Shown here piece after piece: positions 1-64,000 of a stretch of 64,000 bases of DNA. The translations under genes were made by a program, and so were the position numbers. The notes beneath the pieces are model-generated. The model made no database searches. It was not told the origin of the DNA and was given only the letters and a program-made list of their open reading frames with translations. The DNA lies in assembly GCA_000004985.1 (NCBI GenBank), contig GG738887.1. The stretch is one strand, 5' to 3'. The stretch is from Naegleria gruberi (lineage: Eukaryota). How positions within the stretch are numbered: the stretch's first letter is position 1; every line of letters begins with the position of its first letter.

Positions 1-54
1 TTCCTTGTTGTTTCTTCTTGCAAGAAGTTTTGTTGAAATGATTATGAAGTACTT

Positions 55-1080
55 TTATTTGAAAAATGATAATTGATGATTGACTTGATCACAAACGATA
101 AGTTCACCACTCTTTCTGTTAAGGCAACATCCCTGTGGATATTGCAATTTTTTGTTTGTGCATTTGGCATTCAAGTTGGAAATTAGTGTGAAATTTTGGT
201 CAATTGAAAGGACGAAGATTTCACAACTAAAATGTTCAATGATAAAGAGCTGATTACTTGATTCATCAATTTCTAATCCTCTAAACTTGTTTCTTGGTTG
301 ATTAAATGGATGAGGTAGTAATTGACAGGAGCTGTCGTCAATCAAGAATAATCTGCCACATCTACAATCATTAACTATCATTCTTTCACTGTTCGGGAGC
401 ATCAATGCATAACACGGTTCAATTAATAACCCATTATTAAACGTTGGCGTTTTGGGTCCAAAGTTAATTTCCTTAAATGGCTCTCCGTTTATGGAATGCA
501 CAAATAAAATTCTATATTTGGAAGGATCACAAAGAATAATTACATTCTCATCTCTGCTCTTTCCATATTTAAGACTCATCCCAATCTGGCATCCAAAATG
601 ATCCCAATCATCATCTCCAAATTCATTAGCAGTTCCAGAAATCCAAATTAATTTCAATCTTGAATTGAGAATTTCCAATAAATCCAATTTGTAAACACAA
701 TAATCATCACAGGAAACAAGAATTGCATCTTGTGATCTTCCACATCCATTCCTTTCCACTAGAACGTTTTCAACCATTTTTGGAAATATTGCACTTGTTA
801 AATATTTCAAATTTTGGAGGGAAAAAATCTGAACTCTATGGTTCATGCTATCTGAAACTAGAATGCAATTATGATTGTAGGATATATCAACATTGTTTGG
901 ACAATCGAATTGAGTTTCTTCTCCTCCACAAACTTGATATTCGCCTAATTCTCTTATCAACTGAAAATTTAATGAAAATGGAATTGTGTCGTCTTGTTGG
1001 TTTTGAAACTTTTTCTTAAGCAAAGGGCTTGAAAAGTTGCAATCGAGAGCAACGACAACAGACTGATCATGTTGATTCAT
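55..1080 (-). CDS. NHL-repeat (beta-propeller) protein
   Basis: Continuous minus-strand ORF with a TAA stop at 55-57. The track start at 1095 is TTG; the first ATG is at 1078-1080 in an A-rich context (aattaaaaATGaat). There are repeated ~40-aa units with the NHL signature, e.g. ILVSDSMNHRVQIF, IILCDPSKYRILFV, MIVNDCRCGRLFLID and LIVCDQVNHQLSFF. Confidence 0.55.
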   Translation of the reverse strand: MNQHDQSVVVALDCNFSSPLLKKKFQNQQDDTIPFSLNFQLIRELGEYQVCGGEETQFDCPNNVDISYNHNCILVSDSMNHRVQIFSLQNLKYLTSAIFPKMVENVLVERNGCGRSQDAILVSCDDYCVYKLDLLEILNSRLKLIWISGTANEFGDDDWDHFGCQIGMSLKYGKSRDENVIILCDPSKYRILFVHSINGEPFKEINFGPKTPTFNNGLLIEPCYALMLPNSERMIVNDCRCGRLFLIDDSSCQLLPHPFNQPRNKFRGLEIDESSNQLFIIEHFSCEIFVLSIDQNFTLISNLNAKCTNKKLQYPQGCCLNRKSGELIVCDQVNHQLSFFK

Positions 1081-1371
1081 TTTTAATTCTTTCAAATTGT
1101 TTCGAATAGTTGAATTTGAAACTTCTTATATTTGGAATTTGAAGGTTACCTTCAATTTGAACATTTTTGAGTTTGAATTCAAAGCAGTAACACCCAATAC
1201 AACAGTTTACAACCAATCTACAACATGTTAGAATTTCTTCATTTCAACCCATCTTCGGATGCACTTTTCGACATTTTTCCTTATCCTCACCAAGATTTTT
1301 AAACTAATCTCTGTGAAACATTTAAAACAGATGAGCCCAGCACCAAATCCTCTTCAAATCAAATCAAAAAA

Positions 1372-2322
1372 ATGTCTTCAGTTATCGTTCTTGGAGCTAA
1401 TGGTTATATTGGCATTGGTGTTTCCCAATCTTTACAGAGAAATGGTTTTTCAGTGTATGGCACTGTTCGATCAGAAAAACATGAGAAATTCCTGTTGGCG
1501 AATGAAATTACTCCACTCGTCATTCCAAAAGTTACATCCTTGTTTAGTGATGAGAAATTTGGCAAGATTTTGGAAAGGACAAGTGCAATTATTGATTGTA
1601 TTGGGCTGACTGATGAAACTGACAAGATTGTGCAATTGGTGAAGGAACATTCTGCTGACAGATTGAAAAGGAAACTTTCCAAGTTGGTTTTCGTATTTAC
1701 TAGTGGAATTATGACTTATGGAAAGGCCTCTGCTGAACTATTCCTGGATGAGAATGTGAGACCAGAGCCAACTCATGCATGGGTTGAGAAGAGAAGAGAT
1801 GTTGAATATGAATTATTGAATGGAGAGTTTACCCATTTGGATACTGTTGTAATTCGTCCTGGTTTCGTATATGGTAAGAGTGGTGGTGAAATTTTCAAAG
1901 ATTTTTTCAATCCAAAAATTACTTCAGATGGTAAATTGACAATTATTGGATCTCCTAAAAAGAGATGGAGTTGGGTTCATGTAGATGATTTAGGAGAAGC
2001 CTATACTAAGGTTCTAACAGTTGGACGAAACTTAGTTTCTGGTCAATTGTTCAACATTGCAAATCCAAATGATTATCCAACCTATGATCGTGTCAGAATT
2101 GAAATTGCCAAACAAACTGGATGGCAACCAAACTCTGAGAATGAAACTGATTCACTTCTTATTGAGCCAGTTCCACAAGAAAATGCTGGATTGGTTGTTT
2201 GGGAGAATACAGTGATGATTAATCCGAGAAAGGCCATTGAAGTATTGGGTTGGAATCCAAAACATTTGAATTTTATTGAAAAGATTCATGTTTATTATCA
2301 ATCATGGAAGAATTCTCAATAA
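1372..2322 (+). CDS. NAD(P)-binding Rossmann-fold protein, NmrA-like / atypical SDR epimerase-dehydratase family
   Basis: ATG at 1372 follows aaaaaaa. The N-terminus has the glycine-rich dinucleotide-binding motif VIVLGANGYIGIGV. It is a 316-aa single exon ending in TAA at 2320-2322. Family assignment is from the motif plus overall length and composition. Confidence 0.65.
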   Translation: MSSVIVLGANGYIGIGVSQSLQRNGFSVYGTVRSEKHEKFLLANEITPLVIPKVTSLFSDEKFGKILERTSAIIDCIGLTDETDKIVQLVKEHSADRLKRKLSKLVFVFTSGIMTYGKASAELFLDENVRPEPTHAWVEKRRDVEYELLNGEFTHLDTVVIRPGFVYGKSGGEIFKDFFNPKITSDGKLTIIGSPKKRWSWVHVDDLGEAYTKVLTVGRNLVSGQLFNIANPNDYPTYDRVRIEIAKQTGWQPNSENETDSLLIEPVPQENAGLVVWENTVMINPRKAIEVLGWNPKHLNFIEKIHVYYQSWKNSQ

Positions 2323-2678
2323 AATTGATTCAATTTTTGTGATTATTTGAAGTAACGGTAAATTTGGAGGGAAATTAAAAAAATTGAAAAACAATTAATT
2401 CGCATCACCAACATCACGTGTTATAATATTAATATTATTGGAAGATATTAATTTCTATCATGCTTCTAACATGGAACACACTGTGTTCGGAATGACAATT
2501 TGACGTCGACTGAAAGGAAGATATGCAAGAAGAATAATTTTCTTCTATTTGAAATGGTCGGTGCTGCTAACGGAGGCTAAGTCGAACAACACAACTCTCA
2601 ATTAGAAGTAGAAAGTAATGAGTAATATTTGTACATTCTTTCGAAACATATATACTCAGTAGAAACAAAAGAAAACAA

Positions 2679-5600
2679 ATGAATATGAGGATTCTTCTCT
2701 TCCTTCTCTTATTGGCACTTCTCTCCCCAAGTATTTCCTCCACCTCATCATCATCATCATCATCAACACTCCTTAATCGCATGTGTAGTAGTGATGATAG
2801 AGCTCCCTCTTTCAATCAGAGAGATTTGTGTTCAGCATCAAATAATTCAATGATTACTCCCTCCTGGTGCACTCGTCATAATCCATTCTCTTCGGTTCCT
2901 TATTTATTTAGTGATAATAACTTTCCGAGTTGGTTAAATGTTGAGGATGGAGCCATTTGTAATACGGCCAATCCCTACGTGTTCAGTTTTATTAATGGAA
3001 CAATTAGATATTCTGCTCCGTATGCTCTCGATGGAAATGCACAAGTATTGCCATCATCATCTTCATCTTCATTGAGTTATTCTGCAATGATTTCACCAAG
3101 AGACAAGTGTAGATTTATATCAAAGATTAATACGATTGAGTTTAGTGGTGAATTTGGATTCAATAGTAGTACTACGATTGAAGCTAAGAGATATCTGGTT
3201 TTGGGATTAGTTTCTGGACAAATTATTCTAATGAATTTCAATAAGGATGATGAGATTTACTTGTTGGGAAATACTGAAGATAAGACAAATATTAGAACAT
3301 TGGAAACTTTGACAAATGGTACTGATTTATATGTTTCGACTGTTTCATTTGGTAATTCAGTTTCTCTATTTTATGGAAATTCTTCAAATATTGCTTCTAT
3401 TCAACGTTGTGGAAACATTTTACAATTTGAATCGAGAAATCAATTTCCACCAGATGTCAAATTAATTACTCACGATGGAAAAATATACGCCTCTCTCATT
3501 GTTTACAATAGTACCGAAATGTGCTATTTCATTTACTTTTATCAACTAGATGGTTGCTCATTCACAAAACAATTCCAGTACAAGGTTAAGGAAAAGTGGG
3601 AATCTAATCTGAAATTCAAAATTTCCACTCAAGTTGGTGGATTTGACAATGTTCTCACCACTAACAATTTTGTATATTCGAGAACTATACTCCAATTCTC
3701 CACAAGAAAACATGTGAAAATCATTGAAATGACCACACAAGATATTGAAATGGATCTGAGTACCAATGACAATTCCACATTTTATGTTGCCACTGATGAG
3801 GAAGAAATTACAGCATCTACCATAGCATATGAATACATTAGAAGGATTGACTTTACAAAATCCTCATGCGCCAAAATTTATGCCAACCCAGCTCAAGGTG
3901 CAAACTTGATTCTTTCACTCAAGAGGAGAAATAGCAATTATTTGAAAGCAAGAAATTTATTAGAGTTTGGAAATTATCCATTCTATAGATATTCGAATAG
4001 AACTTATAATAATCCTGTTGGAAGAACAGTTGAGTGCAATGTTGCTGATGGTACATTTTATGATGCTTTAACACAGAGTTGTACTCATGCTTTTGAGGTA
4101 GAGAATGTGATTGGAGACATTTCTATTGGAGAAGAAATTCAAGAGCTTTCGAGTAGATTCCATGATGCTCCACTCAATTATTCACAATACTTTGAAGTTG
4201 ATTTGACTGAAAAACTTGACACCAAAGATATTTGTAATAATATTGCTCAATTTCCAGCACTTGCTTCCTTATGTGAAGAAAATTTAAATCAAACAGAGTG
4301 TGCATTTGATGCATTTACCATGTTTGGAAACAAGTTCCTTCCTAAAATATTAGCAGATTTTTGGGTAAATCAAATTTACATTTCTAAAACTGGAAAGGAG
4401 GTTTTGGTTTATGGTTTACAACAAGAAATGTGTTCACTCAATGGTCTTTATATGGACAATTATAATACGATTAGTTTAATGGGAGAATCTACATATATGG
4501 ATATCACAAGGAATGCTCAACACATGTTTGTAACAGTGTCCAGAGAACGATGGGAGTTACAATCCCTTACCAGATTTTACAATATTTGTAAACAATTAGA
4601 AGTAGATCCAGAAGATCCATTTTTGAAACCATTTGCTGAGCAATGTAAGGCAAATACACCTTCTCCAGTCACTCTTAATCAATTTGGACAATACACCTCA
4701 AGTTGTTTCAGTGGAATGAGTTGCCCATCTCTAAAACATGTGGAAATTGATATTATACCTGAAGGATTTTACACAACCAGACCAAATGTTGTCAAAGAAT
4801 GTGAGGAAAAATACTTTTGCTTACAGGGTGTGAGACAGCCATGTCCAATTGGATTTTATTGCCCAAACAAGGGAATGACTAAACCATTGCCATGTAAATT
4901 CTCCACTTCACATAATTTACACAAACGAGGTCTTTCATGGGAGGAACCAAAGGGATCAGATACTTGCTACTCACAAGCCAACAGTTTACCTCAACCTTGT
5001 TTGAATGGTACTCTATGTATTACACCTTATTTTCCACCTATTCCTATTTCTCCTGGTCTTTATTTGGAAGGAAACAAGATTAAAGAATGTCAATTGGGAG
5101 ATTATTGTAATTTGGGAAGATATATAGGTGAAAATCAAAATAGCTCAATATTGGCATGTCCTGAAAACACCTATTGTGAAGAACCCTCTACAATGGAACC
5201 TTCATTGTGTATTCCAGATGAAAAGTTATCATTATATTGCCCACCTGGAACTACATTCAGAAGACCATGTAATAAGGGATTCTATTGCCCAAAGCCAAGT
5301 GTTGAAGTTCCTTGTAAATTGACTCAATATTGTGAGGAGGGATCCTATATTCCTGAAACATGTCCAGCTGGTTATTACTGTCCATCACCATCTGAGAAGT
5401 TGATTTGTCCAAAGGGATTTTATTGTGTTGTTGGCAGTGTTTATCCTACCAATTGTCCGACATTTAGTATTTGTCCAGAGGGAACTAAGGCCTATGAAGA
5501 TTATGCTCTTGGTGTCTTGATTGACATTTTAATTATCATGGGAGTAATTTTGACATTTAAAATTTATTCGTGGACTTCTAATTGTTATATTCGATATAAG

Positions 5601-7731
5601 GCAAAGAAACTCAAAAACCAACAAGATTTGGAATTACTAACCATAGATGAAAATGATGCTGAATATATTGTTGTGGAACAGAAAACTCAAAAATTGACAC
5701 TTTCACAATGTATGCAAGGACTTTACAAGGACATTGGAGTGGAAATTTCATTTGAGGATTTGTCAGTTGACTTGAAAACAAGTAACAGAAGAATTTTGCA
5801 TAATCTTAATGGTAAATTTGGCGCTGGTAGATTGACCTGTATTATGGGTCCCAGTGGAAGTGGTAAGACCACCCTATTATCAGCCATTAGTGGTAAAGCA
5901 TCCTATGCCAACATTTCAGGTTCTATCAGAATTAACGGAGAAATATCATCCATGAAGAAATTCAAAAATATTTGTGCATTTGTACAACAAGAAGATTGCA
6001 TGCACAGAGAGTTGACTGTGGAAGAGTGTATTTATTTCAGTGCTAGAACAAGATTGGCCTCTCAAGTGAGCCAGAAAACTGTGGAATCCATAGTGAATGG
6101 AGTGATTCAAATATTGGACTTGGAAAATGTGAGACATTCTGTAATTGGAGATGAGAATAAGAGAGGAATATCTGGTGGTCAGAGAAAGAGGGTCAGTATT
6201 GCTATGGAGCTAGTAGCTTGTCCTTATGTTTTATTTTGTAAGTTTTAACATTTTCGAAAATGAAAGACTTATTAATTTTTCAAATATAGTGGACGAACCT
6301 ACATCTAGTCTCGATGCATACAGTAGCTTTGAAGTGTCTAAGGCAATGAAAGATATTGCCTCGAGTGGAATTACAGTTGTTGCAGTTTTGCATCAGCCAA
6401 GATTTGAAATTTTTGAAATGTTTGACGATGTGGTCTTGCTTGGAAATGGAGGTAGGATTGTGTATATGGGACCTTCCTCTGATGCTTTGCCTTACTTTGA
6501 GGAGAAACTCAATTTGGAGCCACCACCAAGAGTGAATCCGAGTGATTTCTTTTTGGATGCAATTTATGATCCTAAATTGGCATATGAATCACAGAAAAAG
6601 ATTAACGGAAAACAAGTTCAACAATATACATGCAAGGAAATGTTTGATGTTTGGGAAAATAATTATAAGAAACTTGACGAATTTAATGGAACCGATTTTT
6701 CCAAATTAGTGATGGAAGAGAAGGCAAAATCTCAGAATCCTCTCATTCATTTCTACATGAACATTAATAGATCATTCCTATTGAAGATTAGAAACATTTT
6801 TGGATTTTTCATGGATTGCCTATTGGTATACGTTGCTGGACTAGCTCTTGGATTGACTTTCCTCAAAGATGCCTATGTTGGACCTCTTCCTGAAGACATG
6901 ATTGACTCGTGTCCAGCAGCCATGAGAAAAATCTGTGAATATCCACTCAACAATCCAATCATCAACATGGCAAGTACCATTCCACTTGCTTTAGGATTGT
7001 GTGCAGGTATGTCCTCACTGACAACATTCGGTTCCAGACAAGAACAATTAATTTTCAAAAAGGAAAGAGAATCTGGACTCTCAGTTCTTGCCTATTTCAG
7101 TTCTAAAATGTTGGAACAATTGCCAAACATTCTTCTTGGACCAATTGTCTTTCTTTCCATTTTCTTTTCACTCTACTCTCCAAGAGCAACATTTGGAGAA
7201 TATTATTTGGTTCTCTTTTTAATGCATTTCACAACATTTGGATTGGGAAGTTTGGTGAGTGTTGTTGTACCTTTGGATTTGATTCAATTGGCAACTGCAG
7301 TTTCAATTCTAGTTTCTCAATTGGTTAGTGGTTCTAAACCAACTCTTCCACAAATGAAAAAGATTATTCCACCTCTGTTTTGGATTAGTTGCATTTCGTA
7401 TATTCGATATGCCCAGGAAGCACTTTACCTCATTGAAATCAAATATTATAAGGACATTTTTGACATTAGTTCATCATTGGAAATGTTTGATTATCATTTA
7501 GAGGATTTGGATTATTGTATCTTTATGATTCCAGTCTTTGGAATTGTTTTCAGATTATTAACATTGATAGTTTTGTATCAGAAGAGCGACGATTCATTGT
7601 GGAATACTTGTTTAATGTTTATTTCTTATTATTCGAATTTTGATCATTTTAAAACTGGCATGGTTTCAATGTGGAGAAGAATACAAATGGTAATGATATG
7701 GAAAGGTCATGAAAAAGAAGGATTATTGTAA
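2679..7731 (+). CDS. ABC transporter, G-family-like half transporter (NBD-TMD) with an N-terminal ~920-aa Cys-rich extracellular domain, two exons
   Basis: The CDS is join(2679..6237,6290..7731). It opens with a signal peptide MNMRILLFLLLLALLSPSIS and a poly-Ser tract from (TCA)7. A long N-glycosylation-rich ectodomain carries CP-x-G-[FY]-YC repeats such as CPIGFYCPNKG, CNKGFYCPKPS and CPAGYYCPSPSEKLICPKGFYC. A predicted TM helix GVLIDILIIMGVILTFKIY precedes the NBD. The NBD has Walker A GPSGSGKTTLL and the ABC signature ISGGQRKRVSIAMEL. Splicing the 52-nt intron restores the canonical Walker B reading ..YVLF-L-DEPTSSLD. An H-loop VLHQP follows, then a multi-helix hydrophobic domain in exon 2. 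Stop is TAA at 7729-7731. Confidence 0.8.
2745..2765 (+). repeat. (TCA)7 trinucleotide repeat encoding poly-Ser in the ABC transporter signal/linker region
   Basis: The repeat tcatcatcatcatcatcatca is read directly from the sequence; in frame it encodes SSSSSSS. Confidence 0.9.
6238..6289 (+). other. Intron (52 nt, GTAAGT...ATAG) of the ABC transporter gene
   Basis: The donor is gtaagt at 6238-6243 and the acceptor is atag ending at 6289, with AT-rich content between. Without splicing the frame hits a stop at 6246-6248 and the Walker B motif is lost. With splicing the LDEPTSSLD motif is continuous and in frame. Confidence 0.8.
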
Positions 7732-7954
7732 AAGTAAAGGTTTCGAATATTTTTTTCACAATATCTTTATATTGTAATCAAATGCAATCATTCAAAAACG
7801 GAAATTTTGCTCTACAGGAGATTTGAAATGGGAAATTTCAATATTTATCTTTGAATTGAGTGAAAAATTGGTGACCGAGGTCAATACATAAATTGAACCC
7901 ACCCTCAATTAATATCCGAAAGTGCAATTTCAAACAACATTTCACTGAAAAAAA

Positions 7955-9070
7955 ATGAAGATATTCATTCTGCTACTAGTGCTGACAACAGTTGTCATTC
8001 ATGGCCAAACAACATCGGTTCATGATTGGGAGAAGAAACAAAATATGCTCACCAAGAGAAGTGACCTTTCGGCTCAAACTATTGGAAACTTGATTTATTT
8101 GACTGGTGGATGTACTTCTAATCAACCAATAGCAAAAGATGCCACTTGTCCATCAATCACCAATTCAATGGAAATTTACAATCCACAAACTAATTCATTT
8201 ACTTTTGGAAAAGCAATGCCTAGGCCAAGATATAGACACACTACTGTTGCTATTCAAAATAGATATTTATTTGTGATTGGTGGAAGAGATTTGAATGAGA
8301 ATATTATTACCCAAGTGGATGTATTCGATACTGTTAATGGAAACTGGACGATACATAATGCTACGTTGACTTCTGACTGTTGTTCTGACTCTATTGCTTT
8401 CGTATTGAAGGATAGCAATGGAAATGAGAATATTTACTTACCTGGTGGATATTACGCCAATTACACAACCTCAGGAAAAGTTTTACAGTTGACTACCAAA
8501 AATGGAGTTTATTCTGGAACATTCCAATCAGGTTTAGTTTCAGATATGAATGTCAAAAGAGGTGATTCCATGACATTAACCTATAATAATAAGGCCTATG
8601 TAATTGGTGGATTTTTGGAAGATAATTTTTGTAAACCAATTACAACTGTGGAAGTATACGATTCCTCAACTAATAAGTGGACAATTACATCACCACTTTC
8701 ACATGAGAGAGCTGATGGTGCTGCTATCATGGTTGGTTCTGCATTATTTGTTTTGGGAGGAGAATCTAAGGATAAATCATGTAATGTTTCATTACCTGTC
8801 AGTGATGTTGAGAAATTTGACACTGCTAGCGGGAAATGGAGTGATTTTGTGGCTCTTCCAACAGCTCGTTTTAGACAAACTGGTGAAATTGTCAACAATG
8901 TCATGTATGTGTTTGGTGGACAAATTGAAATTGAGATAGCTCAGCAATATTCAGTTTTGGATTGGACCTATGCTTACAATTTCACAGATTTTGTAAAGAT
9001 TTCTGCAGCCAACTCGCAAATAATTTCATGGATATTTGTTTTCTCATTACTTTTCATTCTAGTAGTATAA
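7955..9070 (+). CDS. Secreted or GPI-anchored kelch-repeat beta-propeller protein
   Basis: ATG at 7955 follows aaaaaaa. There is an N-terminal signal peptide (MKIFILLLVLTTVVIHG) and several N-x-S/T sites. Repeated kelch-type blades carry the GG motif and aromatic spacing: YLTGGCT, YLFVIGGRD, IYLPGGYY, AYVIGGF, LFVLGGES, MYVFGGQ. The C-terminus is hydrophobic (ISWIFVFSLLFILVV), as expected for a GPI-attachment signal or membrane anchor. Confidence 0.6.
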   Translation: MKIFILLLVLTTVVIHGQTTSVHDWEKKQNMLTKRSDLSAQTIGNLIYLTGGCTSNQPIAKDATCPSITNSMEIYNPQTNSFTFGKAMPRPRYRHTTVAIQNRYLFVIGGRDLNENIITQVDVFDTVNGNWTIHNATLTSDCCSDSIAFVLKDSNGNENIYLPGGYYANYTTSGKVLQLTTKNGVYSGTFQSGLVSDMNVKRGDSMTLTYNNKAYVIGGFLEDNFCKPITTVEVYDSSTNKWTITSPLSHERADGAAIMVGSALFVLGGESKDKSCNVSLPVSDVEKFDTASGKWSDFVALPTARFRQTGEIVNNVMYVFGGQIEIEIAQQYSVLDWTYAYNFTDFVKISAANSQIISWIFVFSLLFILVV

Positions 9071-9313
9071 ATTGTTTTTGAAATTTTTAATTGAAAATCC
9101 CAAATATTACAATTCTTCTGATTCTCATTTAAATTCATTCGTATCTTATTCAATTTTCAGAATGTCAAAGGAGTTTTTGAAAATTTACTCAATTTCCAAA
9201 AACAACTTCCTTACTCTTTTTCATTGCATGGAGTTTCAGGAGATTAAACTCCAATCTCCCGCCAAAAACTTAAAGTTCGAGAAAAAACAAATTGAAAAAA
9301 ACCACAAAAAAAA

Positions 9314-11317
9314 ATGAAGAGATCAACAATTCTCTCCGCGCTCATCATGATGCTGCTGAGTTTTGCAGTCGTGATGGTTTGTGCCGGAACATTAAATAAT
9401 TTGGCTGATGAATTATTAAAGAATGGAAATTATGTTAGAATGGAAAGCGAGAGAGTCAATAGTAGAGCATCTAAAAGTATTGTACCAAAGGGATGGAGAG
9501 TAGTTGAAGGAAAATTTGAAGATCAACATGTTCATCTTACATTTGCATTGAAGAATCAAAATATTGAAAAGTTGAAAGATTTATTGTTGAAGATTTCTGA
9601 TCCAAAGCATCCACAACATGAAAATTATCTTACCACTGAACAAGTTGCTAGAATGACTACTCCTACTGATGAACACAAGAGTATTGTTTTGAATTATATC
9701 AAGTCTATTCCAGGAGCTCTCCTTGTCAAGGTTTCCAAGCATGAAAACTTTGTTTCTGCATTGATGCCACTCTCTTCTGTCAACAAGTACTTTAAAGCTG
9801 ACATGAAAAAGTTCACTCATGAAATTACTGGAGCTGTTGCTTTTAGATCCGAACAAGGATATGCATTGCCACAAAAGTTGGCTGAAGCTGTTAATTTGGT
9901 TTCTGGTGTTTATGGTTTCCCAACTATGAATGCCAAGTTTGATAAAAAGCTTGAATCTAAGAGTAGTCAAAGAGTCACTCCACAATTCATTTGGGCTAGA
10001 TACAATGTCACCTTCCCAAGCACTGTTAGTCCAAAGTCAACTCAAGCTGTTGCTTCATTCCTCCAACAATACTATTCCAATGCTGATTTGCAACTCTTCC
10101 AAAATACTTTCAAGCTTGAAAGACAAACTCCAAAGGTTATTGGACCAAATGATGAATCCAATCCTGGTGTTGAAGCTTCTTTGGATATTCAATATTTGTA
10201 AGTTTTTTCAACACGGTTATTTACCAACATTTCATTGTTTCAATTAATTAATTGGAAATAATTGTGGAATAATTTGGACTTGTTGGATAAAATTTTAAAA
10301 TAATACAGGATGGGTGTTGGTCAAAAGATTAATACTACCTTTGTTTCCACTGAAGGTGTCAATCCAATTACTCACCAAGAAAGATTTGTTCATTGGGTTA
10401 TTGGTCAACAAGAATTAGGAGATTCTTCTGCTTGGGTTCACTCTGTTTCATATGGTGATATCGAATATCAAGCTACCGTTGCTTTGGCTGATCAATTAGA
10501 TGCTGAATTCATCAAATTTGGTGCTACTGGTAGAACTGTTTTAATTGCTTCTGGTGATGATGGTGCTAGATGTAATGATAATGGAAATGCCTTTGAACCT
10601 GAATGGCCAACCTCTTCCCCATGGATTACCTCAGTTGGTGCCACTGAACCATCTGATTCTGATTATGAAACCACAACTAGCTGGTCTGGAGGTGGCTACA
10701 GTAATTATTATGATCGTCCAAAGTATCAAGATGAAGCTGTCAAGGCCTACCTTGCCTCAAATGCTGCTCCTCCAACTTCATACTTTAATGTTTCTGGTAG
10801 AGCTTATCCTGATGTTGCTGCATGTATGTATTTTATATTTCTAATCTATATCAATATCATCATACCAATAATTATTTTTCAATTATTTTCAATTAATTAT
10901 AGTTGGTGTTAGTAAGTAGTATTAATAATTATTCAATTTTATTAACTTGTTATCAGACTATCAAGTTTATGTTAATGGAATGATTCAAAATGTTGCTGGT
11001 ACCTGTAAGTAGTTAACATTTCACTTCTTTCAATAATCAACATTTCAATAGCTGCCTCAACACCTTGTTTCGCTGGTATTGTTTCCTTGATGAATGATGC
11101 TCGTTTCAGAGCTAACAAGAAACCACTCGGTTTCCTCAATATTTGGCTCTATCAACATGCTGGCAAGACTTCTGGTGCTTTCTATGATATTGTTAAGGGT
11201 AACAATGCTCACGGTGCTTGTCAATATGGTTTCTCTGCTACTAATGGATGGGATCCAATCTCAGGTTGGGGTGTTCCAAATTATAAGATTTTGCAACACT
11301 TGGCTCTCCTTAAATAA
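9314..11317 (+). CDS. tpp1: Tripeptidyl-peptidase I-like sedolisin (peptidase S53) preproenzyme, four exons
   Basis: The CDS is join(9314..10197,10309..10823,10957..11004,11052..11317), 570 aa with stop TAA at 11315-11317. It has a signal peptide and a pro-kumamolisin-type prodomain. Splice junctions were chosen to keep frame and reproduce motifs I recall from TPP1-family proteins: EASLDIQYL|MGVG across intron 1, AYPDVAA across intron 2, and the catalytic-serine motif GT|SASTP across intron 3. Other conserved blocks are VHSVSYGD, LIASGDDGA, SGGGYSN, PLGFLNIWLYQ and SGWGVPNY. Introns are 111, 133 and 47 nt with GT..AG ends (gtaagt, gtatgt, gtaagt). The match is from memory and was not database-checked. 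Confidence 0.8.
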
Positions 11318-11445
11318 ATTGGAAACTTGTCGAGTGTTACATAATTGAAATAATTTAACATTTTACAAAAATCTTCCATTCCAGTTCTGTATTGTTCTGG
11401 ATGAGCACATGGTGGTGAACCTTGATTTTGGTGACCTCTAATTGA

Positions 11446-12579
11446 ATGAGAAGATATTCAGTATCATGCAAATTCATCAAAAAAATGTCCACAAACAATC
11501 CATCATTGGAAACCATTAATTCTAACAATTTATTCTTTCAAGAATTTCTGCAGAAAATGGAGGAAGGAAATAATTTACAACGTAAATTATTGGCAACACA
11601 ACAGGAAATTCTCTGTGCTGTTAAAGAGAATAACGATTTGCAAGTACAAGTATTGGAAAGGTTATCTAAAAGTAAAAAGGAAAAACGAAAGGTTTCATCC
11701 GATTTAACAATAATGAATGCTGATGATCAATTTGATGATTCAGTATCAACCAACTCTAATTCTACCACTATTTCTCATAGTACAACAACTGAAAGAGAAC
11801 GAAAAAAGAGTAAGAAAAATGTTCAATGTTCAGAGGACGAAATATGCATTATTTATGAAGGAAGTTCGAATCATTCACTAATTATTCGAAAGGAATTATT
11901 GAAAGGACCTGTTTTGAGAGCTGCAATTTCTGGTAATTTCTTGGAGGAAAGTAATTTCATTCTGCCAAGTGATTCGATCAAACTTTCGAATATTCCCAAA
12001 GCAATGAAACAATTGAAGAAATTCTTTCATGATGAAAAACTAGACAAGTGCAATGAAGAAACAAAAAAGGATTTGCAGAATTTGGCTGATTTTCTTGTCC
12101 TCCCAGAACTCAAACTTGAATTACTGAAATATCAAATTTGTGATATTCCAATTCTTAAAACAAACAAAAAGAAAGGTGAACACAAGAATTATTCACAAGT
12201 TTTGGAAAAGATTGAAGAAATTTCAACTCAACTTCCTGGAATTTTAATTGATTTGGAGTCTGATGGCATGTTATCGGTATTGGAATCATTTCATGAATTT
12301 CTTAAAAGTGATGAAAAAAGAGCAGAAACTTTCGCAAGCGTTTGTGAAATAGTTTGGGACAAGAAGTACGCAAATAGAGGAATACTCTCGATCATATTGA
12401 AAGGATGTAAGTCATTGGATGCTTTGAAATATTATCTATTGGAAGAATGTGCAACTAATAAGGATCTTTACAATATTGATGAGGAAAAGGTTCAATTATT
12501 GAGCAAGTCCATTAGTGAGAAGTGGCAACATCTTTTACCTACTATTCACGAAAGTTTTTTGAAAGATTCATTCATCTAA
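11446..12579 (+). CDS. Hypothetical protein with a BTB/POZ-like domain
   Basis: This is a 377-aa single ORF ending at 12579 in TAA. ATG at 11446 is the first in frame; an alternative ATG at 11488 has a better A-rich context (caaaaaaATGtcc). The segment DEICIIYEGSSNHSLIIRKELLKGPVLRAAISGNFLEE...IKLSNIPKAMKQLKKFFH resembles the BTB core (V/I-x-V-x-G-x-x-F-x-A-H-K-x-V-L-A-x-x-S). This is a motif-level inference. Confidence 0.45.
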   Translation: MRRYSVSCKFIKKMSTNNPSLETINSNNLFFQEFLQKMEEGNNLQRKLLATQQEILCAVKENNDLQVQVLERLSKSKKEKRKVSSDLTIMNADDQFDDSVSTNSNSTTISHSTTTERERKKSKKNVQCSEDEICIIYEGSSNHSLIIRKELLKGPVLRAAISGNFLEESNFILPSDSIKLSNIPKAMKQLKKFFHDEKLDKCNEETKKDLQNLADFLVLPELKLELLKYQICDIPILKTNKKKGEHKNYSQVLEKIEEISTQLPGILIDLESDGMLSVLESFHEFLKSDEKRAETFASVCEIVWDKKYANRGILSIILKGCKSLDALKYYLLEECATNKDLYNIDEEKVQLLSKSISEKWQHLLPTIHESFLKDSFI

Positions 12580-12624
12580 ACAATAATTATTGGAAAACAG
12601 TGCAAAACGTGTATTGCTCTTACA

Positions 12625-14898
12625 CTAGATATTCAAAATTTGTCTGATAGATTGCTTGTTAGTCGAGTAATAAACAATCTTGCCACTTTCTCTAAACTTG
12701 GAAACAACATTTGGCTCCTCGCTAAATTCGTTTTGATAAAGACTGAGAACTCTTAAATGAGACAAGTGCGAGAAACAGCTTTCAAATGAAGGAATTTCAC
12801 AAAGCTCATTATGACTCAGATCCAACATTTCTAAATTCCTCAACAAGGTAGAAAAGAGCGTGCAGTTTGCATTTGTAATCTTCTCAATCTTGTTATGTCC
12901 GAGTCTCAAATCGACAATCTTGTTCGGTATCAATTCACTATTCCTATCATCCACTGTAGGTAATTGTTTTAAATTATTAAATGAAAGATTTAAAATTCTC
13001 AATTGTGGTAATGTTAGCAATTCCAACGGTATAGTTTCCAAAAGATTGTGACTCAAGTCTAACTCAACCAATGATTCAACTTGATAATTGAACAGAGATG
13101 AAAGGCATGATATTTGATTCCATTGAAGTTCTAACATGAGCAATTTAGAAAGACGTTGTGAAAATTTCATCTCTGTACTCTTTTTGTAATTCTCAATTTC
13201 TTCTGGCTCAGTGAGAGATGGATCAATGAATAAAAACTTGGGTGGAAATTCCTTGAGCTTTAAATAGTTGAGACTAATCATGGCAGAGTGATGATTTTCA
13301 TCATAGTTAAAAATCTGCCTTTGTACATAAGATTCAAAGTTTGGTCCTTTAAAATCCTTGCCAATATCTTCGTAGAGTTGAATTTGTAAAAGAAATCCAG
13401 TATTTGGAGCAATACAACATCTCTTATCTCTAACGTAGACAAAAGCCTCTTCAGCACTCATTTTCATTCGATTCATGACATAGGCAATAATAATGGTTGC
13501 AGATCGAGACATTCCTGCAGAGCAATGCACAAGAACCTTGTTGGAAGGATCAGCATTGAGACATTCATCGATCCAATCTAAGGCCTCATCAAATCGTCCC
13601 ATAATATTGGTCTTTTCTTCATCTGTCTCTGATATTTGTTTGTAATTTTTGAATAGACGAGATCTTTCCTCCTCGTCTGGGAAGGGAGAAATAACATTCA
13701 CACACAAAATACTATTAATACCAATTGATTTCAACTCTTCAATATTTGTAGCAGCAGTAACGGATCCCAAATAGAGTCTATCTGCAATCCTTTGTGGCAC
13801 TCGTTGCATGTGACATAAAAATCTCATTGCATTATGTGAATTGTGAGAGCCCTTCTTGGTTAGCACTTTAGAGAAGGATAGTCTGGCTTTTGGTGAATTT
13901 TTCTTGATTGACATTTTGATTGGAGAGGAAAAGTCCTCGTTGTGGTGAGTTTGAGACTTTTCTCTTCCAGTAATATATTTCAATTCTATAGGAATAGCAT
14001 CAGCTAAATCTATGTAATTCTCCTGTACATTCAAAGTTAAAAGACTATGTTGAATAAATAGGTTGGAAAAGTATTTTGGAATCCTTTTGATATTATTATT
14101 GGAAAGATTCAAAACTTTGAGAGGACATAAAGAAGCAACCTTGAAAAACTCTTCAGAAATCTCCTCAATAGCATTCGAGCTCAAATTAATGGACGTTAAT
14201 TGTTTAAATTGTGAGAGAAATTCAATAGGAATCCTCTTGAGTCCACAATTTGTTAATTCCACCACTGTAATATTCTCTTTCAAATAATTTGCCAATTTCC
14301 TCTTCTCGTCAAACATAACTTCTACCAAATTGACTCTCAAATATTCGTCCATATCACTCACACCATCATGCAATAAATTATTAAATTCCAAACCTTCAAA
14401 CGGAGCCACAACCTGTTCATTCTCAATCAATTCATTTACATTATTTACAATTGAAACTCTATCAGAATTTTCATTAAACTTCAGGATTAAATTTTCCAAA
14501 GCCTCCGATCTAATAGTATTCTCCACAACACTCATCGAACACTTTCTAAAGAAGAGAATCTTTCCATGCTGTTCTCCACTCTCGACTGATGCAGCAGCGG
14601 TTGAAGAAGTTGATGAAGCAATCCTCTTGGAAATATCCGTAGTATTGTCATTTGTAGAATGAATAGCTTGTTCTATAGTAGAAAAGAATTTACTAAGAGT
14701 TTCACCTATTGAAGAAGTAGAAGGAGATGAAGAATTTGTTATTGTTGTATTACTGGATTTTCTTCTGGGAGAATTTTCAGAGTTTGAATTTGTTGTTGTT
14801 GTTGTTTTTGTTGTTGTTGGTGATGAGAACCATCTCCGACCACCGGAAAAGAACGCCAAGACCGGAAGAAGCGTGAGCCACCAGAGAGCGGCAAGCAT
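12625..14898 (-). CDS. Dual-specificity protein phosphatase with leucine-rich repeats (dictyostelid MPL-type MAP-kinase-phosphatase architecture)
   Basis: ATG at 14896-14898 is confirmed (aaaaaaATGctt on the minus strand), and the 757-aa single exon ends at TAG 12625-12627. It starts with a hydrophobic N-terminus LAALWWLTLLPVLAFF followed by a Thr/Ser-rich region. LRRs are present, including LTSINLSSNAIEEI, LKVLNLSNNNIKRIP, LRILNLSFNNLKQLP and LEMLDLSHNELCEIP. The central DUSP catalytic core has the P-loop VHCSAGMSRSATIIIAYVM (HCxxGxxRS) and an upstream DRLYLGS motif. Confidence 0.8.
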   Translation of the reverse strand: MLAALWWLTLLPVLAFFSGGRRWFSSPTTTKTTTTTNSNSENSPRRKSSNTTITNSSSPSTSSIGETLSKFFSTIEQAIHSTNDNTTDISKRIASSTSSTAAASVESGEQHGKILFFRKCSMSVVENTIRSEALENLILKFNENSDRVSIVNNVNELIENEQVVAPFEGLEFNNLLHDGVSDMDEYLRVNLVEVMFDEKRKLANYLKENITVVELTNCGLKRIPIEFLSQFKQLTSINLSSNAIEEISEEFFKVASLCPLKVLNLSNNNIKRIPKYFSNLFIQHSLLTLNVQENYIDLADAIPIELKYITGREKSQTHHNEDFSSPIKMSIKKNSPKARLSFSKVLTKKGSHNSHNAMRFLCHMQRVPQRIADRLYLGSVTAATNIEELKSIGINSILCVNVISPFPDEEERSRLFKNYKQISETDEEKTNIMGRFDEALDWIDECLNADPSNKVLVHCSAGMSRSATIIIAYVMNRMKMSAEEAFVYVRDKRCCIAPNTGFLLQIQLYEDIGKDFKGPNFESYVQRQIFNYDENHHSAMISLNYLKLKEFPPKFLFIDPSLTEPEEIENYKKSTEMKFSQRLSKLLMLELQWNQISCLSSLFNYQVESLVELDLSHNLLETIPLELLTLPQLRILNLSFNNLKQLPTVDDRNSELIPNKIVDLRLGHNKIEKITNANCTLFSTLLRNLEMLDLSHNELCEIPSFESCFSHLSHLRVLSLYQNEFSEEPNVVSKFRESGKIVYYSTNKQSIRQILNI
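14791..14819. repeat. Imperfect (TTG)n repeat encoding a poly-Thr tract near the N-terminus of the LRR-phosphatase (minus strand)
   Basis: The repeat tgttgttgttgttgtttttgttgttgttg on the plus strand corresponds to ACA/AAC codons on the coding strand (TKTTTTTNSNS). Confidence 0.85.
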
Positions 14899-15103
14899 TT
14901 TTTTAATTTAAGAAAATTGGATATTAATATTTTAATATTTTTAATATTTTGTAAAGTTGTTTTGAAATACAAGGGCGAAATTCTGAAAATAGCAGATTAG
15001 GAAATAGTTATGAAACAGGCTGCTGAAACATGAATTTCCCATCCAACTAATGCATTCTGTTGCATTGCATTAAGGAAGAGTTTATGATTTAATAACCTTG
15101 ATA

Positions 15104-16783
15104 TTAGTGCATGAGCAGAATGGCTGAATATTCGTGTTCACACCTTTCAAGAAATAATCTTTCTGAATAAATAGTAAAGAATCCATCAGATATAGAGGCT
15201 GCTCTTTGAATCTCTGGATCTGTTCTCAATTTCATAGAGAGTATGTTGATATTATTTCCTGTCTTCTTGACAAACTCCATGGCAAGCTCTTTATCTATCT
15301 CACCATAGTAATTATTTAAACCACCCCTTATAGCTGCAATCAATACATCTCGATCAGATGGAAATAAGTTACGCAACATTGAATAGTCAGAGCCCTTACG
15401 AATTAGTCCCTCAATTGCTAGCTCTTTATCCAATTGACCTGGATACAAAGCACGTAGATCTGATAAAGACAAGCCACTTCTTACAGCCTCTAAAGCAAAA
15501 TTTCTATTGGATAGTAATAGTGCTGGTGGCTCAGCATCTGGTGGACTTTCCAAAAAGTTGGGCATGTCTTTTGGAACAAACAATGCAACAGAACCATTTT
15601 GCTTGACAGCTGCCATAATAATTTCACTGTCTCTCGTTAAACGTGGAGAAACAAACTGATAGCAACATCCGTTCTGTTTGACAAGTTCCAAAACCACCTC
15701 TCTATCATCTTGCAATATTTTCATCAAGTGTAAATGCAGTGGATTGTCTCTGACAGCTGTCAATGCCAAATTTTTATCATTTAACAGATCTGGATGAGCA
15801 TAAGCATACATTTTTGCCTTAACCAAAATATCTACATCTGTTTTCAATCTGTAAGATGCATAATGATATGCTTGATTGTCATTCTCCAAGGCCAACAATA
15901 CAATTTCCTTGTTATCTTTAATTTCTTTCGAAGCATAATTGAGAGAAGTTCCTTTTCTAGTAATTGCCCTTGTTACCACTCTCAAATCCCCCTTCAGTTC
16001 TTGGCTTGCAAACTCGAGTGCATCTGGATTCTGATTAATTGCCAAGTTGACAATTTTCTTATTATTTTTCAATTCAACAGATGCATATTGCAAACCTTTT
16101 CCATAAACCTTTACAATTTCTGTAAGTACATCAGGATTCGATCCATAATTCTTTAAAATTTGATCCAAATACCTTGTATCTGTCCATTCCTTCACACTAA
16201 ACTCTCCTCTATTAAACAAATCCAAAACAAATGCAATATCCTCCTCTCCATACTTATTGTGCATAATTCCACTCAATTTTCCCTTTTCATTTGCAATATC
16301 ATTCAAATACTTTTCAAATCCCTCAACACTTCTCAATTGTCCATAATCTTTCAAACTGGGATTATAAATCTTCCTCATAATTGCTCTCATCACCAAAGCA
16401 TCTCTCAAAACCTCTCGAGGTAATATCTGAATAATTGTCTCTATCGATAACTTGACCAAATTCCTCATATAATCAATTACACAATCTCTGTGCTTCATAA
16501 ACTCAATCGGAATAAAATCATTATTTGTTTTAAATTCCTTCTTACGATCCAATCGGAGATGAATTCGTTGAAACCACTTGACTCTTCCTTTCTGTTGATT
16601 TTCAAATTTTGATTTTAATTTTAAATATAAATGATGAAGATGATCATGATGATGATTATTAATATTGGAATGATGATCGGAGAGAATTAGAATGACAGCA
16701 TCACGATGATGATAAGAAGCAGGAGGAGCAGTTGCTTTTGTACCTTTTCTAATTGTTGTTTTTTTGCTTTTGTTTGTAAGCAT
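15104..16783 (-). CDS. DUF4116-repeat protein
   Basis: ATG is at 16781-16783 and the 559-aa ORF ends at TGA 15104-15106. The N-terminus is His/Asn-rich low complexity. It is followed by tandem ~35-aa repeats of the DUF4116 type: LQYASVELKNNKKIVNLAINQNPDAL, EFASQELKGDLRVVTRAI, LNYASKEIKDNKEIVLLALENDNQAYHYASYRLKTDVDIL, LELVKQNGCCYQFVSPRLTRDSEIIMAAVKQNGSVALFV. Confidence 0.6.
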   Translation of the reverse strand: MLTNKSKKTTIRKGTKATAPPASYHHRDAVILILSDHHSNINNHHHDHLHHLYLKLKSKFENQQKGRVKWFQRIHLRLDRKKEFKTNNDFIPIEFMKHRDCVIDYMRNLVKLSIETIIQILPREVLRDALVMRAIMRKIYNPSLKDYGQLRSVEGFEKYLNDIANEKGKLSGIMHNKYGEEDIAFVLDLFNRGEFSVKEWTDTRYLDQILKNYGSNPDVLTEIVKVYGKGLQYASVELKNNKKIVNLAINQNPDALEFASQELKGDLRVVTRAITRKGTSLNYASKEIKDNKEIVLLALENDNQAYHYASYRLKTDVDILVKAKMYAYAHPDLLNDKNLALTAVRDNPLHLHLMKILQDDREVVLELVKQNGCCYQFVSPRLTRDSEIIMAAVKQNGSVALFVPKDMPNFLESPPDAEPPALLLSNRNFALEAVRSGLSLSDLRALYPGQLDKELAIEGLIRKGSDYSMLRNLFPSDRDVLIAAIRGGLNNYYGEIDKELAMEFVKKTGNNINILSMKLRTDPEIQRAASISDGFFTIYSERLFLERCEHEYSAILLMH

Positions 16784-17025
16784 TAGTAATTAGTAAAAGA
16801 AAATTTGATTAAAGTATTGGCGGGAAAGTTAATGTAAAGATATTTTTTTTGTGAATGGTAAATATCCCGCTAAACACTTACTGTCAAAGCGTGCTGGTAC
16901 TTTGACGATTTTGCGTCAAGCTATTTTCGTCAAACAAGCGAAAAGTTGTCTTAGCAGGAGGGAACTTGGAAATTTTTCCAATTTCAAATAACAAATAAAT
17001 TTCCAAGTCAATAAATTTCAATTTA

Positions 17026-17721
17026 TTAAAAGTTTTGATATGCATAATAATGCACAGGAATATATTTCTCTTCATCAGGGAGTTTGACAACAACACATGG
17101 GAGCATTTCAAATGCTTCACTTCTACTAATCTCCCTTGTCTTATTGGTGGTGTTGGAAATTAAGGTAATCTCATTAAAATCTTTTGAGAAAGATGCCACT
17201 TTGAAAACTTCGTTCGTTTTGATATCCTTGATACAATCTAATTCCTTTCTTACAACGTAGTGACCAACTATACATTCAGAGGCAATAAGAGGTTCATTTA
17301 AATCCATTAAATCACATAATTGGCACATATCAAAGTACATGATTGAATATCGAGCAGAATTTGAACAAACGTAAGTCTTTGAGAGTGTGAAATTGAGTCC
17401 TTCTCCAATAAAAGCAGAATTTACACCAAGAGGGCCGTACATTCTACAAGAATTGACTAACTCAGTACAAATATGAAAGTTTGGTGTTGCTTTCTTTTCT
17501 CCAACCACTTTCTGATAATCAATTAACACTTGAAACAATTCAACCTCAATGTCTCCTAATTTGGATAACTGAAATGAGTCTGTCAGCTTATCAATTATAG
17601 AGGCAAATCTATGAATTATTTCAACCTTTGATTCTATTTCCTTAAATCCTTCGATATGTGTAAACAGCTCTAAATAATGATGACAGATCATGTAAATTTC
17701 AATTGCCTTTAGACTGTTCAT
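17026..17721 (-). CDS. Hypothetical protein (231-aa ORF), unknown family; possibly the 3-prime part of a disrupted longer gene
   Basis: This is a long open frame with ATG at 17719-17721 and a stop at 17026-17028. Its upstream minus-strand frame shows that an adjacent ORF in another frame (17744..17992) overlaps it by ~35 nt. That pattern suggests a frameshift or an unrecognised short intron rather than two genes. I recognise no family motifs. Confidence 0.4.
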   Translation of the reverse strand: MNSLKAIEIYMICHHYLELFTHIEGFKEIESKVEIIHRFASIIDKLTDSFQLSKLGDIEVELFQVLIDYQKVVGEKKATPNFHICTELVNSCRMYGPLGVNSAFIGEGLNFTLSKTYVCSNSARYSIMYFDMCQLCDLMDLNEPLIASECIVGHYVVRKELDCIKDIKTNEVFKVASFSKDFNEITLISNTTNKTREISRSEAFEMLPCVVVKLPDEEKYIPVHYYAYQNF

Positions 17722-17743
17722 AATCTGGCCATTTGTGGTCTTT

Positions 17744-17992
17744 CTAGGATGCTTGTGAAGGAATGATGGATACTTTTATTTCAGAAACAATGTCAAATCT
17801 TTCCCAGTATTGAACTGGGATCATTTTCATCATTTCTTGGAAAACTCCTTCATATAATACATGCATTGAATCATAGCAACAAATATCTGATGGTGATGGA
17901 TTCCAATCTTGATCCAAAATTGGTGAAATTGATTTCAACCCTTGATCAAAATTCCCTTTTTGAATGTGATTTTTCCAATACTCTTTATCTCT
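17744..17992 (-). pseudogene. Open frame fragment without ATG start, possibly a frameshifted 5-prime part of the downstream ORF or a decayed element
   Basis: The track's start at 17938 is TTG. The frame is open upstream to a stop at 17993-17995 and the only ATG is internal (..CCYDSMHVLYEGV..). It ends at TAG 17744-17746 while the next ORF's frame is already open in a different phase. Confidence 0.25.
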
Positions 17993-18023
17993 AAAGGTGC
18001 AAGATTAATTGTATCATATTTAG

Positions 18024-18650
18024 GGTGTATTCTTATTGGGTATCGAGTTTGTTTCAAAGATTTTGAATTTTCTTTGGTTGATTCTATATCAACACTTTAC
18101 AGATTCTGAACCACTTGTTCAGTTTTCAAGTCAGAAATCTACAAGCAAGCCAAAGTCTTCTACCAAGAATGCTTCTTCTTACAATGAACCTTCCAACAAG
18201 AAGGCTTCTTCAAGCAATGATGATTCAAATGAAGTTCCGGAATCATTTGCAAATTCTGCATTTTTGAAACACTATAATGATTTAGTTGATGAGAATGAAA
18301 GAATTAAGAAAGAATTGGCTAGATATAAACAGGCAGTCAGAAATATGAATGAAATGATTAATCAAATGGTGAGCTGTTTAGATGAGTATCAAGATGTCTT
18401 TGCATTGGGAGACTCTATTGTGCATCATGATGATAAAACCATTGTGCTCACCCATAAAGAGATAGCAAAGATTTGTGAATTAGGTGAGAAAACCTCTCAA
18501 ATCATACATGTTTGCTCAACCTACTTTGAAAAGTCAATTACAAAGCACAACCAAGATGAAAGAAAGCTATTGTTTAAGATAATATTTGATGCAATGGGTT
18601 GGAAAATAAGCAAACACAAGAACAAACTCAGTAAATACAGAGGTCTTTAG
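18024..18650 (+). CDS. Hypothetical Ser-rich / coiled-coil protein fragment lacking an in-window ATG start
   Basis: The track's start at 18036 is TTG. The frame opens at 18024 after TAG 18021-18023, and the first ATG is about 100 codons downstream. The coding-like composition includes a Ser/Lys/Asn-rich N-part and a heptad-like ENERIKKELARYKQAVRNMNEMINQM segment. After the stop TAG 18648-18650, the +1 frame continues as a Lys/Glu-rich open frame to 18849. This suggests a frameshift, sequencing error or missed intron. Confidence 0.35.
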   Translation, partial: GVFLLGIEFVSKILNFLWLILYQHFTDSEPLVQFSSQKSTSKPKSSTKNASSYNEPSNKKASSSNDDSNEVPESFANSAFLKHYNDLVDENERIKKELARYKQAVRNMNEMINQMVSCLDEYQDVFALGDSIVHHDDKTIVLTHKEIAKICELGEKTSQIIHVCSTYFEKSITKHNQDERKLLFKIIFDAMGWKISKHKNKLSKYRGL

Positions 18651-19440
18651 TTCAATTGCAAGCAACCTTAAGAAAAAGAAGGGTGCAAAACAAAATGAAT
18701 CAGTAAAGAAGAAGAAGACAGAACTTGAGGAGACCACCTCAAAAAAGAGAAAAGAAAGAGAGGAAAACAATGATTCTGGATCATCCTCTTGTGAGGAAGA
18801 AACCATTGAAGAGGATTCCACTGATGATATGAGTGATGATGAATGTTGATTGTAAAATGTTGGGTTACTAAATCGTTATTTTTAATAAAAAAATGTCTAC
18901 ACATCAACTCCCTCATCATATCATACAAAACTGTCGGTTAGTACTACAACATTATTTTTACTACAATTTAAAATCATCAGTTTTATTGTTTATTGGTTTG
19001 TTGTATTTAAATTTCTTAATTTCTTAATTTTTTAATTATTGTTGTTAGTTGGATTTATAAAGATTTTATTCTTCGAAATTGGTTTGTTGTATTATTTTCA
19101 TATTATATGATTTTACCTGCTACGGATCATCAAAATTATTCATCACAAGAAATTAGGTAATTTGTTATAATTCAATTTGTGCTAAACAGCACGATTTATA
19201 TGCAAGCAACAATGTAAGTAATTTTGATTTATTATCATTAATTTTGAATGTAACTGAAGAGGTGAGTGATATTTCATCAGTTGGAGTGAGGATGAGGAGT
19301 GTAGATATTTTTTTCGGTTGGAAATTTGGAATGGAAGTGGATCTAATAATAGATGAGTTTGGAACTTGGAAATTTTACAAGATTTTGTAGTAAATAATTG
19401 CTGGAATTTAGTCAATAATTGACAATAATTATTATGAATT

Positions 19441-19700
19441 TTTTGACGTAATTATTGATGTTTTTTCATCAATATTTGATACAAAACATTATTGATTTAT
19501 TATCAATTTTTGACGTCAAAAATTGATAATAAATCATTAAGAATTGACGATAATTCTTGACGTCAATTGCGCGTTAATTTGGAATTTTTCTCCCAACACT
19601 TGTTGACGATTTTATTATGCTTTAAGCATCAATTTTTAACATTTTTCAATAAACTTTATTTCATAATTTTGCAATCTGATACGTTAAAATTTGACGAAAA
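19441..19700. promoter_or_regulatory. Intergenic cluster of TGACG(T) half-sites and CRE palindromes upstream of the 19809 gene
   Basis: Within 260 bp there are TGACGTAA at 19444-19451 and TGACGTCA at 19511-19518. TGACGA at 19545-19550 and TGACGTCA at 19558-19565 together form the dyad aattgacg...cgtcaatt. Further TGACGA sites lie at 19604-19609 and 19692-19697. A regulatory role is inferred; only the motif occurrence is observed. Confidence 0.35.
19496..19533. repeat. Perfect 38-bp palindrome centred on CRE-type TGACGTCA
   Basis: The sequence tttattatcaatttttgacgtcaaaaattgataataaa (19496..19533) equals its own reverse complement, verified base by base. The core TGACGTCA lies at 19511-19518. 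Flanks extend the dyad imperfectly to about 19494..19535. Confidence 0.9.
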
Positions 19701-19808
19701 AATTGTTAAAATTATCATCAAAATAATTTAGCGGGTATTTATTGTAATGCGTTTGAAAAATGATCAAATGTATCACGTTTCCAATATTGTTCAACTTTCC
19801 AATAAAAA

Positions 19809-20369
19809 ATGGACGAATCAACACCTCTCTATAATTTCGGAAATTCTGTGGAAAAAGATGAACGTTCGGAAGATGATGATATTGTCATTCAATTCGTTCA
19901 ATTAATTTCATGTTTATTACTTTCATGTTTTACATTATTTGATTTAGTTTTGGGGATTTGGGGAAGTGTAATTTTTGGAATCTATTCGAAAGGGTCCAAT
20001 CTGATAGATCCAGAGCCATGTAATATGACAACTGCCACTGCTTTAATAATGACATGCTCTGTGTGTTATTTCTCATTCTTTATTTTCAAGATTAGTTTAG
20101 TTTGTTGTCATTGTTTCGGATGTAGAAAGAAAAGGATTTATCTTGTACCAAGCATTTGTTTCTTCTACATTCCTTGTTTAATAATTAATGGAATTTCGTG
20201 TACGATCTTGGCATTCATTGGTGGAAATAGAAAATGTCAAGAAATTCATGTTCAGGAATTCGCATTTTCCATAACAAGCGTAATTCTAATGTCTCTAATT
20301 ATATGTATATGGACTTGTCAAAATTGTTTATTGGGTGGATGTAAATTAGTTGCCGCTAACGAGGATTAA
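19809..20369 (+). CDS. Small Cys-rich four-helix membrane protein (hypothetical)
   Basis: ATG at 19809 follows aaaaaa, and the 186-aa ORF ends at TAA 20367-20369. An acidic N-terminus is followed by four hydrophobic helices (LISCLLLSCFTLFDLVLGIWGSVIFGI, ALIMTCSVCYFSFFIFKISLVCC, LVPSICFFYIPCLIINGISCTILAFIGG, ITSVILMSLIICIWT). There are many Cys residues, including a CCHCFGC cluster in the loop. Confidence 0.5.
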   Translation: MDESTPLYNFGNSVEKDERSEDDDIVIQFVQLISCLLLSCFTLFDLVLGIWGSVIFGIYSKGSNLIDPEPCNMTTATALIMTCSVCYFSFFIFKISLVCCHCFGCRKKRIYLVPSICFFYIPCLIINGISCTILAFIGGNRKCQEIHVQEFAFSITSVILMSLIICIWTCQNCLLGGCKLVAANED

Positions 20370-20875
20370 TTATGTTTGTAAAACTTTACAATAAAATCAT
20401 CAAAATAAAATTTCATTACTTGATTATCTTTATCCCCCAACCTGAAATACTTCTTTTAAATAGATCATTCAGAAAATCCACCAAAGATGAAATCCCAATA
20501 AGATTCAACACATCTTTAACTAAGAAAACAACTGAGGAATTATTAACAATCCCAAACTTTTTATTAAAATCATGAATCAGTTTCATTGCAATCCAAAAAA
20601 TTTTACAAACATATAATTGTTATTGAACCACTTCAACTTCTAACATTTGGGAAAACCAGTCCACGTTCCTAGATCAATTATGAAATGAATAGTGTCGAAT
20701 GTGGGGCATGGCACTTTGTTGTCAATGCTCAAATATTTCAGAAGTCGATTGTTGGAACAGATGAAAATTGCTTTTCATAATTGTAAAATATTTACTCTCA
20801 AATAAAGATGTTTCGTAGTGACGGATTCGAAGAATTGAATAAAAAGATCAATTTGTTGTGTGAAAATTTATAAAT

Positions 20876-21853
20876 TTACTCGGCACCAATTAACAAATCA
20901 GAGAGCTTGTACTCAATGACAAACTTTTGATTACTCTTCAATGAATCAATCAAGGCCAAGACTGGATTACGGCTCTTCAAAGTTTCAGCATTAGCTTGAG
21001 ACACTTCACCAGTATTTTCCAAATCAGTAGCAGCTTGCTTCTTGGCATTAACCTTAATGAGATATCTGAAACCTAACTTGGTACAGAAAATAGAAGAGAA
21101 GAAGAAGAGAGACATTAAAATACCATAACCATGAACCATTGTACCAATTAAACAGACAAGATTGAGTGCCAAATTGAGAGCCATCATGATTGGAGACTTT
21201 AAGAGCATTGAAATAGTTTCCAAAACTACCAAAATCCAGAAAATAACATGAACAAAAACTGGGAATCTCCATCCATTAGTATCAGCAGCAACCCAAATGA
21301 CACCAATAATTTGTAAGAGAAGTGTCAAGGCCAACAAGTTACACAATGACCCAATCAATGCAGTTGGAGAACGAACACGAGTCTTGAGTTTGTTCAACAT
21401 TTGTCTAAAGGTCGATGTTGGACGCATTCTCATAGTCGAATCTTCTGTAGAAGCTTGAGCCATACCACCATTTCCATCAATAGTAGTTGTTGTGGTTGTA
21501 ATTGTAGTGGTATATGGGAGTTGTTGTTGAATTTGAATTGGTTCGGTAGTTATTGTTGTAGGATAAGGAGTTGCTTGTTGTTGACCAATGAATTGAACTG
21601 GAGGAATTGGTTGATTATTCATTCCGTATGGCATATATGAAGCACCTTGTAAAGTTGGATACATGTGTTGTTGGTGTGGGAGAACCGGTAATTGAACCAT
21701 TGGATTACTTGAAGGCAAAGAAGATGCTTGCAAGACTGGATAAGGAGTTGTCGTTGCTTGTATTGTAGGATTGGATGAAGGAATTGTTGTTGGTAAATTT
21801 GTATTCATCATTTGTTGTGCGTATGGATGTGGTGGAGGTGAAGTAAGAGTCAT
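20876..21853 (-). CDS. Membrane protein, paralog A of a divergent pair (Pro/Gln/Thr-rich N-terminus, 4 predicted TM helices, conserved C-terminal SDLLIGAE)
   Basis: ATG at 21851-21853 is confirmed and the 325-aa ORF ends at TAA 20876-20878. It shares clear collinear similarity with the 22370..23197 protein: AQAS-EDS, LKTRVRSP-x-L-x-SLCN-L-L, H-x-FWIL-V and the identical C-terminal octapeptide SDLLIGAE. Confidence 0.65.
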   Translation of the reverse strand: MTLTSPPPHPYAQQMMNTNLPTTIPSSNPTIQATTTPYPVLQASSLPSSNPMVQLPVLPHQQHMYPTLQGASYMPYGMNNQPIPPVQFIGQQQATPYPTTITTEPIQIQQQLPYTTTITTTTTTIDGNGGMAQASTEDSTMRMRPTSTFRQMLNKLKTRVRSPTALIGSLCNLLALTLLLQIIGVIWVAADTNGWRFPVFVHVIFWILVVLETISMLLKSPIMMALNLALNLVCLIGTMVHGYGILMSLFFFSSIFCTKLGFRYLIKVNAKKQAATDLENTGEVSQANAETLKSRNPVLALIDSLKSNQKFVIEYKLSDLLIGAE

Positions 21854-22369
21854 CTTTAGTTAGTATAAATCTTCAAGGAATTATATTTTCTTATTATTAT
21901 TATTATTTTGATTATTATTTGTACAAAAGTCGCGACGATATTAGATGTCGGTTGGTTTTATGATAATTTTTTTAGTGATTTTGTTTGATGTGAGATGAAC
22001 AAGAATTTGAATGGAAGCATCAATTTTCGAATTCCTTTCCAATTTGATTTTTGACTTCTTTTAAGGAGGTTGTTAACGTTGAGGAGTTGTTGAAACAAGC
22101 TGTTGATTATCAGCGATATTCGATATCGACTAGATTTTGAATCATGTATTCATCCTTAATATCTACTTCGATAATCGAAAATAATTCCTTTCTAATTCTC
22201 TCGCGATCTTGTTCAACTAGGCTTCTACTTCCAACAGACATCAAATTTTTAAACCTTAAAAAAAATCGCAAAATTCTGCCAAGCTCGTAAATTTGCAGCC
22301 AATTTCAAACTCTAACCGCCTGTACCATCATCACAATCATTTTCATTATTTAAATAATTCGCGATCACA

Positions 22370-23197
22370 ATGAATAATAATAATGCTACAAATAATAACC
22401 ATGTTCATCCGTACATGATGGCACAACAACAACAACAACAATTTACAAAATCACCTGATGCTCCTCCAATTCAATATCATTCCGGTCTTGCTCAACAACA
22501 ACAACAACCAGTTTTTACCACCTCAAGTCCATATCCAACCTCTACCACCACCACTACCTATACAACTACTATTGAATCAGTGCCACAACAATATCCTACA
22601 AACATGGATAATGTTGCTCAAGCATCTATGGAAGATTCTTCTTTAAAGCTTGTTGGAACTTCTATTGCAAAGCAAATGTGGACTAAATTGAAGAGTAGAG
22701 TACGTTCTCCATACACTCTTGTCTCTTCATTGTGTAACATGTTGTCATTGGCCATGCTTTTTGAATTTATCTTTATCATTGTTGCTTCCTGTCAATATTA
22801 TAACGCCACACCAGCTCATATGCACATTGTCTTTTGGATTTTGTTCGTGGTTCAACCAATTTTCATGATTTTGAAATCACCTTTATTGATGGTTGTTTCC
22901 TTGTTTATGAATTTGGCCATGTTTGTTATGAGTTGTGTTCAAACTGCTGCCTATGGCAAGAATACTGGTATTTCATATGGTGTTTTGGTTGTCATGTTCT
23001 TGTACTCGTGTTTCTTTTCAGTTATTTTGGCTATCAGTTATCTCAAGAAGGTCAACAAGTCAACAGAACAACAAGCAACTCAATCACCAAAAGCTGCTAT
23101 CATGGCTGACATTGTTACCATTACTCAAAATATTAAGCGTTATAGAGAAATGATCAAGGCTTGTAAAATTTCTGATCTCTTAATTGGTGCTGAATAA
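22370..23197 (+). CDS. Membrane protein, paralog B of the divergent pair
   Basis: ATG at 22370 and a 275-aa ORF ending at TAA 23195-23197. The N-terminus has poly-Asn and poly-Gln from (CAA)n. The conserved blocks shared with the 20876..21853 protein are LKSRVRSPYTLVSSLCNMLSL, HIVFWILFV and the terminal SDLLIGAE. The last 8 codons of the two genes differ at 3 synonymous positions (ttg/ctc, gcc/gct), which indicates purifying selection on both copies. Confidence 0.65.
   Translation: MNNNNATNNNHVHPYMMAQQQQQQFTKSPDAPPIQYHSGLAQQQQQPVFTTSSPYPTSTTTTTYTTTIESVPQQYPTNMDNVAQASMEDSSLKLVGTSIAKQMWTKLKSRVRSPYTLVSSLCNMLSLAMLFEFIFIIVASCQYYNATPAHMHIVFWILFVVQPIFMILKSPLLMVVSLFMNLAMFVMSCVQTAAYGKNTGISYGVLVVMFLYSCFFSVILAISYLKKVNKSTEQQATQSPKAAIMADIVTITQNIKRYREMIKACKISDLLIGAE
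22424..22441 (+). repeat. (CAA)6 trinucleotide repeat encoding poly-Gln in paralog B; a second (CAA)5 lies at 22494..22508
   Basis: The repeat caacaacaacaacaacaa is read directly from the sequence; in frame it encodes QQQQQQ. Confidence 0.9.
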
Positions 23198-23433
23198 ATA
23201 ATCACTGTAAATATTAATTGTAAATAACTATAAAACTCAATCTTCAACAATATTAGTTTTAAATGAGCGCATGTTTAAGAATGAACACCAGATGTAGTTG
23301 AAGAATTTCAAAAAGACAGGGAAATAGCTGCTTTAAATAAGAATGCATAGAAACATGCATCGAGATGGTAACAAGAAATAATTACAGGTATTTTTCTAAT
23401 TTACAATAGTTTAATCTCAATATTCTCAAATAT

Positions 23434-24367
23434 TTAACAAGCTGTGCAATTCTTTCCTAATTGCTTTGCTGACAAGCTCAATAATAATGGTCTCACATAC
23501 ACGACGGAATTGGCAATAGCTGTTGGAATATATCCATTAGGAGCTGCTTGAGCTATGAAAGTAGCTCTCAAATCTCCATTGTTTAATTCGGTAAATTTCA
23601 GATAGGTGAAAATGTTGGTTCCTCTGACGTGGCCCTTTGCTGGCTTAATGTCGAGAGCTTCATCGATGGAAGTTGTCAATAGGATGGTTGTCTTTTTGGC
23701 ATCAGAAACTTCTGGTTTAACATCGAAATATCTTTCAACATAGAGAAAATCTCTTTCCGAAACCATCATGCCTTTTTTCCAATAAAATTTCCAATATTTT
23801 CCACACATGAATTATCAATAATTTTGATAAGAAATGAAATATTCCAATACAACCAATCGTTAGCAAACCATGCACAAACAATCAAAACCTACTTGGTGAA
23901 GTTACAACATAATGTCTGACACTCCAATTTCCCTCCTCAGTGCTAAACTTTCCTACTTCAGTAATTGATTTGGTATTCTCATCAAAAATTTGTCTAGTTT
24001 TCGTATCTGCAGTAGTCAACAATGGAACAATCTCATCAACAGTACATTGTGAAATAAGTGTCTCTCCACGAATGACACTTCCTTCATTGGCAGATGCTAC
24101 AGAAATTGTCACCTGATCGACGACCTTGTATGGTTTGAATAGATCAGTGCTCTTTTCATAATGTTGGGCAACTGAGAGAGCTTTGGAGTAGAGAGTGGAG
24201 GAAATGACCTTGTTGATGGATTCGATGGAGAACATTTTTTTTAAAGTTTTGAATAGTTGATTTGGAGAATTTAATAGGGAAATTGAGAGAGGAGTCGGAT
24301 AGTCGGCCGGTGCAGTTTGCTCAGTCCTATCCGATCTCAAATTATTGATTAGGGATTCTCTTTGCAT
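23434..24367 (-). CDS. START (StAR-related lipid-transfer / Bet v1-like) domain protein, two exons
   Basis: The CDS is join(24367..23884, 23771..23434) on the minus strand. ATG at 24365-24367 is confirmed. The donor GTAGGT starts right after base 23884 and the acceptor AG lies at 23773-23772, giving a 112-nt intron. The spliced product is about 273 aa and reads ..WSVRHYVVTSPS|MMVSERDFLYVERYF.. then ..KGHVRGTNIFTYLKFTELNNGDLRATFIAQAAPNGYIPTAIANS... This contains the conserved START R-D-F and K-G-x-V-R segments. The exact splice sites are inferred. Confidence 0.55.
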
Positions 24368-24652
24368 TTAAGTGTGCTGATTACAGCAACTGTTATTGTA
24401 AACTTGACTAAGTTAGTGATGAGAAAGTTGAAAACTGTAGATGCCTATCCATGATACTCCATCCTTTTCCTTATGAAAAAACCGTTCAATTGGACTATTA
24501 ATGATTAAATATATTTAATAATTTATATTCCAAATTCTTTCGTGAAGAAATTTCTTTTGAAAATACTGTAAAACTACCAAATTTATTTATTGGCGCCACT
24601 TTTTCCCGCCTCTCACTTACTATTATTTTAATATAAATAATAAAAAAAACGA

Positions 24653-27508
24653 ATGAACAGCAAATTCTCGACTCGGCCAATTTCATCGAGAAAATCTTCG
24701 GCACTGTCGAATAGTCGCTCGGCCAGTGCTGCTGATGAGGATGATGACGATGAAGAACATCAACGTTTATTTAAGAATTTTTCAAGAGGAGACGATAGTG
24801 ATGAGGATTTTTCTGCTACTAGTGGAGGAGGAATGGATTACATTAGGAATAGAATTTATTTTGAAACACCAACGCCAAAAGGCTCTGGACGATCATCGAC
24901 AATTCCCTTACCTGTCGGTGATTCTAGTATTAATATCGAAGTATTTAATCATGAAAATGATGAATATGATGACGATGATGATGAGCCTCTGATATTTGGA
25001 ATTGAAAAGAAGGATGATACAAAGATTGCTATTAGTATTGTACCAGGGACTCGTGATAAGGAAAAGTTTTTAAACACTAAGGAAAATAATAATTTTGATA
25101 GGAGCTTGCCAAGTGCAATTAAGAGAGAGGGTTCTTCGGCATCGTCTTATGGAAGATTTGAGACTCCGAGTCCATTTCAAACTGAGGAAGGAAATTTTGA
25201 AGAGGATTTTGGAAGTGAAAGTGGAAGAATTACAACATTTACTAATAGATCTGAGGATGCACCTTCAGTTTCAACAACAACAGGGGCTGTATTACAAAAA
25301 CCATCATTGAAAAAGTTTGAGAGCATTCCGCTTGGGCTTTCCTCTCCCTTCACTAAGAAGAATAGTGCTGGAGGTTTATTGAAAAAAAGTACTGGTTCCT
25401 CAAACGTCTCAATACAGGGAGATTTTGATGAGGAAGATACAAGTCATCTCAAAGATGATCCTCTTGCAGTGAATTTAAAACCATCTAGAACCTCCTATGT
25501 TGCAGGTTCAACAAAGAAGGGCATTAATAGTGATGCTGCCTCCACAGTAACATCTCTTGCCCCTAATTCTCTATTCTCTAGGGACCAAGCTGTCTTCAAT
25601 GATCCTAATTTTCACGACCTAACAGAGGACGAATTGATTAACAAGCAGAAAAAACTTGGTCAAAAAAAGGTAAACACTTCCAATGCAAAGATTAACCTCA
25701 ATTTATCACAAGCTCAAACGGCTGCTCTAGGAACAGAGGCTCTTTCTGAATTGAAACGAAAAATGGAAACCAAAGAGGAAGATATGGAAATAATGAATGG
25801 AATTATTGATTTTGCAAAGAAGGAAGAATCTAAACTATTGCTCAAAACTGGGAATTTCAGCACTGTTGCCAAGTATGAAAGAGAATCGAAACGACAAGAC
25901 GAAAAAAGGAATATCTCACAATTATTGACCACTGTTAAAAAGAGGCAACACAATGAGAAGCAAGTCACCAAGAAGAATGAAATCACCATCCCAATGTCTA
26001 GCAAGAAAATCAAGTGGGTAGAAGACGCTAAAAAGAAGGGAAGAGAAAATTTGAAAGAACACTTGTTTGCTGAAAAGATGGAAGATTTTGCAATTCAGGC
26101 CAGAATCAATCACGAAAAGACTGTCGAAAATTACAAGATTCATTACGACAATTTATTTGCTGAACACCAACAAGCTCTGCAACAAATCAAAATTGAAAAG
26201 GAAAATGTAACCAAACATCAGGAAGAGAACAAATCTCTCAAATATACTATCGAAATGTTGAGACAAAAATTGGGAAAGCAATCGGTGAGAGAAATTGAAA
26301 AGGAACAAAAACTGAGACTCTTCTCAAATTATGAACCTCTTTTTGAAACATTGCAGAAGAATTTCAACTTTGATTCACCGTATGATGTTATTAGGAGAAT
26401 TGAAATGTTGGAGAAGGCTCAATCTGATTCTTTCACACAACTTTTGGAAGCACAAGAACAAAAGAATGCTTTGGAACGACAATTTGAAAAGTACAAGACT
26501 GAAATAGAGAACAAACACAGAAAGGCCATTGGGGAATTGGAAAAGCAAATCGAACGTGATCAAAATCAAATCAAGGAAGATAATATGAACATGAAAAAGT
26601 TTCAACAAACTCTGGATTCCAGTGAAAATTACAGACAAAAGTTTTTAGTATTAAGTGATTCTGTGATAGATTTGTGGCACACCTGGGTGAAAGATGTGGA
26701 AAAATTGGGCTATAGAGATACAACTGTTTTTTACAAGAATGGGGAACATTCATTGACTGGTGGAGCAGCCACTTTGTTAATGCACTCTGATCCAGATTTT
26801 AGTGATTCCAATCAAGTCATGTCTGCCGTTAAGAATTTATTGATTGCCTTCACTCCCAACAAGGCAGGTCACTCTTACTCGGAGCTTGCAAAAATGGCAA
26901 ATGGATATTGGCTTAAATATTTCAAGACTGATTTTGATATCAAGAGTAAACCAAAGCAAATATTTGAAAAGATGGCTCAATCCATTGATGTAAGAAATAC
27001 TCGAATCAAGGAATTGGAAAGGAAGGTCAAGGAAATTGAAATTCTCGTAAAGCAATTGGAAGATGACAAGAATAAGGCCACCAGAGAAAAGAGGGCTCTC
27101 GAAGTTCAAGTCAACGTAGGCCAACAATTCCAAAGGCCACAATCAGCCGGGGCTCGTCTCAAAAATGTCAAATCTCCCACACTACACTACATTTACGGTG
27201 CAGAAAACAACAAGGAAAAGAAGTCCAATTCAAGACCTCAGAGTGCTCGAGTTTGGCCTAGACCTCAGAGTGGAGCAAGTAGCCCATCAAATAATACCAA
27301 TAGATTTAGACCTTCCACTGCAAAAAGTGATCATCCAACGACAACATCTGACAATTCTAGACCCTCCTCTTCATCCTCATTGAGAGCATTTGTTAAAAGA
27401 CCAATGAGTGCACCTTCTAATAAGAGACCACAATCCTCCTCAGCAAAGAGTACAACTACTCATGATGATCTTGGCTCCTTCTTTATTACACAAGTTGGTA
27501 TCACTTAA
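24653..27508 (+). CDS. Large coiled-coil protein with Ser/Asp-rich N-terminus and Ser/Pro/Arg-rich C-terminus (hypothetical)
   Basis: ATG at 24653 immediately follows an in-frame TAA, and the 951-aa uninterrupted ORF ends at TAA 27506-27508. The central ~450 aa are strongly heptad-like and K/E/Q-rich (e.g. KELERKVKEIEILVKQLEDDKNKATREKRALE). The ends are low-complexity and acidic or Ser-rich. I recognise no catalytic motifs. Confidence 0.6.
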   Translation: MNSKFSTRPISSRKSSALSNSRSASAADEDDDDEEHQRLFKNFSRGDDSDEDFSATSGGGMDYIRNRIYFETPTPKGSGRSSTIPLPVGDSSINIEVFNHENDEYDDDDDEPLIFGIEKKDDTKIAISIVPGTRDKEKFLNTKENNNFDRSLPSAIKREGSSASSYGRFETPSPFQTEEGNFEEDFGSESGRITTFTNRSEDAPSVSTTTGAVLQKPSLKKFESIPLGLSSPFTKKNSAGGLLKKSTGSSNVSIQGDFDEEDTSHLKDDPLAVNLKPSRTSYVAGSTKKGINSDAASTVTSLAPNSLFSRDQAVFNDPNFHDLTEDELINKQKKLGQKKVNTSNAKINLNLSQAQTAALGTEALSELKRKMETKEEDMEIMNGIIDFAKKEESKLLLKTGNFSTVAKYERESKRQDEKRNISQLLTTVKKRQHNEKQVTKKNEITIPMSSKKIKWVEDAKKKGRENLKEHLFAEKMEDFAIQARINHEKTVENYKIHYDNLFAEHQQALQQIKIEKENVTKHQEENKSLKYTIEMLRQKLGKQSVREIEKEQKLRLFSNYEPLFETLQKNFNFDSPYDVIRRIEMLEKAQSDSFTQLLEAQEQKNALERQFEKYKTEIENKHRKAIGELEKQIERDQNQIKEDNMNMKKFQQTLDSSENYRQKFLVLSDSVIDLWHTWVKDVEKLGYRDTTVFYKNGEHSLTGGAATLLMHSDPDFSDSNQVMSAVKNLLIAFTPNKAGHSYSELAKMANGYWLKYFKTDFDIKSKPKQIFEKMAQSIDVRNTRIKELERKVKEIEILVKQLEDDKNKATREKRALEVQVNVGQQFQRPQSAGARLKNVKSPTLHYIYGAENNKEKKSNSRPQSARVWPRPQSGASSPSNNTNRFRPSTAKSDHPTTTSDNSRPSSSSSLRAFVKRPMSAPSNKRPQSSSAKSTTTHDDLGSFFITQVGIT

Positions 27509-27791
27509 ATATTGATCTCCTCTTGGATATTACTATCAAAACTAGTGTGTACTTGCTAATTTATTTAGCTAGAGATTTCTCACCTCAGAATCATTGATTG
27601 GCTGTTGGATTCTTATCTTGTAAAGATGAGCAAAAAAGGGACCCTTAATTGGTTGTTTAAAATACCACAAAAAAATTGTCCAAATCCACCACAGTATAGA
27701 TCCTCATCACCAGTAACTCGATCCAGAACAAGCCAAAACATTGAAAAAGTTCTTGGTCTTCTTGTTTATCAAAAAGCAAAGCTAAGAAAAA

Positions 27792-28250
27792 ATGTCTCCA
27801 CATCCAAAATGTCCATGCAAAGGTAGTTGTGTGAATTGTATGAAAAAGTTTAGTGGTATTGTGAAGAATAAAATTGGAGTGAGTAAGGTGCTTAATAGCT
27901 TGAAAAAGATTGGTTGGGGAGGTGAATTCTTCTCCCGTGAACAACCATCTCCATCAATGAACTCTTCGAATTGCTCATCATCTGGAGTGGTATCACCATT
28001 GCTTAATAGAAGATCATCAGTAGCAAATCTGGCCACATGTTCGACAGGTGCTGTTGGAGAATCCTCAACAAACTCCTCTGTCACTTCCCTTATTTCATCA
28101 ACTTCATCGGATAACTTGATGGTTGTTGGTTCTTCATCTTCATCATCAACGAATTGTTCCACCTTCTCGCCTACTTGTCGTTCTGTTGCTCATCATCACC
28201 ACGAACAGAAAGCAACATCATGTACAGTTCAAGAATCATCCTCCATGTAA
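27792..28250 (+). CDS. Small Cys/Ser-rich hypothetical protein (strand assignment tentative)
   Basis: ATG at 27792 follows aaaaaa, and the 152-aa ORF ends at TAA 28248-28250. It is Ser-rich low complexity with a C-x-C-x-x-S-C-x-x-C N-terminus. An antisense ORF (27782..28162) covers the same DNA but has no ATG at all (its track start is GTG), so the plus strand is favoured. No homology support. Confidence 0.3.
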   Translation: MSPHPKCPCKGSCVNCMKKFSGIVKNKIGVSKVLNSLKKIGWGGEFFSREQPSPSMNSSNCSSSGVVSPLLNRRSSVANLATCSTGAVGESSTNSSVTSLISSTSSDNLMVVGSSSSSSTNCSTFSPTCRSVAHHHHEQKATSCTVQESSSM

Positions 28251-28607
28251 ATAGATAAGGTTGTGTAGAACTCTGAAGAATTTTGCTTAATCTTTCACAT
28301 AGTTAAAATCGAGTCGTTACAAATTAGTGTAAATAAATATAACACAAGTTGTTTTAATAGTAACGAATTATTGATTATTTGTGTAAAGTGTAACTTGTTA
28401 ATAGTCAAAGGTCTCAAACTGGTATTATTATCAGGTGTAGAAGAATTAACATAGTTTGGCAACAAGTACTGTTTATTCCTTGTTAGGATGCAGTTTCTTC
28501 AGATATTTATTTCTAATGGTTTGAAAGATGTGATATCGTGATATTTTCTAAGAGGAACAGAGGGCCTGTTAGAAACTCATCTTAATATTGTTTATTTAAA
28601 AAAAAAT

Positions 28608-28883
28608 TTATATTAAAGTCTCCCTGTTTTTGCTTGTGTACACAATCAGAACAACCAGAGCAAGAACAGCGCCATGAATTATTTGAGTGGCTGGTAGTAA
28701 TTCCAGTTGTTTCTTCATTTCTTGAACCTCAGCACTTAATTGGTTAATATAAGTATTTAACTGGTTAATATTAGTAGTTAACTGAATATTAATCATCTCT
28801 TGTCTAGCGAGAACATCTCGCAAGTGCATATAATTATACATAAAATCATCTTGGAGTTGGGAAAATTGAAGTATTGAATCCAT
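28608..28883 (-). CDS. Tail-anchored coiled-coil protein (SNARE-like topology), possibly the terminal exon of a gene that continues across the 50-N gap
   Basis: ATG at 28881-28883 is confirmed and the 91-aa ORF has its stop at 28608-28610. It has a heptad-like segment (LRDVLARQEMINIQLTTNINQLNTYINQLSAEVQEMKKQLE) followed by one C-terminal hydrophobic helix (IIHGAVLALVVLIVY) and a short tail. An upstream minus-strand open frame (29017..29185, running into the N gap) could be an earlier exon via a GTGAGC donor at 29025-29020, which I verified, and an AG acceptor I place at about 28902-28901. That upstream exon is speculative. Confidence 0.35.
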   Translation of the reverse strand: MDSILQFSQLQDDFMYNYMHLRDVLARQEMINIQLTTNINQLNTYINQLSAEVQEMKKQLELLPATQIIHGAVLALVVLIVYTSKNRETLI

Positions 28884-29185
28884 GGCCGGGTAGAACTTGC
28901 TTAATTCAATACAAATTCCAACTGTAGAGTCATTTTGTAATTTTAATTCATGAGAAAATGTAGAAAGACCAATATCTACTAGTAGTTAATTTTCTTGTTC
29001 AATTTCGAGTTCTTGCTCACAGCCTAATAATCGTTGTCTCCTCCTTAATAATTTCTTCAATCAATCTAGTAGATTCATATAACACTGCATTAACTGGAAA
29101 ACTTAGTTCAATTTCAAGCTCACGTAGTGATGGATGTTTTTCAATTATAATTATCTCCTCATTATTGAATGTGATATTTGTTTTG

Positions 29186-29235
29186 NNNNNNNNNNNNNNN
29201 NNNNNNNNNNNNNNNNNNNNNNNNNNNNNNNNNNN
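29186..29235. other. Assembly gap (50 N)
   Basis: A run of exactly 50 n characters, the conventional placeholder for a gap of unknown size between contigs. Confidence 1.
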
Positions 29236-29601
29236 ACCCATAACCGAATTTGAGGCATGTAGTGTAATTCTAACATCACGATCAGCTCATTACTCTATGA
29301 AGTTTAATCTTTGCATCAAATCTGCTAAATTAACTTTTCAAATTTTAATGAAGAGGTCAGCAAATGTTTTTAAAGTTCCCAAAATGTTTTCAATGTTCAT
29401 TTTCAAAATTTCTTATCTATTTTTAAATATAATGACGAAATTTTCATCATCATTACAAAAAGTATGATGTCAACAACTCCGAAATTCAATGATGAAGACA
29501 CACGGTTTTCATTCATATAAAACCCATTGAACGATATTCTTGAAAAAAACAAGAATTTGCAAACAAGCAATTCAACTAACAATTCTAATAACTCAAACAA
29601 A

Positions 29602-30150
29602 ATGGACTTTTTCAAAAAGATTGGTCAATTCTTCTCTGGATGGCTCAGAGGTTTATTCGAAAATAAGGAAGCCAAGATTCTATTCCTTGGTTTGGATGCA
29701 GCTGGTAAAACTTCAGCTCTATATAAGATTCAATTAGATGAAAATGTTAGCACTATTCCCACCATTGGTTTCAATGCTGAAGTGTTACAATATAAGAAGG
29801 TAACTTTCAGAGTGTTTGATATTGGTGGCCAGGATAAGATTAGAAAGTTATGGAGACACTATTATCAATCGACAAATGCTATCATTTTCATTGTCGATTC
29901 TAATGATACTGAGAGATTTAAAGAAGCTGCCGAAACCTTACGGGAAGTTATGCAGGATGATTTATTGAAAGATGCCAAGTTATTGGTGTGGGCTAATAAG
30001 CAAGATTTGCCAAGAGCTGCCAATGTTAAAGATATGGTCAATACTTTGAAATTACACGAGATTAAGCAAGAATGGTACATCCAACCATGTAGTGCCCTGT
30101 CTGGCAATGGATTATTCGAAGGTTTGGATTGGTTATCCAGTAAATTGTAA
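29602..30150 (+). CDS. ADP-ribosylation-factor-like small GTPase (Arf/Arl family; closest by memory to ARL2/ARL3)
   Basis: The track's start at 29527 is TTG. The first ATG is at 29602 (caaaATGgac), and the 182-aa ORF ends at TAA 30148-30150. The G-motifs are GLDAAGKT (G1), TIGFN (switch I), WDIGGQ-type VFDIGGQ (G3), ANKQD (G4) and CSAL (G5). Blocks DIGGQ.KIR..W..Y, IVDS.D..RF and CSALSG.GL.EG.DWL recall ARL2/ARL3. The start is MDFF.., so there is no Gly2 myristoylation site. Confidence 0.8.
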
Positions 30151-30364
30151 ATAAACACTTTGATATCTCATATTTCAAACTTGTCAAATAGGATTTCATC
30201 ATATTAGCCTCCAACCAATCTAAACACCATGACTAATTTAGAATTACTGTTAATTTCTAATTCTTGCAAAGTTTTTTCATCATCTTCCATTGACATCACT
30301 TTCGAATTGTGAATTATTCTAAATTCATTTCCAATGTTCCACTCCTCAGCCACCCTCCAACGTA

Positions 30365-33300
30365 NNNNNNNNNNNNNNNNNNNNNNNNNNNNNNNNNNNN
30401 NNNNNNNNNNNNNNNNNNNNNNNNNNNNNNNNNNNNNNNNNNNNNNNNNNNNNNNNNNNNNNNNNNNNNNNNNNNNNNNNNNNNNNNNNNNNNNNNNNNN
30501 NNNNNNNNNNNNNNNNNNNNNNNNNNNNNNNNNNNNNNNNNNNNNNNNNNNNNNNNNNNNNNNNNNNNNNNNNNNNNNNNNNNNNNNNNNNNNNNNNNNN
30601 NNNNNNNNNNNNNNNNNNNNNNNNNNNNNNNNNNNNNNNNNNNNNNNNNNNNNNNNNNNNNNNNNNNNNNNNNNNNNNNNNNNNNNNNNNNNNNNNNNNN
30701 NNNNNNNNNNNNNNNNNNNNNNNNNNNNNNNNNNNNNNNNNNNNNNNNNNNNNNNNNNNNNNNNNNNNNNNNNNNNNNNNNNNNNNNNNNNNNNNNNNNN
30801 NNNNNNNNNNNNNNNNNNNNNNNNNNNNNNNNNNNNNNNNNNNNNNNNNNNNNNNNNNNNNNNNNNNNNNNNNNNNNNNNNNNNNNNNNNNNNNNNNNNN
30901 NNNNNNNNNNNNNNNNNNNNNNNNNNNNNNNNNNNNNNNNNNNNNNNNNNNNNNNNNNNNNNNNNNNNNNNNNNNNNNNNNNNNNNNNNNNNNNNNNNNN
31001 NNNNNNNNNNNNNNNNNNNNNNNNNNNNNNNNNNNNNNNNNNNNNNNNNNNNNNNNNNNNNNNNNNNNNNNNNNNNNNNNNNNNNNNNNNNNNNNNNNNN
31101 NNNNNNNNNNNNNNNNNNNNNNNNNNNNNNNNNNNNNNNNNNNNNNNNNNNNNNNNNNNNNNNNNNNNNNNNNNNNNNNNNNNNNNNNNNNNNNNNNNNN
31201 NNNNNNNNNNNNNNNNNNNNNNNNNNNNNNNNNNNNNNNNNNNNNNNNNNNNNNNNNNNNNNNNNNNNNNNNNNNNNNNNNNNNNNNNNNNNNNNNNNNN
31301 NNNNNNNNNNNNNNNNNNNNNNNNNNNNNNNNNNNNNNNNNNNNNNNNNNNNNNNNNNNNNNNNNNNNNNNNNNNNNNNNNNNNNNNNNNNNNNNNNNNN
31401 NNNNNNNNNNNNNNNNNNNNNNNNNNNNNNNNNNNNNNNNNNNNNNNNNNNNNNNNNNNNNNNNNNNNNNNNNNNNNNNNNNNNNNNNNNNNNNNNNNNN
31501 NNNNNNNNNNNNNNNNNNNNNNNNNNNNNNNNNNNNNNNNNNNNNNNNNNNNNNNNNNNNNNNNNNNNNNNNNNNNNNNNNNNNNNNNNNNNNNNNNNNN
31601 NNNNNNNNNNNNNNNNNNNNNNNNNNNNNNNNNNNNNNNNNNNNNNNNNNNNNNNNNNNNNNNNNNNNNNNNNNNNNNNNNNNNNNNNNNNNNNNNNNNN
31701 NNNNNNNNNNNNNNNNNNNNNNNNNNNNNNNNNNNNNNNNNNNNNNNNNNNNNNNNNNNNNNNNNNNNNNNNNNNNNNNNNNNNNNNNNNNNNNNNNNNN
31801 NNNNNNNNNNNNNNNNNNNNNNNNNNNNNNNNNNNNNNNNNNNNNNNNNNNNNNNNNNNNNNNNNNNNNNNNNNNNNNNNNNNNNNNNNNNNNNNNNNNN
31901 NNNNNNNNNNNNNNNNNNNNNNNNNNNNNNNNNNNNNNNNNNNNNNNNNNNNNNNNNNNNNNNNNNNNNNNNNNNNNNNNNNNNNNNNNNNNNNNNNNNN
32001 NNNNNNNNNNNNNNNNNNNNNNNNNNNNNNNNNNNNNNNNNNNNNNNNNNNNNNNNNNNNNNNNNNNNNNNNNNNNNNNNNNNNNNNNNNNNNNNNNNNN
32101 NNNNNNNNNNNNNNNNNNNNNNNNNNNNNNNNNNNNNNNNNNNNNNNNNNNNNNNNNNNNNNNNNNNNNNNNNNNNNNNNNNNNNNNNNNNNNNNNNNNN
32201 NNNNNNNNNNNNNNNNNNNNNNNNNNNNNNNNNNNNNNNNNNNNNNNNNNNNNNNNNNNNNNNNNNNNNNNNNNNNNNNNNNNNNNNNNNNNNNNNNNNN
32301 NNNNNNNNNNNNNNNNNNNNNNNNNNNNNNNNNNNNNNNNNNNNNNNNNNNNNNNNNNNNNNNNNNNNNNNNNNNNNNNNNNNNNNNNNNNNNNNNNNNN
32401 NNNNNNNNNNNNNNNNNNNNNNNNNNNNNNNNNNNNNNNNNNNNNNNNNNNNNNNNNNNNNNNNNNNNNNNNNNNNNNNNNNNNNNNNNNNNNNNNNNNN
32501 NNNNNNNNNNNNNNNNNNNNNNNNNNNNNNNNNNNNNNNNNNNNNNNNNNNNNNNNNNNNNNNNNNNNNNNNNNNNNNNNNNNNNNNNNNNNNNNNNNNN
32601 NNNNNNNNNNNNNNNNNNNNNNNNNNNNNNNNNNNNNNNNNNNNNNNNNNNNNNNNNNNNNNNNNNNNNNNNNNNNNNNNNNNNNNNNNNNNNNNNNNNN
32701 NNNNNNNNNNNNNNNNNNNNNNNNNNNNNNNNNNNNNNNNNNNNNNNNNNNNNNNNNNNNNNNNNNNNNNNNNNNNNNNNNNNNNNNNNNNNNNNNNNNN
32801 NNNNNNNNNNNNNNNNNNNNNNNNNNNNNNNNNNNNNNNNNNNNNNNNNNNNNNNNNNNNNNNNNNNNNNNNNNNNNNNNNNNNNNNNNNNNNNNNNNNN
32901 NNNNNNNNNNNNNNNNNNNNNNNNNNNNNNNNNNNNNNNNNNNNNNNNNNNNNNNNNNNNNNNNNNNNNNNNNNNNNNNNNNNNNNNNNNNNNNNNNNNN
33001 NNNNNNNNNNNNNNNNNNNNNNNNNNNNNNNNNNNNNNNNNNNNNNNNNNNNNNNNNNNNNNNNNNNNNNNNNNNNNNNNNNNNNNNNNNNNNNNNNNNN
33101 NNNNNNNNNNNNNNNNNNNNNNNNNNNNNNNNNNNNNNNNNNNNNNNNNNNNNNNNNNNNNNNNNNNNNNNNNNNNNNNNNNNNNNNNNNNNNNNNNNNN
33201 NNNNNNNNNNNNNNNNNNNNNNNNNNNNNNNNNNNNNNNNNNNNNNNNNNNNNNNNNNNNNNNNNNNNNNNNNNNNNNNNNNNNNNNNNNNNNNNNNNNN

Positions 33301-36300
33301 NNNNNNNNNNNNNNNNNNNNNNNNNNNNNNNNNNNNNNNNNNNNNNNNNNNNNNNNNNNNNNNNNNNNNNNNNNNNNNNNNNNNNNNNNNNNNNNNNNNN
33401 NNNNNNNNNNNNNNNNNNNNNNNNNNNNNNNNNNNNNNNNNNNNNNNNNNNNNNNNNNNNNNNNNNNNNNNNNNNNNNNNNNNNNNNNNNNNNNNNNNNN
33501 NNNNNNNNNNNNNNNNNNNNNNNNNNNNNNNNNNNNNNNNNNNNNNNNNNNNNNNNNNNNNNNNNNNNNNNNNNNNNNNNNNNNNNNNNNNNNNNNNNNN
33601 NNNNNNNNNNNNNNNNNNNNNNNNNNNNNNNNNNNNNNNNNNNNNNNNNNNNNNNNNNNNNNNNNNNNNNNNNNNNNNNNNNNNNNNNNNNNNNNNNNNN
33701 NNNNNNNNNNNNNNNNNNNNNNNNNNNNNNNNNNNNNNNNNNNNNNNNNNNNNNNNNNNNNNNNNNNNNNNNNNNNNNNNNNNNNNNNNNNNNNNNNNNN
33801 NNNNNNNNNNNNNNNNNNNNNNNNNNNNNNNNNNNNNNNNNNNNNNNNNNNNNNNNNNNNNNNNNNNNNNNNNNNNNNNNNNNNNNNNNNNNNNNNNNNN
33901 NNNNNNNNNNNNNNNNNNNNNNNNNNNNNNNNNNNNNNNNNNNNNNNNNNNNNNNNNNNNNNNNNNNNNNNNNNNNNNNNNNNNNNNNNNNNNNNNNNNN
34001 NNNNNNNNNNNNNNNNNNNNNNNNNNNNNNNNNNNNNNNNNNNNNNNNNNNNNNNNNNNNNNNNNNNNNNNNNNNNNNNNNNNNNNNNNNNNNNNNNNNN
34101 NNNNNNNNNNNNNNNNNNNNNNNNNNNNNNNNNNNNNNNNNNNNNNNNNNNNNNNNNNNNNNNNNNNNNNNNNNNNNNNNNNNNNNNNNNNNNNNNNNNN
34201 NNNNNNNNNNNNNNNNNNNNNNNNNNNNNNNNNNNNNNNNNNNNNNNNNNNNNNNNNNNNNNNNNNNNNNNNNNNNNNNNNNNNNNNNNNNNNNNNNNNN
34301 NNNNNNNNNNNNNNNNNNNNNNNNNNNNNNNNNNNNNNNNNNNNNNNNNNNNNNNNNNNNNNNNNNNNNNNNNNNNNNNNNNNNNNNNNNNNNNNNNNNN
34401 NNNNNNNNNNNNNNNNNNNNNNNNNNNNNNNNNNNNNNNNNNNNNNNNNNNNNNNNNNNNNNNNNNNNNNNNNNNNNNNNNNNNNNNNNNNNNNNNNNNN
34501 NNNNNNNNNNNNNNNNNNNNNNNNNNNNNNNNNNNNNNNNNNNNNNNNNNNNNNNNNNNNNNNNNNNNNNNNNNNNNNNNNNNNNNNNNNNNNNNNNNNN
34601 NNNNNNNNNNNNNNNNNNNNNNNNNNNNNNNNNNNNNNNNNNNNNNNNNNNNNNNNNNNNNNNNNNNNNNNNNNNNNNNNNNNNNNNNNNNNNNNNNNNN
34701 NNNNNNNNNNNNNNNNNNNNNNNNNNNNNNNNNNNNNNNNNNNNNNNNNNNNNNNNNNNNNNNNNNNNNNNNNNNNNNNNNNNNNNNNNNNNNNNNNNNN
34801 NNNNNNNNNNNNNNNNNNNNNNNNNNNNNNNNNNNNNNNNNNNNNNNNNNNNNNNNNNNNNNNNNNNNNNNNNNNNNNNNNNNNNNNNNNNNNNNNNNNN
34901 NNNNNNNNNNNNNNNNNNNNNNNNNNNNNNNNNNNNNNNNNNNNNNNNNNNNNNNNNNNNNNNNNNNNNNNNNNNNNNNNNNNNNNNNNNNNNNNNNNNN
35001 NNNNNNNNNNNNNNNNNNNNNNNNNNNNNNNNNNNNNNNNNNNNNNNNNNNNNNNNNNNNNNNNNNNNNNNNNNNNNNNNNNNNNNNNNNNNNNNNNNNN
35101 NNNNNNNNNNNNNNNNNNNNNNNNNNNNNNNNNNNNNNNNNNNNNNNNNNNNNNNNNNNNNNNNNNNNNNNNNNNNNNNNNNNNNNNNNNNNNNNNNNNN
35201 NNNNNNNNNNNNNNNNNNNNNNNNNNNNNNNNNNNNNNNNNNNNNNNNNNNNNNNNNNNNNNNNNNNNNNNNNNNNNNNNNNNNNNNNNNNNNNNNNNNN
35301 NNNNNNNNNNNNNNNNNNNNNNNNNNNNNNNNNNNNNNNNNNNNNNNNNNNNNNNNNNNNNNNNNNNNNNNNNNNNNNNNNNNNNNNNNNNNNNNNNNNN
35401 NNNNNNNNNNNNNNNNNNNNNNNNNNNNNNNNNNNNNNNNNNNNNNNNNNNNNNNNNNNNNNNNNNNNNNNNNNNNNNNNNNNNNNNNNNNNNNNNNNNN
35501 NNNNNNNNNNNNNNNNNNNNNNNNNNNNNNNNNNNNNNNNNNNNNNNNNNNNNNNNNNNNNNNNNNNNNNNNNNNNNNNNNNNNNNNNNNNNNNNNNNNN
35601 NNNNNNNNNNNNNNNNNNNNNNNNNNNNNNNNNNNNNNNNNNNNNNNNNNNNNNNNNNNNNNNNNNNNNNNNNNNNNNNNNNNNNNNNNNNNNNNNNNNN
35701 NNNNNNNNNNNNNNNNNNNNNNNNNNNNNNNNNNNNNNNNNNNNNNNNNNNNNNNNNNNNNNNNNNNNNNNNNNNNNNNNNNNNNNNNNNNNNNNNNNNN
35801 NNNNNNNNNNNNNNNNNNNNNNNNNNNNNNNNNNNNNNNNNNNNNNNNNNNNNNNNNNNNNNNNNNNNNNNNNNNNNNNNNNNNNNNNNNNNNNNNNNNN
35901 NNNNNNNNNNNNNNNNNNNNNNNNNNNNNNNNNNNNNNNNNNNNNNNNNNNNNNNNNNNNNNNNNNNNNNNNNNNNNNNNNNNNNNNNNNNNNNNNNNNN
36001 NNNNNNNNNNNNNNNNNNNNNNNNNNNNNNNNNNNNNNNNNNNNNNNNNNNNNNNNNNNNNNNNNNNNNNNNNNNNNNNNNNNNNNNNNNNNNNNNNNNN
36101 NNNNNNNNNNNNNNNNNNNNNNNNNNNNNNNNNNNNNNNNNNNNNNNNNNNNNNNNNNNNNNNNNNNNNNNNNNNNNNNNNNNNNNNNNNNNNNNNNNNN
36201 NNNNNNNNNNNNNNNNNNNNNNNNNNNNNNNNNNNNNNNNNNNNNNNNNNNNNNNNNNNNNNNNNNNNNNNNNNNNNNNNNNNNNNNNNNNNNNNNNNNN

Positions 36301-39300
36301 NNNNNNNNNNNNNNNNNNNNNNNNNNNNNNNNNNNNNNNNNNNNNNNNNNNNNNNNNNNNNNNNNNNNNNNNNNNNNNNNNNNNNNNNNNNNNNNNNNNN
36401 NNNNNNNNNNNNNNNNNNNNNNNNNNNNNNNNNNNNNNNNNNNNNNNNNNNNNNNNNNNNNNNNNNNNNNNNNNNNNNNNNNNNNNNNNNNNNNNNNNNN
36501 NNNNNNNNNNNNNNNNNNNNNNNNNNNNNNNNNNNNNNNNNNNNNNNNNNNNNNNNNNNNNNNNNNNNNNNNNNNNNNNNNNNNNNNNNNNNNNNNNNNN
36601 NNNNNNNNNNNNNNNNNNNNNNNNNNNNNNNNNNNNNNNNNNNNNNNNNNNNNNNNNNNNNNNNNNNNNNNNNNNNNNNNNNNNNNNNNNNNNNNNNNNN
36701 NNNNNNNNNNNNNNNNNNNNNNNNNNNNNNNNNNNNNNNNNNNNNNNNNNNNNNNNNNNNNNNNNNNNNNNNNNNNNNNNNNNNNNNNNNNNNNNNNNNN
36801 NNNNNNNNNNNNNNNNNNNNNNNNNNNNNNNNNNNNNNNNNNNNNNNNNNNNNNNNNNNNNNNNNNNNNNNNNNNNNNNNNNNNNNNNNNNNNNNNNNNN
36901 NNNNNNNNNNNNNNNNNNNNNNNNNNNNNNNNNNNNNNNNNNNNNNNNNNNNNNNNNNNNNNNNNNNNNNNNNNNNNNNNNNNNNNNNNNNNNNNNNNNN
37001 NNNNNNNNNNNNNNNNNNNNNNNNNNNNNNNNNNNNNNNNNNNNNNNNNNNNNNNNNNNNNNNNNNNNNNNNNNNNNNNNNNNNNNNNNNNNNNNNNNNN
37101 NNNNNNNNNNNNNNNNNNNNNNNNNNNNNNNNNNNNNNNNNNNNNNNNNNNNNNNNNNNNNNNNNNNNNNNNNNNNNNNNNNNNNNNNNNNNNNNNNNNN
37201 NNNNNNNNNNNNNNNNNNNNNNNNNNNNNNNNNNNNNNNNNNNNNNNNNNNNNNNNNNNNNNNNNNNNNNNNNNNNNNNNNNNNNNNNNNNNNNNNNNNN
37301 NNNNNNNNNNNNNNNNNNNNNNNNNNNNNNNNNNNNNNNNNNNNNNNNNNNNNNNNNNNNNNNNNNNNNNNNNNNNNNNNNNNNNNNNNNNNNNNNNNNN
37401 NNNNNNNNNNNNNNNNNNNNNNNNNNNNNNNNNNNNNNNNNNNNNNNNNNNNNNNNNNNNNNNNNNNNNNNNNNNNNNNNNNNNNNNNNNNNNNNNNNNN
37501 NNNNNNNNNNNNNNNNNNNNNNNNNNNNNNNNNNNNNNNNNNNNNNNNNNNNNNNNNNNNNNNNNNNNNNNNNNNNNNNNNNNNNNNNNNNNNNNNNNNN
37601 NNNNNNNNNNNNNNNNNNNNNNNNNNNNNNNNNNNNNNNNNNNNNNNNNNNNNNNNNNNNNNNNNNNNNNNNNNNNNNNNNNNNNNNNNNNNNNNNNNNN
37701 NNNNNNNNNNNNNNNNNNNNNNNNNNNNNNNNNNNNNNNNNNNNNNNNNNNNNNNNNNNNNNNNNNNNNNNNNNNNNNNNNNNNNNNNNNNNNNNNNNNN
37801 NNNNNNNNNNNNNNNNNNNNNNNNNNNNNNNNNNNNNNNNNNNNNNNNNNNNNNNNNNNNNNNNNNNNNNNNNNNNNNNNNNNNNNNNNNNNNNNNNNNN
37901 NNNNNNNNNNNNNNNNNNNNNNNNNNNNNNNNNNNNNNNNNNNNNNNNNNNNNNNNNNNNNNNNNNNNNNNNNNNNNNNNNNNNNNNNNNNNNNNNNNNN
38001 NNNNNNNNNNNNNNNNNNNNNNNNNNNNNNNNNNNNNNNNNNNNNNNNNNNNNNNNNNNNNNNNNNNNNNNNNNNNNNNNNNNNNNNNNNNNNNNNNNNN
38101 NNNNNNNNNNNNNNNNNNNNNNNNNNNNNNNNNNNNNNNNNNNNNNNNNNNNNNNNNNNNNNNNNNNNNNNNNNNNNNNNNNNNNNNNNNNNNNNNNNNN
38201 NNNNNNNNNNNNNNNNNNNNNNNNNNNNNNNNNNNNNNNNNNNNNNNNNNNNNNNNNNNNNNNNNNNNNNNNNNNNNNNNNNNNNNNNNNNNNNNNNNNN
38301 NNNNNNNNNNNNNNNNNNNNNNNNNNNNNNNNNNNNNNNNNNNNNNNNNNNNNNNNNNNNNNNNNNNNNNNNNNNNNNNNNNNNNNNNNNNNNNNNNNNN
38401 NNNNNNNNNNNNNNNNNNNNNNNNNNNNNNNNNNNNNNNNNNNNNNNNNNNNNNNNNNNNNNNNNNNNNNNNNNNNNNNNNNNNNNNNNNNNNNNNNNNN
38501 NNNNNNNNNNNNNNNNNNNNNNNNNNNNNNNNNNNNNNNNNNNNNNNNNNNNNNNNNNNNNNNNNNNNNNNNNNNNNNNNNNNNNNNNNNNNNNNNNNNN
38601 NNNNNNNNNNNNNNNNNNNNNNNNNNNNNNNNNNNNNNNNNNNNNNNNNNNNNNNNNNNNNNNNNNNNNNNNNNNNNNNNNNNNNNNNNNNNNNNNNNNN
38701 NNNNNNNNNNNNNNNNNNNNNNNNNNNNNNNNNNNNNNNNNNNNNNNNNNNNNNNNNNNNNNNNNNNNNNNNNNNNNNNNNNNNNNNNNNNNNNNNNNNN
38801 NNNNNNNNNNNNNNNNNNNNNNNNNNNNNNNNNNNNNNNNNNNNNNNNNNNNNNNNNNNNNNNNNNNNNNNNNNNNNNNNNNNNNNNNNNNNNNNNNNNN
38901 NNNNNNNNNNNNNNNNNNNNNNNNNNNNNNNNNNNNNNNNNNNNNNNNNNNNNNNNNNNNNNNNNNNNNNNNNNNNNNNNNNNNNNNNNNNNNNNNNNNN
39001 NNNNNNNNNNNNNNNNNNNNNNNNNNNNNNNNNNNNNNNNNNNNNNNNNNNNNNNNNNNNNNNNNNNNNNNNNNNNNNNNNNNNNNNNNNNNNNNNNNNN
39101 NNNNNNNNNNNNNNNNNNNNNNNNNNNNNNNNNNNNNNNNNNNNNNNNNNNNNNNNNNNNNNNNNNNNNNNNNNNNNNNNNNNNNNNNNNNNNNNNNNNN
39201 NNNNNNNNNNNNNNNNNNNNNNNNNNNNNNNNNNNNNNNNNNNNNNNNNNNNNNNNNNNNNNNNNNNNNNNNNNNNNNNNNNNNNNNNNNNNNNNNNNNN

Positions 39301-42300
39301 NNNNNNNNNNNNNNNNNNNNNNNNNNNNNNNNNNNNNNNNNNNNNNNNNNNNNNNNNNNNNNNNNNNNNNNNNNNNNNNNNNNNNNNNNNNNNNNNNNNN
39401 NNNNNNNNNNNNNNNNNNNNNNNNNNNNNNNNNNNNNNNNNNNNNNNNNNNNNNNNNNNNNNNNNNNNNNNNNNNNNNNNNNNNNNNNNNNNNNNNNNNN
39501 NNNNNNNNNNNNNNNNNNNNNNNNNNNNNNNNNNNNNNNNNNNNNNNNNNNNNNNNNNNNNNNNNNNNNNNNNNNNNNNNNNNNNNNNNNNNNNNNNNNN
39601 NNNNNNNNNNNNNNNNNNNNNNNNNNNNNNNNNNNNNNNNNNNNNNNNNNNNNNNNNNNNNNNNNNNNNNNNNNNNNNNNNNNNNNNNNNNNNNNNNNNN
39701 NNNNNNNNNNNNNNNNNNNNNNNNNNNNNNNNNNNNNNNNNNNNNNNNNNNNNNNNNNNNNNNNNNNNNNNNNNNNNNNNNNNNNNNNNNNNNNNNNNNN
39801 NNNNNNNNNNNNNNNNNNNNNNNNNNNNNNNNNNNNNNNNNNNNNNNNNNNNNNNNNNNNNNNNNNNNNNNNNNNNNNNNNNNNNNNNNNNNNNNNNNNN
39901 NNNNNNNNNNNNNNNNNNNNNNNNNNNNNNNNNNNNNNNNNNNNNNNNNNNNNNNNNNNNNNNNNNNNNNNNNNNNNNNNNNNNNNNNNNNNNNNNNNNN
40001 NNNNNNNNNNNNNNNNNNNNNNNNNNNNNNNNNNNNNNNNNNNNNNNNNNNNNNNNNNNNNNNNNNNNNNNNNNNNNNNNNNNNNNNNNNNNNNNNNNNN
40101 NNNNNNNNNNNNNNNNNNNNNNNNNNNNNNNNNNNNNNNNNNNNNNNNNNNNNNNNNNNNNNNNNNNNNNNNNNNNNNNNNNNNNNNNNNNNNNNNNNNN
40201 NNNNNNNNNNNNNNNNNNNNNNNNNNNNNNNNNNNNNNNNNNNNNNNNNNNNNNNNNNNNNNNNNNNNNNNNNNNNNNNNNNNNNNNNNNNNNNNNNNNN
40301 NNNNNNNNNNNNNNNNNNNNNNNNNNNNNNNNNNNNNNNNNNNNNNNNNNNNNNNNNNNNNNNNNNNNNNNNNNNNNNNNNNNNNNNNNNNNNNNNNNNN
40401 NNNNNNNNNNNNNNNNNNNNNNNNNNNNNNNNNNNNNNNNNNNNNNNNNNNNNNNNNNNNNNNNNNNNNNNNNNNNNNNNNNNNNNNNNNNNNNNNNNNN
40501 NNNNNNNNNNNNNNNNNNNNNNNNNNNNNNNNNNNNNNNNNNNNNNNNNNNNNNNNNNNNNNNNNNNNNNNNNNNNNNNNNNNNNNNNNNNNNNNNNNNN
40601 NNNNNNNNNNNNNNNNNNNNNNNNNNNNNNNNNNNNNNNNNNNNNNNNNNNNNNNNNNNNNNNNNNNNNNNNNNNNNNNNNNNNNNNNNNNNNNNNNNNN
40701 NNNNNNNNNNNNNNNNNNNNNNNNNNNNNNNNNNNNNNNNNNNNNNNNNNNNNNNNNNNNNNNNNNNNNNNNNNNNNNNNNNNNNNNNNNNNNNNNNNNN
40801 NNNNNNNNNNNNNNNNNNNNNNNNNNNNNNNNNNNNNNNNNNNNNNNNNNNNNNNNNNNNNNNNNNNNNNNNNNNNNNNNNNNNNNNNNNNNNNNNNNNN
40901 NNNNNNNNNNNNNNNNNNNNNNNNNNNNNNNNNNNNNNNNNNNNNNNNNNNNNNNNNNNNNNNNNNNNNNNNNNNNNNNNNNNNNNNNNNNNNNNNNNNN
41001 NNNNNNNNNNNNNNNNNNNNNNNNNNNNNNNNNNNNNNNNNNNNNNNNNNNNNNNNNNNNNNNNNNNNNNNNNNNNNNNNNNNNNNNNNNNNNNNNNNNN
41101 NNNNNNNNNNNNNNNNNNNNNNNNNNNNNNNNNNNNNNNNNNNNNNNNNNNNNNNNNNNNNNNNNNNNNNNNNNNNNNNNNNNNNNNNNNNNNNNNNNNN
41201 NNNNNNNNNNNNNNNNNNNNNNNNNNNNNNNNNNNNNNNNNNNNNNNNNNNNNNNNNNNNNNNNNNNNNNNNNNNNNNNNNNNNNNNNNNNNNNNNNNNN
41301 NNNNNNNNNNNNNNNNNNNNNNNNNNNNNNNNNNNNNNNNNNNNNNNNNNNNNNNNNNNNNNNNNNNNNNNNNNNNNNNNNNNNNNNNNNNNNNNNNNNN
41401 NNNNNNNNNNNNNNNNNNNNNNNNNNNNNNNNNNNNNNNNNNNNNNNNNNNNNNNNNNNNNNNNNNNNNNNNNNNNNNNNNNNNNNNNNNNNNNNNNNNN
41501 NNNNNNNNNNNNNNNNNNNNNNNNNNNNNNNNNNNNNNNNNNNNNNNNNNNNNNNNNNNNNNNNNNNNNNNNNNNNNNNNNNNNNNNNNNNNNNNNNNNN
41601 NNNNNNNNNNNNNNNNNNNNNNNNNNNNNNNNNNNNNNNNNNNNNNNNNNNNNNNNNNNNNNNNNNNNNNNNNNNNNNNNNNNNNNNNNNNNNNNNNNNN
41701 NNNNNNNNNNNNNNNNNNNNNNNNNNNNNNNNNNNNNNNNNNNNNNNNNNNNNNNNNNNNNNNNNNNNNNNNNNNNNNNNNNNNNNNNNNNNNNNNNNNN
41801 NNNNNNNNNNNNNNNNNNNNNNNNNNNNNNNNNNNNNNNNNNNNNNNNNNNNNNNNNNNNNNNNNNNNNNNNNNNNNNNNNNNNNNNNNNNNNNNNNNNN
41901 NNNNNNNNNNNNNNNNNNNNNNNNNNNNNNNNNNNNNNNNNNNNNNNNNNNNNNNNNNNNNNNNNNNNNNNNNNNNNNNNNNNNNNNNNNNNNNNNNNNN
42001 NNNNNNNNNNNNNNNNNNNNNNNNNNNNNNNNNNNNNNNNNNNNNNNNNNNNNNNNNNNNNNNNNNNNNNNNNNNNNNNNNNNNNNNNNNNNNNNNNNNN
42101 NNNNNNNNNNNNNNNNNNNNNNNNNNNNNNNNNNNNNNNNNNNNNNNNNNNNNNNNNNNNNNNNNNNNNNNNNNNNNNNNNNNNNNNNNNNNNNNNNNNN
42201 NNNNNNNNNNNNNNNNNNNNNNNNNNNNNNNNNNNNNNNNNNNNNNNNNNNNNNNNNNNNNNNNNNNNNNNNNNNNNNNNNNNNNNNNNNNNNNNNNNNN

Positions 42301-45300
42301 NNNNNNNNNNNNNNNNNNNNNNNNNNNNNNNNNNNNNNNNNNNNNNNNNNNNNNNNNNNNNNNNNNNNNNNNNNNNNNNNNNNNNNNNNNNNNNNNNNNN
42401 NNNNNNNNNNNNNNNNNNNNNNNNNNNNNNNNNNNNNNNNNNNNNNNNNNNNNNNNNNNNNNNNNNNNNNNNNNNNNNNNNNNNNNNNNNNNNNNNNNNN
42501 NNNNNNNNNNNNNNNNNNNNNNNNNNNNNNNNNNNNNNNNNNNNNNNNNNNNNNNNNNNNNNNNNNNNNNNNNNNNNNNNNNNNNNNNNNNNNNNNNNNN
42601 NNNNNNNNNNNNNNNNNNNNNNNNNNNNNNNNNNNNNNNNNNNNNNNNNNNNNNNNNNNNNNNNNNNNNNNNNNNNNNNNNNNNNNNNNNNNNNNNNNNN
42701 NNNNNNNNNNNNNNNNNNNNNNNNNNNNNNNNNNNNNNNNNNNNNNNNNNNNNNNNNNNNNNNNNNNNNNNNNNNNNNNNNNNNNNNNNNNNNNNNNNNN
42801 NNNNNNNNNNNNNNNNNNNNNNNNNNNNNNNNNNNNNNNNNNNNNNNNNNNNNNNNNNNNNNNNNNNNNNNNNNNNNNNNNNNNNNNNNNNNNNNNNNNN
42901 NNNNNNNNNNNNNNNNNNNNNNNNNNNNNNNNNNNNNNNNNNNNNNNNNNNNNNNNNNNNNNNNNNNNNNNNNNNNNNNNNNNNNNNNNNNNNNNNNNNN
43001 NNNNNNNNNNNNNNNNNNNNNNNNNNNNNNNNNNNNNNNNNNNNNNNNNNNNNNNNNNNNNNNNNNNNNNNNNNNNNNNNNNNNNNNNNNNNNNNNNNNN
43101 NNNNNNNNNNNNNNNNNNNNNNNNNNNNNNNNNNNNNNNNNNNNNNNNNNNNNNNNNNNNNNNNNNNNNNNNNNNNNNNNNNNNNNNNNNNNNNNNNNNN
43201 NNNNNNNNNNNNNNNNNNNNNNNNNNNNNNNNNNNNNNNNNNNNNNNNNNNNNNNNNNNNNNNNNNNNNNNNNNNNNNNNNNNNNNNNNNNNNNNNNNNN
43301 NNNNNNNNNNNNNNNNNNNNNNNNNNNNNNNNNNNNNNNNNNNNNNNNNNNNNNNNNNNNNNNNNNNNNNNNNNNNNNNNNNNNNNNNNNNNNNNNNNNN
43401 NNNNNNNNNNNNNNNNNNNNNNNNNNNNNNNNNNNNNNNNNNNNNNNNNNNNNNNNNNNNNNNNNNNNNNNNNNNNNNNNNNNNNNNNNNNNNNNNNNNN
43501 NNNNNNNNNNNNNNNNNNNNNNNNNNNNNNNNNNNNNNNNNNNNNNNNNNNNNNNNNNNNNNNNNNNNNNNNNNNNNNNNNNNNNNNNNNNNNNNNNNNN
43601 NNNNNNNNNNNNNNNNNNNNNNNNNNNNNNNNNNNNNNNNNNNNNNNNNNNNNNNNNNNNNNNNNNNNNNNNNNNNNNNNNNNNNNNNNNNNNNNNNNNN
43701 NNNNNNNNNNNNNNNNNNNNNNNNNNNNNNNNNNNNNNNNNNNNNNNNNNNNNNNNNNNNNNNNNNNNNNNNNNNNNNNNNNNNNNNNNNNNNNNNNNNN
43801 NNNNNNNNNNNNNNNNNNNNNNNNNNNNNNNNNNNNNNNNNNNNNNNNNNNNNNNNNNNNNNNNNNNNNNNNNNNNNNNNNNNNNNNNNNNNNNNNNNNN
43901 NNNNNNNNNNNNNNNNNNNNNNNNNNNNNNNNNNNNNNNNNNNNNNNNNNNNNNNNNNNNNNNNNNNNNNNNNNNNNNNNNNNNNNNNNNNNNNNNNNNN
44001 NNNNNNNNNNNNNNNNNNNNNNNNNNNNNNNNNNNNNNNNNNNNNNNNNNNNNNNNNNNNNNNNNNNNNNNNNNNNNNNNNNNNNNNNNNNNNNNNNNNN
44101 NNNNNNNNNNNNNNNNNNNNNNNNNNNNNNNNNNNNNNNNNNNNNNNNNNNNNNNNNNNNNNNNNNNNNNNNNNNNNNNNNNNNNNNNNNNNNNNNNNNN
44201 NNNNNNNNNNNNNNNNNNNNNNNNNNNNNNNNNNNNNNNNNNNNNNNNNNNNNNNNNNNNNNNNNNNNNNNNNNNNNNNNNNNNNNNNNNNNNNNNNNNN
44301 NNNNNNNNNNNNNNNNNNNNNNNNNNNNNNNNNNNNNNNNNNNNNNNNNNNNNNNNNNNNNNNNNNNNNNNNNNNNNNNNNNNNNNNNNNNNNNNNNNNN
44401 NNNNNNNNNNNNNNNNNNNNNNNNNNNNNNNNNNNNNNNNNNNNNNNNNNNNNNNNNNNNNNNNNNNNNNNNNNNNNNNNNNNNNNNNNNNNNNNNNNNN
44501 NNNNNNNNNNNNNNNNNNNNNNNNNNNNNNNNNNNNNNNNNNNNNNNNNNNNNNNNNNNNNNNNNNNNNNNNNNNNNNNNNNNNNNNNNNNNNNNNNNNN
44601 NNNNNNNNNNNNNNNNNNNNNNNNNNNNNNNNNNNNNNNNNNNNNNNNNNNNNNNNNNNNNNNNNNNNNNNNNNNNNNNNNNNNNNNNNNNNNNNNNNNN
44701 NNNNNNNNNNNNNNNNNNNNNNNNNNNNNNNNNNNNNNNNNNNNNNNNNNNNNNNNNNNNNNNNNNNNNNNNNNNNNNNNNNNNNNNNNNNNNNNNNNNN
44801 NNNNNNNNNNNNNNNNNNNNNNNNNNNNNNNNNNNNNNNNNNNNNNNNNNNNNNNNNNNNNNNNNNNNNNNNNNNNNNNNNNNNNNNNNNNNNNNNNNNN
44901 NNNNNNNNNNNNNNNNNNNNNNNNNNNNNNNNNNNNNNNNNNNNNNNNNNNNNNNNNNNNNNNNNNNNNNNNNNNNNNNNNNNNNNNNNNNNNNNNNNNN
45001 NNNNNNNNNNNNNNNNNNNNNNNNNNNNNNNNNNNNNNNNNNNNNNNNNNNNNNNNNNNNNNNNNNNNNNNNNNNNNNNNNNNNNNNNNNNNNNNNNNNN
45101 NNNNNNNNNNNNNNNNNNNNNNNNNNNNNNNNNNNNNNNNNNNNNNNNNNNNNNNNNNNNNNNNNNNNNNNNNNNNNNNNNNNNNNNNNNNNNNNNNNNN
45201 NNNNNNNNNNNNNNNNNNNNNNNNNNNNNNNNNNNNNNNNNNNNNNNNNNNNNNNNNNNNNNNNNNNNNNNNNNNNNNNNNNNNNNNNNNNNNNNNNNNN

Positions 45301-48300
45301 NNNNNNNNNNNNNNNNNNNNNNNNNNNNNNNNNNNNNNNNNNNNNNNNNNNNNNNNNNNNNNNNNNNNNNNNNNNNNNNNNNNNNNNNNNNNNNNNNNNN
45401 NNNNNNNNNNNNNNNNNNNNNNNNNNNNNNNNNNNNNNNNNNNNNNNNNNNNNNNNNNNNNNNNNNNNNNNNNNNNNNNNNNNNNNNNNNNNNNNNNNNN
45501 NNNNNNNNNNNNNNNNNNNNNNNNNNNNNNNNNNNNNNNNNNNNNNNNNNNNNNNNNNNNNNNNNNNNNNNNNNNNNNNNNNNNNNNNNNNNNNNNNNNN
45601 NNNNNNNNNNNNNNNNNNNNNNNNNNNNNNNNNNNNNNNNNNNNNNNNNNNNNNNNNNNNNNNNNNNNNNNNNNNNNNNNNNNNNNNNNNNNNNNNNNNN
45701 NNNNNNNNNNNNNNNNNNNNNNNNNNNNNNNNNNNNNNNNNNNNNNNNNNNNNNNNNNNNNNNNNNNNNNNNNNNNNNNNNNNNNNNNNNNNNNNNNNNN
45801 NNNNNNNNNNNNNNNNNNNNNNNNNNNNNNNNNNNNNNNNNNNNNNNNNNNNNNNNNNNNNNNNNNNNNNNNNNNNNNNNNNNNNNNNNNNNNNNNNNNN
45901 NNNNNNNNNNNNNNNNNNNNNNNNNNNNNNNNNNNNNNNNNNNNNNNNNNNNNNNNNNNNNNNNNNNNNNNNNNNNNNNNNNNNNNNNNNNNNNNNNNNN
46001 NNNNNNNNNNNNNNNNNNNNNNNNNNNNNNNNNNNNNNNNNNNNNNNNNNNNNNNNNNNNNNNNNNNNNNNNNNNNNNNNNNNNNNNNNNNNNNNNNNNN
46101 NNNNNNNNNNNNNNNNNNNNNNNNNNNNNNNNNNNNNNNNNNNNNNNNNNNNNNNNNNNNNNNNNNNNNNNNNNNNNNNNNNNNNNNNNNNNNNNNNNNN
46201 NNNNNNNNNNNNNNNNNNNNNNNNNNNNNNNNNNNNNNNNNNNNNNNNNNNNNNNNNNNNNNNNNNNNNNNNNNNNNNNNNNNNNNNNNNNNNNNNNNNN
46301 NNNNNNNNNNNNNNNNNNNNNNNNNNNNNNNNNNNNNNNNNNNNNNNNNNNNNNNNNNNNNNNNNNNNNNNNNNNNNNNNNNNNNNNNNNNNNNNNNNNN
46401 NNNNNNNNNNNNNNNNNNNNNNNNNNNNNNNNNNNNNNNNNNNNNNNNNNNNNNNNNNNNNNNNNNNNNNNNNNNNNNNNNNNNNNNNNNNNNNNNNNNN
46501 NNNNNNNNNNNNNNNNNNNNNNNNNNNNNNNNNNNNNNNNNNNNNNNNNNNNNNNNNNNNNNNNNNNNNNNNNNNNNNNNNNNNNNNNNNNNNNNNNNNN
46601 NNNNNNNNNNNNNNNNNNNNNNNNNNNNNNNNNNNNNNNNNNNNNNNNNNNNNNNNNNNNNNNNNNNNNNNNNNNNNNNNNNNNNNNNNNNNNNNNNNNN
46701 NNNNNNNNNNNNNNNNNNNNNNNNNNNNNNNNNNNNNNNNNNNNNNNNNNNNNNNNNNNNNNNNNNNNNNNNNNNNNNNNNNNNNNNNNNNNNNNNNNNN
46801 NNNNNNNNNNNNNNNNNNNNNNNNNNNNNNNNNNNNNNNNNNNNNNNNNNNNNNNNNNNNNNNNNNNNNNNNNNNNNNNNNNNNNNNNNNNNNNNNNNNN
46901 NNNNNNNNNNNNNNNNNNNNNNNNNNNNNNNNNNNNNNNNNNNNNNNNNNNNNNNNNNNNNNNNNNNNNNNNNNNNNNNNNNNNNNNNNNNNNNNNNNNN
47001 NNNNNNNNNNNNNNNNNNNNNNNNNNNNNNNNNNNNNNNNNNNNNNNNNNNNNNNNNNNNNNNNNNNNNNNNNNNNNNNNNNNNNNNNNNNNNNNNNNNN
47101 NNNNNNNNNNNNNNNNNNNNNNNNNNNNNNNNNNNNNNNNNNNNNNNNNNNNNNNNNNNNNNNNNNNNNNNNNNNNNNNNNNNNNNNNNNNNNNNNNNNN
47201 NNNNNNNNNNNNNNNNNNNNNNNNNNNNNNNNNNNNNNNNNNNNNNNNNNNNNNNNNNNNNNNNNNNNNNNNNNNNNNNNNNNNNNNNNNNNNNNNNNNN
47301 NNNNNNNNNNNNNNNNNNNNNNNNNNNNNNNNNNNNNNNNNNNNNNNNNNNNNNNNNNNNNNNNNNNNNNNNNNNNNNNNNNNNNNNNNNNNNNNNNNNN
47401 NNNNNNNNNNNNNNNNNNNNNNNNNNNNNNNNNNNNNNNNNNNNNNNNNNNNNNNNNNNNNNNNNNNNNNNNNNNNNNNNNNNNNNNNNNNNNNNNNNNN
47501 NNNNNNNNNNNNNNNNNNNNNNNNNNNNNNNNNNNNNNNNNNNNNNNNNNNNNNNNNNNNNNNNNNNNNNNNNNNNNNNNNNNNNNNNNNNNNNNNNNNN
47601 NNNNNNNNNNNNNNNNNNNNNNNNNNNNNNNNNNNNNNNNNNNNNNNNNNNNNNNNNNNNNNNNNNNNNNNNNNNNNNNNNNNNNNNNNNNNNNNNNNNN
47701 NNNNNNNNNNNNNNNNNNNNNNNNNNNNNNNNNNNNNNNNNNNNNNNNNNNNNNNNNNNNNNNNNNNNNNNNNNNNNNNNNNNNNNNNNNNNNNNNNNNN
47801 NNNNNNNNNNNNNNNNNNNNNNNNNNNNNNNNNNNNNNNNNNNNNNNNNNNNNNNNNNNNNNNNNNNNNNNNNNNNNNNNNNNNNNNNNNNNNNNNNNNN
47901 NNNNNNNNNNNNNNNNNNNNNNNNNNNNNNNNNNNNNNNNNNNNNNNNNNNNNNNNNNNNNNNNNNNNNNNNNNNNNNNNNNNNNNNNNNNNNNNNNNNN
48001 NNNNNNNNNNNNNNNNNNNNNNNNNNNNNNNNNNNNNNNNNNNNNNNNNNNNNNNNNNNNNNNNNNNNNNNNNNNNNNNNNNNNNNNNNNNNNNNNNNNN
48101 NNNNNNNNNNNNNNNNNNNNNNNNNNNNNNNNNNNNNNNNNNNNNNNNNNNNNNNNNNNNNNNNNNNNNNNNNNNNNNNNNNNNNNNNNNNNNNNNNNNN
48201 NNNNNNNNNNNNNNNNNNNNNNNNNNNNNNNNNNNNNNNNNNNNNNNNNNNNNNNNNNNNNNNNNNNNNNNNNNNNNNNNNNNNNNNNNNNNNNNNNNNN

Positions 48301-51300
48301 NNNNNNNNNNNNNNNNNNNNNNNNNNNNNNNNNNNNNNNNNNNNNNNNNNNNNNNNNNNNNNNNNNNNNNNNNNNNNNNNNNNNNNNNNNNNNNNNNNNN
48401 NNNNNNNNNNNNNNNNNNNNNNNNNNNNNNNNNNNNNNNNNNNNNNNNNNNNNNNNNNNNNNNNNNNNNNNNNNNNNNNNNNNNNNNNNNNNNNNNNNNN
48501 NNNNNNNNNNNNNNNNNNNNNNNNNNNNNNNNNNNNNNNNNNNNNNNNNNNNNNNNNNNNNNNNNNNNNNNNNNNNNNNNNNNNNNNNNNNNNNNNNNNN
48601 NNNNNNNNNNNNNNNNNNNNNNNNNNNNNNNNNNNNNNNNNNNNNNNNNNNNNNNNNNNNNNNNNNNNNNNNNNNNNNNNNNNNNNNNNNNNNNNNNNNN
48701 NNNNNNNNNNNNNNNNNNNNNNNNNNNNNNNNNNNNNNNNNNNNNNNNNNNNNNNNNNNNNNNNNNNNNNNNNNNNNNNNNNNNNNNNNNNNNNNNNNNN
48801 NNNNNNNNNNNNNNNNNNNNNNNNNNNNNNNNNNNNNNNNNNNNNNNNNNNNNNNNNNNNNNNNNNNNNNNNNNNNNNNNNNNNNNNNNNNNNNNNNNNN
48901 NNNNNNNNNNNNNNNNNNNNNNNNNNNNNNNNNNNNNNNNNNNNNNNNNNNNNNNNNNNNNNNNNNNNNNNNNNNNNNNNNNNNNNNNNNNNNNNNNNNN
49001 NNNNNNNNNNNNNNNNNNNNNNNNNNNNNNNNNNNNNNNNNNNNNNNNNNNNNNNNNNNNNNNNNNNNNNNNNNNNNNNNNNNNNNNNNNNNNNNNNNNN
49101 NNNNNNNNNNNNNNNNNNNNNNNNNNNNNNNNNNNNNNNNNNNNNNNNNNNNNNNNNNNNNNNNNNNNNNNNNNNNNNNNNNNNNNNNNNNNNNNNNNNN
49201 NNNNNNNNNNNNNNNNNNNNNNNNNNNNNNNNNNNNNNNNNNNNNNNNNNNNNNNNNNNNNNNNNNNNNNNNNNNNNNNNNNNNNNNNNNNNNNNNNNNN
49301 NNNNNNNNNNNNNNNNNNNNNNNNNNNNNNNNNNNNNNNNNNNNNNNNNNNNNNNNNNNNNNNNNNNNNNNNNNNNNNNNNNNNNNNNNNNNNNNNNNNN
49401 NNNNNNNNNNNNNNNNNNNNNNNNNNNNNNNNNNNNNNNNNNNNNNNNNNNNNNNNNNNNNNNNNNNNNNNNNNNNNNNNNNNNNNNNNNNNNNNNNNNN
49501 NNNNNNNNNNNNNNNNNNNNNNNNNNNNNNNNNNNNNNNNNNNNNNNNNNNNNNNNNNNNNNNNNNNNNNNNNNNNNNNNNNNNNNNNNNNNNNNNNNNN
49601 NNNNNNNNNNNNNNNNNNNNNNNNNNNNNNNNNNNNNNNNNNNNNNNNNNNNNNNNNNNNNNNNNNNNNNNNNNNNNNNNNNNNNNNNNNNNNNNNNNNN
49701 NNNNNNNNNNNNNNNNNNNNNNNNNNNNNNNNNNNNNNNNNNNNNNNNNNNNNNNNNNNNNNNNNNNNNNNNNNNNNNNNNNNNNNNNNNNNNNNNNNNN
49801 NNNNNNNNNNNNNNNNNNNNNNNNNNNNNNNNNNNNNNNNNNNNNNNNNNNNNNNNNNNNNNNNNNNNNNNNNNNNNNNNNNNNNNNNNNNNNNNNNNNN
49901 NNNNNNNNNNNNNNNNNNNNNNNNNNNNNNNNNNNNNNNNNNNNNNNNNNNNNNNNNNNNNNNNNNNNNNNNNNNNNNNNNNNNNNNNNNNNNNNNNNNN
50001 NNNNNNNNNNNNNNNNNNNNNNNNNNNNNNNNNNNNNNNNNNNNNNNNNNNNNNNNNNNNNNNNNNNNNNNNNNNNNNNNNNNNNNNNNNNNNNNNNNNN
50101 NNNNNNNNNNNNNNNNNNNNNNNNNNNNNNNNNNNNNNNNNNNNNNNNNNNNNNNNNNNNNNNNNNNNNNNNNNNNNNNNNNNNNNNNNNNNNNNNNNNN
50201 NNNNNNNNNNNNNNNNNNNNNNNNNNNNNNNNNNNNNNNNNNNNNNNNNNNNNNNNNNNNNNNNNNNNNNNNNNNNNNNNNNNNNNNNNNNNNNNNNNNN
50301 NNNNNNNNNNNNNNNNNNNNNNNNNNNNNNNNNNNNNNNNNNNNNNNNNNNNNNNNNNNNNNNNNNNNNNNNNNNNNNNNNNNNNNNNNNNNNNNNNNNN
50401 NNNNNNNNNNNNNNNNNNNNNNNNNNNNNNNNNNNNNNNNNNNNNNNNNNNNNNNNNNNNNNNNNNNNNNNNNNNNNNNNNNNNNNNNNNNNNNNNNNNN
50501 NNNNNNNNNNNNNNNNNNNNNNNNNNNNNNNNNNNNNNNNNNNNNNNNNNNNNNNNNNNNNNNNNNNNNNNNNNNNNNNNNNNNNNNNNNNNNNNNNNNN
50601 NNNNNNNNNNNNNNNNNNNNNNNNNNNNNNNNNNNNNNNNNNNNNNNNNNNNNNNNNNNNNNNNNNNNNNNNNNNNNNNNNNNNNNNNNNNNNNNNNNNN
50701 NNNNNNNNNNNNNNNNNNNNNNNNNNNNNNNNNNNNNNNNNNNNNNNNNNNNNNNNNNNNNNNNNNNNNNNNNNNNNNNNNNNNNNNNNNNNNNNNNNNN
50801 NNNNNNNNNNNNNNNNNNNNNNNNNNNNNNNNNNNNNNNNNNNNNNNNNNNNNNNNNNNNNNNNNNNNNNNNNNNNNNNNNNNNNNNNNNNNNNNNNNNN
50901 NNNNNNNNNNNNNNNNNNNNNNNNNNNNNNNNNNNNNNNNNNNNNNNNNNNNNNNNNNNNNNNNNNNNNNNNNNNNNNNNNNNNNNNNNNNNNNNNNNNN
51001 NNNNNNNNNNNNNNNNNNNNNNNNNNNNNNNNNNNNNNNNNNNNNNNNNNNNNNNNNNNNNNNNNNNNNNNNNNNNNNNNNNNNNNNNNNNNNNNNNNNN
51101 NNNNNNNNNNNNNNNNNNNNNNNNNNNNNNNNNNNNNNNNNNNNNNNNNNNNNNNNNNNNNNNNNNNNNNNNNNNNNNNNNNNNNNNNNNNNNNNNNNNN
51201 NNNNNNNNNNNNNNNNNNNNNNNNNNNNNNNNNNNNNNNNNNNNNNNNNNNNNNNNNNNNNNNNNNNNNNNNNNNNNNNNNNNNNNNNNNNNNNNNNNNN

Positions 51301-54300
51301 NNNNNNNNNNNNNNNNNNNNNNNNNNNNNNNNNNNNNNNNNNNNNNNNNNNNNNNNNNNNNNNNNNNNNNNNNNNNNNNNNNNNNNNNNNNNNNNNNNNN
51401 NNNNNNNNNNNNNNNNNNNNNNNNNNNNNNNNNNNNNNNNNNNNNNNNNNNNNNNNNNNNNNNNNNNNNNNNNNNNNNNNNNNNNNNNNNNNNNNNNNNN
51501 NNNNNNNNNNNNNNNNNNNNNNNNNNNNNNNNNNNNNNNNNNNNNNNNNNNNNNNNNNNNNNNNNNNNNNNNNNNNNNNNNNNNNNNNNNNNNNNNNNNN
51601 NNNNNNNNNNNNNNNNNNNNNNNNNNNNNNNNNNNNNNNNNNNNNNNNNNNNNNNNNNNNNNNNNNNNNNNNNNNNNNNNNNNNNNNNNNNNNNNNNNNN
51701 NNNNNNNNNNNNNNNNNNNNNNNNNNNNNNNNNNNNNNNNNNNNNNNNNNNNNNNNNNNNNNNNNNNNNNNNNNNNNNNNNNNNNNNNNNNNNNNNNNNN
51801 NNNNNNNNNNNNNNNNNNNNNNNNNNNNNNNNNNNNNNNNNNNNNNNNNNNNNNNNNNNNNNNNNNNNNNNNNNNNNNNNNNNNNNNNNNNNNNNNNNNN
51901 NNNNNNNNNNNNNNNNNNNNNNNNNNNNNNNNNNNNNNNNNNNNNNNNNNNNNNNNNNNNNNNNNNNNNNNNNNNNNNNNNNNNNNNNNNNNNNNNNNNN
52001 NNNNNNNNNNNNNNNNNNNNNNNNNNNNNNNNNNNNNNNNNNNNNNNNNNNNNNNNNNNNNNNNNNNNNNNNNNNNNNNNNNNNNNNNNNNNNNNNNNNN
52101 NNNNNNNNNNNNNNNNNNNNNNNNNNNNNNNNNNNNNNNNNNNNNNNNNNNNNNNNNNNNNNNNNNNNNNNNNNNNNNNNNNNNNNNNNNNNNNNNNNNN
52201 NNNNNNNNNNNNNNNNNNNNNNNNNNNNNNNNNNNNNNNNNNNNNNNNNNNNNNNNNNNNNNNNNNNNNNNNNNNNNNNNNNNNNNNNNNNNNNNNNNNN
52301 NNNNNNNNNNNNNNNNNNNNNNNNNNNNNNNNNNNNNNNNNNNNNNNNNNNNNNNNNNNNNNNNNNNNNNNNNNNNNNNNNNNNNNNNNNNNNNNNNNNN
52401 NNNNNNNNNNNNNNNNNNNNNNNNNNNNNNNNNNNNNNNNNNNNNNNNNNNNNNNNNNNNNNNNNNNNNNNNNNNNNNNNNNNNNNNNNNNNNNNNNNNN
52501 NNNNNNNNNNNNNNNNNNNNNNNNNNNNNNNNNNNNNNNNNNNNNNNNNNNNNNNNNNNNNNNNNNNNNNNNNNNNNNNNNNNNNNNNNNNNNNNNNNNN
52601 NNNNNNNNNNNNNNNNNNNNNNNNNNNNNNNNNNNNNNNNNNNNNNNNNNNNNNNNNNNNNNNNNNNNNNNNNNNNNNNNNNNNNNNNNNNNNNNNNNNN
52701 NNNNNNNNNNNNNNNNNNNNNNNNNNNNNNNNNNNNNNNNNNNNNNNNNNNNNNNNNNNNNNNNNNNNNNNNNNNNNNNNNNNNNNNNNNNNNNNNNNNN
52801 NNNNNNNNNNNNNNNNNNNNNNNNNNNNNNNNNNNNNNNNNNNNNNNNNNNNNNNNNNNNNNNNNNNNNNNNNNNNNNNNNNNNNNNNNNNNNNNNNNNN
52901 NNNNNNNNNNNNNNNNNNNNNNNNNNNNNNNNNNNNNNNNNNNNNNNNNNNNNNNNNNNNNNNNNNNNNNNNNNNNNNNNNNNNNNNNNNNNNNNNNNNN
53001 NNNNNNNNNNNNNNNNNNNNNNNNNNNNNNNNNNNNNNNNNNNNNNNNNNNNNNNNNNNNNNNNNNNNNNNNNNNNNNNNNNNNNNNNNNNNNNNNNNNN
53101 NNNNNNNNNNNNNNNNNNNNNNNNNNNNNNNNNNNNNNNNNNNNNNNNNNNNNNNNNNNNNNNNNNNNNNNNNNNNNNNNNNNNNNNNNNNNNNNNNNNN
53201 NNNNNNNNNNNNNNNNNNNNNNNNNNNNNNNNNNNNNNNNNNNNNNNNNNNNNNNNNNNNNNNNNNNNNNNNNNNNNNNNNNNNNNNNNNNNNNNNNNNN
53301 NNNNNNNNNNNNNNNNNNNNNNNNNNNNNNNNNNNNNNNNNNNNNNNNNNNNNNNNNNNNNNNNNNNNNNNNNNNNNNNNNNNNNNNNNNNNNNNNNNNN
53401 NNNNNNNNNNNNNNNNNNNNNNNNNNNNNNNNNNNNNNNNNNNNNNNNNNNNNNNNNNNNNNNNNNNNNNNNNNNNNNNNNNNNNNNNNNNNNNNNNNNN
53501 NNNNNNNNNNNNNNNNNNNNNNNNNNNNNNNNNNNNNNNNNNNNNNNNNNNNNNNNNNNNNNNNNNNNNNNNNNNNNNNNNNNNNNNNNNNNNNNNNNNN
53601 NNNNNNNNNNNNNNNNNNNNNNNNNNNNNNNNNNNNNNNNNNNNNNNNNNNNNNNNNNNNNNNNNNNNNNNNNNNNNNNNNNNNNNNNNNNNNNNNNNNN
53701 NNNNNNNNNNNNNNNNNNNNNNNNNNNNNNNNNNNNNNNNNNNNNNNNNNNNNNNNNNNNNNNNNNNNNNNNNNNNNNNNNNNNNNNNNNNNNNNNNNNN
53801 NNNNNNNNNNNNNNNNNNNNNNNNNNNNNNNNNNNNNNNNNNNNNNNNNNNNNNNNNNNNNNNNNNNNNNNNNNNNNNNNNNNNNNNNNNNNNNNNNNNN
53901 NNNNNNNNNNNNNNNNNNNNNNNNNNNNNNNNNNNNNNNNNNNNNNNNNNNNNNNNNNNNNNNNNNNNNNNNNNNNNNNNNNNNNNNNNNNNNNNNNNNN
54001 NNNNNNNNNNNNNNNNNNNNNNNNNNNNNNNNNNNNNNNNNNNNNNNNNNNNNNNNNNNNNNNNNNNNNNNNNNNNNNNNNNNNNNNNNNNNNNNNNNNN
54101 NNNNNNNNNNNNNNNNNNNNNNNNNNNNNNNNNNNNNNNNNNNNNNNNNNNNNNNNNNNNNNNNNNNNNNNNNNNNNNNNNNNNNNNNNNNNNNNNNNNN
54201 NNNNNNNNNNNNNNNNNNNNNNNNNNNNNNNNNNNNNNNNNNNNNNNNNNNNNNNNNNNNNNNNNNNNNNNNNNNNNNNNNNNNNNNNNNNNNNNNNNNN

Positions 54301-57300
54301 NNNNNNNNNNNNNNNNNNNNNNNNNNNNNNNNNNNNNNNNNNNNNNNNNNNNNNNNNNNNNNNNNNNNNNNNNNNNNNNNNNNNNNNNNNNNNNNNNNNN
54401 NNNNNNNNNNNNNNNNNNNNNNNNNNNNNNNNNNNNNNNNNNNNNNNNNNNNNNNNNNNNNNNNNNNNNNNNNNNNNNNNNNNNNNNNNNNNNNNNNNNN
54501 NNNNNNNNNNNNNNNNNNNNNNNNNNNNNNNNNNNNNNNNNNNNNNNNNNNNNNNNNNNNNNNNNNNNNNNNNNNNNNNNNNNNNNNNNNNNNNNNNNNN
54601 NNNNNNNNNNNNNNNNNNNNNNNNNNNNNNNNNNNNNNNNNNNNNNNNNNNNNNNNNNNNNNNNNNNNNNNNNNNNNNNNNNNNNNNNNNNNNNNNNNNN
54701 NNNNNNNNNNNNNNNNNNNNNNNNNNNNNNNNNNNNNNNNNNNNNNNNNNNNNNNNNNNNNNNNNNNNNNNNNNNNNNNNNNNNNNNNNNNNNNNNNNNN
54801 NNNNNNNNNNNNNNNNNNNNNNNNNNNNNNNNNNNNNNNNNNNNNNNNNNNNNNNNNNNNNNNNNNNNNNNNNNNNNNNNNNNNNNNNNNNNNNNNNNNN
54901 NNNNNNNNNNNNNNNNNNNNNNNNNNNNNNNNNNNNNNNNNNNNNNNNNNNNNNNNNNNNNNNNNNNNNNNNNNNNNNNNNNNNNNNNNNNNNNNNNNNN
55001 NNNNNNNNNNNNNNNNNNNNNNNNNNNNNNNNNNNNNNNNNNNNNNNNNNNNNNNNNNNNNNNNNNNNNNNNNNNNNNNNNNNNNNNNNNNNNNNNNNNN
55101 NNNNNNNNNNNNNNNNNNNNNNNNNNNNNNNNNNNNNNNNNNNNNNNNNNNNNNNNNNNNNNNNNNNNNNNNNNNNNNNNNNNNNNNNNNNNNNNNNNNN
55201 NNNNNNNNNNNNNNNNNNNNNNNNNNNNNNNNNNNNNNNNNNNNNNNNNNNNNNNNNNNNNNNNNNNNNNNNNNNNNNNNNNNNNNNNNNNNNNNNNNNN
55301 NNNNNNNNNNNNNNNNNNNNNNNNNNNNNNNNNNNNNNNNNNNNNNNNNNNNNNNNNNNNNNNNNNNNNNNNNNNNNNNNNNNNNNNNNNNNNNNNNNNN
55401 NNNNNNNNNNNNNNNNNNNNNNNNNNNNNNNNNNNNNNNNNNNNNNNNNNNNNNNNNNNNNNNNNNNNNNNNNNNNNNNNNNNNNNNNNNNNNNNNNNNN
55501 NNNNNNNNNNNNNNNNNNNNNNNNNNNNNNNNNNNNNNNNNNNNNNNNNNNNNNNNNNNNNNNNNNNNNNNNNNNNNNNNNNNNNNNNNNNNNNNNNNNN
55601 NNNNNNNNNNNNNNNNNNNNNNNNNNNNNNNNNNNNNNNNNNNNNNNNNNNNNNNNNNNNNNNNNNNNNNNNNNNNNNNNNNNNNNNNNNNNNNNNNNNN
55701 NNNNNNNNNNNNNNNNNNNNNNNNNNNNNNNNNNNNNNNNNNNNNNNNNNNNNNNNNNNNNNNNNNNNNNNNNNNNNNNNNNNNNNNNNNNNNNNNNNNN
55801 NNNNNNNNNNNNNNNNNNNNNNNNNNNNNNNNNNNNNNNNNNNNNNNNNNNNNNNNNNNNNNNNNNNNNNNNNNNNNNNNNNNNNNNNNNNNNNNNNNNN
55901 NNNNNNNNNNNNNNNNNNNNNNNNNNNNNNNNNNNNNNNNNNNNNNNNNNNNNNNNNNNNNNNNNNNNNNNNNNNNNNNNNNNNNNNNNNNNNNNNNNNN
56001 NNNNNNNNNNNNNNNNNNNNNNNNNNNNNNNNNNNNNNNNNNNNNNNNNNNNNNNNNNNNNNNNNNNNNNNNNNNNNNNNNNNNNNNNNNNNNNNNNNNN
56101 NNNNNNNNNNNNNNNNNNNNNNNNNNNNNNNNNNNNNNNNNNNNNNNNNNNNNNNNNNNNNNNNNNNNNNNNNNNNNNNNNNNNNNNNNNNNNNNNNNNN
56201 NNNNNNNNNNNNNNNNNNNNNNNNNNNNNNNNNNNNNNNNNNNNNNNNNNNNNNNNNNNNNNNNNNNNNNNNNNNNNNNNNNNNNNNNNNNNNNNNNNNN
56301 NNNNNNNNNNNNNNNNNNNNNNNNNNNNNNNNNNNNNNNNNNNNNNNNNNNNNNNNNNNNNNNNNNNNNNNNNNNNNNNNNNNNNNNNNNNNNNNNNNNN
56401 NNNNNNNNNNNNNNNNNNNNNNNNNNNNNNNNNNNNNNNNNNNNNNNNNNNNNNNNNNNNNNNNNNNNNNNNNNNNNNNNNNNNNNNNNNNNNNNNNNNN
56501 NNNNNNNNNNNNNNNNNNNNNNNNNNNNNNNNNNNNNNNNNNNNNNNNNNNNNNNNNNNNNNNNNNNNNNNNNNNNNNNNNNNNNNNNNNNNNNNNNNNN
56601 NNNNNNNNNNNNNNNNNNNNNNNNNNNNNNNNNNNNNNNNNNNNNNNNNNNNNNNNNNNNNNNNNNNNNNNNNNNNNNNNNNNNNNNNNNNNNNNNNNNN
56701 NNNNNNNNNNNNNNNNNNNNNNNNNNNNNNNNNNNNNNNNNNNNNNNNNNNNNNNNNNNNNNNNNNNNNNNNNNNNNNNNNNNNNNNNNNNNNNNNNNNN
56801 NNNNNNNNNNNNNNNNNNNNNNNNNNNNNNNNNNNNNNNNNNNNNNNNNNNNNNNNNNNNNNNNNNNNNNNNNNNNNNNNNNNNNNNNNNNNNNNNNNNN
56901 NNNNNNNNNNNNNNNNNNNNNNNNNNNNNNNNNNNNNNNNNNNNNNNNNNNNNNNNNNNNNNNNNNNNNNNNNNNNNNNNNNNNNNNNNNNNNNNNNNNN
57001 NNNNNNNNNNNNNNNNNNNNNNNNNNNNNNNNNNNNNNNNNNNNNNNNNNNNNNNNNNNNNNNNNNNNNNNNNNNNNNNNNNNNNNNNNNNNNNNNNNNN
57101 NNNNNNNNNNNNNNNNNNNNNNNNNNNNNNNNNNNNNNNNNNNNNNNNNNNNNNNNNNNNNNNNNNNNNNNNNNNNNNNNNNNNNNNNNNNNNNNNNNNN
57201 NNNNNNNNNNNNNNNNNNNNNNNNNNNNNNNNNNNNNNNNNNNNNNNNNNNNNNNNNNNNNNNNNNNNNNNNNNNNNNNNNNNNNNNNNNNNNNNNNNNN

Positions 57301-60300
57301 NNNNNNNNNNNNNNNNNNNNNNNNNNNNNNNNNNNNNNNNNNNNNNNNNNNNNNNNNNNNNNNNNNNNNNNNNNNNNNNNNNNNNNNNNNNNNNNNNNNN
57401 NNNNNNNNNNNNNNNNNNNNNNNNNNNNNNNNNNNNNNNNNNNNNNNNNNNNNNNNNNNNNNNNNNNNNNNNNNNNNNNNNNNNNNNNNNNNNNNNNNNN
57501 NNNNNNNNNNNNNNNNNNNNNNNNNNNNNNNNNNNNNNNNNNNNNNNNNNNNNNNNNNNNNNNNNNNNNNNNNNNNNNNNNNNNNNNNNNNNNNNNNNNN
57601 NNNNNNNNNNNNNNNNNNNNNNNNNNNNNNNNNNNNNNNNNNNNNNNNNNNNNNNNNNNNNNNNNNNNNNNNNNNNNNNNNNNNNNNNNNNNNNNNNNNN
57701 NNNNNNNNNNNNNNNNNNNNNNNNNNNNNNNNNNNNNNNNNNNNNNNNNNNNNNNNNNNNNNNNNNNNNNNNNNNNNNNNNNNNNNNNNNNNNNNNNNNN
57801 NNNNNNNNNNNNNNNNNNNNNNNNNNNNNNNNNNNNNNNNNNNNNNNNNNNNNNNNNNNNNNNNNNNNNNNNNNNNNNNNNNNNNNNNNNNNNNNNNNNN
57901 NNNNNNNNNNNNNNNNNNNNNNNNNNNNNNNNNNNNNNNNNNNNNNNNNNNNNNNNNNNNNNNNNNNNNNNNNNNNNNNNNNNNNNNNNNNNNNNNNNNN
58001 NNNNNNNNNNNNNNNNNNNNNNNNNNNNNNNNNNNNNNNNNNNNNNNNNNNNNNNNNNNNNNNNNNNNNNNNNNNNNNNNNNNNNNNNNNNNNNNNNNNN
58101 NNNNNNNNNNNNNNNNNNNNNNNNNNNNNNNNNNNNNNNNNNNNNNNNNNNNNNNNNNNNNNNNNNNNNNNNNNNNNNNNNNNNNNNNNNNNNNNNNNNN
58201 NNNNNNNNNNNNNNNNNNNNNNNNNNNNNNNNNNNNNNNNNNNNNNNNNNNNNNNNNNNNNNNNNNNNNNNNNNNNNNNNNNNNNNNNNNNNNNNNNNNN
58301 NNNNNNNNNNNNNNNNNNNNNNNNNNNNNNNNNNNNNNNNNNNNNNNNNNNNNNNNNNNNNNNNNNNNNNNNNNNNNNNNNNNNNNNNNNNNNNNNNNNN
58401 NNNNNNNNNNNNNNNNNNNNNNNNNNNNNNNNNNNNNNNNNNNNNNNNNNNNNNNNNNNNNNNNNNNNNNNNNNNNNNNNNNNNNNNNNNNNNNNNNNNN
58501 NNNNNNNNNNNNNNNNNNNNNNNNNNNNNNNNNNNNNNNNNNNNNNNNNNNNNNNNNNNNNNNNNNNNNNNNNNNNNNNNNNNNNNNNNNNNNNNNNNNN
58601 NNNNNNNNNNNNNNNNNNNNNNNNNNNNNNNNNNNNNNNNNNNNNNNNNNNNNNNNNNNNNNNNNNNNNNNNNNNNNNNNNNNNNNNNNNNNNNNNNNNN
58701 NNNNNNNNNNNNNNNNNNNNNNNNNNNNNNNNNNNNNNNNNNNNNNNNNNNNNNNNNNNNNNNNNNNNNNNNNNNNNNNNNNNNNNNNNNNNNNNNNNNN
58801 NNNNNNNNNNNNNNNNNNNNNNNNNNNNNNNNNNNNNNNNNNNNNNNNNNNNNNNNNNNNNNNNNNNNNNNNNNNNNNNNNNNNNNNNNNNNNNNNNNNN
58901 NNNNNNNNNNNNNNNNNNNNNNNNNNNNNNNNNNNNNNNNNNNNNNNNNNNNNNNNNNNNNNNNNNNNNNNNNNNNNNNNNNNNNNNNNNNNNNNNNNNN
59001 NNNNNNNNNNNNNNNNNNNNNNNNNNNNNNNNNNNNNNNNNNNNNNNNNNNNNNNNNNNNNNNNNNNNNNNNNNNNNNNNNNNNNNNNNNNNNNNNNNNN
59101 NNNNNNNNNNNNNNNNNNNNNNNNNNNNNNNNNNNNNNNNNNNNNNNNNNNNNNNNNNNNNNNNNNNNNNNNNNNNNNNNNNNNNNNNNNNNNNNNNNNN
59201 NNNNNNNNNNNNNNNNNNNNNNNNNNNNNNNNNNNNNNNNNNNNNNNNNNNNNNNNNNNNNNNNNNNNNNNNNNNNNNNNNNNNNNNNNNNNNNNNNNNN
59301 NNNNNNNNNNNNNNNNNNNNNNNNNNNNNNNNNNNNNNNNNNNNNNNNNNNNNNNNNNNNNNNNNNNNNNNNNNNNNNNNNNNNNNNNNNNNNNNNNNNN
59401 NNNNNNNNNNNNNNNNNNNNNNNNNNNNNNNNNNNNNNNNNNNNNNNNNNNNNNNNNNNNNNNNNNNNNNNNNNNNNNNNNNNNNNNNNNNNNNNNNNNN
59501 NNNNNNNNNNNNNNNNNNNNNNNNNNNNNNNNNNNNNNNNNNNNNNNNNNNNNNNNNNNNNNNNNNNNNNNNNNNNNNNNNNNNNNNNNNNNNNNNNNNN
59601 NNNNNNNNNNNNNNNNNNNNNNNNNNNNNNNNNNNNNNNNNNNNNNNNNNNNNNNNNNNNNNNNNNNNNNNNNNNNNNNNNNNNNNNNNNNNNNNNNNNN
59701 NNNNNNNNNNNNNNNNNNNNNNNNNNNNNNNNNNNNNNNNNNNNNNNNNNNNNNNNNNNNNNNNNNNNNNNNNNNNNNNNNNNNNNNNNNNNNNNNNNNN
59801 NNNNNNNNNNNNNNNNNNNNNNNNNNNNNNNNNNNNNNNNNNNNNNNNNNNNNNNNNNNNNNNNNNNNNNNNNNNNNNNNNNNNNNNNNNNNNNNNNNNN
59901 NNNNNNNNNNNNNNNNNNNNNNNNNNNNNNNNNNNNNNNNNNNNNNNNNNNNNNNNNNNNNNNNNNNNNNNNNNNNNNNNNNNNNNNNNNNNNNNNNNNN
60001 NNNNNNNNNNNNNNNNNNNNNNNNNNNNNNNNNNNNNNNNNNNNNNNNNNNNNNNNNNNNNNNNNNNNNNNNNNNNNNNNNNNNNNNNNNNNNNNNNNNN
60101 NNNNNNNNNNNNNNNNNNNNNNNNNNNNNNNNNNNNNNNNNNNNNNNNNNNNNNNNNNNNNNNNNNNNNNNNNNNNNNNNNNNNNNNNNNNNNNNNNNNN
60201 NNNNNNNNNNNNNNNNNNNNNNNNNNNNNNNNNNNNNNNNNNNNNNNNNNNNNNNNNNNNNNNNNNNNNNNNNNNNNNNNNNNNNNNNNNNNNNNNNNNN

Positions 60301-63300
60301 NNNNNNNNNNNNNNNNNNNNNNNNNNNNNNNNNNNNNNNNNNNNNNNNNNNNNNNNNNNNNNNNNNNNNNNNNNNNNNNNNNNNNNNNNNNNNNNNNNNN
60401 NNNNNNNNNNNNNNNNNNNNNNNNNNNNNNNNNNNNNNNNNNNNNNNNNNNNNNNNNNNNNNNNNNNNNNNNNNNNNNNNNNNNNNNNNNNNNNNNNNNN
60501 NNNNNNNNNNNNNNNNNNNNNNNNNNNNNNNNNNNNNNNNNNNNNNNNNNNNNNNNNNNNNNNNNNNNNNNNNNNNNNNNNNNNNNNNNNNNNNNNNNNN
60601 NNNNNNNNNNNNNNNNNNNNNNNNNNNNNNNNNNNNNNNNNNNNNNNNNNNNNNNNNNNNNNNNNNNNNNNNNNNNNNNNNNNNNNNNNNNNNNNNNNNN
60701 NNNNNNNNNNNNNNNNNNNNNNNNNNNNNNNNNNNNNNNNNNNNNNNNNNNNNNNNNNNNNNNNNNNNNNNNNNNNNNNNNNNNNNNNNNNNNNNNNNNN
60801 NNNNNNNNNNNNNNNNNNNNNNNNNNNNNNNNNNNNNNNNNNNNNNNNNNNNNNNNNNNNNNNNNNNNNNNNNNNNNNNNNNNNNNNNNNNNNNNNNNNN
60901 NNNNNNNNNNNNNNNNNNNNNNNNNNNNNNNNNNNNNNNNNNNNNNNNNNNNNNNNNNNNNNNNNNNNNNNNNNNNNNNNNNNNNNNNNNNNNNNNNNNN
61001 NNNNNNNNNNNNNNNNNNNNNNNNNNNNNNNNNNNNNNNNNNNNNNNNNNNNNNNNNNNNNNNNNNNNNNNNNNNNNNNNNNNNNNNNNNNNNNNNNNNN
61101 NNNNNNNNNNNNNNNNNNNNNNNNNNNNNNNNNNNNNNNNNNNNNNNNNNNNNNNNNNNNNNNNNNNNNNNNNNNNNNNNNNNNNNNNNNNNNNNNNNNN
61201 NNNNNNNNNNNNNNNNNNNNNNNNNNNNNNNNNNNNNNNNNNNNNNNNNNNNNNNNNNNNNNNNNNNNNNNNNNNNNNNNNNNNNNNNNNNNNNNNNNNN
61301 NNNNNNNNNNNNNNNNNNNNNNNNNNNNNNNNNNNNNNNNNNNNNNNNNNNNNNNNNNNNNNNNNNNNNNNNNNNNNNNNNNNNNNNNNNNNNNNNNNNN
61401 NNNNNNNNNNNNNNNNNNNNNNNNNNNNNNNNNNNNNNNNNNNNNNNNNNNNNNNNNNNNNNNNNNNNNNNNNNNNNNNNNNNNNNNNNNNNNNNNNNNN
61501 NNNNNNNNNNNNNNNNNNNNNNNNNNNNNNNNNNNNNNNNNNNNNNNNNNNNNNNNNNNNNNNNNNNNNNNNNNNNNNNNNNNNNNNNNNNNNNNNNNNN
61601 NNNNNNNNNNNNNNNNNNNNNNNNNNNNNNNNNNNNNNNNNNNNNNNNNNNNNNNNNNNNNNNNNNNNNNNNNNNNNNNNNNNNNNNNNNNNNNNNNNNN
61701 NNNNNNNNNNNNNNNNNNNNNNNNNNNNNNNNNNNNNNNNNNNNNNNNNNNNNNNNNNNNNNNNNNNNNNNNNNNNNNNNNNNNNNNNNNNNNNNNNNNN
61801 NNNNNNNNNNNNNNNNNNNNNNNNNNNNNNNNNNNNNNNNNNNNNNNNNNNNNNNNNNNNNNNNNNNNNNNNNNNNNNNNNNNNNNNNNNNNNNNNNNNN
61901 NNNNNNNNNNNNNNNNNNNNNNNNNNNNNNNNNNNNNNNNNNNNNNNNNNNNNNNNNNNNNNNNNNNNNNNNNNNNNNNNNNNNNNNNNNNNNNNNNNNN
62001 NNNNNNNNNNNNNNNNNNNNNNNNNNNNNNNNNNNNNNNNNNNNNNNNNNNNNNNNNNNNNNNNNNNNNNNNNNNNNNNNNNNNNNNNNNNNNNNNNNNN
62101 NNNNNNNNNNNNNNNNNNNNNNNNNNNNNNNNNNNNNNNNNNNNNNNNNNNNNNNNNNNNNNNNNNNNNNNNNNNNNNNNNNNNNNNNNNNNNNNNNNNN
62201 NNNNNNNNNNNNNNNNNNNNNNNNNNNNNNNNNNNNNNNNNNNNNNNNNNNNNNNNNNNNNNNNNNNNNNNNNNNNNNNNNNNNNNNNNNNNNNNNNNNN
62301 NNNNNNNNNNNNNNNNNNNNNNNNNNNNNNNNNNNNNNNNNNNNNNNNNNNNNNNNNNNNNNNNNNNNNNNNNNNNNNNNNNNNNNNNNNNNNNNNNNNN
62401 NNNNNNNNNNNNNNNNNNNNNNNNNNNNNNNNNNNNNNNNNNNNNNNNNNNNNNNNNNNNNNNNNNNNNNNNNNNNNNNNNNNNNNNNNNNNNNNNNNNN
62501 NNNNNNNNNNNNNNNNNNNNNNNNNNNNNNNNNNNNNNNNNNNNNNNNNNNNNNNNNNNNNNNNNNNNNNNNNNNNNNNNNNNNNNNNNNNNNNNNNNNN
62601 NNNNNNNNNNNNNNNNNNNNNNNNNNNNNNNNNNNNNNNNNNNNNNNNNNNNNNNNNNNNNNNNNNNNNNNNNNNNNNNNNNNNNNNNNNNNNNNNNNNN
62701 NNNNNNNNNNNNNNNNNNNNNNNNNNNNNNNNNNNNNNNNNNNNNNNNNNNNNNNNNNNNNNNNNNNNNNNNNNNNNNNNNNNNNNNNNNNNNNNNNNNN
62801 NNNNNNNNNNNNNNNNNNNNNNNNNNNNNNNNNNNNNNNNNNNNNNNNNNNNNNNNNNNNNNNNNNNNNNNNNNNNNNNNNNNNNNNNNNNNNNNNNNNN
62901 NNNNNNNNNNNNNNNNNNNNNNNNNNNNNNNNNNNNNNNNNNNNNNNNNNNNNNNNNNNNNNNNNNNNNNNNNNNNNNNNNNNNNNNNNNNNNNNNNNNN
63001 NNNNNNNNNNNNNNNNNNNNNNNNNNNNNNNNNNNNNNNNNNNNNNNNNNNNNNNNNNNNNNNNNNNNNNNNNNNNNNNNNNNNNNNNNNNNNNNNNNNN
63101 NNNNNNNNNNNNNNNNNNNNNNNNNNNNNNNNNNNNNNNNNNNNNNNNNNNNNNNNNNNNNNNNNNNNNNNNNNNNNNNNNNNNNNNNNNNNNNNNNNNN
63201 NNNNNNNNNNNNNNNNNNNNNNNNNNNNNNNNNNNNNNNNNNNNNNNNNNNNNNNNNNNNNNNNNNNNNNNNNNNNNNNNNNNNNNNNNNNNNNNNNNNN

Positions 63301-64000
63301 NNNNNNNNNNNNNNNNNNNNNNNNNNNNNNNNNNNNNNNNNNNNNNNNNNNNNNNNNNNNNNNNNNNNNNNNNNNNNNNNNNNNNNNNNNNNNNNNNNNN
63401 NNNNNNNNNNNNNNNNNNNNNNNNNNNNNNNNNNNNNNNNNNNNNNNNNNNNNNNNNNNNNNNNNNNNNNNNNNNNNNNNNNNNNNNNNNNNNNNNNNNN
63501 NNNNNNNNNNNNNNNNNNNNNNNNNNNNNNNNNNNNNNNNNNNNNNNNNNNNNNNNNNNNNNNNNNNNNNNNNNNNNNNNNNNNNNNNNNNNNNNNNNNN
63601 NNNNNNNNNNNNNNNNNNNNNNNNNNNNNNNNNNNNNNNNNNNNNNNNNNNNNNNNNNNNNNNNNNNNNNNNNNNNNNNNNNNNNNNNNNNNNNNNNNNN
63701 NNNNNNNNNNNNNNNNNNNNNNNNNNNNNNNNNNNNNNNNNNNNNNNNNNNNNNNNNNNNNNNNNNNNNNNNNNNNNNNNNNNNNNNNNNNNNNNNNNNN
63801 NNNNNNNNNNNNNNNNNNNNNNNNNNNNNNNNNNNNNNNNNNNNNNNNNNNNNNNNNNNNNNNNNNNNNNNNNNNNNNNNNNNNNNNNNNNNNNNNNNNN
63901 NNNNNNNNNNNNNNNNNNNNNNNNNNNNNNNNNNNNNNNNNNNNNNNNNNNNNNNNNNNNNNNNNNNNNNNNNNNNNNNNNNNNNNNNNNNNNNNNNNNN
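30365..64000. other. Assembly gap / unsequenced region (33,636 N)
   Basis: From 30365 to the end of the window every base is n, so nothing can be annotated there. Confidence 1.

What the first reader, a model, noticed from the sequence alone, without database searches (positions are those of the whole stretch)
2679..7731. ABCG-type half transporter fused to a ~920-aa secreted Cys-rich ectodomain with an extra pre-NBD transmembrane helix
The ORF is continuous from a signal peptide through about 920 aa of N-glycosylation-rich extracellular sequence. That sequence ends in tandem C-P-x-G-[FY]-Y-C repeats reminiscent of ephrin-receptor-like / GCC2_GCC3 cysteine-rich modules. A single TM helix (GVLIDILIIMGVILTFKIY) follows, and only then a canonical NBD (Walker A, ABC signature, spliced Walker B) and a multi-helix TMD. 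The implied topology is ectodomain outside, one TM, NBD inside, TMD. That would allow a ligand- or adhesion-type ectodomain to be coupled to an ABC pump, which is not the textbook ABCG layout of N-terminal cytosolic NBD followed by TMD. No stop or frame break separates the ectodomain from the transporter, so this is not two adjacent genes, unless an unrecognised intron plus an alternative start exists.
Basis: partly seen in the sequence, partly recalled or inferred. Interest (0 to 1): 0.65.

Follow-up and report, generated by a model that had tools for sequence, protein, structure and literature searches.

The report
Naegleria ABCG pump with propeller ectodomain
This is a real, single Naegleria gruberi gene for an ABC half-transporter that carries a large outside-facing domain and an extra membrane helix ahead of its ATPase; that layout is a conserved but little-studied branch of the ABCG family, found from yeast and plants to protists, so it is not a one-off oddity.

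Summary
Window 2679..7731 (+) encodes one 1666-aa protein from two exons. A 52-nt GT..AG intron (6238..6289) sits inside the Walker B codon.

The order of parts is: signal-peptide-like N-terminus, about 915 aa of ectodomain, one TM helix (residues 943-963), a cytosolic linker, an intact NBD, and an ABCG-type TMD.

The organism is Naegleria gruberi, not a dictyostelid. The identical model is already public as NAEGRDRAFT_70994 / XP_002673932.1 / UniProt D2VPU9, named only 'predicted protein'.

The fusion is not an annotation artefact. The same continuous arrangement occurs in a Naegleria-like metagenome contig, N. fowleri, Willaertia, Acrasis and a Rigifila transcriptome ORF. In shorter form it occurs in plant ABCG24/WBC30-type proteins, fungi, a sponge, stramenopiles and others. 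The yeast relative Adp1 is described in the literature with this layout.

N. lovaniensis annotates two genes, but only because 471 nt (TM helix, linker, NBD start) are deleted there with a frameshift.

New here: residues ~147-620 are predicted to form a seven-bladed beta-propeller, followed by a Cys-rich stalk. The juxtamembrane part of the stalk is conserved across eukaryotes.

The Ephrin_rec_like/GCC2_GCC3 assignment and the 'N-glycosylation-rich' claim are not supported.

Verdict: new member of a known kind, modest interest.

The parts
2679..7731 (+). Whole CDS of NAEGRDRAFT_70994 (two exons, 1666 aa, stop included)
   Evidence: 100% identical to public model P0001
2679..2750 (+). Signal-peptide-like N-terminus (residues 1-24)
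   Evidence: Hydropathy peak of 1.98 at residues 1-24. The R4 / Leu-rich core / SPSISS pattern is read directly from the sequence. The N. lovaniensis ortholog has an equivalent hydrophobic segment before the conserved region. No signal-peptide predictor was available.
2751..3116 (+). N-terminal Cys-containing segment (residues 25-146). Poorly modelled. Conserved only in Naegleria, Willaertia and N. fowleri.
   Evidence: pLDDT below 50 for model residues 1-121. Alignments to P0002, P0125 and P0277.
3117..4538 (+). Predicted seven-bladed beta-propeller (residues ~147-620) with a helical insertion (~499-559) before the last blade
4539..4778 (+). Connector (residues 621-700): two helices (RERWELQS..FYNICKQL, DPEDPFLKPF..QC) plus the first Cys pairs. 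Together with the last propeller blade it starts the widely conserved region.
   Evidence: nearly invariant N588, C613, C632, C652 and C658 of the ectodomain alignment
4779..5495 (+). Cys-rich stalk (residues 701-939; 10% Cys over residues 721-939)
   Evidence: All Cys are conserved among four heterolobosean sequences.
5319..5495 (+). Juxtamembrane Cys module (residues 881-939): CPAGYYCP-x6-CPxGxYC-xxGS-xxP-xxC-x5-CPxG[ST]. Conserved from protists to plants and fungi.
   Evidence: Seven invariant Cys in 24 sequences. Present in 42 of the 120 best NBD-TMD relatives. AF2 pLDDT 76-93.
5505..5567 (+). Extra transmembrane helix (residues 943-963), N-out / C-in
   Evidence: Hydropathy 2.44. Acidic N-flank and K/R-rich C-flank. 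AF2 models one long helix over residues 942-990.
5568..5768 (+). Cytosolic linker (residues 964-1030). Variable in length between relatives, always by whole codons.
5769..6510 (+). Nucleotide-binding domain (residues ~1031-1260; the range includes the intron)
   Evidence: Pfam ABC_tran 3e-25. Walker A, Q-loop, signature, Walker B and H-loop all intact.
6238..6289 (+). 52-nt GT..AG intron inside the codon that follows 'VLF' of Walker B
   Evidence: The intron is at the same position in L002 and L003 and is absent in N. lovaniensis.
6751..7584 (+). ABCG-type transmembrane domain (residues 1341-1618)
   Evidence: Pfam ABC2_membrane and ABC2_membrane_7. Hydropathy. AF2 pLDDT above 90 and Foldseek target-normalised TM-score 0.82-0.86 to ABCG2, ABCG25, ABCG1 and ABCG5/G8.
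7585..7731 (+). C-terminal tail (residues 1619-1666) and stop codon
   Evidence: low-to-moderate pLDDT

Best explanation
What it is. This is the Naegleria gruberi gene NAEGRDRAFT_70994: one gene with two exons, encoding a 1666-aa type-I-anchored ABCG half transporter.

Order of parts:
- signal peptide
- ~120 aa of poorly modelled, Cys-containing sequence
- seven-bladed beta-propeller (residues ~147-620)
- two-helix connector
- ~240-aa Cys-rich stalk, whose last ~60 residues form a juxtamembrane module conserved across eukaryotes
- one TM helix (943-963, N-terminus outside)
- ~70-aa cytosolic linker
- catalytically intact NBD
- six-helix ABCG-type TMD

Family. It belongs to the pan-eukaryotic ABCG branch that holds plant ABCG24/ABCG28/WBC30-type proteins and, according to the literature, yeast Adp1. 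In that branch an exoplasmic Cys-rich domain and an extra TM helix precede the NBD.

Shown here: the gene structure, the domain order, family membership of the NBD-TMD, conservation of the fusion in other organisms, and the predicted folds.

Inferred:
- Like other ABCG half transporters, it works as a dimer. ATP binding and hydrolysis at the two NBDs drive export (or flopping) of a small, probably lipophilic or amine substrate to the exoplasmic side. That side may be the cell surface or a vesicle lumen.
- The two ectodomains stand over the exoplasmic mouth of the TMD dimer.
- The conserved stalk is the part functionally tied to the pump, for example as an exit vestibule or substrate hand-off, or for assembly and sorting.
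- The propeller is a lineage-restricted add-on that binds a macromolecular partner or acceptor.

The confidence given applies to the identity and architecture; the inferred functional steps are much less certain (roughly 0.3-0.4).
For: Gene structure.

Identity with the public model.

ABCG membership:
- Pfam ABC_tran and ABC2_membrane above cut-off, with the NBD before the TMD.
- All catalytic motifs intact.
- AF2 model with pTM 0.75. It superposes on ABCG2, AtABCG25, ABCG16, ABCG1 and ABCG5/G8 with target-normalised TM-scores of 0.82-0.86.

Branch assignment:
- The best named relatives are 'ABC transporter G family member 24' and 'white-brown complex homolog protein 30'.
- 42 of the 120 best relatives have a Cys-rich region and a single TM helix ~90-280 aa upstream of Walker A.
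- The juxtamembrane module has seven invariant Cys across protists, plants and fungi.

The fusion is real:
- One uninterrupted frame runs from ectodomain through TM helix to NBD in L002, with the intron at the same site.
- Linker indels are in-frame.
- Full-length relatives exist in N. fowleri (1726 aa, aligned end to end at 31% identity).
- Acrasis has a relative with the shorter ectodomain. The Willaertia model runs from ectodomain through TM helix to NBD but lacks the TMD.
- A Rigifila ramosa transcriptome ORF of 1575 aa has the same order of parts.
- Dozens of 1300-2000-aa relatives exist in metagenomes.

Exoplasmic location of the N-terminal part:
- Hydrophobic N-terminus.
- 10% Cys in the stalk against 2.1% in residues 966-1666, which hold the linker, NBD and TMD.
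- Positive-inside flank after the TM helix.

Literature for the layout in Adp1: PMC2848647, PMC9426558.
Against: - There are no transcript or protein data for N. gruberi itself. The single mRNA is inferred from ORF continuity and from relatives.
- Signal-peptide cleavage and topology rest on sequence rules, not on a predictor or an experiment.
- N. lovaniensis, the closest sequenced relative found, carries the locus as two open reading frames without the TM helix. The anchored fusion is therefore dispensable or recently lost there, unless that assembly is wrong.
- The substrate, the transport direction, the dimer partner and any role of the ectodomain are untested.
- The ectodomain model rests on a shallow alignment of 24 sequences, and its first ~120 residues are unreliable.
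- Model coordinates could not be inspected, so contacts between stalk and TMD are not shown.
- Membership of yeast Adp1 in the same branch was taken from the literature and from my own recollection of its architecture. It was not tested by alignment here.
Confidence: 0.8

Rival explanations
1. Mis-fused gene model. A gene for a secreted Cys-rich protein and an ordinary ABCG half-transporter gene lie head to tail, are transcribed separately, and the continuous frame is fortuitous.
For: N. lovaniensis annotates two genes 58 nt apart: an 891-aa ectodomain with no Pfam hit, and a 612-aa ABC protein. No N. gruberi transcript data were available.
Against: - 1186 codons run without a stop through the junction.
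- The junction region codes for a conserved Cys module, a TM helix and the first NBD strand. These are conserved, with in-frame indels, in L002, P0006 and Acrasis.
- A transcriptome ORF in Rigifila has the same order of parts.
- N. fowleri models are fused.
- The N. lovaniensis split is a 471-nt deletion plus frameshift. Its second 'gene' starts at a Met inside Walker A (MGPSGSGK) and lacks the first NBD strand.
Confidence: 0.04
2. Receptor-coupled pump. The propeller-stalk ectodomain is a ligand or adhesion receptor. Its occupancy is transmitted through the extra TM helix and linker to switch the ATPase on or off.
For: - The TM helix continues as a long helix into the cytosol, residues 942-990.
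Against: - The fold matches are generic seven-bladed propellers at 5-12% identity. Cytosolic WD40 proteins score highest.
- The cytosolic linker is poorly conserved and variable in length, which is unexpected for a signal-transmitting element.
- No ligand, partner or signalling motif was found.
- The part co-conserved with the pump is the stalk, not the propeller.
Confidence: 0.15
3. Endomembrane loader. The protein sits in secretory, lysosomal or contractile-vacuole membranes with the 'ectodomain' in the lumen, and it loads a metabolite into the organelle, as proposed for Arabidopsis ABCG28 on pollen-tube secretory vesicles.
For: - It falls in the same ABCG branch as proteins named ABCG24/WBC30.
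- The ABCG28 paper (title cited in PMC9409143) places that protein in growing pollen-tube tips. The vesicle localisation and the polyamine hypothesis are from my own knowledge of that paper, which could not be read.
- Topologically, a lumenal position is equivalent to an extracellular one.
Against: No sorting motif was tested and no localisation data exist. The large, Cys-rich, sequon-bearing propeller fits a surface location equally well. This rival concerns location only and is compatible with the main explanation.
Confidence: 0.3
4. Decaying or non-transport relic. The ABC module no longer hydrolyses ATP, and the protein serves only as a membrane anchor for the ectodomain.
For: The N. lovaniensis copy is disrupted.
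Against: Walker A, Q-loop, signature, the Walker B glutamate and the H-loop histidine are all intact. The NBD-TMD half is 63% identical to the N. lovaniensis copy P0003. The NBD/TMD model has high confidence.
Confidence: 0.03

Closest known systems
Plant ABCG24 / ABCG28 / WBC30-type half transporters (e.g. Salvia 'white-brown complex homolog protein 30', P0039; Gossypium P0047)
   Same: - Same order of parts: signal-peptide-like start, Cys-rich exoplasmic region ending in the module CxxGxYCP...CxxGxYC..GS..P..C.....C, one TM helix, cytosolic linker, NBD, ABCG TMD.
- They are mutual relatives of the NBD-TMD (E ~1e-80, 30-32% identity).
   Different: - The plant ectodomains are only ~270 aa and lack the propeller and connector.
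- Their cytosolic linker is longer (~200 aa).
- They lack the Cys pair in the first exoplasmic TMD loop.
Saccharomyces cerevisiae Adp1 (YCR011C) and fungal 'Group VII / clade V' ABCG proteins
   Same: Adp1 is described as having one NBD between two membrane-spanning regions, with a large soluble N-terminal domain of EGF-type Cys repeats (PMC2848647; PMC9426558). Fungal relatives found here (chytrids, Mortierella, Sordariomycetes, 830-1100 aa) show the same Cys module and TM helix before the NBD.
   Different: No Pfam EGF hit in the Naegleria protein. The Naegleria ectodomain is three times longer and has a propeller. Adp1 itself was not aligned here.
Long-ectodomain ABCG relatives in protists: N. 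fowleri CAG4708565.1 (1726 aa), Willaertia magna KAL9658626.1, Rigifila ramosa transcript ORF (1575 aa), and many metagenomic proteins of 1300-2000 aa
   Same: Same complete architecture. They share the region from the last propeller blade to the TM helix (residues ~570-940), and the closest ones share the whole ectodomain.
   Different: All are uncharacterised. Sequence upstream of residue ~570 diverges quickly outside Heterolobosea. The N. fowleri protein is only 31% identical and is probably a paralogue.
Canonical ABCG half transporters with solved structures (ABCG2, ABCG1, ABCG5/G8, AtABCG25, AtABCG16)
   Same: Same NBD-TMD fold: target-normalised TM-score 0.82-0.86 at 20-26% identity. Same catalytic motifs.
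   Different: They start with the cytosolic NBD and have no signal peptide, ectodomain or extra TM helix.
ABCA1 / ABCA4-type transporters (from my own knowledge)
   Same: A related TMD fold class that carries large exocytoplasmic domains over the exit side of the pump, where exported lipid is handled. This is the nearest functional analogy for an ectodomain on this kind of TMD.
   Different: Their ectodomains are loops inserted between TM1 and TM2 of each TMD, not an N-terminal type-I-anchored domain, and they are unrelated in sequence and fold. This comparison was not tested here.
Semaphorin/plexin sema domains, integrin alpha and LGI1 EPTP (extracellular seven-bladed propellers followed by Cys-rich PSI/EGF modules), and Chlamydomonas mastigoneme proteins
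   Same: A predicted seven-bladed propeller with an insertion, followed by a Cys-rich stalk, all on the exoplasmic side.
   Different: The similarity is at fold level only (5-12% identity, target-normalised TM-score <=0.6). No Sema, PSI or FG-GAP Pfam hit was found. Cytosolic WD40 propellers match as well or better.

Membership tests
ABCG (white/WBC-type) half transporter | Reverse order: one NBD on the N-terminal side of one TMD | tested here: met
   ABC_tran at 1040-1192 precedes ABC2_membrane at 1341-1569
ABCG (white/WBC-type) half transporter | Intact ABC ATPase motifs (Walker A, Q-loop, signature, Walker B with catalytic Glu, H-loop) | tested here: met
   GPSGSGKT at 1057, VQQED at 1102, ISGGQ at 1164, VLFLDE at 1184, VLHQP at 1219. 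Walker B needs the 52-nt splice.
ABCG (white/WBC-type) half transporter | ABC-2 / ABCG-type TMD fold | tested here: met
   Pfam PF01061 at 46.9 bits (cut-off 26.9) and PF19055 at 131.7 bits (cut-off 22.7). The AF2 model matches ABCG2, ABCG25, ABCG1 and ABCG5/G8 with target-normalised TM-scores of 0.82-0.86.
ABCG (white/WBC-type) half transporter | Functions as a homo- or heterodimer | not testable with these tools
   Only monomer prediction was available.
ABCG24/ABCG28/WBC30 - Adp1-like branch (ectodomain-bearing ABCG) | Closest named relatives of the NBD-TMD belong to this branch | tested here: met
   Hits named 'ABC transporter G family member 24' and 'white-brown complex homolog protein 30' at E 1e-72 to 1e-97. 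No phylogenetic tree was built.
ABCG24/ABCG28/WBC30 - Adp1-like branch (ectodomain-bearing ABCG) | Cys-rich exoplasmic region ending in the conserved juxtamembrane module, then a single TM helix upstream of Walker A | tested here: met
   Module at residues 881-939 and TM helix at 943-963, 94 aa before Walker A. Seven invariant Cys across 24 sequences from protists, plants and fungi.
ABCG24/ABCG28/WBC30 - Adp1-like branch (ectodomain-bearing ABCG) | Cleavable signal peptide, so that the N-terminal region is exoplasmic | tested here: inconclusive
   Hydrophobic N-terminus, Cys bias and a positive-inside flank all agree. No signal-peptide or topology predictor and no experiment were available.
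ABCG24/ABCG28/WBC30 - Adp1-like branch (ectodomain-bearing ABCG) | Direct homology to S. cerevisiae Adp1 | not tested
The link rests on PMC2848647 and PMC9426558 and on fungal relatives with the same layout.
Ephrin_rec_like / GCC2_GCC3 (PF07699) | HMM match at or above the gathering score (23.1 bits) | tested here: not met
   No hit for the whole protein or for the isolated stalk, even at E<=10. None of 24 clade members hits it; their weak hits are Lustrin_cystein, Dickkopf_N and TNFR_c6, all below cut-off. Two remote multi-repeat relatives reach 22.3 and 21.7 bits, so a distant relationship is possible.
EGF-like domain (as reported for Adp1) | Pfam EGF-family match | tested here: not met
   No EGF hit for this protein. 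Only EGF_Mua-3 matches, at E 0.009, in 2 of 24 relatives.
WD40 / Kelch / sema / FG-GAP propeller families | Sequence-profile match to a named propeller repeat family | tested here: not met

The most novel reading that the evidence does not exclude
The ~1300-2000-aa relatives could form an undescribed, widespread protist subfamily of ABCG half transporters. These include N. gruberi, N. fowleri, Willaertia, Rigifila and many metagenomic sequences. In this reading, a sema-like beta-propeller on a conserved Cys-rich stalk acts as a true receptor or acceptor that gates or receives transport. That would physically couple recognition of an external macromolecule (prey surface, matrix or mating partner) to ATP-driven export.
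Probability: 0.12. Interest if true: 0.6.

Novelty: new member of a known kind. Interest (0 to 1): 0.3.

Why it matters
No member of the ectodomain-bearing ABCG branch (yeast Adp1, plant ABCG24/28/WBC30, the protist forms) has a solved structure. For Adp1 no function is known (PMC2848647), and I found no described role for the ectodomain in any member.

This analysis shows two things. The juxtamembrane Cys module is conserved across eukaryotic supergroups together with the pump. Heterolobosea and other protists additionally carry a confidently predicted propeller. Together these give a concrete structural hypothesis and good candidates for cryo-EM or genetics.

For genome annotation, it also shows that the N. 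gruberi model is right and that the split N. lovaniensis models come from a deletion or an assembly error.

It does not overturn anything known about ABC transporters.

Tried and rejected
- Pfam on the whole protein, and on the stalk and N-terminal region separately at E<=10, gave nothing for the ectodomain.
- A profile of the juxtamembrane module searched against PDB sequences gave only a chance hit, a chitinase at E 3.7.
- The word-indexed protein search with the ectodomain found only the self hit and N. lovaniensis. The exhaustive HMMER search was needed to find the family.
- I considered the two-gene reading because of the N. lovaniensis annotation, and rejected it after reading the DNA.
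- I considered PF19055 as a marker for the branch, and rejected it. It also hits full-size PDR proteins (Citrus ABCG37) and is reported to match soluble regions (bioRxiv 10.1101/2022.07.08.499254).
- The AFDB Foldseek library was not available.
- The ABCG28 PNAS paper was not held.
- No paper mentions the locus tag or accession.
- Searches for Naegleria ABCG literature and for ABCG24/28 N-terminal descriptions returned nothing relevant.
- Model coordinates are not exposed, so stalk-TMD contacts could not be measured.
- dN/dS was not attempted. The only ortholog with DNA is ~50% identical in protein, so synonymous sites would be saturated.
- The third word-indexed protein search was left unused. 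It would not have brought yeast Adp1 into a 120-row list.

Full report
**Observation**

On the + strand, ORFs 2679..6248 and 6226..7731 overlap in different frames. The sequence at 6238..6289 (gtaagt...atatag, 52 nt) is a plausible intron. Removing it joins '...MELVACPYVLF' to 'L' and 'DEPTSSLD', which restores Walker B. The result is a 5001-nt CDS of 1666 aa with no internal stop.

Hydropathy shows a hydrophobic N-terminus (residues 1-24) and one strong helix at 943-963 (ALGVLIDILIIMGVILTFKIY). A cluster of helices follows between 1355 and 1618.

Pfam finds ABC_tran at 1040-1192, and ABC2_membrane / ABC2_membrane_7 at 1341-1616. It finds nothing upstream.

Walker A, Q-loop, signature, Walker B and H-loop are all intact.

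The stalk (residues 721-939) is 10% Cys, against 2.1% in residues 966-1666 (linker, NBD and TMD). The helix is flanked by acidic residues on the N-side and by IRYKAKKLK on the C-side. Both features fit an N-out/C-in type-I orientation.

So the description is correct at the stated coordinates. Two details fail:
- N-glycosylation sequons are not enriched (12 observed, 10.9 +/- 3.0 in shuffles).
- The strict C-P-x-G-[FY]-Y-C motif occurs only three times. Seven looser C-x2-G-x2-C copies are present.

**Source organism and public record**

The window is Naegleria gruberi, not a dictyostelid. The 1666-aa product is identical to the public model XP_002673932.1 / EFC41188.1 / NAEGRDRAFT_70994 / UniProt D2VPU9, annotated only as 'predicted protein'. 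No paper in the held library mentions it.

**One gene or two?**

The closest relative found, N. lovaniensis, annotates two genes 58 nt apart. One is an 891-aa protein with no Pfam hit and the other is a 612-aa ABC protein.

The DNA shows otherwise:
- N. gruberi residues 41-874 and 1032-1619 align to that locus. Residues 875-1031 (the last Cys repeats, the TM helix, the linker and the first NBD strand) are absent. The two flanks meet at L001:12814/5 in different frames.
- The annotated second 'gene' starts at the Met of ...CIMGPSGSGK, inside Walker A.

This is therefore a secondary 471-nt deletion with a frameshift, or an assembly error. It is not an ancestral two-gene state.

Independent support for the fusion:
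- A Naegleria-like metagenome contig (L002) has the end of the ectodomain, the TM helix, the linker and the NBD in one uninterrupted frame. Its intron is at the same Walker B position.
- In an alignment of four heterolobosean sequences, every Cys of the stalk and the TM helix are conserved, and linker indels are whole codons.
- N. fowleri has models of 1549 and 1726 aa. The longer one aligns with the N. gruberi protein from residue 46 onward through the whole ectodomain, TM helix and NBD into the TMD, at 31% identity.
- Willaertia magna and Acrasis kona have the same order of parts.
- A complete ORF of 1575 aa from the Rigifila ramosa transcriptome has ectodomain, TM helix (851-871), Walker A (965) and TMD on one assembled transcript.

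**How common is the layout?**

A search with the NBD-TMD half returns relatives that are mostly 800-1250 aa long. Those with names are called 'ABC transporter G family member 24' or 'white-brown complex homolog protein 30'.

Of the 120 best, 42 have a Cys-rich region and a single TM helix ~90-280 aa before Walker A. They come from:
- plants (Salvia, Gossypium, Psilotum)
- fungi (chytrids, Mortierella, Sordariomycetes)
- a sponge (Sycon)
- a foraminifer and a dinoflagellate
- Picozoa, Corallochytrium and Andalucia
- stramenopiles and a green alga

Their last ~60 exoplasmic residues form one conserved module, CPAGYYCP-x6-CPxGxYC-xxGS-xxP-xxC-x5-CPxG[ST], with seven invariant Cys in 24 diverse sequences.

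[quoted passage not shown] The non-textbook layout is therefore the rule for a known, pan-eukaryotic, poorly studied ABCG branch.

**The large ectodomain**

An exhaustive HMMER search with residues 1-944 gave 1153 hits at E<=0.001. Conservation falls into layers:

| Residues | Found in |
|---|---|
| ~40-330 | Naegleria, Willaertia, N. fowleri and a few metagenomic proteins |
| ~310-570 | about 18 of the proteins listed |
| ~570-940 | about 58 of the proteins listed, many of 1300-2000 aa |

Many of the proteins in the last layer have Walker A and a TMD at their C-terminal end. All eight tested with Pfam have ABC_tran plus ABC2_membrane after 870-1370 Pfam-less residues.

The Cys module alone also occurs in tens of copies in giant proteins, for example a 4710-aa Blastocystis protein.

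Reading the strands, six blades span residues ~147-495, followed by a helical insertion and a seventh blade at ~563-620. Two helices and the Cys-rich stalk come next. The first ~120 residues are not reliably modelled.

**The Cys repeats**

Neither the protein, nor its isolated stalk, nor any of 24 clade members matches Ephrin_rec_like (PF07699). The weak sub-threshold hits are to Lustrin_cystein, Dickkopf_N and TNFR_c6. A profile of the module finds nothing in PDB sequences.

Two remote multi-repeat relatives reach 22.3 and 21.7 bits against the 23.1-bit cut-off.

**The transporter half**

An AF2 model of residues 702-1666 was built on a 40-row alignment (pTM 0.75). Its pLDDT is above 90 over the NBD and TMD. 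It models the extra TM helix as one long helix covering residues 942-990.

It superposes on ABCG2, AtABCG25, AtABCG16, ABCG1 and ABCG5/G8 with target-normalised TM-scores of 0.82-0.86 at 20-26% identity. No solved structure includes an ectodomain of this type.

**Mechanism**

Shown: the topology-relevant sequence features, an intact ATPase, the ABCG fold, and conservation of the stalk together with the pump.

Inferred from what is established for ABCG half transporters:
- It dimerises, and ATP-driven NBD closure expels a small, probably lipophilic or amine substrate to the exoplasmic face.
- Two ectodomains then sit above the exit.
- Because the juxtamembrane module is conserved wherever this branch occurs, while the propeller is lineage-restricted, I consider the stalk the part tied to pump function. 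It could form an exit vestibule or hand-off site, or serve assembly and sorting. The propeller would be an added binding platform.
- A Cys pair in the first exoplasmic TMD loop (residues ~1381-1415) is conserved in the protist forms but not in plants. It is a candidate docking site for the stalk. This is speculation, since model coordinates could not be inspected.
- Whether the exoplasmic side is the cell surface or a vesicle lumen is open.

**Verdict**

The finding is real and the single-gene reading is well supported. However, the gene model is already public and the layout belongs to a known ABCG branch.

What is added here:
- the correct organism
- the explanation of the N. lovaniensis split
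- the pan-eukaryotic juxtamembrane module
- the propeller prediction
- the existence of many long-ectodomain relatives

Novelty: new member of a known kind. Interest: 0.3.

Noticed in passing
window 29186-29235 and 30365-64000: The window holds real sequence only up to 30364. The rest (33.6 kb) is N, and there is a 50-N gap at 29186-29235.
   Followed up: yes
L001 12,700-12,900 (N. lovaniensis PYSW02000022.1): The ortholog lacks the 471 nt that encode the last Cys repeats, the TM helix, the linker and the first NBD strand, and it is frame-shifted at the junction. It is therefore annotated as two genes (C9374_004976 and C9374_004977). Both halves are still open reading frames, which points to a recent deletion or an assembly error.
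   Followed up: partly
window ~6871-6975 (residues ~1381-1415): The first exoplasmic loop of the TMD is extended and carries a Cys pair (..SCPAAMRKICEYP..). The pair is conserved in P0006, Acrasis, N. fowleri and Rigifila, but absent from plant WBC30-type proteins.
   Followed up: no
P0123, P0126, P0128, P0162 (relatives, not in the window): The same Cys-rich module occurs as tens to a hundred tandem copies in giant proteins without an ABC part. Examples are a 6346-aa protein with 34 matched stretches and a 4710-aa Blastocystis protein with 103. Two of the multi-repeat relatives tested, P0128 (2322 aa) and P0162 (1218 aa), give near-threshold Ephrin_rec_like hits.
   Followed up: partly
window 6238-6289; L002 ~1673-1704; L003 88-128: The intron that interrupts the Walker B region sits at the same codon position in two Naegleria-like metagenome contigs. 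It is absent from N. lovaniensis.
   Followed up: partly
window 7955-9070 (+): The downstream neighbour encodes a 371-aa Kelch-repeat propeller (Kelch_1, E 4e-36). It has a signal-peptide-like start and a hydrophobic C-terminus, so it may be a surface-anchored propeller protein.
   Followed up: partly
window 9314-10912 (+): A sedolisin-type peptidase gene (Pro-kumamolisin activation domain, E 2e-25) appears to be split by at least one intron between the ORFs 9314..10201 and 10310..10912.
   Followed up: no
window 55-1095 (-) and 1372-2322 (+): The upstream neighbours are an NHL-repeat protein and an NAD-dependent epimerase/dehydratase family protein.
   Followed up: no

Follow-up and report, generated by a model that had tools for sequence, protein, structure and literature searches.

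CRE-Like Palindromes in Naegleria gruberi Very Probably Belong to the Subterminal Repeats of a Defective DNA Transposon

Introduction

In a stretch of Naegleria gruberi DNA (64,000 nucleotides, hereafter the window, of which 30,365 are real bases and the remainder N), a cluster of palindromes containing the cAMP-response element (CRE) octamer TGACGTCA lies upstream of a gene for a small membrane protein. An earlier note read the cluster as a CREB/ATF-type cAMP-response array in a dictyostelid, and named a transposon end or another hairpin-forming element as a fallback. Here, we explored whether these palindromes form a host promoter or have another origin. Our analysis makes it very likely that they belong to an array of subterminal repeats in a defective cut-and-paste DNA transposon of N. 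gruberi. The fallback was right in kind. The dictyostelid setting was mistaken, because the 186-aa ORF beside the cluster and its neighbours were 100% identical to N. gruberi proteins.

Results and Discussion

CRE Octamers and TTGACG Hexamers

We counted TGACGTCA and the hexamer TTGACG in the window. The octamer occurred only at 19511-19518 and 19558-19565, the two sites first reported, whereas 0.11 copies were expected and two copies were reached in 0 of 100 shuffles. The four additional half-sites were also found (TGACGT at 19443; TGACGA at 19544, 19603 and 19691). TTGACG was present 16 times against 5.2 expected (0/100 shuffles reached 16), and half of these hexamers (8/16) fell in 19443-19696. 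The observation of a cluster of TGACGTCA palindromes is real, and it is stronger than first reported. The unit that recurs, however, is not the CRE octamer but TTGACG with A, T or C as the next base. All nine TTGAYG...CRTCAA dyads of the window were located within the two arms of the transposon described below (shuffle mean 0.2). The CRE spacing was found in two of the nine; the remaining spacings were 6, 11 and 18-20 bp.

The Long Palindrome and Neighbouring Dyads

The most conspicuous dyad had been described as a perfect palindrome of 38 bp (19496-19533), extendable to about 42 bp. Its perfection was borne out and its length was underestimated: the perfect palindrome is 44 bp long (19493-19536), whereas no other in the window exceeds 16 bp and 200 shuffles gave a maximum of 24 bp. 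When one mismatched pair is allowed, the dyad extends to 52 bp (19489-19540). It is composed of two head-to-head subterminal units, and their overlapping TTGACG hexamers create the TGACGTCA at 19511-19518. The second dyad, reported as aattgacg..cgtcaatt, is present at 19542-19568 in the form AATTGACG-N11-CGTCAATT and contains the other octamer (19558-19565).

Two degenerate relatives of these structures were found nearby. The palindrome arm occurs a third time in degenerate form, as TTGATTTATTATCA..AATTTTGAATGT on the plus strand at 19224-19251, where the CG of the hexamer is gone; an exact 14-mer is common to this copy and 19492-19505, and the rest was compared by eye. An older degenerate palindrome (19437-19490, 75% complementary) is centred on ATTGATG-N6-CATCAAT and has TTGACGTAAT within one of its arms. 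The degenerate recurrence of the arm, together with the vocabulary that it shares with the neighbouring units, indicates local duplication.

Boundaries and Anatomy of the Element

The decayed DNA transposon occupies 16866-19735 of the window (2,870 bp). The region 18851-19808 had been described as a 950-bp intergenic spacer. It is indeed free of ORFs, but it is not plain intergenic DNA: up to 19735 it lies inside the transposon and is its right arm. The left terminal inverted repeat is CCCGCTAAA (16866-16874, plus strand, 9 bp) and the right one is TTTAGCGGG (19727-19735, plus strand), the reverse complement of the left 9-mer; these two are the sole exact matches to the terminal 9-mer in the window. 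By direct reading, the element is flanked by TAT on the left (16863-16865) and on the right (19736-19738). It is possible that this TAT/TAT pair is a 3-bp target-site duplication. Alternatively, TAT may belong to an imperfect inverted repeat of greater length, TAAATA(T)CCCGCTAAA, and a chance match is not improbable in AT-rich DNA. CACTA-type termini were not found near the ends of the element.

All 11 TTGACG hexamers of the element are located within 300 bp of its ends, and none was found across the 2.5 kb that separate the two arrays. The small left array (16902-16933) has three hexamers at 37-68 bp from the terminus and holds the dyad TTGACG-N6-CGTCAA. The large right array (19443-19696), which is the "CRE cluster", has eight hexamers in both orientations at 40-293 bp from the terminus. 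A global alignment of the two arms gave motifs only, with no extended homology. An exact 16-mer common to both arms, GGAACTTGGAAATTTT, was given little weight because other chance 16-mers occur in the window.

Two gene remnants lie between the arrays. The transposase remnant (17026-18084, minus strand), which was located by tblastn, is truncated and frameshifted. It represents only the C-terminal ~45% of the protein: 18084-17050 of the minus strand is 44-47% identical to N. lovaniensis P0159 (786 aa) from residue 429 to residue 779 (tblastn, E = 3e-69). Near 17780-17792 its coding sequence is broken by a frameshift together with an in-frame stop. Its match to the N. gruberi paralogue P0003 runs in two frames with a stop (tblastn, E = 6e-107). 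Because the transposase is truncated and disrupted, the window copy is unable to move by itself. The second-gene remnant (18036-18850, plus strand) has weak collinear similarity to the second ORF (506 aa) in the element from N. lovaniensis; BLASTP aligned 118 aa with E = 0.033, and two further patches, both short, were collinear, which amounts to weak homology. There is no ATG at the start of this ORF, and its frame shifts near 18650. Two annotated N. gruberi "predicted proteins" in this stretch are fragments of the transposon, and the transposase remnant is annotated as the one of 231 aa.

The host genes on both sides point outwards. On the left is the DUF4116 repeat protein NAEGRDRAFT_80791 (15104-16783, minus strand; Pfam DUF4116, E = 8.6e-58; 100% identical to the N. 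gruberi protein), the ATG of which is 82 bp from the left end of the transposon. On the right is the gene for an orphan 186-aa Cys-rich membrane protein (19809-20369, plus strand; 100% identity to a predicted protein of N. gruberi), whose ATG is 73 bp from the right end; among 5.8 billion proteins no other homologue was found, and there was no Pfam match. The transposon would have been inserted into a short divergent intergenic region of ~150 bp between these genes. A DUF4116 orthologue was sought for promoter comparison and none was clear; the best Naegleria match was 25% identical, and its locus was not syntenic.

An Intact Relative in N. lovaniensis

N. lovaniensis carries an intact relative, a 7.1-kb element in three copies that are at least 99.2% identical: two are 100% identical over 7,060 bp, and the third is 99.2-99.8% identical. 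The three copies are located at unrelated loci with unrelated flanks, as is characteristic of a mobile repeat family, and the family looks recently active in this species. The earlier note had proposed that membership in a repeat family would tell against a regulatory site; such membership was found at the level of the element family, through these copies. In N. gruberi, family members were seen as protein paralogues only (P0003 and P0124, the latter NAEGRDRAFT_54699).

The termini of the relative are CCCGC...GCGGG in 3/3 copies; five base pairs are common to both ends, and a T follows at one end only. The target-site duplication is 2 bp in all three (GA/GA, AT/AT and TT/TT), which differs from the possible 3 bp (TAT) of the window. 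TTGACG is again concentrated at the ends, with 9 of 11 hexamers in the first ~290 bp and the last ~110 bp (P ~1e-8), and 33-bp tandem repeats in the element carry the TTGACG unit. The arrays are uneven in both elements (7 vs. 2 hexamers in N. lovaniensis; 3 vs. 8 in the window), and the interiors are almost free of the hexamer. In both elements, the large array adjoins the second ORF and the small array lies behind the 3' end of the transposase.

No DNA-level alignment was found between the window arms and the N. lovaniensis arms; what they have in common is the terminal pentamer/9-mer, the hexamer and short words. Nevertheless, 9-mers in common with the N. lovaniensis ends were about 5-7 times denser in the window arms than in control intergenic DNA or the element interior. 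The intact element has zero TGACGTCA octamers and no long perfect palindrome. Thus, the 44-bp dyad is particular to the N. gruberi copy in the window.

Family of the Transposase

The family was assigned solely through an exhaustive search for longer relatives of the transposase. P0159 matched Pfam Transposase_21 with E = 1.9e-6 and 27.7 bits (cut-off 28.6), and a more distant relative, P0155, reached 31.2 bits, above this cut-off. DUF4218 was detected in P0144, P0145 and P0155, with scores below cut-off, exactly where these proteins aligned to the window remnant. The window copy is without the N-terminal half, where the Transposase_21 core lies, and neither the remnant nor P0003 had a direct match in a Pfam search. 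A PDB sequence search was uninformative for the assignment. Judged by these domain matches, the transposase of the Naegleria family resembles tnp2 (Transposase_21 + DUF4218) of CACTA/EnSpm-type elements. We found no description of this transposon family, or of Naegleria promoter motifs, in the searchable literature.

Possible Origin and Role of the Array

The repeated unit is TTGACG in an A/T-rich context, reiterated in both orientations over ~300 bp from one end and ~100 bp from the other. Where two units overlap head to head, they spell TTGACGTCAA, which includes the CRE octamer. Subterminal repeat arrays are expected to change through local duplication, and the 44-bp perfect dyad probably arose recently, when a single ~22-26-bp unit underwent local inverted duplication. 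By analogy with TNPA of Spm/En, the TTGACG units are probably binding sites for element-encoded proteins, serving as cis sites for the transposase or for the product of the second ORF. A protein bound to them may mark and pair both ends for excision, as the same analogy suggests.

Alternative Explanations

The cluster could also be a homotypic bZIP array (ATF/CREB- or TGA-type) that acts as promoter or enhancer of the 186-aa gene, in which case the DUF4116 gene would have a similar module upstream. Classic targets of bZIP proteins include TGACGTCA and TGACG half-sites, genes of this class have been recovered from N. gruberi, which does encode bZIP proteins (PMC4736632), and the array is situated 118-366 bp upstream of the 186-aa gene's ATG. 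In an intergenic region between two divergent genes of N. lovaniensis, a canonical ATGACGTCAT and ATGACGTA were found. Both arms of the window element show the same motif order towards the outward genes, namely TTGACGAAAA and then TTTAGCGGG-TATTTA at ~75-90 nt before the ATG. The terminal repeats are 73-82 bp upstream of the outward start codons, and a shared promoter grammar would give equal symmetry. However, terminal inverted repeats yield identical symmetry, and the sites lie between a terminal repeat and the transposon genes, of which the transposase remnant is one. In each of three unrelated genomic contexts, the ends of the intact relative bear the same arrays of hexamers. An octamer was not conserved (TGACGTCA spacing in 2/9 dyads; no TGACGTCA in the relative); what recurs is the hexamer with a variable next base, and the 44-bp perfect dyad is far larger than a bZIP footprint. 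Across four other Naegleria loci (~89 kb in total), TGACG was not consistently enriched in intergenic DNA, and its use as a general Naegleria promoter word was unsupported. No host-promoter position was found for the sites; the 186-aa gene is without a detectable orthologue. A link from CRE to cAMP also depends on the kinase-inducible domain of CREB, which is associated with CREB in metazoans and which the CREB of Capsaspora, a unicellular relative, lacks (PMC4736632). We consider a host bZIP array decidedly unlikely, and the cAMP-response reading of the earlier note was not borne out. The transposon sequence could have been co-opted for regulation, with a secondary role in the control of the neighbouring gene; no support for this was found here.

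Separate insertion of the 44-52-bp palindrome into the transposon arm, as a tiny nested element of the foldback or MITE-like kind, is very improbable. TTA occurs on both sides of it (19489-19491 and 19537-19539) as a candidate 3-bp target-site duplication, a dyad so perfect implies that it arose recently, and a 422-bp MITE-like insertion with TTGACG-bearing inverted repeats is present inside one N. lovaniensis copy. However, in AT-rich DNA the TTA flanks are equally explained if the dyad simply continues (TTA..TAA), and ~45 bp without a loop is far under usual MITE sizes. The arm recurs once, in degenerate form (19224-19251), the palindrome has no further copy in the window, and a 24-mer from it had no exact match in metagenome contigs. 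In viral contigs, a 20-mer of the palindrome core was found only in two phage contigs, with unrelated TTAAATTTTTGACGTCAAAAATTTAA, and these matches were taken as chance.

A host structural or functional DNA element (replication origin, cruciform or recombination site) is scarcely credible: as single-stranded DNA, the palindrome has strong hairpin potential (-17.3 kcal/mol, z = -6.9) and several adjacent dyads lie in AT-rich DNA, but nothing specific speaks for such an element, GC skew is undistinctive at the cluster, and transposon anatomy accounts fully for the feature. Rfam (E <= 1) and ARAGORN detected no non-coding RNA or tRNA in or near 18851-19808, and none of the small ORFs examined in the spacer was coding-like. 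A U6-like match at 16643-16740 was dismissed (22 bits; threshold 44).

Significance

The main value of identifying the array as a transposon's subterminal repeats is a correction, in that an apparent cluster of "cAMP-response elements" is the end of a dead transposon. Where dense palindromic motifs resembling transcription factor sites lie beside an orphan ORF, transposon anatomy should be checked before a regulatory story is proposed. As a by-product, the ends, the target-site duplication and a candidate cis-binding hexamer have been defined for a Naegleria DNA transposon family. This definition could aid repeat annotation, and the transposon might matter for genetic tools, of which the genus has few.

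A further idea, which we regard as unlikely, is that the family is a heterolobosean tnp2/CMC-like lineage, with atypical CCCGC termini and 2-bp duplications, whose TTGACG sites coincide with bZIP (TGACG/CRE) recognition and might rewire host genes. If this were true, insertions into short bidirectional promoters could bring ready-made bZIP-responsive arrays beside host genes and alter their regulation.

Comparison with Known Systems

The octamer and the TGACG half-site are identical in sequence to CRE (CREB/ATF) and plant as-1/TGA sites. The difference is that the window sites lie in the context of a transposon end, the unit is TTGACG with variable 3' bases, and the dyad extends to 44 bp.

In Ac/Ds, repeated copies of a hexamer (AAACGG in Ac) lie in both orientations over the outer ~250 bp on either side; these hexamers are uneven between the ends and are bound by the transposase. 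The Naegleria element likewise has a short hexamer in both orientations near its ends with an uneven distribution. Ac/Ds nevertheless belongs to a separate superfamily, hAT, in which the target-site duplication measures 8 bp and a hAT dimerisation domain is present, and the Naegleria proteins are without the hAT signature.

Compared with CACTA/EnSpm elements (Spm/En, Tam1 and Tgm; CMC(T) clade), the Naegleria elements differ in several respects. Their termini are CCCGC...GCGGG and not CACTA...TAGTG or CA..TG, their terminal inverted repeats are 5-9 bp rather than at least 13 bp, and their repeat unit has a 6-bp core, TTGACG, whereas the En-1 motif has 12 bp. The Pfam score of the closest full-length Naegleria member is just below the curated cut-off, and the host is a heterolobosean amoeba. 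The likenesses lie in the organisation of the element. Both types have two genes and a short target-site duplication (2 bp in N. lovaniensis; ambiguous for TAT/TAT in the window), and defective derivatives with internal deletions exist. Asymmetric subterminal arrays of direct and inverted repeats that form palindromes, as known from CACTA/EnSpm elements, were found both in the window and in N. lovaniensis. CMCT elements have target-site duplications of 2-5 bp (PMC12730594). The soybean CACTA element Tgmt*, which has a 3-bp target-site duplication as well as a tnp2 transposase, carries 4 subterminal repeats within 159 bp at one end, compared with 24 within 732 bp at the opposite end; these repeats form 2 and 12 palindromes at the respective ends and are recognised by the DNA-binding protein TNPA (PMC2613891).

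Palindromes and Hexamer Clusters

The window holds 30,365 real bases, the remainder (30366-64000) being N padding; an assembly gap of 51 N lies at 29186-29236. The octamer TGACGTCA, which matches the canonical cAMP-response element (CRE), occurs only at 19511-19518 and 19558-19565 (0.11 copies expected; 100 dinucleotide-preserving shuffles never gave two copies). The hexamer TTGACG was found 16 times against 5.2 expected, with eight copies within 19443-19696. Twelve of the 16 are outside ORFs, and 11 of these 12 fall into two clusters, that at 19443-19696 and a smaller one of three copies at 16902-16933, also in an ORF-free stretch. All nine TTGAYG-Nx-CRTCAA dyads in the window are within the two cluster stretches (shuffle mean 0.2), and unit pairs other than overlapping ones have spacings of 6, 11 and 18-20 bp.

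The octamer pair and a long perfect dyad had been reported in the earlier note. Both observations are confirmed, because the counts exceed those in shuffled sequences and the dyad, larger than first described, is perfect over 44 bp (19493-19536; 52 bp in total with one mismatched pair), compared with 16 bp for the runner-up in the window and a maximum of 24 bp in 200 shuffles. As single-stranded DNA, the dyad is predicted to fold into a hairpin with an energy of -17.3 kcal/mol (z = -6.9). The window has one copy each of the 9-mer TTTAGCGGG and of its reverse complement CCCGCTAAA, which enclose both clusters. This symmetry could reflect either two similar outward-facing promoters or transposon ends with terminal inverted and subterminal repeats.

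Transposase Remnant and Its Family

The minus-strand ORF at 17026-17721, annotated as a 231-aa protein, is a transposase remnant with one N. gruberi paralogue, P0003 (56% identity). Homology to P0003 reaches 17944 (tblastn), and the reading frame of the window copy is disrupted by a frameshift and an in-frame stop. Neither the remnant nor P0003 gave a direct Pfam match. When 1.84 billion representatives were searched exhaustively with HMMER, a small family of 37 proteins emerged, the closest of which, by cluster look-up, are Naegleria proteins. The longer members match Transposase_21 (“transposase family tnp2”) and DUF4218 in Pfam, and the DUF4218 match, which is below the cut-off, covers the same region that aligns to the window remnant. 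The score against Transposase_21 (cut-off 28.6 bits) was 31.2 bits for P0155, a more distant relative, and slightly under the cut-off (27.7 bits, E = 1.9e-6) for P0159, a 786-aa N. lovaniensis “transposase domain-containing protein” with identical copies at two loci. The window matched residues 429-779 of P0159 (44-47% identity, E = 3e-69); therefore, the window retains no more of the transposase than its C-terminal 45%.

Intact Element in N. lovaniensis

The two P0159 loci have 7,060 bp in common at 100% identity with unrelated flanks, and a third N. lovaniensis locus is 99.2-99.8% identical. Comparison of the three copies defined a 7,101-bp element with CCCGC at its start and GCGGG at its end, and 2-bp direct duplications flank every copy (GA/GA, AT/AT, TT/TT). 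This is a young mobile element. Its gene order is large array, 506-aa gene (minus strand), transposase (plus strand) and small array. Nine of its 11 TTGACG copies are terminal, seven in the first ~290 bp and two in the last ~110 bp (P about 1e-8), and only two are found in the 6.5 kb interior. Part of the large array consists of 33-bp tandem repeats, which contain the hexamer and vary in number among the copies.

Near its 3' end, one otherwise identical copy carries a 422-bp MITE-like insertion (L007, 12509-12930) bounded by the terminal repeats TATGGCGGCGC...GCGCCGCCATA, inside which is a perfect 19-bp inverted repeat, CCTGTCAGATATTCGTCAA / TTGACGAATATCTGACAGG; TTGACG lies within these repeats, and thus a second kind of element has the hexamer in its ends. 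About 1 kb from the third copy is an 894-aa gene (L009, 937-3621) whose product has a tyrosine recombinase domain (Phage_integrase). This gene may represent a Crypton- or DIRS-like element, which would point to a patch rich in repeats. A 52-bp stretch of N. fowleri (L006, 3250-3301) matches positions 1043-1094 in the non-coding arm of the N. lovaniensis transposon at 85% identity (E = 2e-8), which suggests that relics of the family exist in N. fowleri also.

Anatomy of the Window Element

Judged by its sequence, the window element (16866-19735) has the same plan as the N. lovaniensis element, read on the reverse strand. The terminus TTTAGCGGG (19727-19735) is followed by the large array, with eight TTGACG at distances of 40-293 bp from it, and by a second ORF (18036-18850) with weak, collinear similarity to the N. 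lovaniensis 506-aa protein (E = 0.033). Then come the transposase remnant, the small array, with three TTGACG at distances of 37-68 bp from the opposite end, and the terminus CCCGCTAAA (16866-16874). TTGACG is absent throughout the 2.5 kb separating the arrays. The context of the hexamer is alike in both species, with A/T-rich flanks and A, T or C after the G. The arms of the two elements are not alignable at the DNA level, where the N. gruberi side of the comparison is the window copy alone; 9-mers common to the window arms and the N. lovaniensis ends are ~5-7 times denser than in control intergenic DNA or the element interior. The TAT beside both termini (16863-16865 and 19736-19738) is ambiguous, and may be a 3-bp target-site duplication or, given the AT-rich context, belong to a longer inverted repeat. 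Both the N-terminal 430 transposase residues and the start of the second gene are missing from the window copy; it appears to be an internally deleted, non-autonomous derivative in the usual form.

The 16-mer GGAACTTGGAAATTTT is exact in both arms in the same orientation (16961-16976 and 19361-19376), with TTGGAAA-type words near its copies (19318, 19366 and 16966). It may represent either a further subterminal motif or a coincidence, given that coding DNA of the window also has a chance 16-mer pair (5515, 13902). A 16-nt inverted repeat, AAAAAAATGTCTACAC / GTGTAGATATTTTTTT (18887-18902 and 19299-19314, 94% complementary), encloses ~400 bp of the right arm, in a region with a G-richer stretch (19240-19380), and the enclosed DNA may be a nested fragment.

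Origin of the Palindromes

The palindromes are built from a hexamer unit confined to the subterminal regions of one transposon family in two species, and the 'CRE' octamer arises only at the head-to-head overlap of two units (TTGACGTCAA). The palindrome cluster is most likely the subterminal repeat region of a defective transposon, an ordinary feature. The fallback reading of the earlier note, a transposon end or hairpin element, was of the right kind. Because it is perfect, the 44-bp dyad would be a recent local inverted duplication. Local duplication is supported by a degenerate single copy of the dyad arm at 19224-19251, an older, 75% complementary dyad immediately to the left (19437-19490), and the tandem-duplication variation in the N. 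lovaniensis arrays.

A minority possibility is that the sites are CRE-type bZIP targets and that the transposon arm was co-opted for regulation. bZIP genes have been recovered from N. gruberi (PMC4736632), and bZIP binding is conceivable. A 690-bp divergent intergenic region of N. lovaniensis contains a canonical extended CRE, ATGACGTCAT, with an ACGT box and ATGACGTA, which bring the TGACG total to five (L003, 16600-16735), and no transposon signature was seen in this region. Because of ATGACGTCAT and ATGACGTA, genuine CRE-like sites may exist in Naegleria, and those in L003 may be genuine bZIP sites. However, the intact N. lovaniensis relative has zero copies of TGACGTCA, TGACG showed no consistent intergenic enrichment in four other Naegleria loci (~89 kb in total), and the 186-aa gene beside the element has no detectable orthologue as a basis for a conservation test. 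Moreover, the link between CREB and cAMP rests on the kinase-inducible domain, which is associated with metazoan CREB and missing from Capsaspora CREB (PMC4736632). The proposed CREB/ATF cAMP-response array is not upheld, and its dictyostelid premise was wrong, the 186-aa ORF and its neighbours being N. gruberi proteins.

Flanking Genes

The downstream 186-aa ORF (19809-20369) is 100% identical to an N. gruberi “predicted protein”, with no further homologue among 5.8 billion proteins, and neighbouring ORFs are likewise identical to N. gruberi proteins. Without the element, ~150 bp would separate the two outward-facing start codons; other divergent gene pairs in the comparison loci have similar or shorter spacings (e.g., 135 bp and 56 bp).

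Several other features were observed. An E2F-like site, TTTCCCGCC (minus strand, 16818-16828), lies in the short piece of host-derived DNA that separates the left transposon end from the DUF4116 start codon, and a further one, TTTGGCGGG, at 9258-9266. Divergent paralogous orphan membrane proteins (20876-21853, minus; 22370-23197, plus) have Q/T/P-rich N-termini and a common C-terminal ..SDLLIGAE, and neither has a Pfam match. In an ABCG-type transporter (2679-7731), the extracellular N-terminal extension is Cys-rich and very large; the frame of this gene is broken at ~6226-6250, which resembles a short intron, and TTGACGTCGA is found 179 bp upstream of its ATG.

Comparison with Known Transposons

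In CACTA elements, subterminal repeats act as determinants of transposition in cis, and an element-encoded protein, TNPA in Spm/En, binds them (PMC2613891). One end of soybean Tgmt*, which has a tnp2 transposase and a 3-bp duplication, contains 4 repeats over 159 bp and the opposite end 24 over 732 bp, and these repeats are prone to palindromes (PMC2613891). The Naegleria element likewise has asymmetric arrays and palindrome-forming repeats. Because of this binding and the similar anatomy, TTGACG is taken as a putative unit to which the transposase or the product of the second ORF would bind.

No description of the Naegleria family was found in the searchable literature. The element resembles CACTA/EnSpm in its transposase, its short target-site duplication and the architecture of its subterminal repeats, and by analogy it would work like a transposon of this type. 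Members of the CMCT clade have 2-5-bp duplications and mostly CA..TG termini (PMC12730594). However, the Naegleria termini are CCCGC...GCGGG, not the eponymous CACTA. Because of these termini and the marginal Pfam score of P0159, the nearest full-length member, we file the element as tnp2-like and CMC-related rather than as a bona fide CACTA transposon.

Follow-up and report, generated by a model that had tools for sequence, protein, structure and literature searches.

The genes NAEGRDRAFT_80792 and NAEGRDRAFT_80793 form a head-to-head pair within the window, by which we mean the whole 64,000-nucleotide stretch of DNA that was analysed (bases 1..30364 are real sequence, and the remainder is N). 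The pair and its spacer are laid out as follows:

20876..21853, minus strand: NAEGRDRAFT_80792, 325 aa, conserved orthologue type of its family; intact open reading frame
21854..22369, no strand: spacer between the two start codons, 516 bp; TCGCGA at 21930, 22201 and 22359
22370..23197, plus strand: NAEGRDRAFT_80793, 275 aa, diverged second copy; intact open reading frame

Both products match database entries at 100% (XP_002674017 / D2VPV8 for the 325-aa protein and XP_002673938 / D2VPV9 for the 275-aa protein), which places the DNA in Naegleria gruberi (Heterolobosea). An earlier note on this DNA, made from the letters alone, implied a dictyostelid in its search advice; given the heterolobosean host, searches of dictyostelid genomes would yield nothing. 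The same note described divergent neighbours with homologous products and a head-to-head spacer of 516 bp, and in this it was right: the two products align by BLASTP over 208 aa with 36% identity and 57% positives (E = 3e-38), far beyond chance and hence indicative of homology. The 325-aa protein is 49-50% identical to proteins of N. lovaniensis and N. fowleri across 98% of its length, and the 275-aa copy is seen in N. gruberi only. A false inverted duplicate arising in assembly was considered and rejected, as the copies share just 36% protein identity; the assembly index has no exact entry for either N. gruberi protein, and hence no independent assembly of the locus. A neighbouring 186-aa Cys-rich membrane open reading frame bears no relation to the pair, and an Rfam search of the window gave no match.

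Architecture and predicted topology

Each product is a compact tetraspan with the same succession of parts: a disordered N-terminal tail, an acidic patch, a basic amphipathic helix, four packed transmembrane (TM) helices, and a C-terminal tail. The parts map to the DNA as follows:

21470..21853, minus strand: disordered N-tail of the 325-aa product (aa 1-128), T/P/Q-rich by composition, predicted cytosolic
21365..21469, minus strand: its juxtamembrane block GGMAQASTEDS...KLKTRVRSP, in which a basic amphipathic helix comes after an acidic patch
21059..21364, minus strand: its four-helix TM domain (aa 164-265), from hydropathy, AlphaFold2 helices and invariant columns
20879..21058, minus strand: its C-tail, containing an amphipathic helix, predicted cytosolic, ending in SDLLIGAE (20879..20902)
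22370..22606, plus strand: disordered N-tail of the 275-aa product (aa 1-79), shorter than in the 325-aa copy
22607..22711, plus strand: its juxtamembrane block DNVAQASMEDS...KLKSRVRSP, from sequence comparison
22712..23047, plus strand: its four-helix TM domain (aa 115-226), from AlphaFold2 model m6180ed2c36d7 and hydropathy
23048..23194, plus strand: its C-tail, containing an amphipathic helix, predicted cytosolic, ending in SDLLIGAE (23171..23194)

Residue counts bear out the Pro/Gln/Thr-rich N-termini reported earlier (T24 P22 Q17 in the first 128 aa of the longer product; T14 Q14 P9 N8 in the first 79 aa of the shorter), and the four hydrophobic helices are backed by both hydropathy and AlphaFold2 secondary structure. 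The conserved blocks AQAS-EDS, KLK-RVRSP and SLCN do occur in both products, as does LKSP; the block given as H-x-FWIL was misspaced by one residue, and reads H-x-x-FWIL. AlphaFold2 gave an unusable model (pLDDT 46) from a four-sequence alignment, and from a six-sequence alignment one that can be relied on for the bundle alone: four full-length antiparallel helices, compactly packed. In the 275-aa product the modelled helices span aa ~114-142, 149-168, 171-195 and 204-235, and the pLDDT averaged by block is 77-91 for most of the TM region and never falls below 73. LKSP, an invariant four-residue turn, connects helices 2 and 3, and the remaining loops are likewise short (TM1-TM2, ~7-10 residues; TM3-TM4, 2-12 residues). 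The C-tails run to 40-55 residues and carry DL[LF][IV]GA[ED] at the C-terminus or one residue short of it.

The distribution of positive charge gives good support to the prediction that the N- and C-tails are both cytosolic: there are 4-7 K/R before TM1 (the juxtamembrane flank of the 325-aa product has five, fitting the cytosolic side), a K in the LKSP turn, and 3-4 K/R after TM4, as against 0-1 in the TM1-TM2 loop.

An undescribed family of Naegleria and Willaertia

The census of relatives combined an exhaustive HMMER profile scan of 1.84 billion representative proteins with an indexed search of 5.8 billion clusters, and recovered six clusters in all: the two N. gruberi copies, one each from N. 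lovaniensis, N. fowleri and Willaertia magna, and one environmental member. The N. fowleri orthologue, FDP41_012681, has no relatives outside Naegleria and Willaertia in the databases searched, where no relative closer to the 275-aa protein was found either; metagenome scans with the family profile and with the 275-aa protein likewise returned no relatives. The earlier failure to place the pair in any named domain family stands. Pfam searches with the six members gave nothing above threshold, and their cores at E <= 10 gave only sub-threshold matches of the kind expected from hydrophobic-segment noise (Reticulon, DUF4233, DUF2070, DUF7198); an NCBIfam search gave no match, a profile search of PDB sequences nothing below E 0.25, and a Foldseek search of the AlphaFold2 model against the PDB no E-value under 0.72. 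Neither literature full text nor the supplements of three Naegleria omics papers contained the locus tag or accession of any member, and no expression dataset was found that lists one. The family is real, undescribed, and confined to two genera of vahlkampfiid amoebae, Naegleria and Willaertia; orphan membrane-protein families are common in protists, and this is one of many.

Among the nearest known counterparts are MARVEL, physin/gyrin and SCAMP proteins, which likewise have four TM helices and both termini in the cytosol (in the present family as predicted from hydropathy, AlphaFold2 and the positive-inside rule). None of these profiles, however, matches any of the six members at E <= 10; KLKxRVRSP, H-x-x-FWI, LKSP and the terminal DLLIGAE have no counterpart in SCAMPs, synaptophysin/synaptogyrin or MARVEL-domain proteins; and the AlphaFold2 model matches only generic four-helix bundles, tetraspan vesicle proteins scoring no better than soluble ones. 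MS4A is a metazoan family. Its members (e.g., the Fc-epsilon-RI beta chain) appear in the Foldseek results at a non-significant E of 0.8-1.6, with no CD20 Pfam match and no sequence link to the present family. Claudin, PMP22, TARP and LHFPL proteins are defined by an extracellular beta-sheet in the first loop with W-GLW-C-C, whereas here the TM1-TM2 loop is just ~7-10 residues long and lacks that motif; tetraspanins have a large second extracellular loop with a CCG motif, whereas here the TM3-TM4 loop has 2-12 residues. Nedd4 adaptors of the NDFIP/Bsd2 type are also unlike the family, whose six members have no PPxY or LPxY, their PP[VI]x[FY] being one residue too long.

An old duplication and its shared spacer

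The pair is an old inverted duplication with both copies under constraint. Between the N. lovaniensis and N. fowleri orthologues dN/dS is 0.17 in the core and 0.24 in the N-tail, at dS ~0.5. There are 32 columns invariant across all six members, most of them hydrophobic or within the cytosolic turn and flanks; the 275-aa copy retains 32 of the 45 columns (71%) that are invariant in the other five, at ~40% overall identity. Purifying selection on both copies had been proposed earlier from the last eight codons, which encode an identical SDLLIGAE and differ only synonymously, although at three sites (ttg/ctc, gcc/gct, gag/gaa) instead of the two listed. Eight identical terminal residues are thin evidence for such selection; the core dN/dS and the retained columns argue for it better.

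As to age, the proportion of synonymous differences (pS) is 0.62 between the N. gruberi paralogues vs 0.64 between the N. gruberi and N. fowleri orthologues; the 275-aa copy shares 38% identity with its 325-aa neighbour but 41-43% with the orthologues from N. fowleri and the environmental sequence; and the 325-aa copy forms a group with its N. fowleri and N. lovaniensis counterparts (90% bootstrap). Since synonymous sites are almost saturated and the 275-aa copy resembles its neighbour no more than it does the orthologues of other species, a recent duplication, which the earlier note had linked with little functional importance, is unsupported. We infer an origin before the split of N. gruberi and N. 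fowleri, followed by long retention.

The arrangement itself is seen in N. gruberi only: N. lovaniensis, N. fowleri, Willaertia magna and the environmental contig each have a single copy and no head-to-head pair. The earlier note had suggested co-regulated subunits and asked whether related genomes hold the same arrangement; by its own reckoning, absence from these four counts against a conserved two-subunit arrangement. Because adjacency is confined to N. gruberi, a two-subunit design does not characterise the family. In tblastx/tblastn comparisons of the window with the orthologous loci, the gene alone was matched, and the flanks compared had neither a common flanking gene nor a relic of a second copy.

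A bidirectional promoter common to the pair is plausible and not special, since the 30 kb of the window holds four divergent gene pairs with spacers of 276-516 bp. The two genes probably share regulatory DNA within their spacer. The palindrome TCGCGA occurs three times in 30.4 kb, every time inside this spacer, against an expectation of 0.51 per whole window, though about 2% of 516-bp spans in the window have a similarly exclusive hexamer. The orthologues of the other species have no TCGCGA upstream, and the upstream regions of the six genes have no 8-mer common to four or more. A parallel is the vertebrate CGCG element TCTCGCGAGA, a feature of bidirectional TATA-less promoters (PMC6192621). 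Both are palindromic motifs with a CGCG core between divergent genes (the second Naegleria site reads TCTCGCGATC); the differences are that the organism is unrelated, that only three sites are known, with a candidate role, and that the upstream regions of the orthologues lack TCGCGA. Promoters of this organism are for the most part uncharacterised, and the TCGCGA cluster offers a candidate promoter element.

Tail motifs and possible functions

All six members carry N-terminal [HN]PY and PP[VI]x[FY] and C-terminal DL[LF][IV]GA. In the N-tails of the N. gruberi pair the short motifs lie as follows:

21821..21829, minus strand: HPY, 325-aa product
21731..21742, minus strand: YPVL, 325-aa product
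21650..21661, minus strand: YPTL, 325-aa product
21590..21604, minus strand: PPVQF, 325-aa product
22406..22414, plus strand: HPY, 275-aa product
22463..22477, plus strand: PPIQY, 275-aa product

YPxL is present twice in the 325-aa protein and in those of N. lovaniensis and N. fowleri and once in the environmental member; the W. magna N-tail has YPQQL, and the 275-aa copy has no YPxL. A YPx(n)L motif within a predicted cytosolic tail, as in ALIX/Bro1 ligands, is accordingly found in every member except the 275-aa copy. Two YPxL in one N-tail are reached by 0.02-0.3% of composition-preserving shuffles (0.3% for the 325-aa tail). A regular-expression scan of the tails of the six members detected no PPxY, LPxY, P[ST]AP, [DE]xxxL[LI] or clathrin box. 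YPxL agrees with the YPx(n)L consensus of ALIX/Bro1 ligands and also with YxxPhi, the signal that mu subunits of adaptor complexes recognise, and the terminal DL[LF] is similar to the clathrin-binding DLL/DLF repeats found in AP180; to our knowledge, PP[VI]x[FY] and [HN]PY fit no described binding class. Such short motifs are degenerate, YPxL doubling as plain YxxPhi. Lying at the end of a hydrophobic helix, the DLL could simply pack against the bundle or a partner.

The best overall explanation, which we hold tentatively, is that the pair represents an old, duplicated Naegleria/Willaertia tetraspan of trafficking type, whose tails would recruit sorting machinery and whose two copies would have become sub-functionalised. 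The functional part of this explanation is drawn solely from architecture and motifs. The helix bundle would serve as a membrane anchor or oligomerisation module, and the short linear motifs of the tails would bring in cytosolic sorting machinery; these features suggest, with low confidence, a tetraspan of vesicles or endomembranes that works as SCAMPs, physins and gyrins do. The 325-aa copy has the orthologues' full motif set, and the 275-aa copy has lost YPxL while keeping the bundle and the C-terminal motif, a difference that fits sub-functionalisation: the shorter protein might act, for example, as a regulatory or partner subunit, with the C-terminal interaction in common and the N-terminal interaction lost. 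The 325-aa type resembles ALIX/Bro1 ligands such as PacC/Rim101 and PAR1 in having two conserved YPxL in a disordered tail, but differs from late-domain cargo in that neither PPxY nor P[ST]AP accompanies them and the 275-aa copy has no YPxL; the ligand role is putative. Very unlikely, in our estimation, is a more elaborate version of the trafficking explanation, in which an adaptor invented by vahlkampfiids would bind Bro1/ALIX (ESCRT) through its tandem YPxL and clathrin through DL[LF], and would operate as a 325/275 heteromer with one ESCRT-recruiting tail, driven in both directions from TCGCGA.

Three other explanations were weighed against the trafficking tetraspan. The proteins might form a small oligomeric channel or pore, with four-helix protomers (in N. 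gruberi possibly of both copies) around a polar pathway and tails of regulatory importance only, on the model of MS4A/CD20-like, LCI1 or TTYH proteins. We regard this as unlikely: soluble and designed four-helix bundles score equally in the structure search, in which no match fell below E 0.72; no CD20, connexin or other channel profile matches the six members at E <= 10; and the invariant columns fall mainly on hydrophobic residues or within the cytosolic turn and flanks, with the cytosolic tails holding a large share of the conserved signal. Membrane shaping in the manner of reticulons, by two wedge hairpins curving ER or vesicle membranes, is suggested by a weak Pfam match of the 275-aa product (the full protein scores 15.5 bits at E 0.016, and its core alone reaches E 0.0074), but this score is half of the PF02453 gathering threshold of 31.8 bits, and only one of the six members matches at all. 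In reticulons a hydrophilic loop of ~60 residues lies between the two hairpins, whereas here the four-residue LKSP turn links helices 2 and 3, and the predicted structure has full-length antiparallel helices in a single bundle; the reticulon-like explanation is largely refuted, and we give it hardly any credence.

It is also improbable, to about the same degree as a channel, that the 275-aa copy is a decaying and unimportant lineage-specific duplicate whose pairing is biologically meaningless. The second copy and the head-to-head layout are indeed peculiar to N. gruberi, the copy no longer has the YPxL motifs or a full C-tail, and short spacers between divergent neighbours are usual in this segment of the genome; yet its 828-nt reading frame is still open in a genome of 34% GC despite a pS of 0.62 to its paralogue, the complete terminal motif has been kept along with 32 of 45 invariant positions, and the copy is not closest to its neighbour, which points to an origin before the species split and to long retention.

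The genus Naegleria includes a lethal pathogen, N. fowleri. If the motif reading is true, the family would be a lineage-specific membrane adaptor of the Naegleria endomembrane system, FDP41_012681 would be a genus-restricted membrane protein worth localising, and the N. gruberi pair would constitute a natural experiment in sub-functionalisation, with YPxL in one copy only.

The divergent pair and its surroundings

We find that the two divergent genes studied here belong to an orphan family of tetraspan proteins on which purifying selection acts, and that they form an old inverted duplicate in Naegleria gruberi. Real sequence is confined to positions 1..30364 of the window, with a 50-base gap at 29186..29235; the other 33,636 bases (30365..64000, over half) are N padding. 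The pair, with 516 bp between its start codons, is as follows:

20876..21853, minus strand: NAEGRDRAFT_80792 (D2VPV8), 325 aa, product 100% identical to its N. gruberi database entry
22370..23197, plus strand: NAEGRDRAFT_80793 (D2VPV9), 275 aa, product 100% identical to its N. gruberi database entry

These identities overturn the dictyostelid origin assumed in the earlier note. Its homologous divergent pair is borne out: both ORFs are present with the blocks it quoted, and their products share 36% identity (57% positives) across 208 aligned residues, with E = 3e-38. Both have N-termini in which T, P and Q are abundant, and they share AQAS-EDS, KLK-RVRSP, SLCN, H-x-x-FWIL, LKSP and a terminal SDLLIGAE. 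The final eight codons differ only synonymously, as had been reported, although at three sites rather than two.

The surrounding genes are ordinary eukaryotic ones unrelated to the pair: an LRR dual-specificity phosphatase, a DUF4116 repeat protein, a START-domain protein and an Arf GTPase. Next downstream of the minus-strand gene is a Cys-rich ORF of 186 aa (19809..20369, plus strand), which contains several hydrophobic segments and has neither a Pfam match nor any relation to the pair by BLASTP. Two adjoining minus-strand ORFs (23434..23808 and 23882..24367), 73 bases apart, are probably one gene split by a short intron, and the downstream ORF weakly matches the START domain (E 4e-4). A 951-aa ORF (24653..27508, plus strand) without a Pfam match lies in a stretch of unusually high AT skew (0.09-0.18).

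Family membership, core and tails

A profile of the conserved core, run by HMMER against all 1.84 billion representative proteins, matched four representatives, and a profile search of a 5.8-billion-cluster collection gave six clusters in total. The six members are the two N. gruberi proteins, N. lovaniensis C9374_009493, N. fowleri FDP41_012681, Willaertia magna ABK040_015670 and one environmental sequence. The earlier note had recognised no named domain family, and we agree: a Pfam scan of the six cores at E <= 10 returned sub-threshold noise only (Pfam domain in 0/6), and NCBIfam and PDB sequence searches were empty. The literature searched, including supplements of Naegleria papers, yielded no mention of any member. 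The family is real, lineage-restricted (confined to Naegleria and Willaertia within reach of the databases searched), previously undescribed and of generic fold; protist genomes commonly hold orphan membrane families.

Across all six members, 32 core columns are invariant, in five groups:

Invariant groups of the core
Basic juxtamembrane helix: K-L-K-x-R-x-x-S-P
One face of TM1: L, S, L, N, I
Start of TM2: P-x3-H-x2-F-W-I
Turn between TM2 and TM3: M-x-L-K-S-P
TM4, F-x3-L-x3-Y-x4-N; end, D-L-x-x-G-A

From a six-sequence input, AlphaFold2 predicts a compact antiparallel four-helix bundle (pTM 0.55), with pLDDT 77-91 over most of its length and low-confidence tails. Ahead of TM1 there are 4-7 K/R residues, the TM2-TM3 turn has a single K, and 3-4 K/R follow TM4, whereas the TM1-TM2 loop holds 0-1; under the positive-inside rule this distribution gives good support to both tails being cytosolic (N-in/C-in).

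The disordered N-tail is under constraint, since dN/dS between N. lovaniensis and N. fowleri is 0.24 there (0.17 in the core). In all six members it carries [HN]PY close to the N-terminus and PP[VI]x[FY], and a poly-Thr run precedes an acidic patch. YPxL occurs twice in the 325-aa type, a number reached in just 0.02-0.3% of composition-preserving shuffles, and once in the environmental member; W. magna has YPQQL, and YPxL is absent from the 275-aa copy. The C-tail, whose helix is moderately amphipathic, ends in DL[LF][IV]GA[ED], one residue shorter in the environmental member. Scans of the tails for PPxY, LPxY, P[ST]AP, acidic dileucine and clathrin-box motifs found none. YPx(n)L is the ALIX/Bro1 ligand and fits YxxPhi as well, and DLL/DLF are clathrin-binding repeats of AP180; we treat these resemblances as leads, and infer with good support that the short motifs are functional. 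An NPF tripeptide is present in the C-tails of N. lovaniensis and N. fowleri and missing in N. gruberi.

Age of the duplication and nature of the products

The earlier note's conserved two-gene module does not survive comparison of flanking sequence: the gene is single-copy in N. lovaniensis, N. fowleri, W. magna and the environmental contig, with no second copy or relic in the flanks covered. In N. lovaniensis and N. fowleri it is flanked by a divergent upstream ankyrin-repeat gene and by a downstream EF-hand gene (5724..10506 of the N. lovaniensis locus, L001; 1125..4728 of the N. fowleri locus, L002), neither of which lies beside the N. gruberi pair. In the tree the 325-aa copy clusters with the N. 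fowleri and N. lovaniensis orthologues (90% bootstrap), and the 275-aa copy falls outside that group, its exact position weakly supported (36%). The latter is 38% identical to its neighbour vs 41-43% to the N. fowleri and environmental proteins, and has in common with the W. magna protein a short N-tail and shortened C-linker. At synonymous sites the paralogues are as far apart (pS 0.62) as the N. gruberi and N. fowleri orthologues are (pS 0.64), so the duplication is old, at odds with the recent, trivial one that the earlier note offered as its alternative; most likely it preceded the split of these two species, the second copy then being lost or unannotated in N. fowleri and N. lovaniensis.

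As to function, we tentatively favour a trafficking-type tetraspan protein whose tails would recruit sorting machinery, the 275-aa copy having perhaps been sub-functionalised after losing YPxL. That this copy is instead a decaying duplicate seems unlikely: its 828-nt frame is open and, of 45 positions at which the other five members do not vary, it retains 32, so it is constrained. A small oligomeric channel, another reading of the four-helix products, is about equally improbable. A reticulon-like membrane shaper is the least credible: the LKSP turn that joins TM2 to TM3, together with the sub-threshold score of Reticulon, the top Pfam match (15.5 bits where the threshold is 31.8, and in a single member of the six), largely refutes it.

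The 516-bp spacer

Head-to-head geometry by itself says little, because divergent neighbours are the rule in the window (four pairs with 276-516 bp spacers in 30 kb). In 30.4 kb there are three copies of the palindrome TCGCGA (0.51 expected in the whole window), each of them in the spacer between the paralogues:

21930..21935: TCGCGA
22201..22206: TCGCGA
22359..22364: TCGCGA

The window has five CGCG tetramers, of which these sites supply three, and a comparably exclusive hexamer is present in only about 2% of 516-bp spans. In the other species, the regions upstream of the orthologues yielded no TCGCGA. In vertebrates a palindromic CGCG element drives bidirectional transcription (PMC6192621), to which the likeness is an analogy only. 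At the W. magna locus (L003 7097..8000), the 520 bases upstream of the orthologue have only 10% G+C. Two other hexamers are also exclusive to one short span: GGCCGA (either strand; 24303, 24673 and 24719), in the region of the spacer that separates the START-like gene from the divergent 951-aa ORF, and GGTCTA, within 27259..27363.
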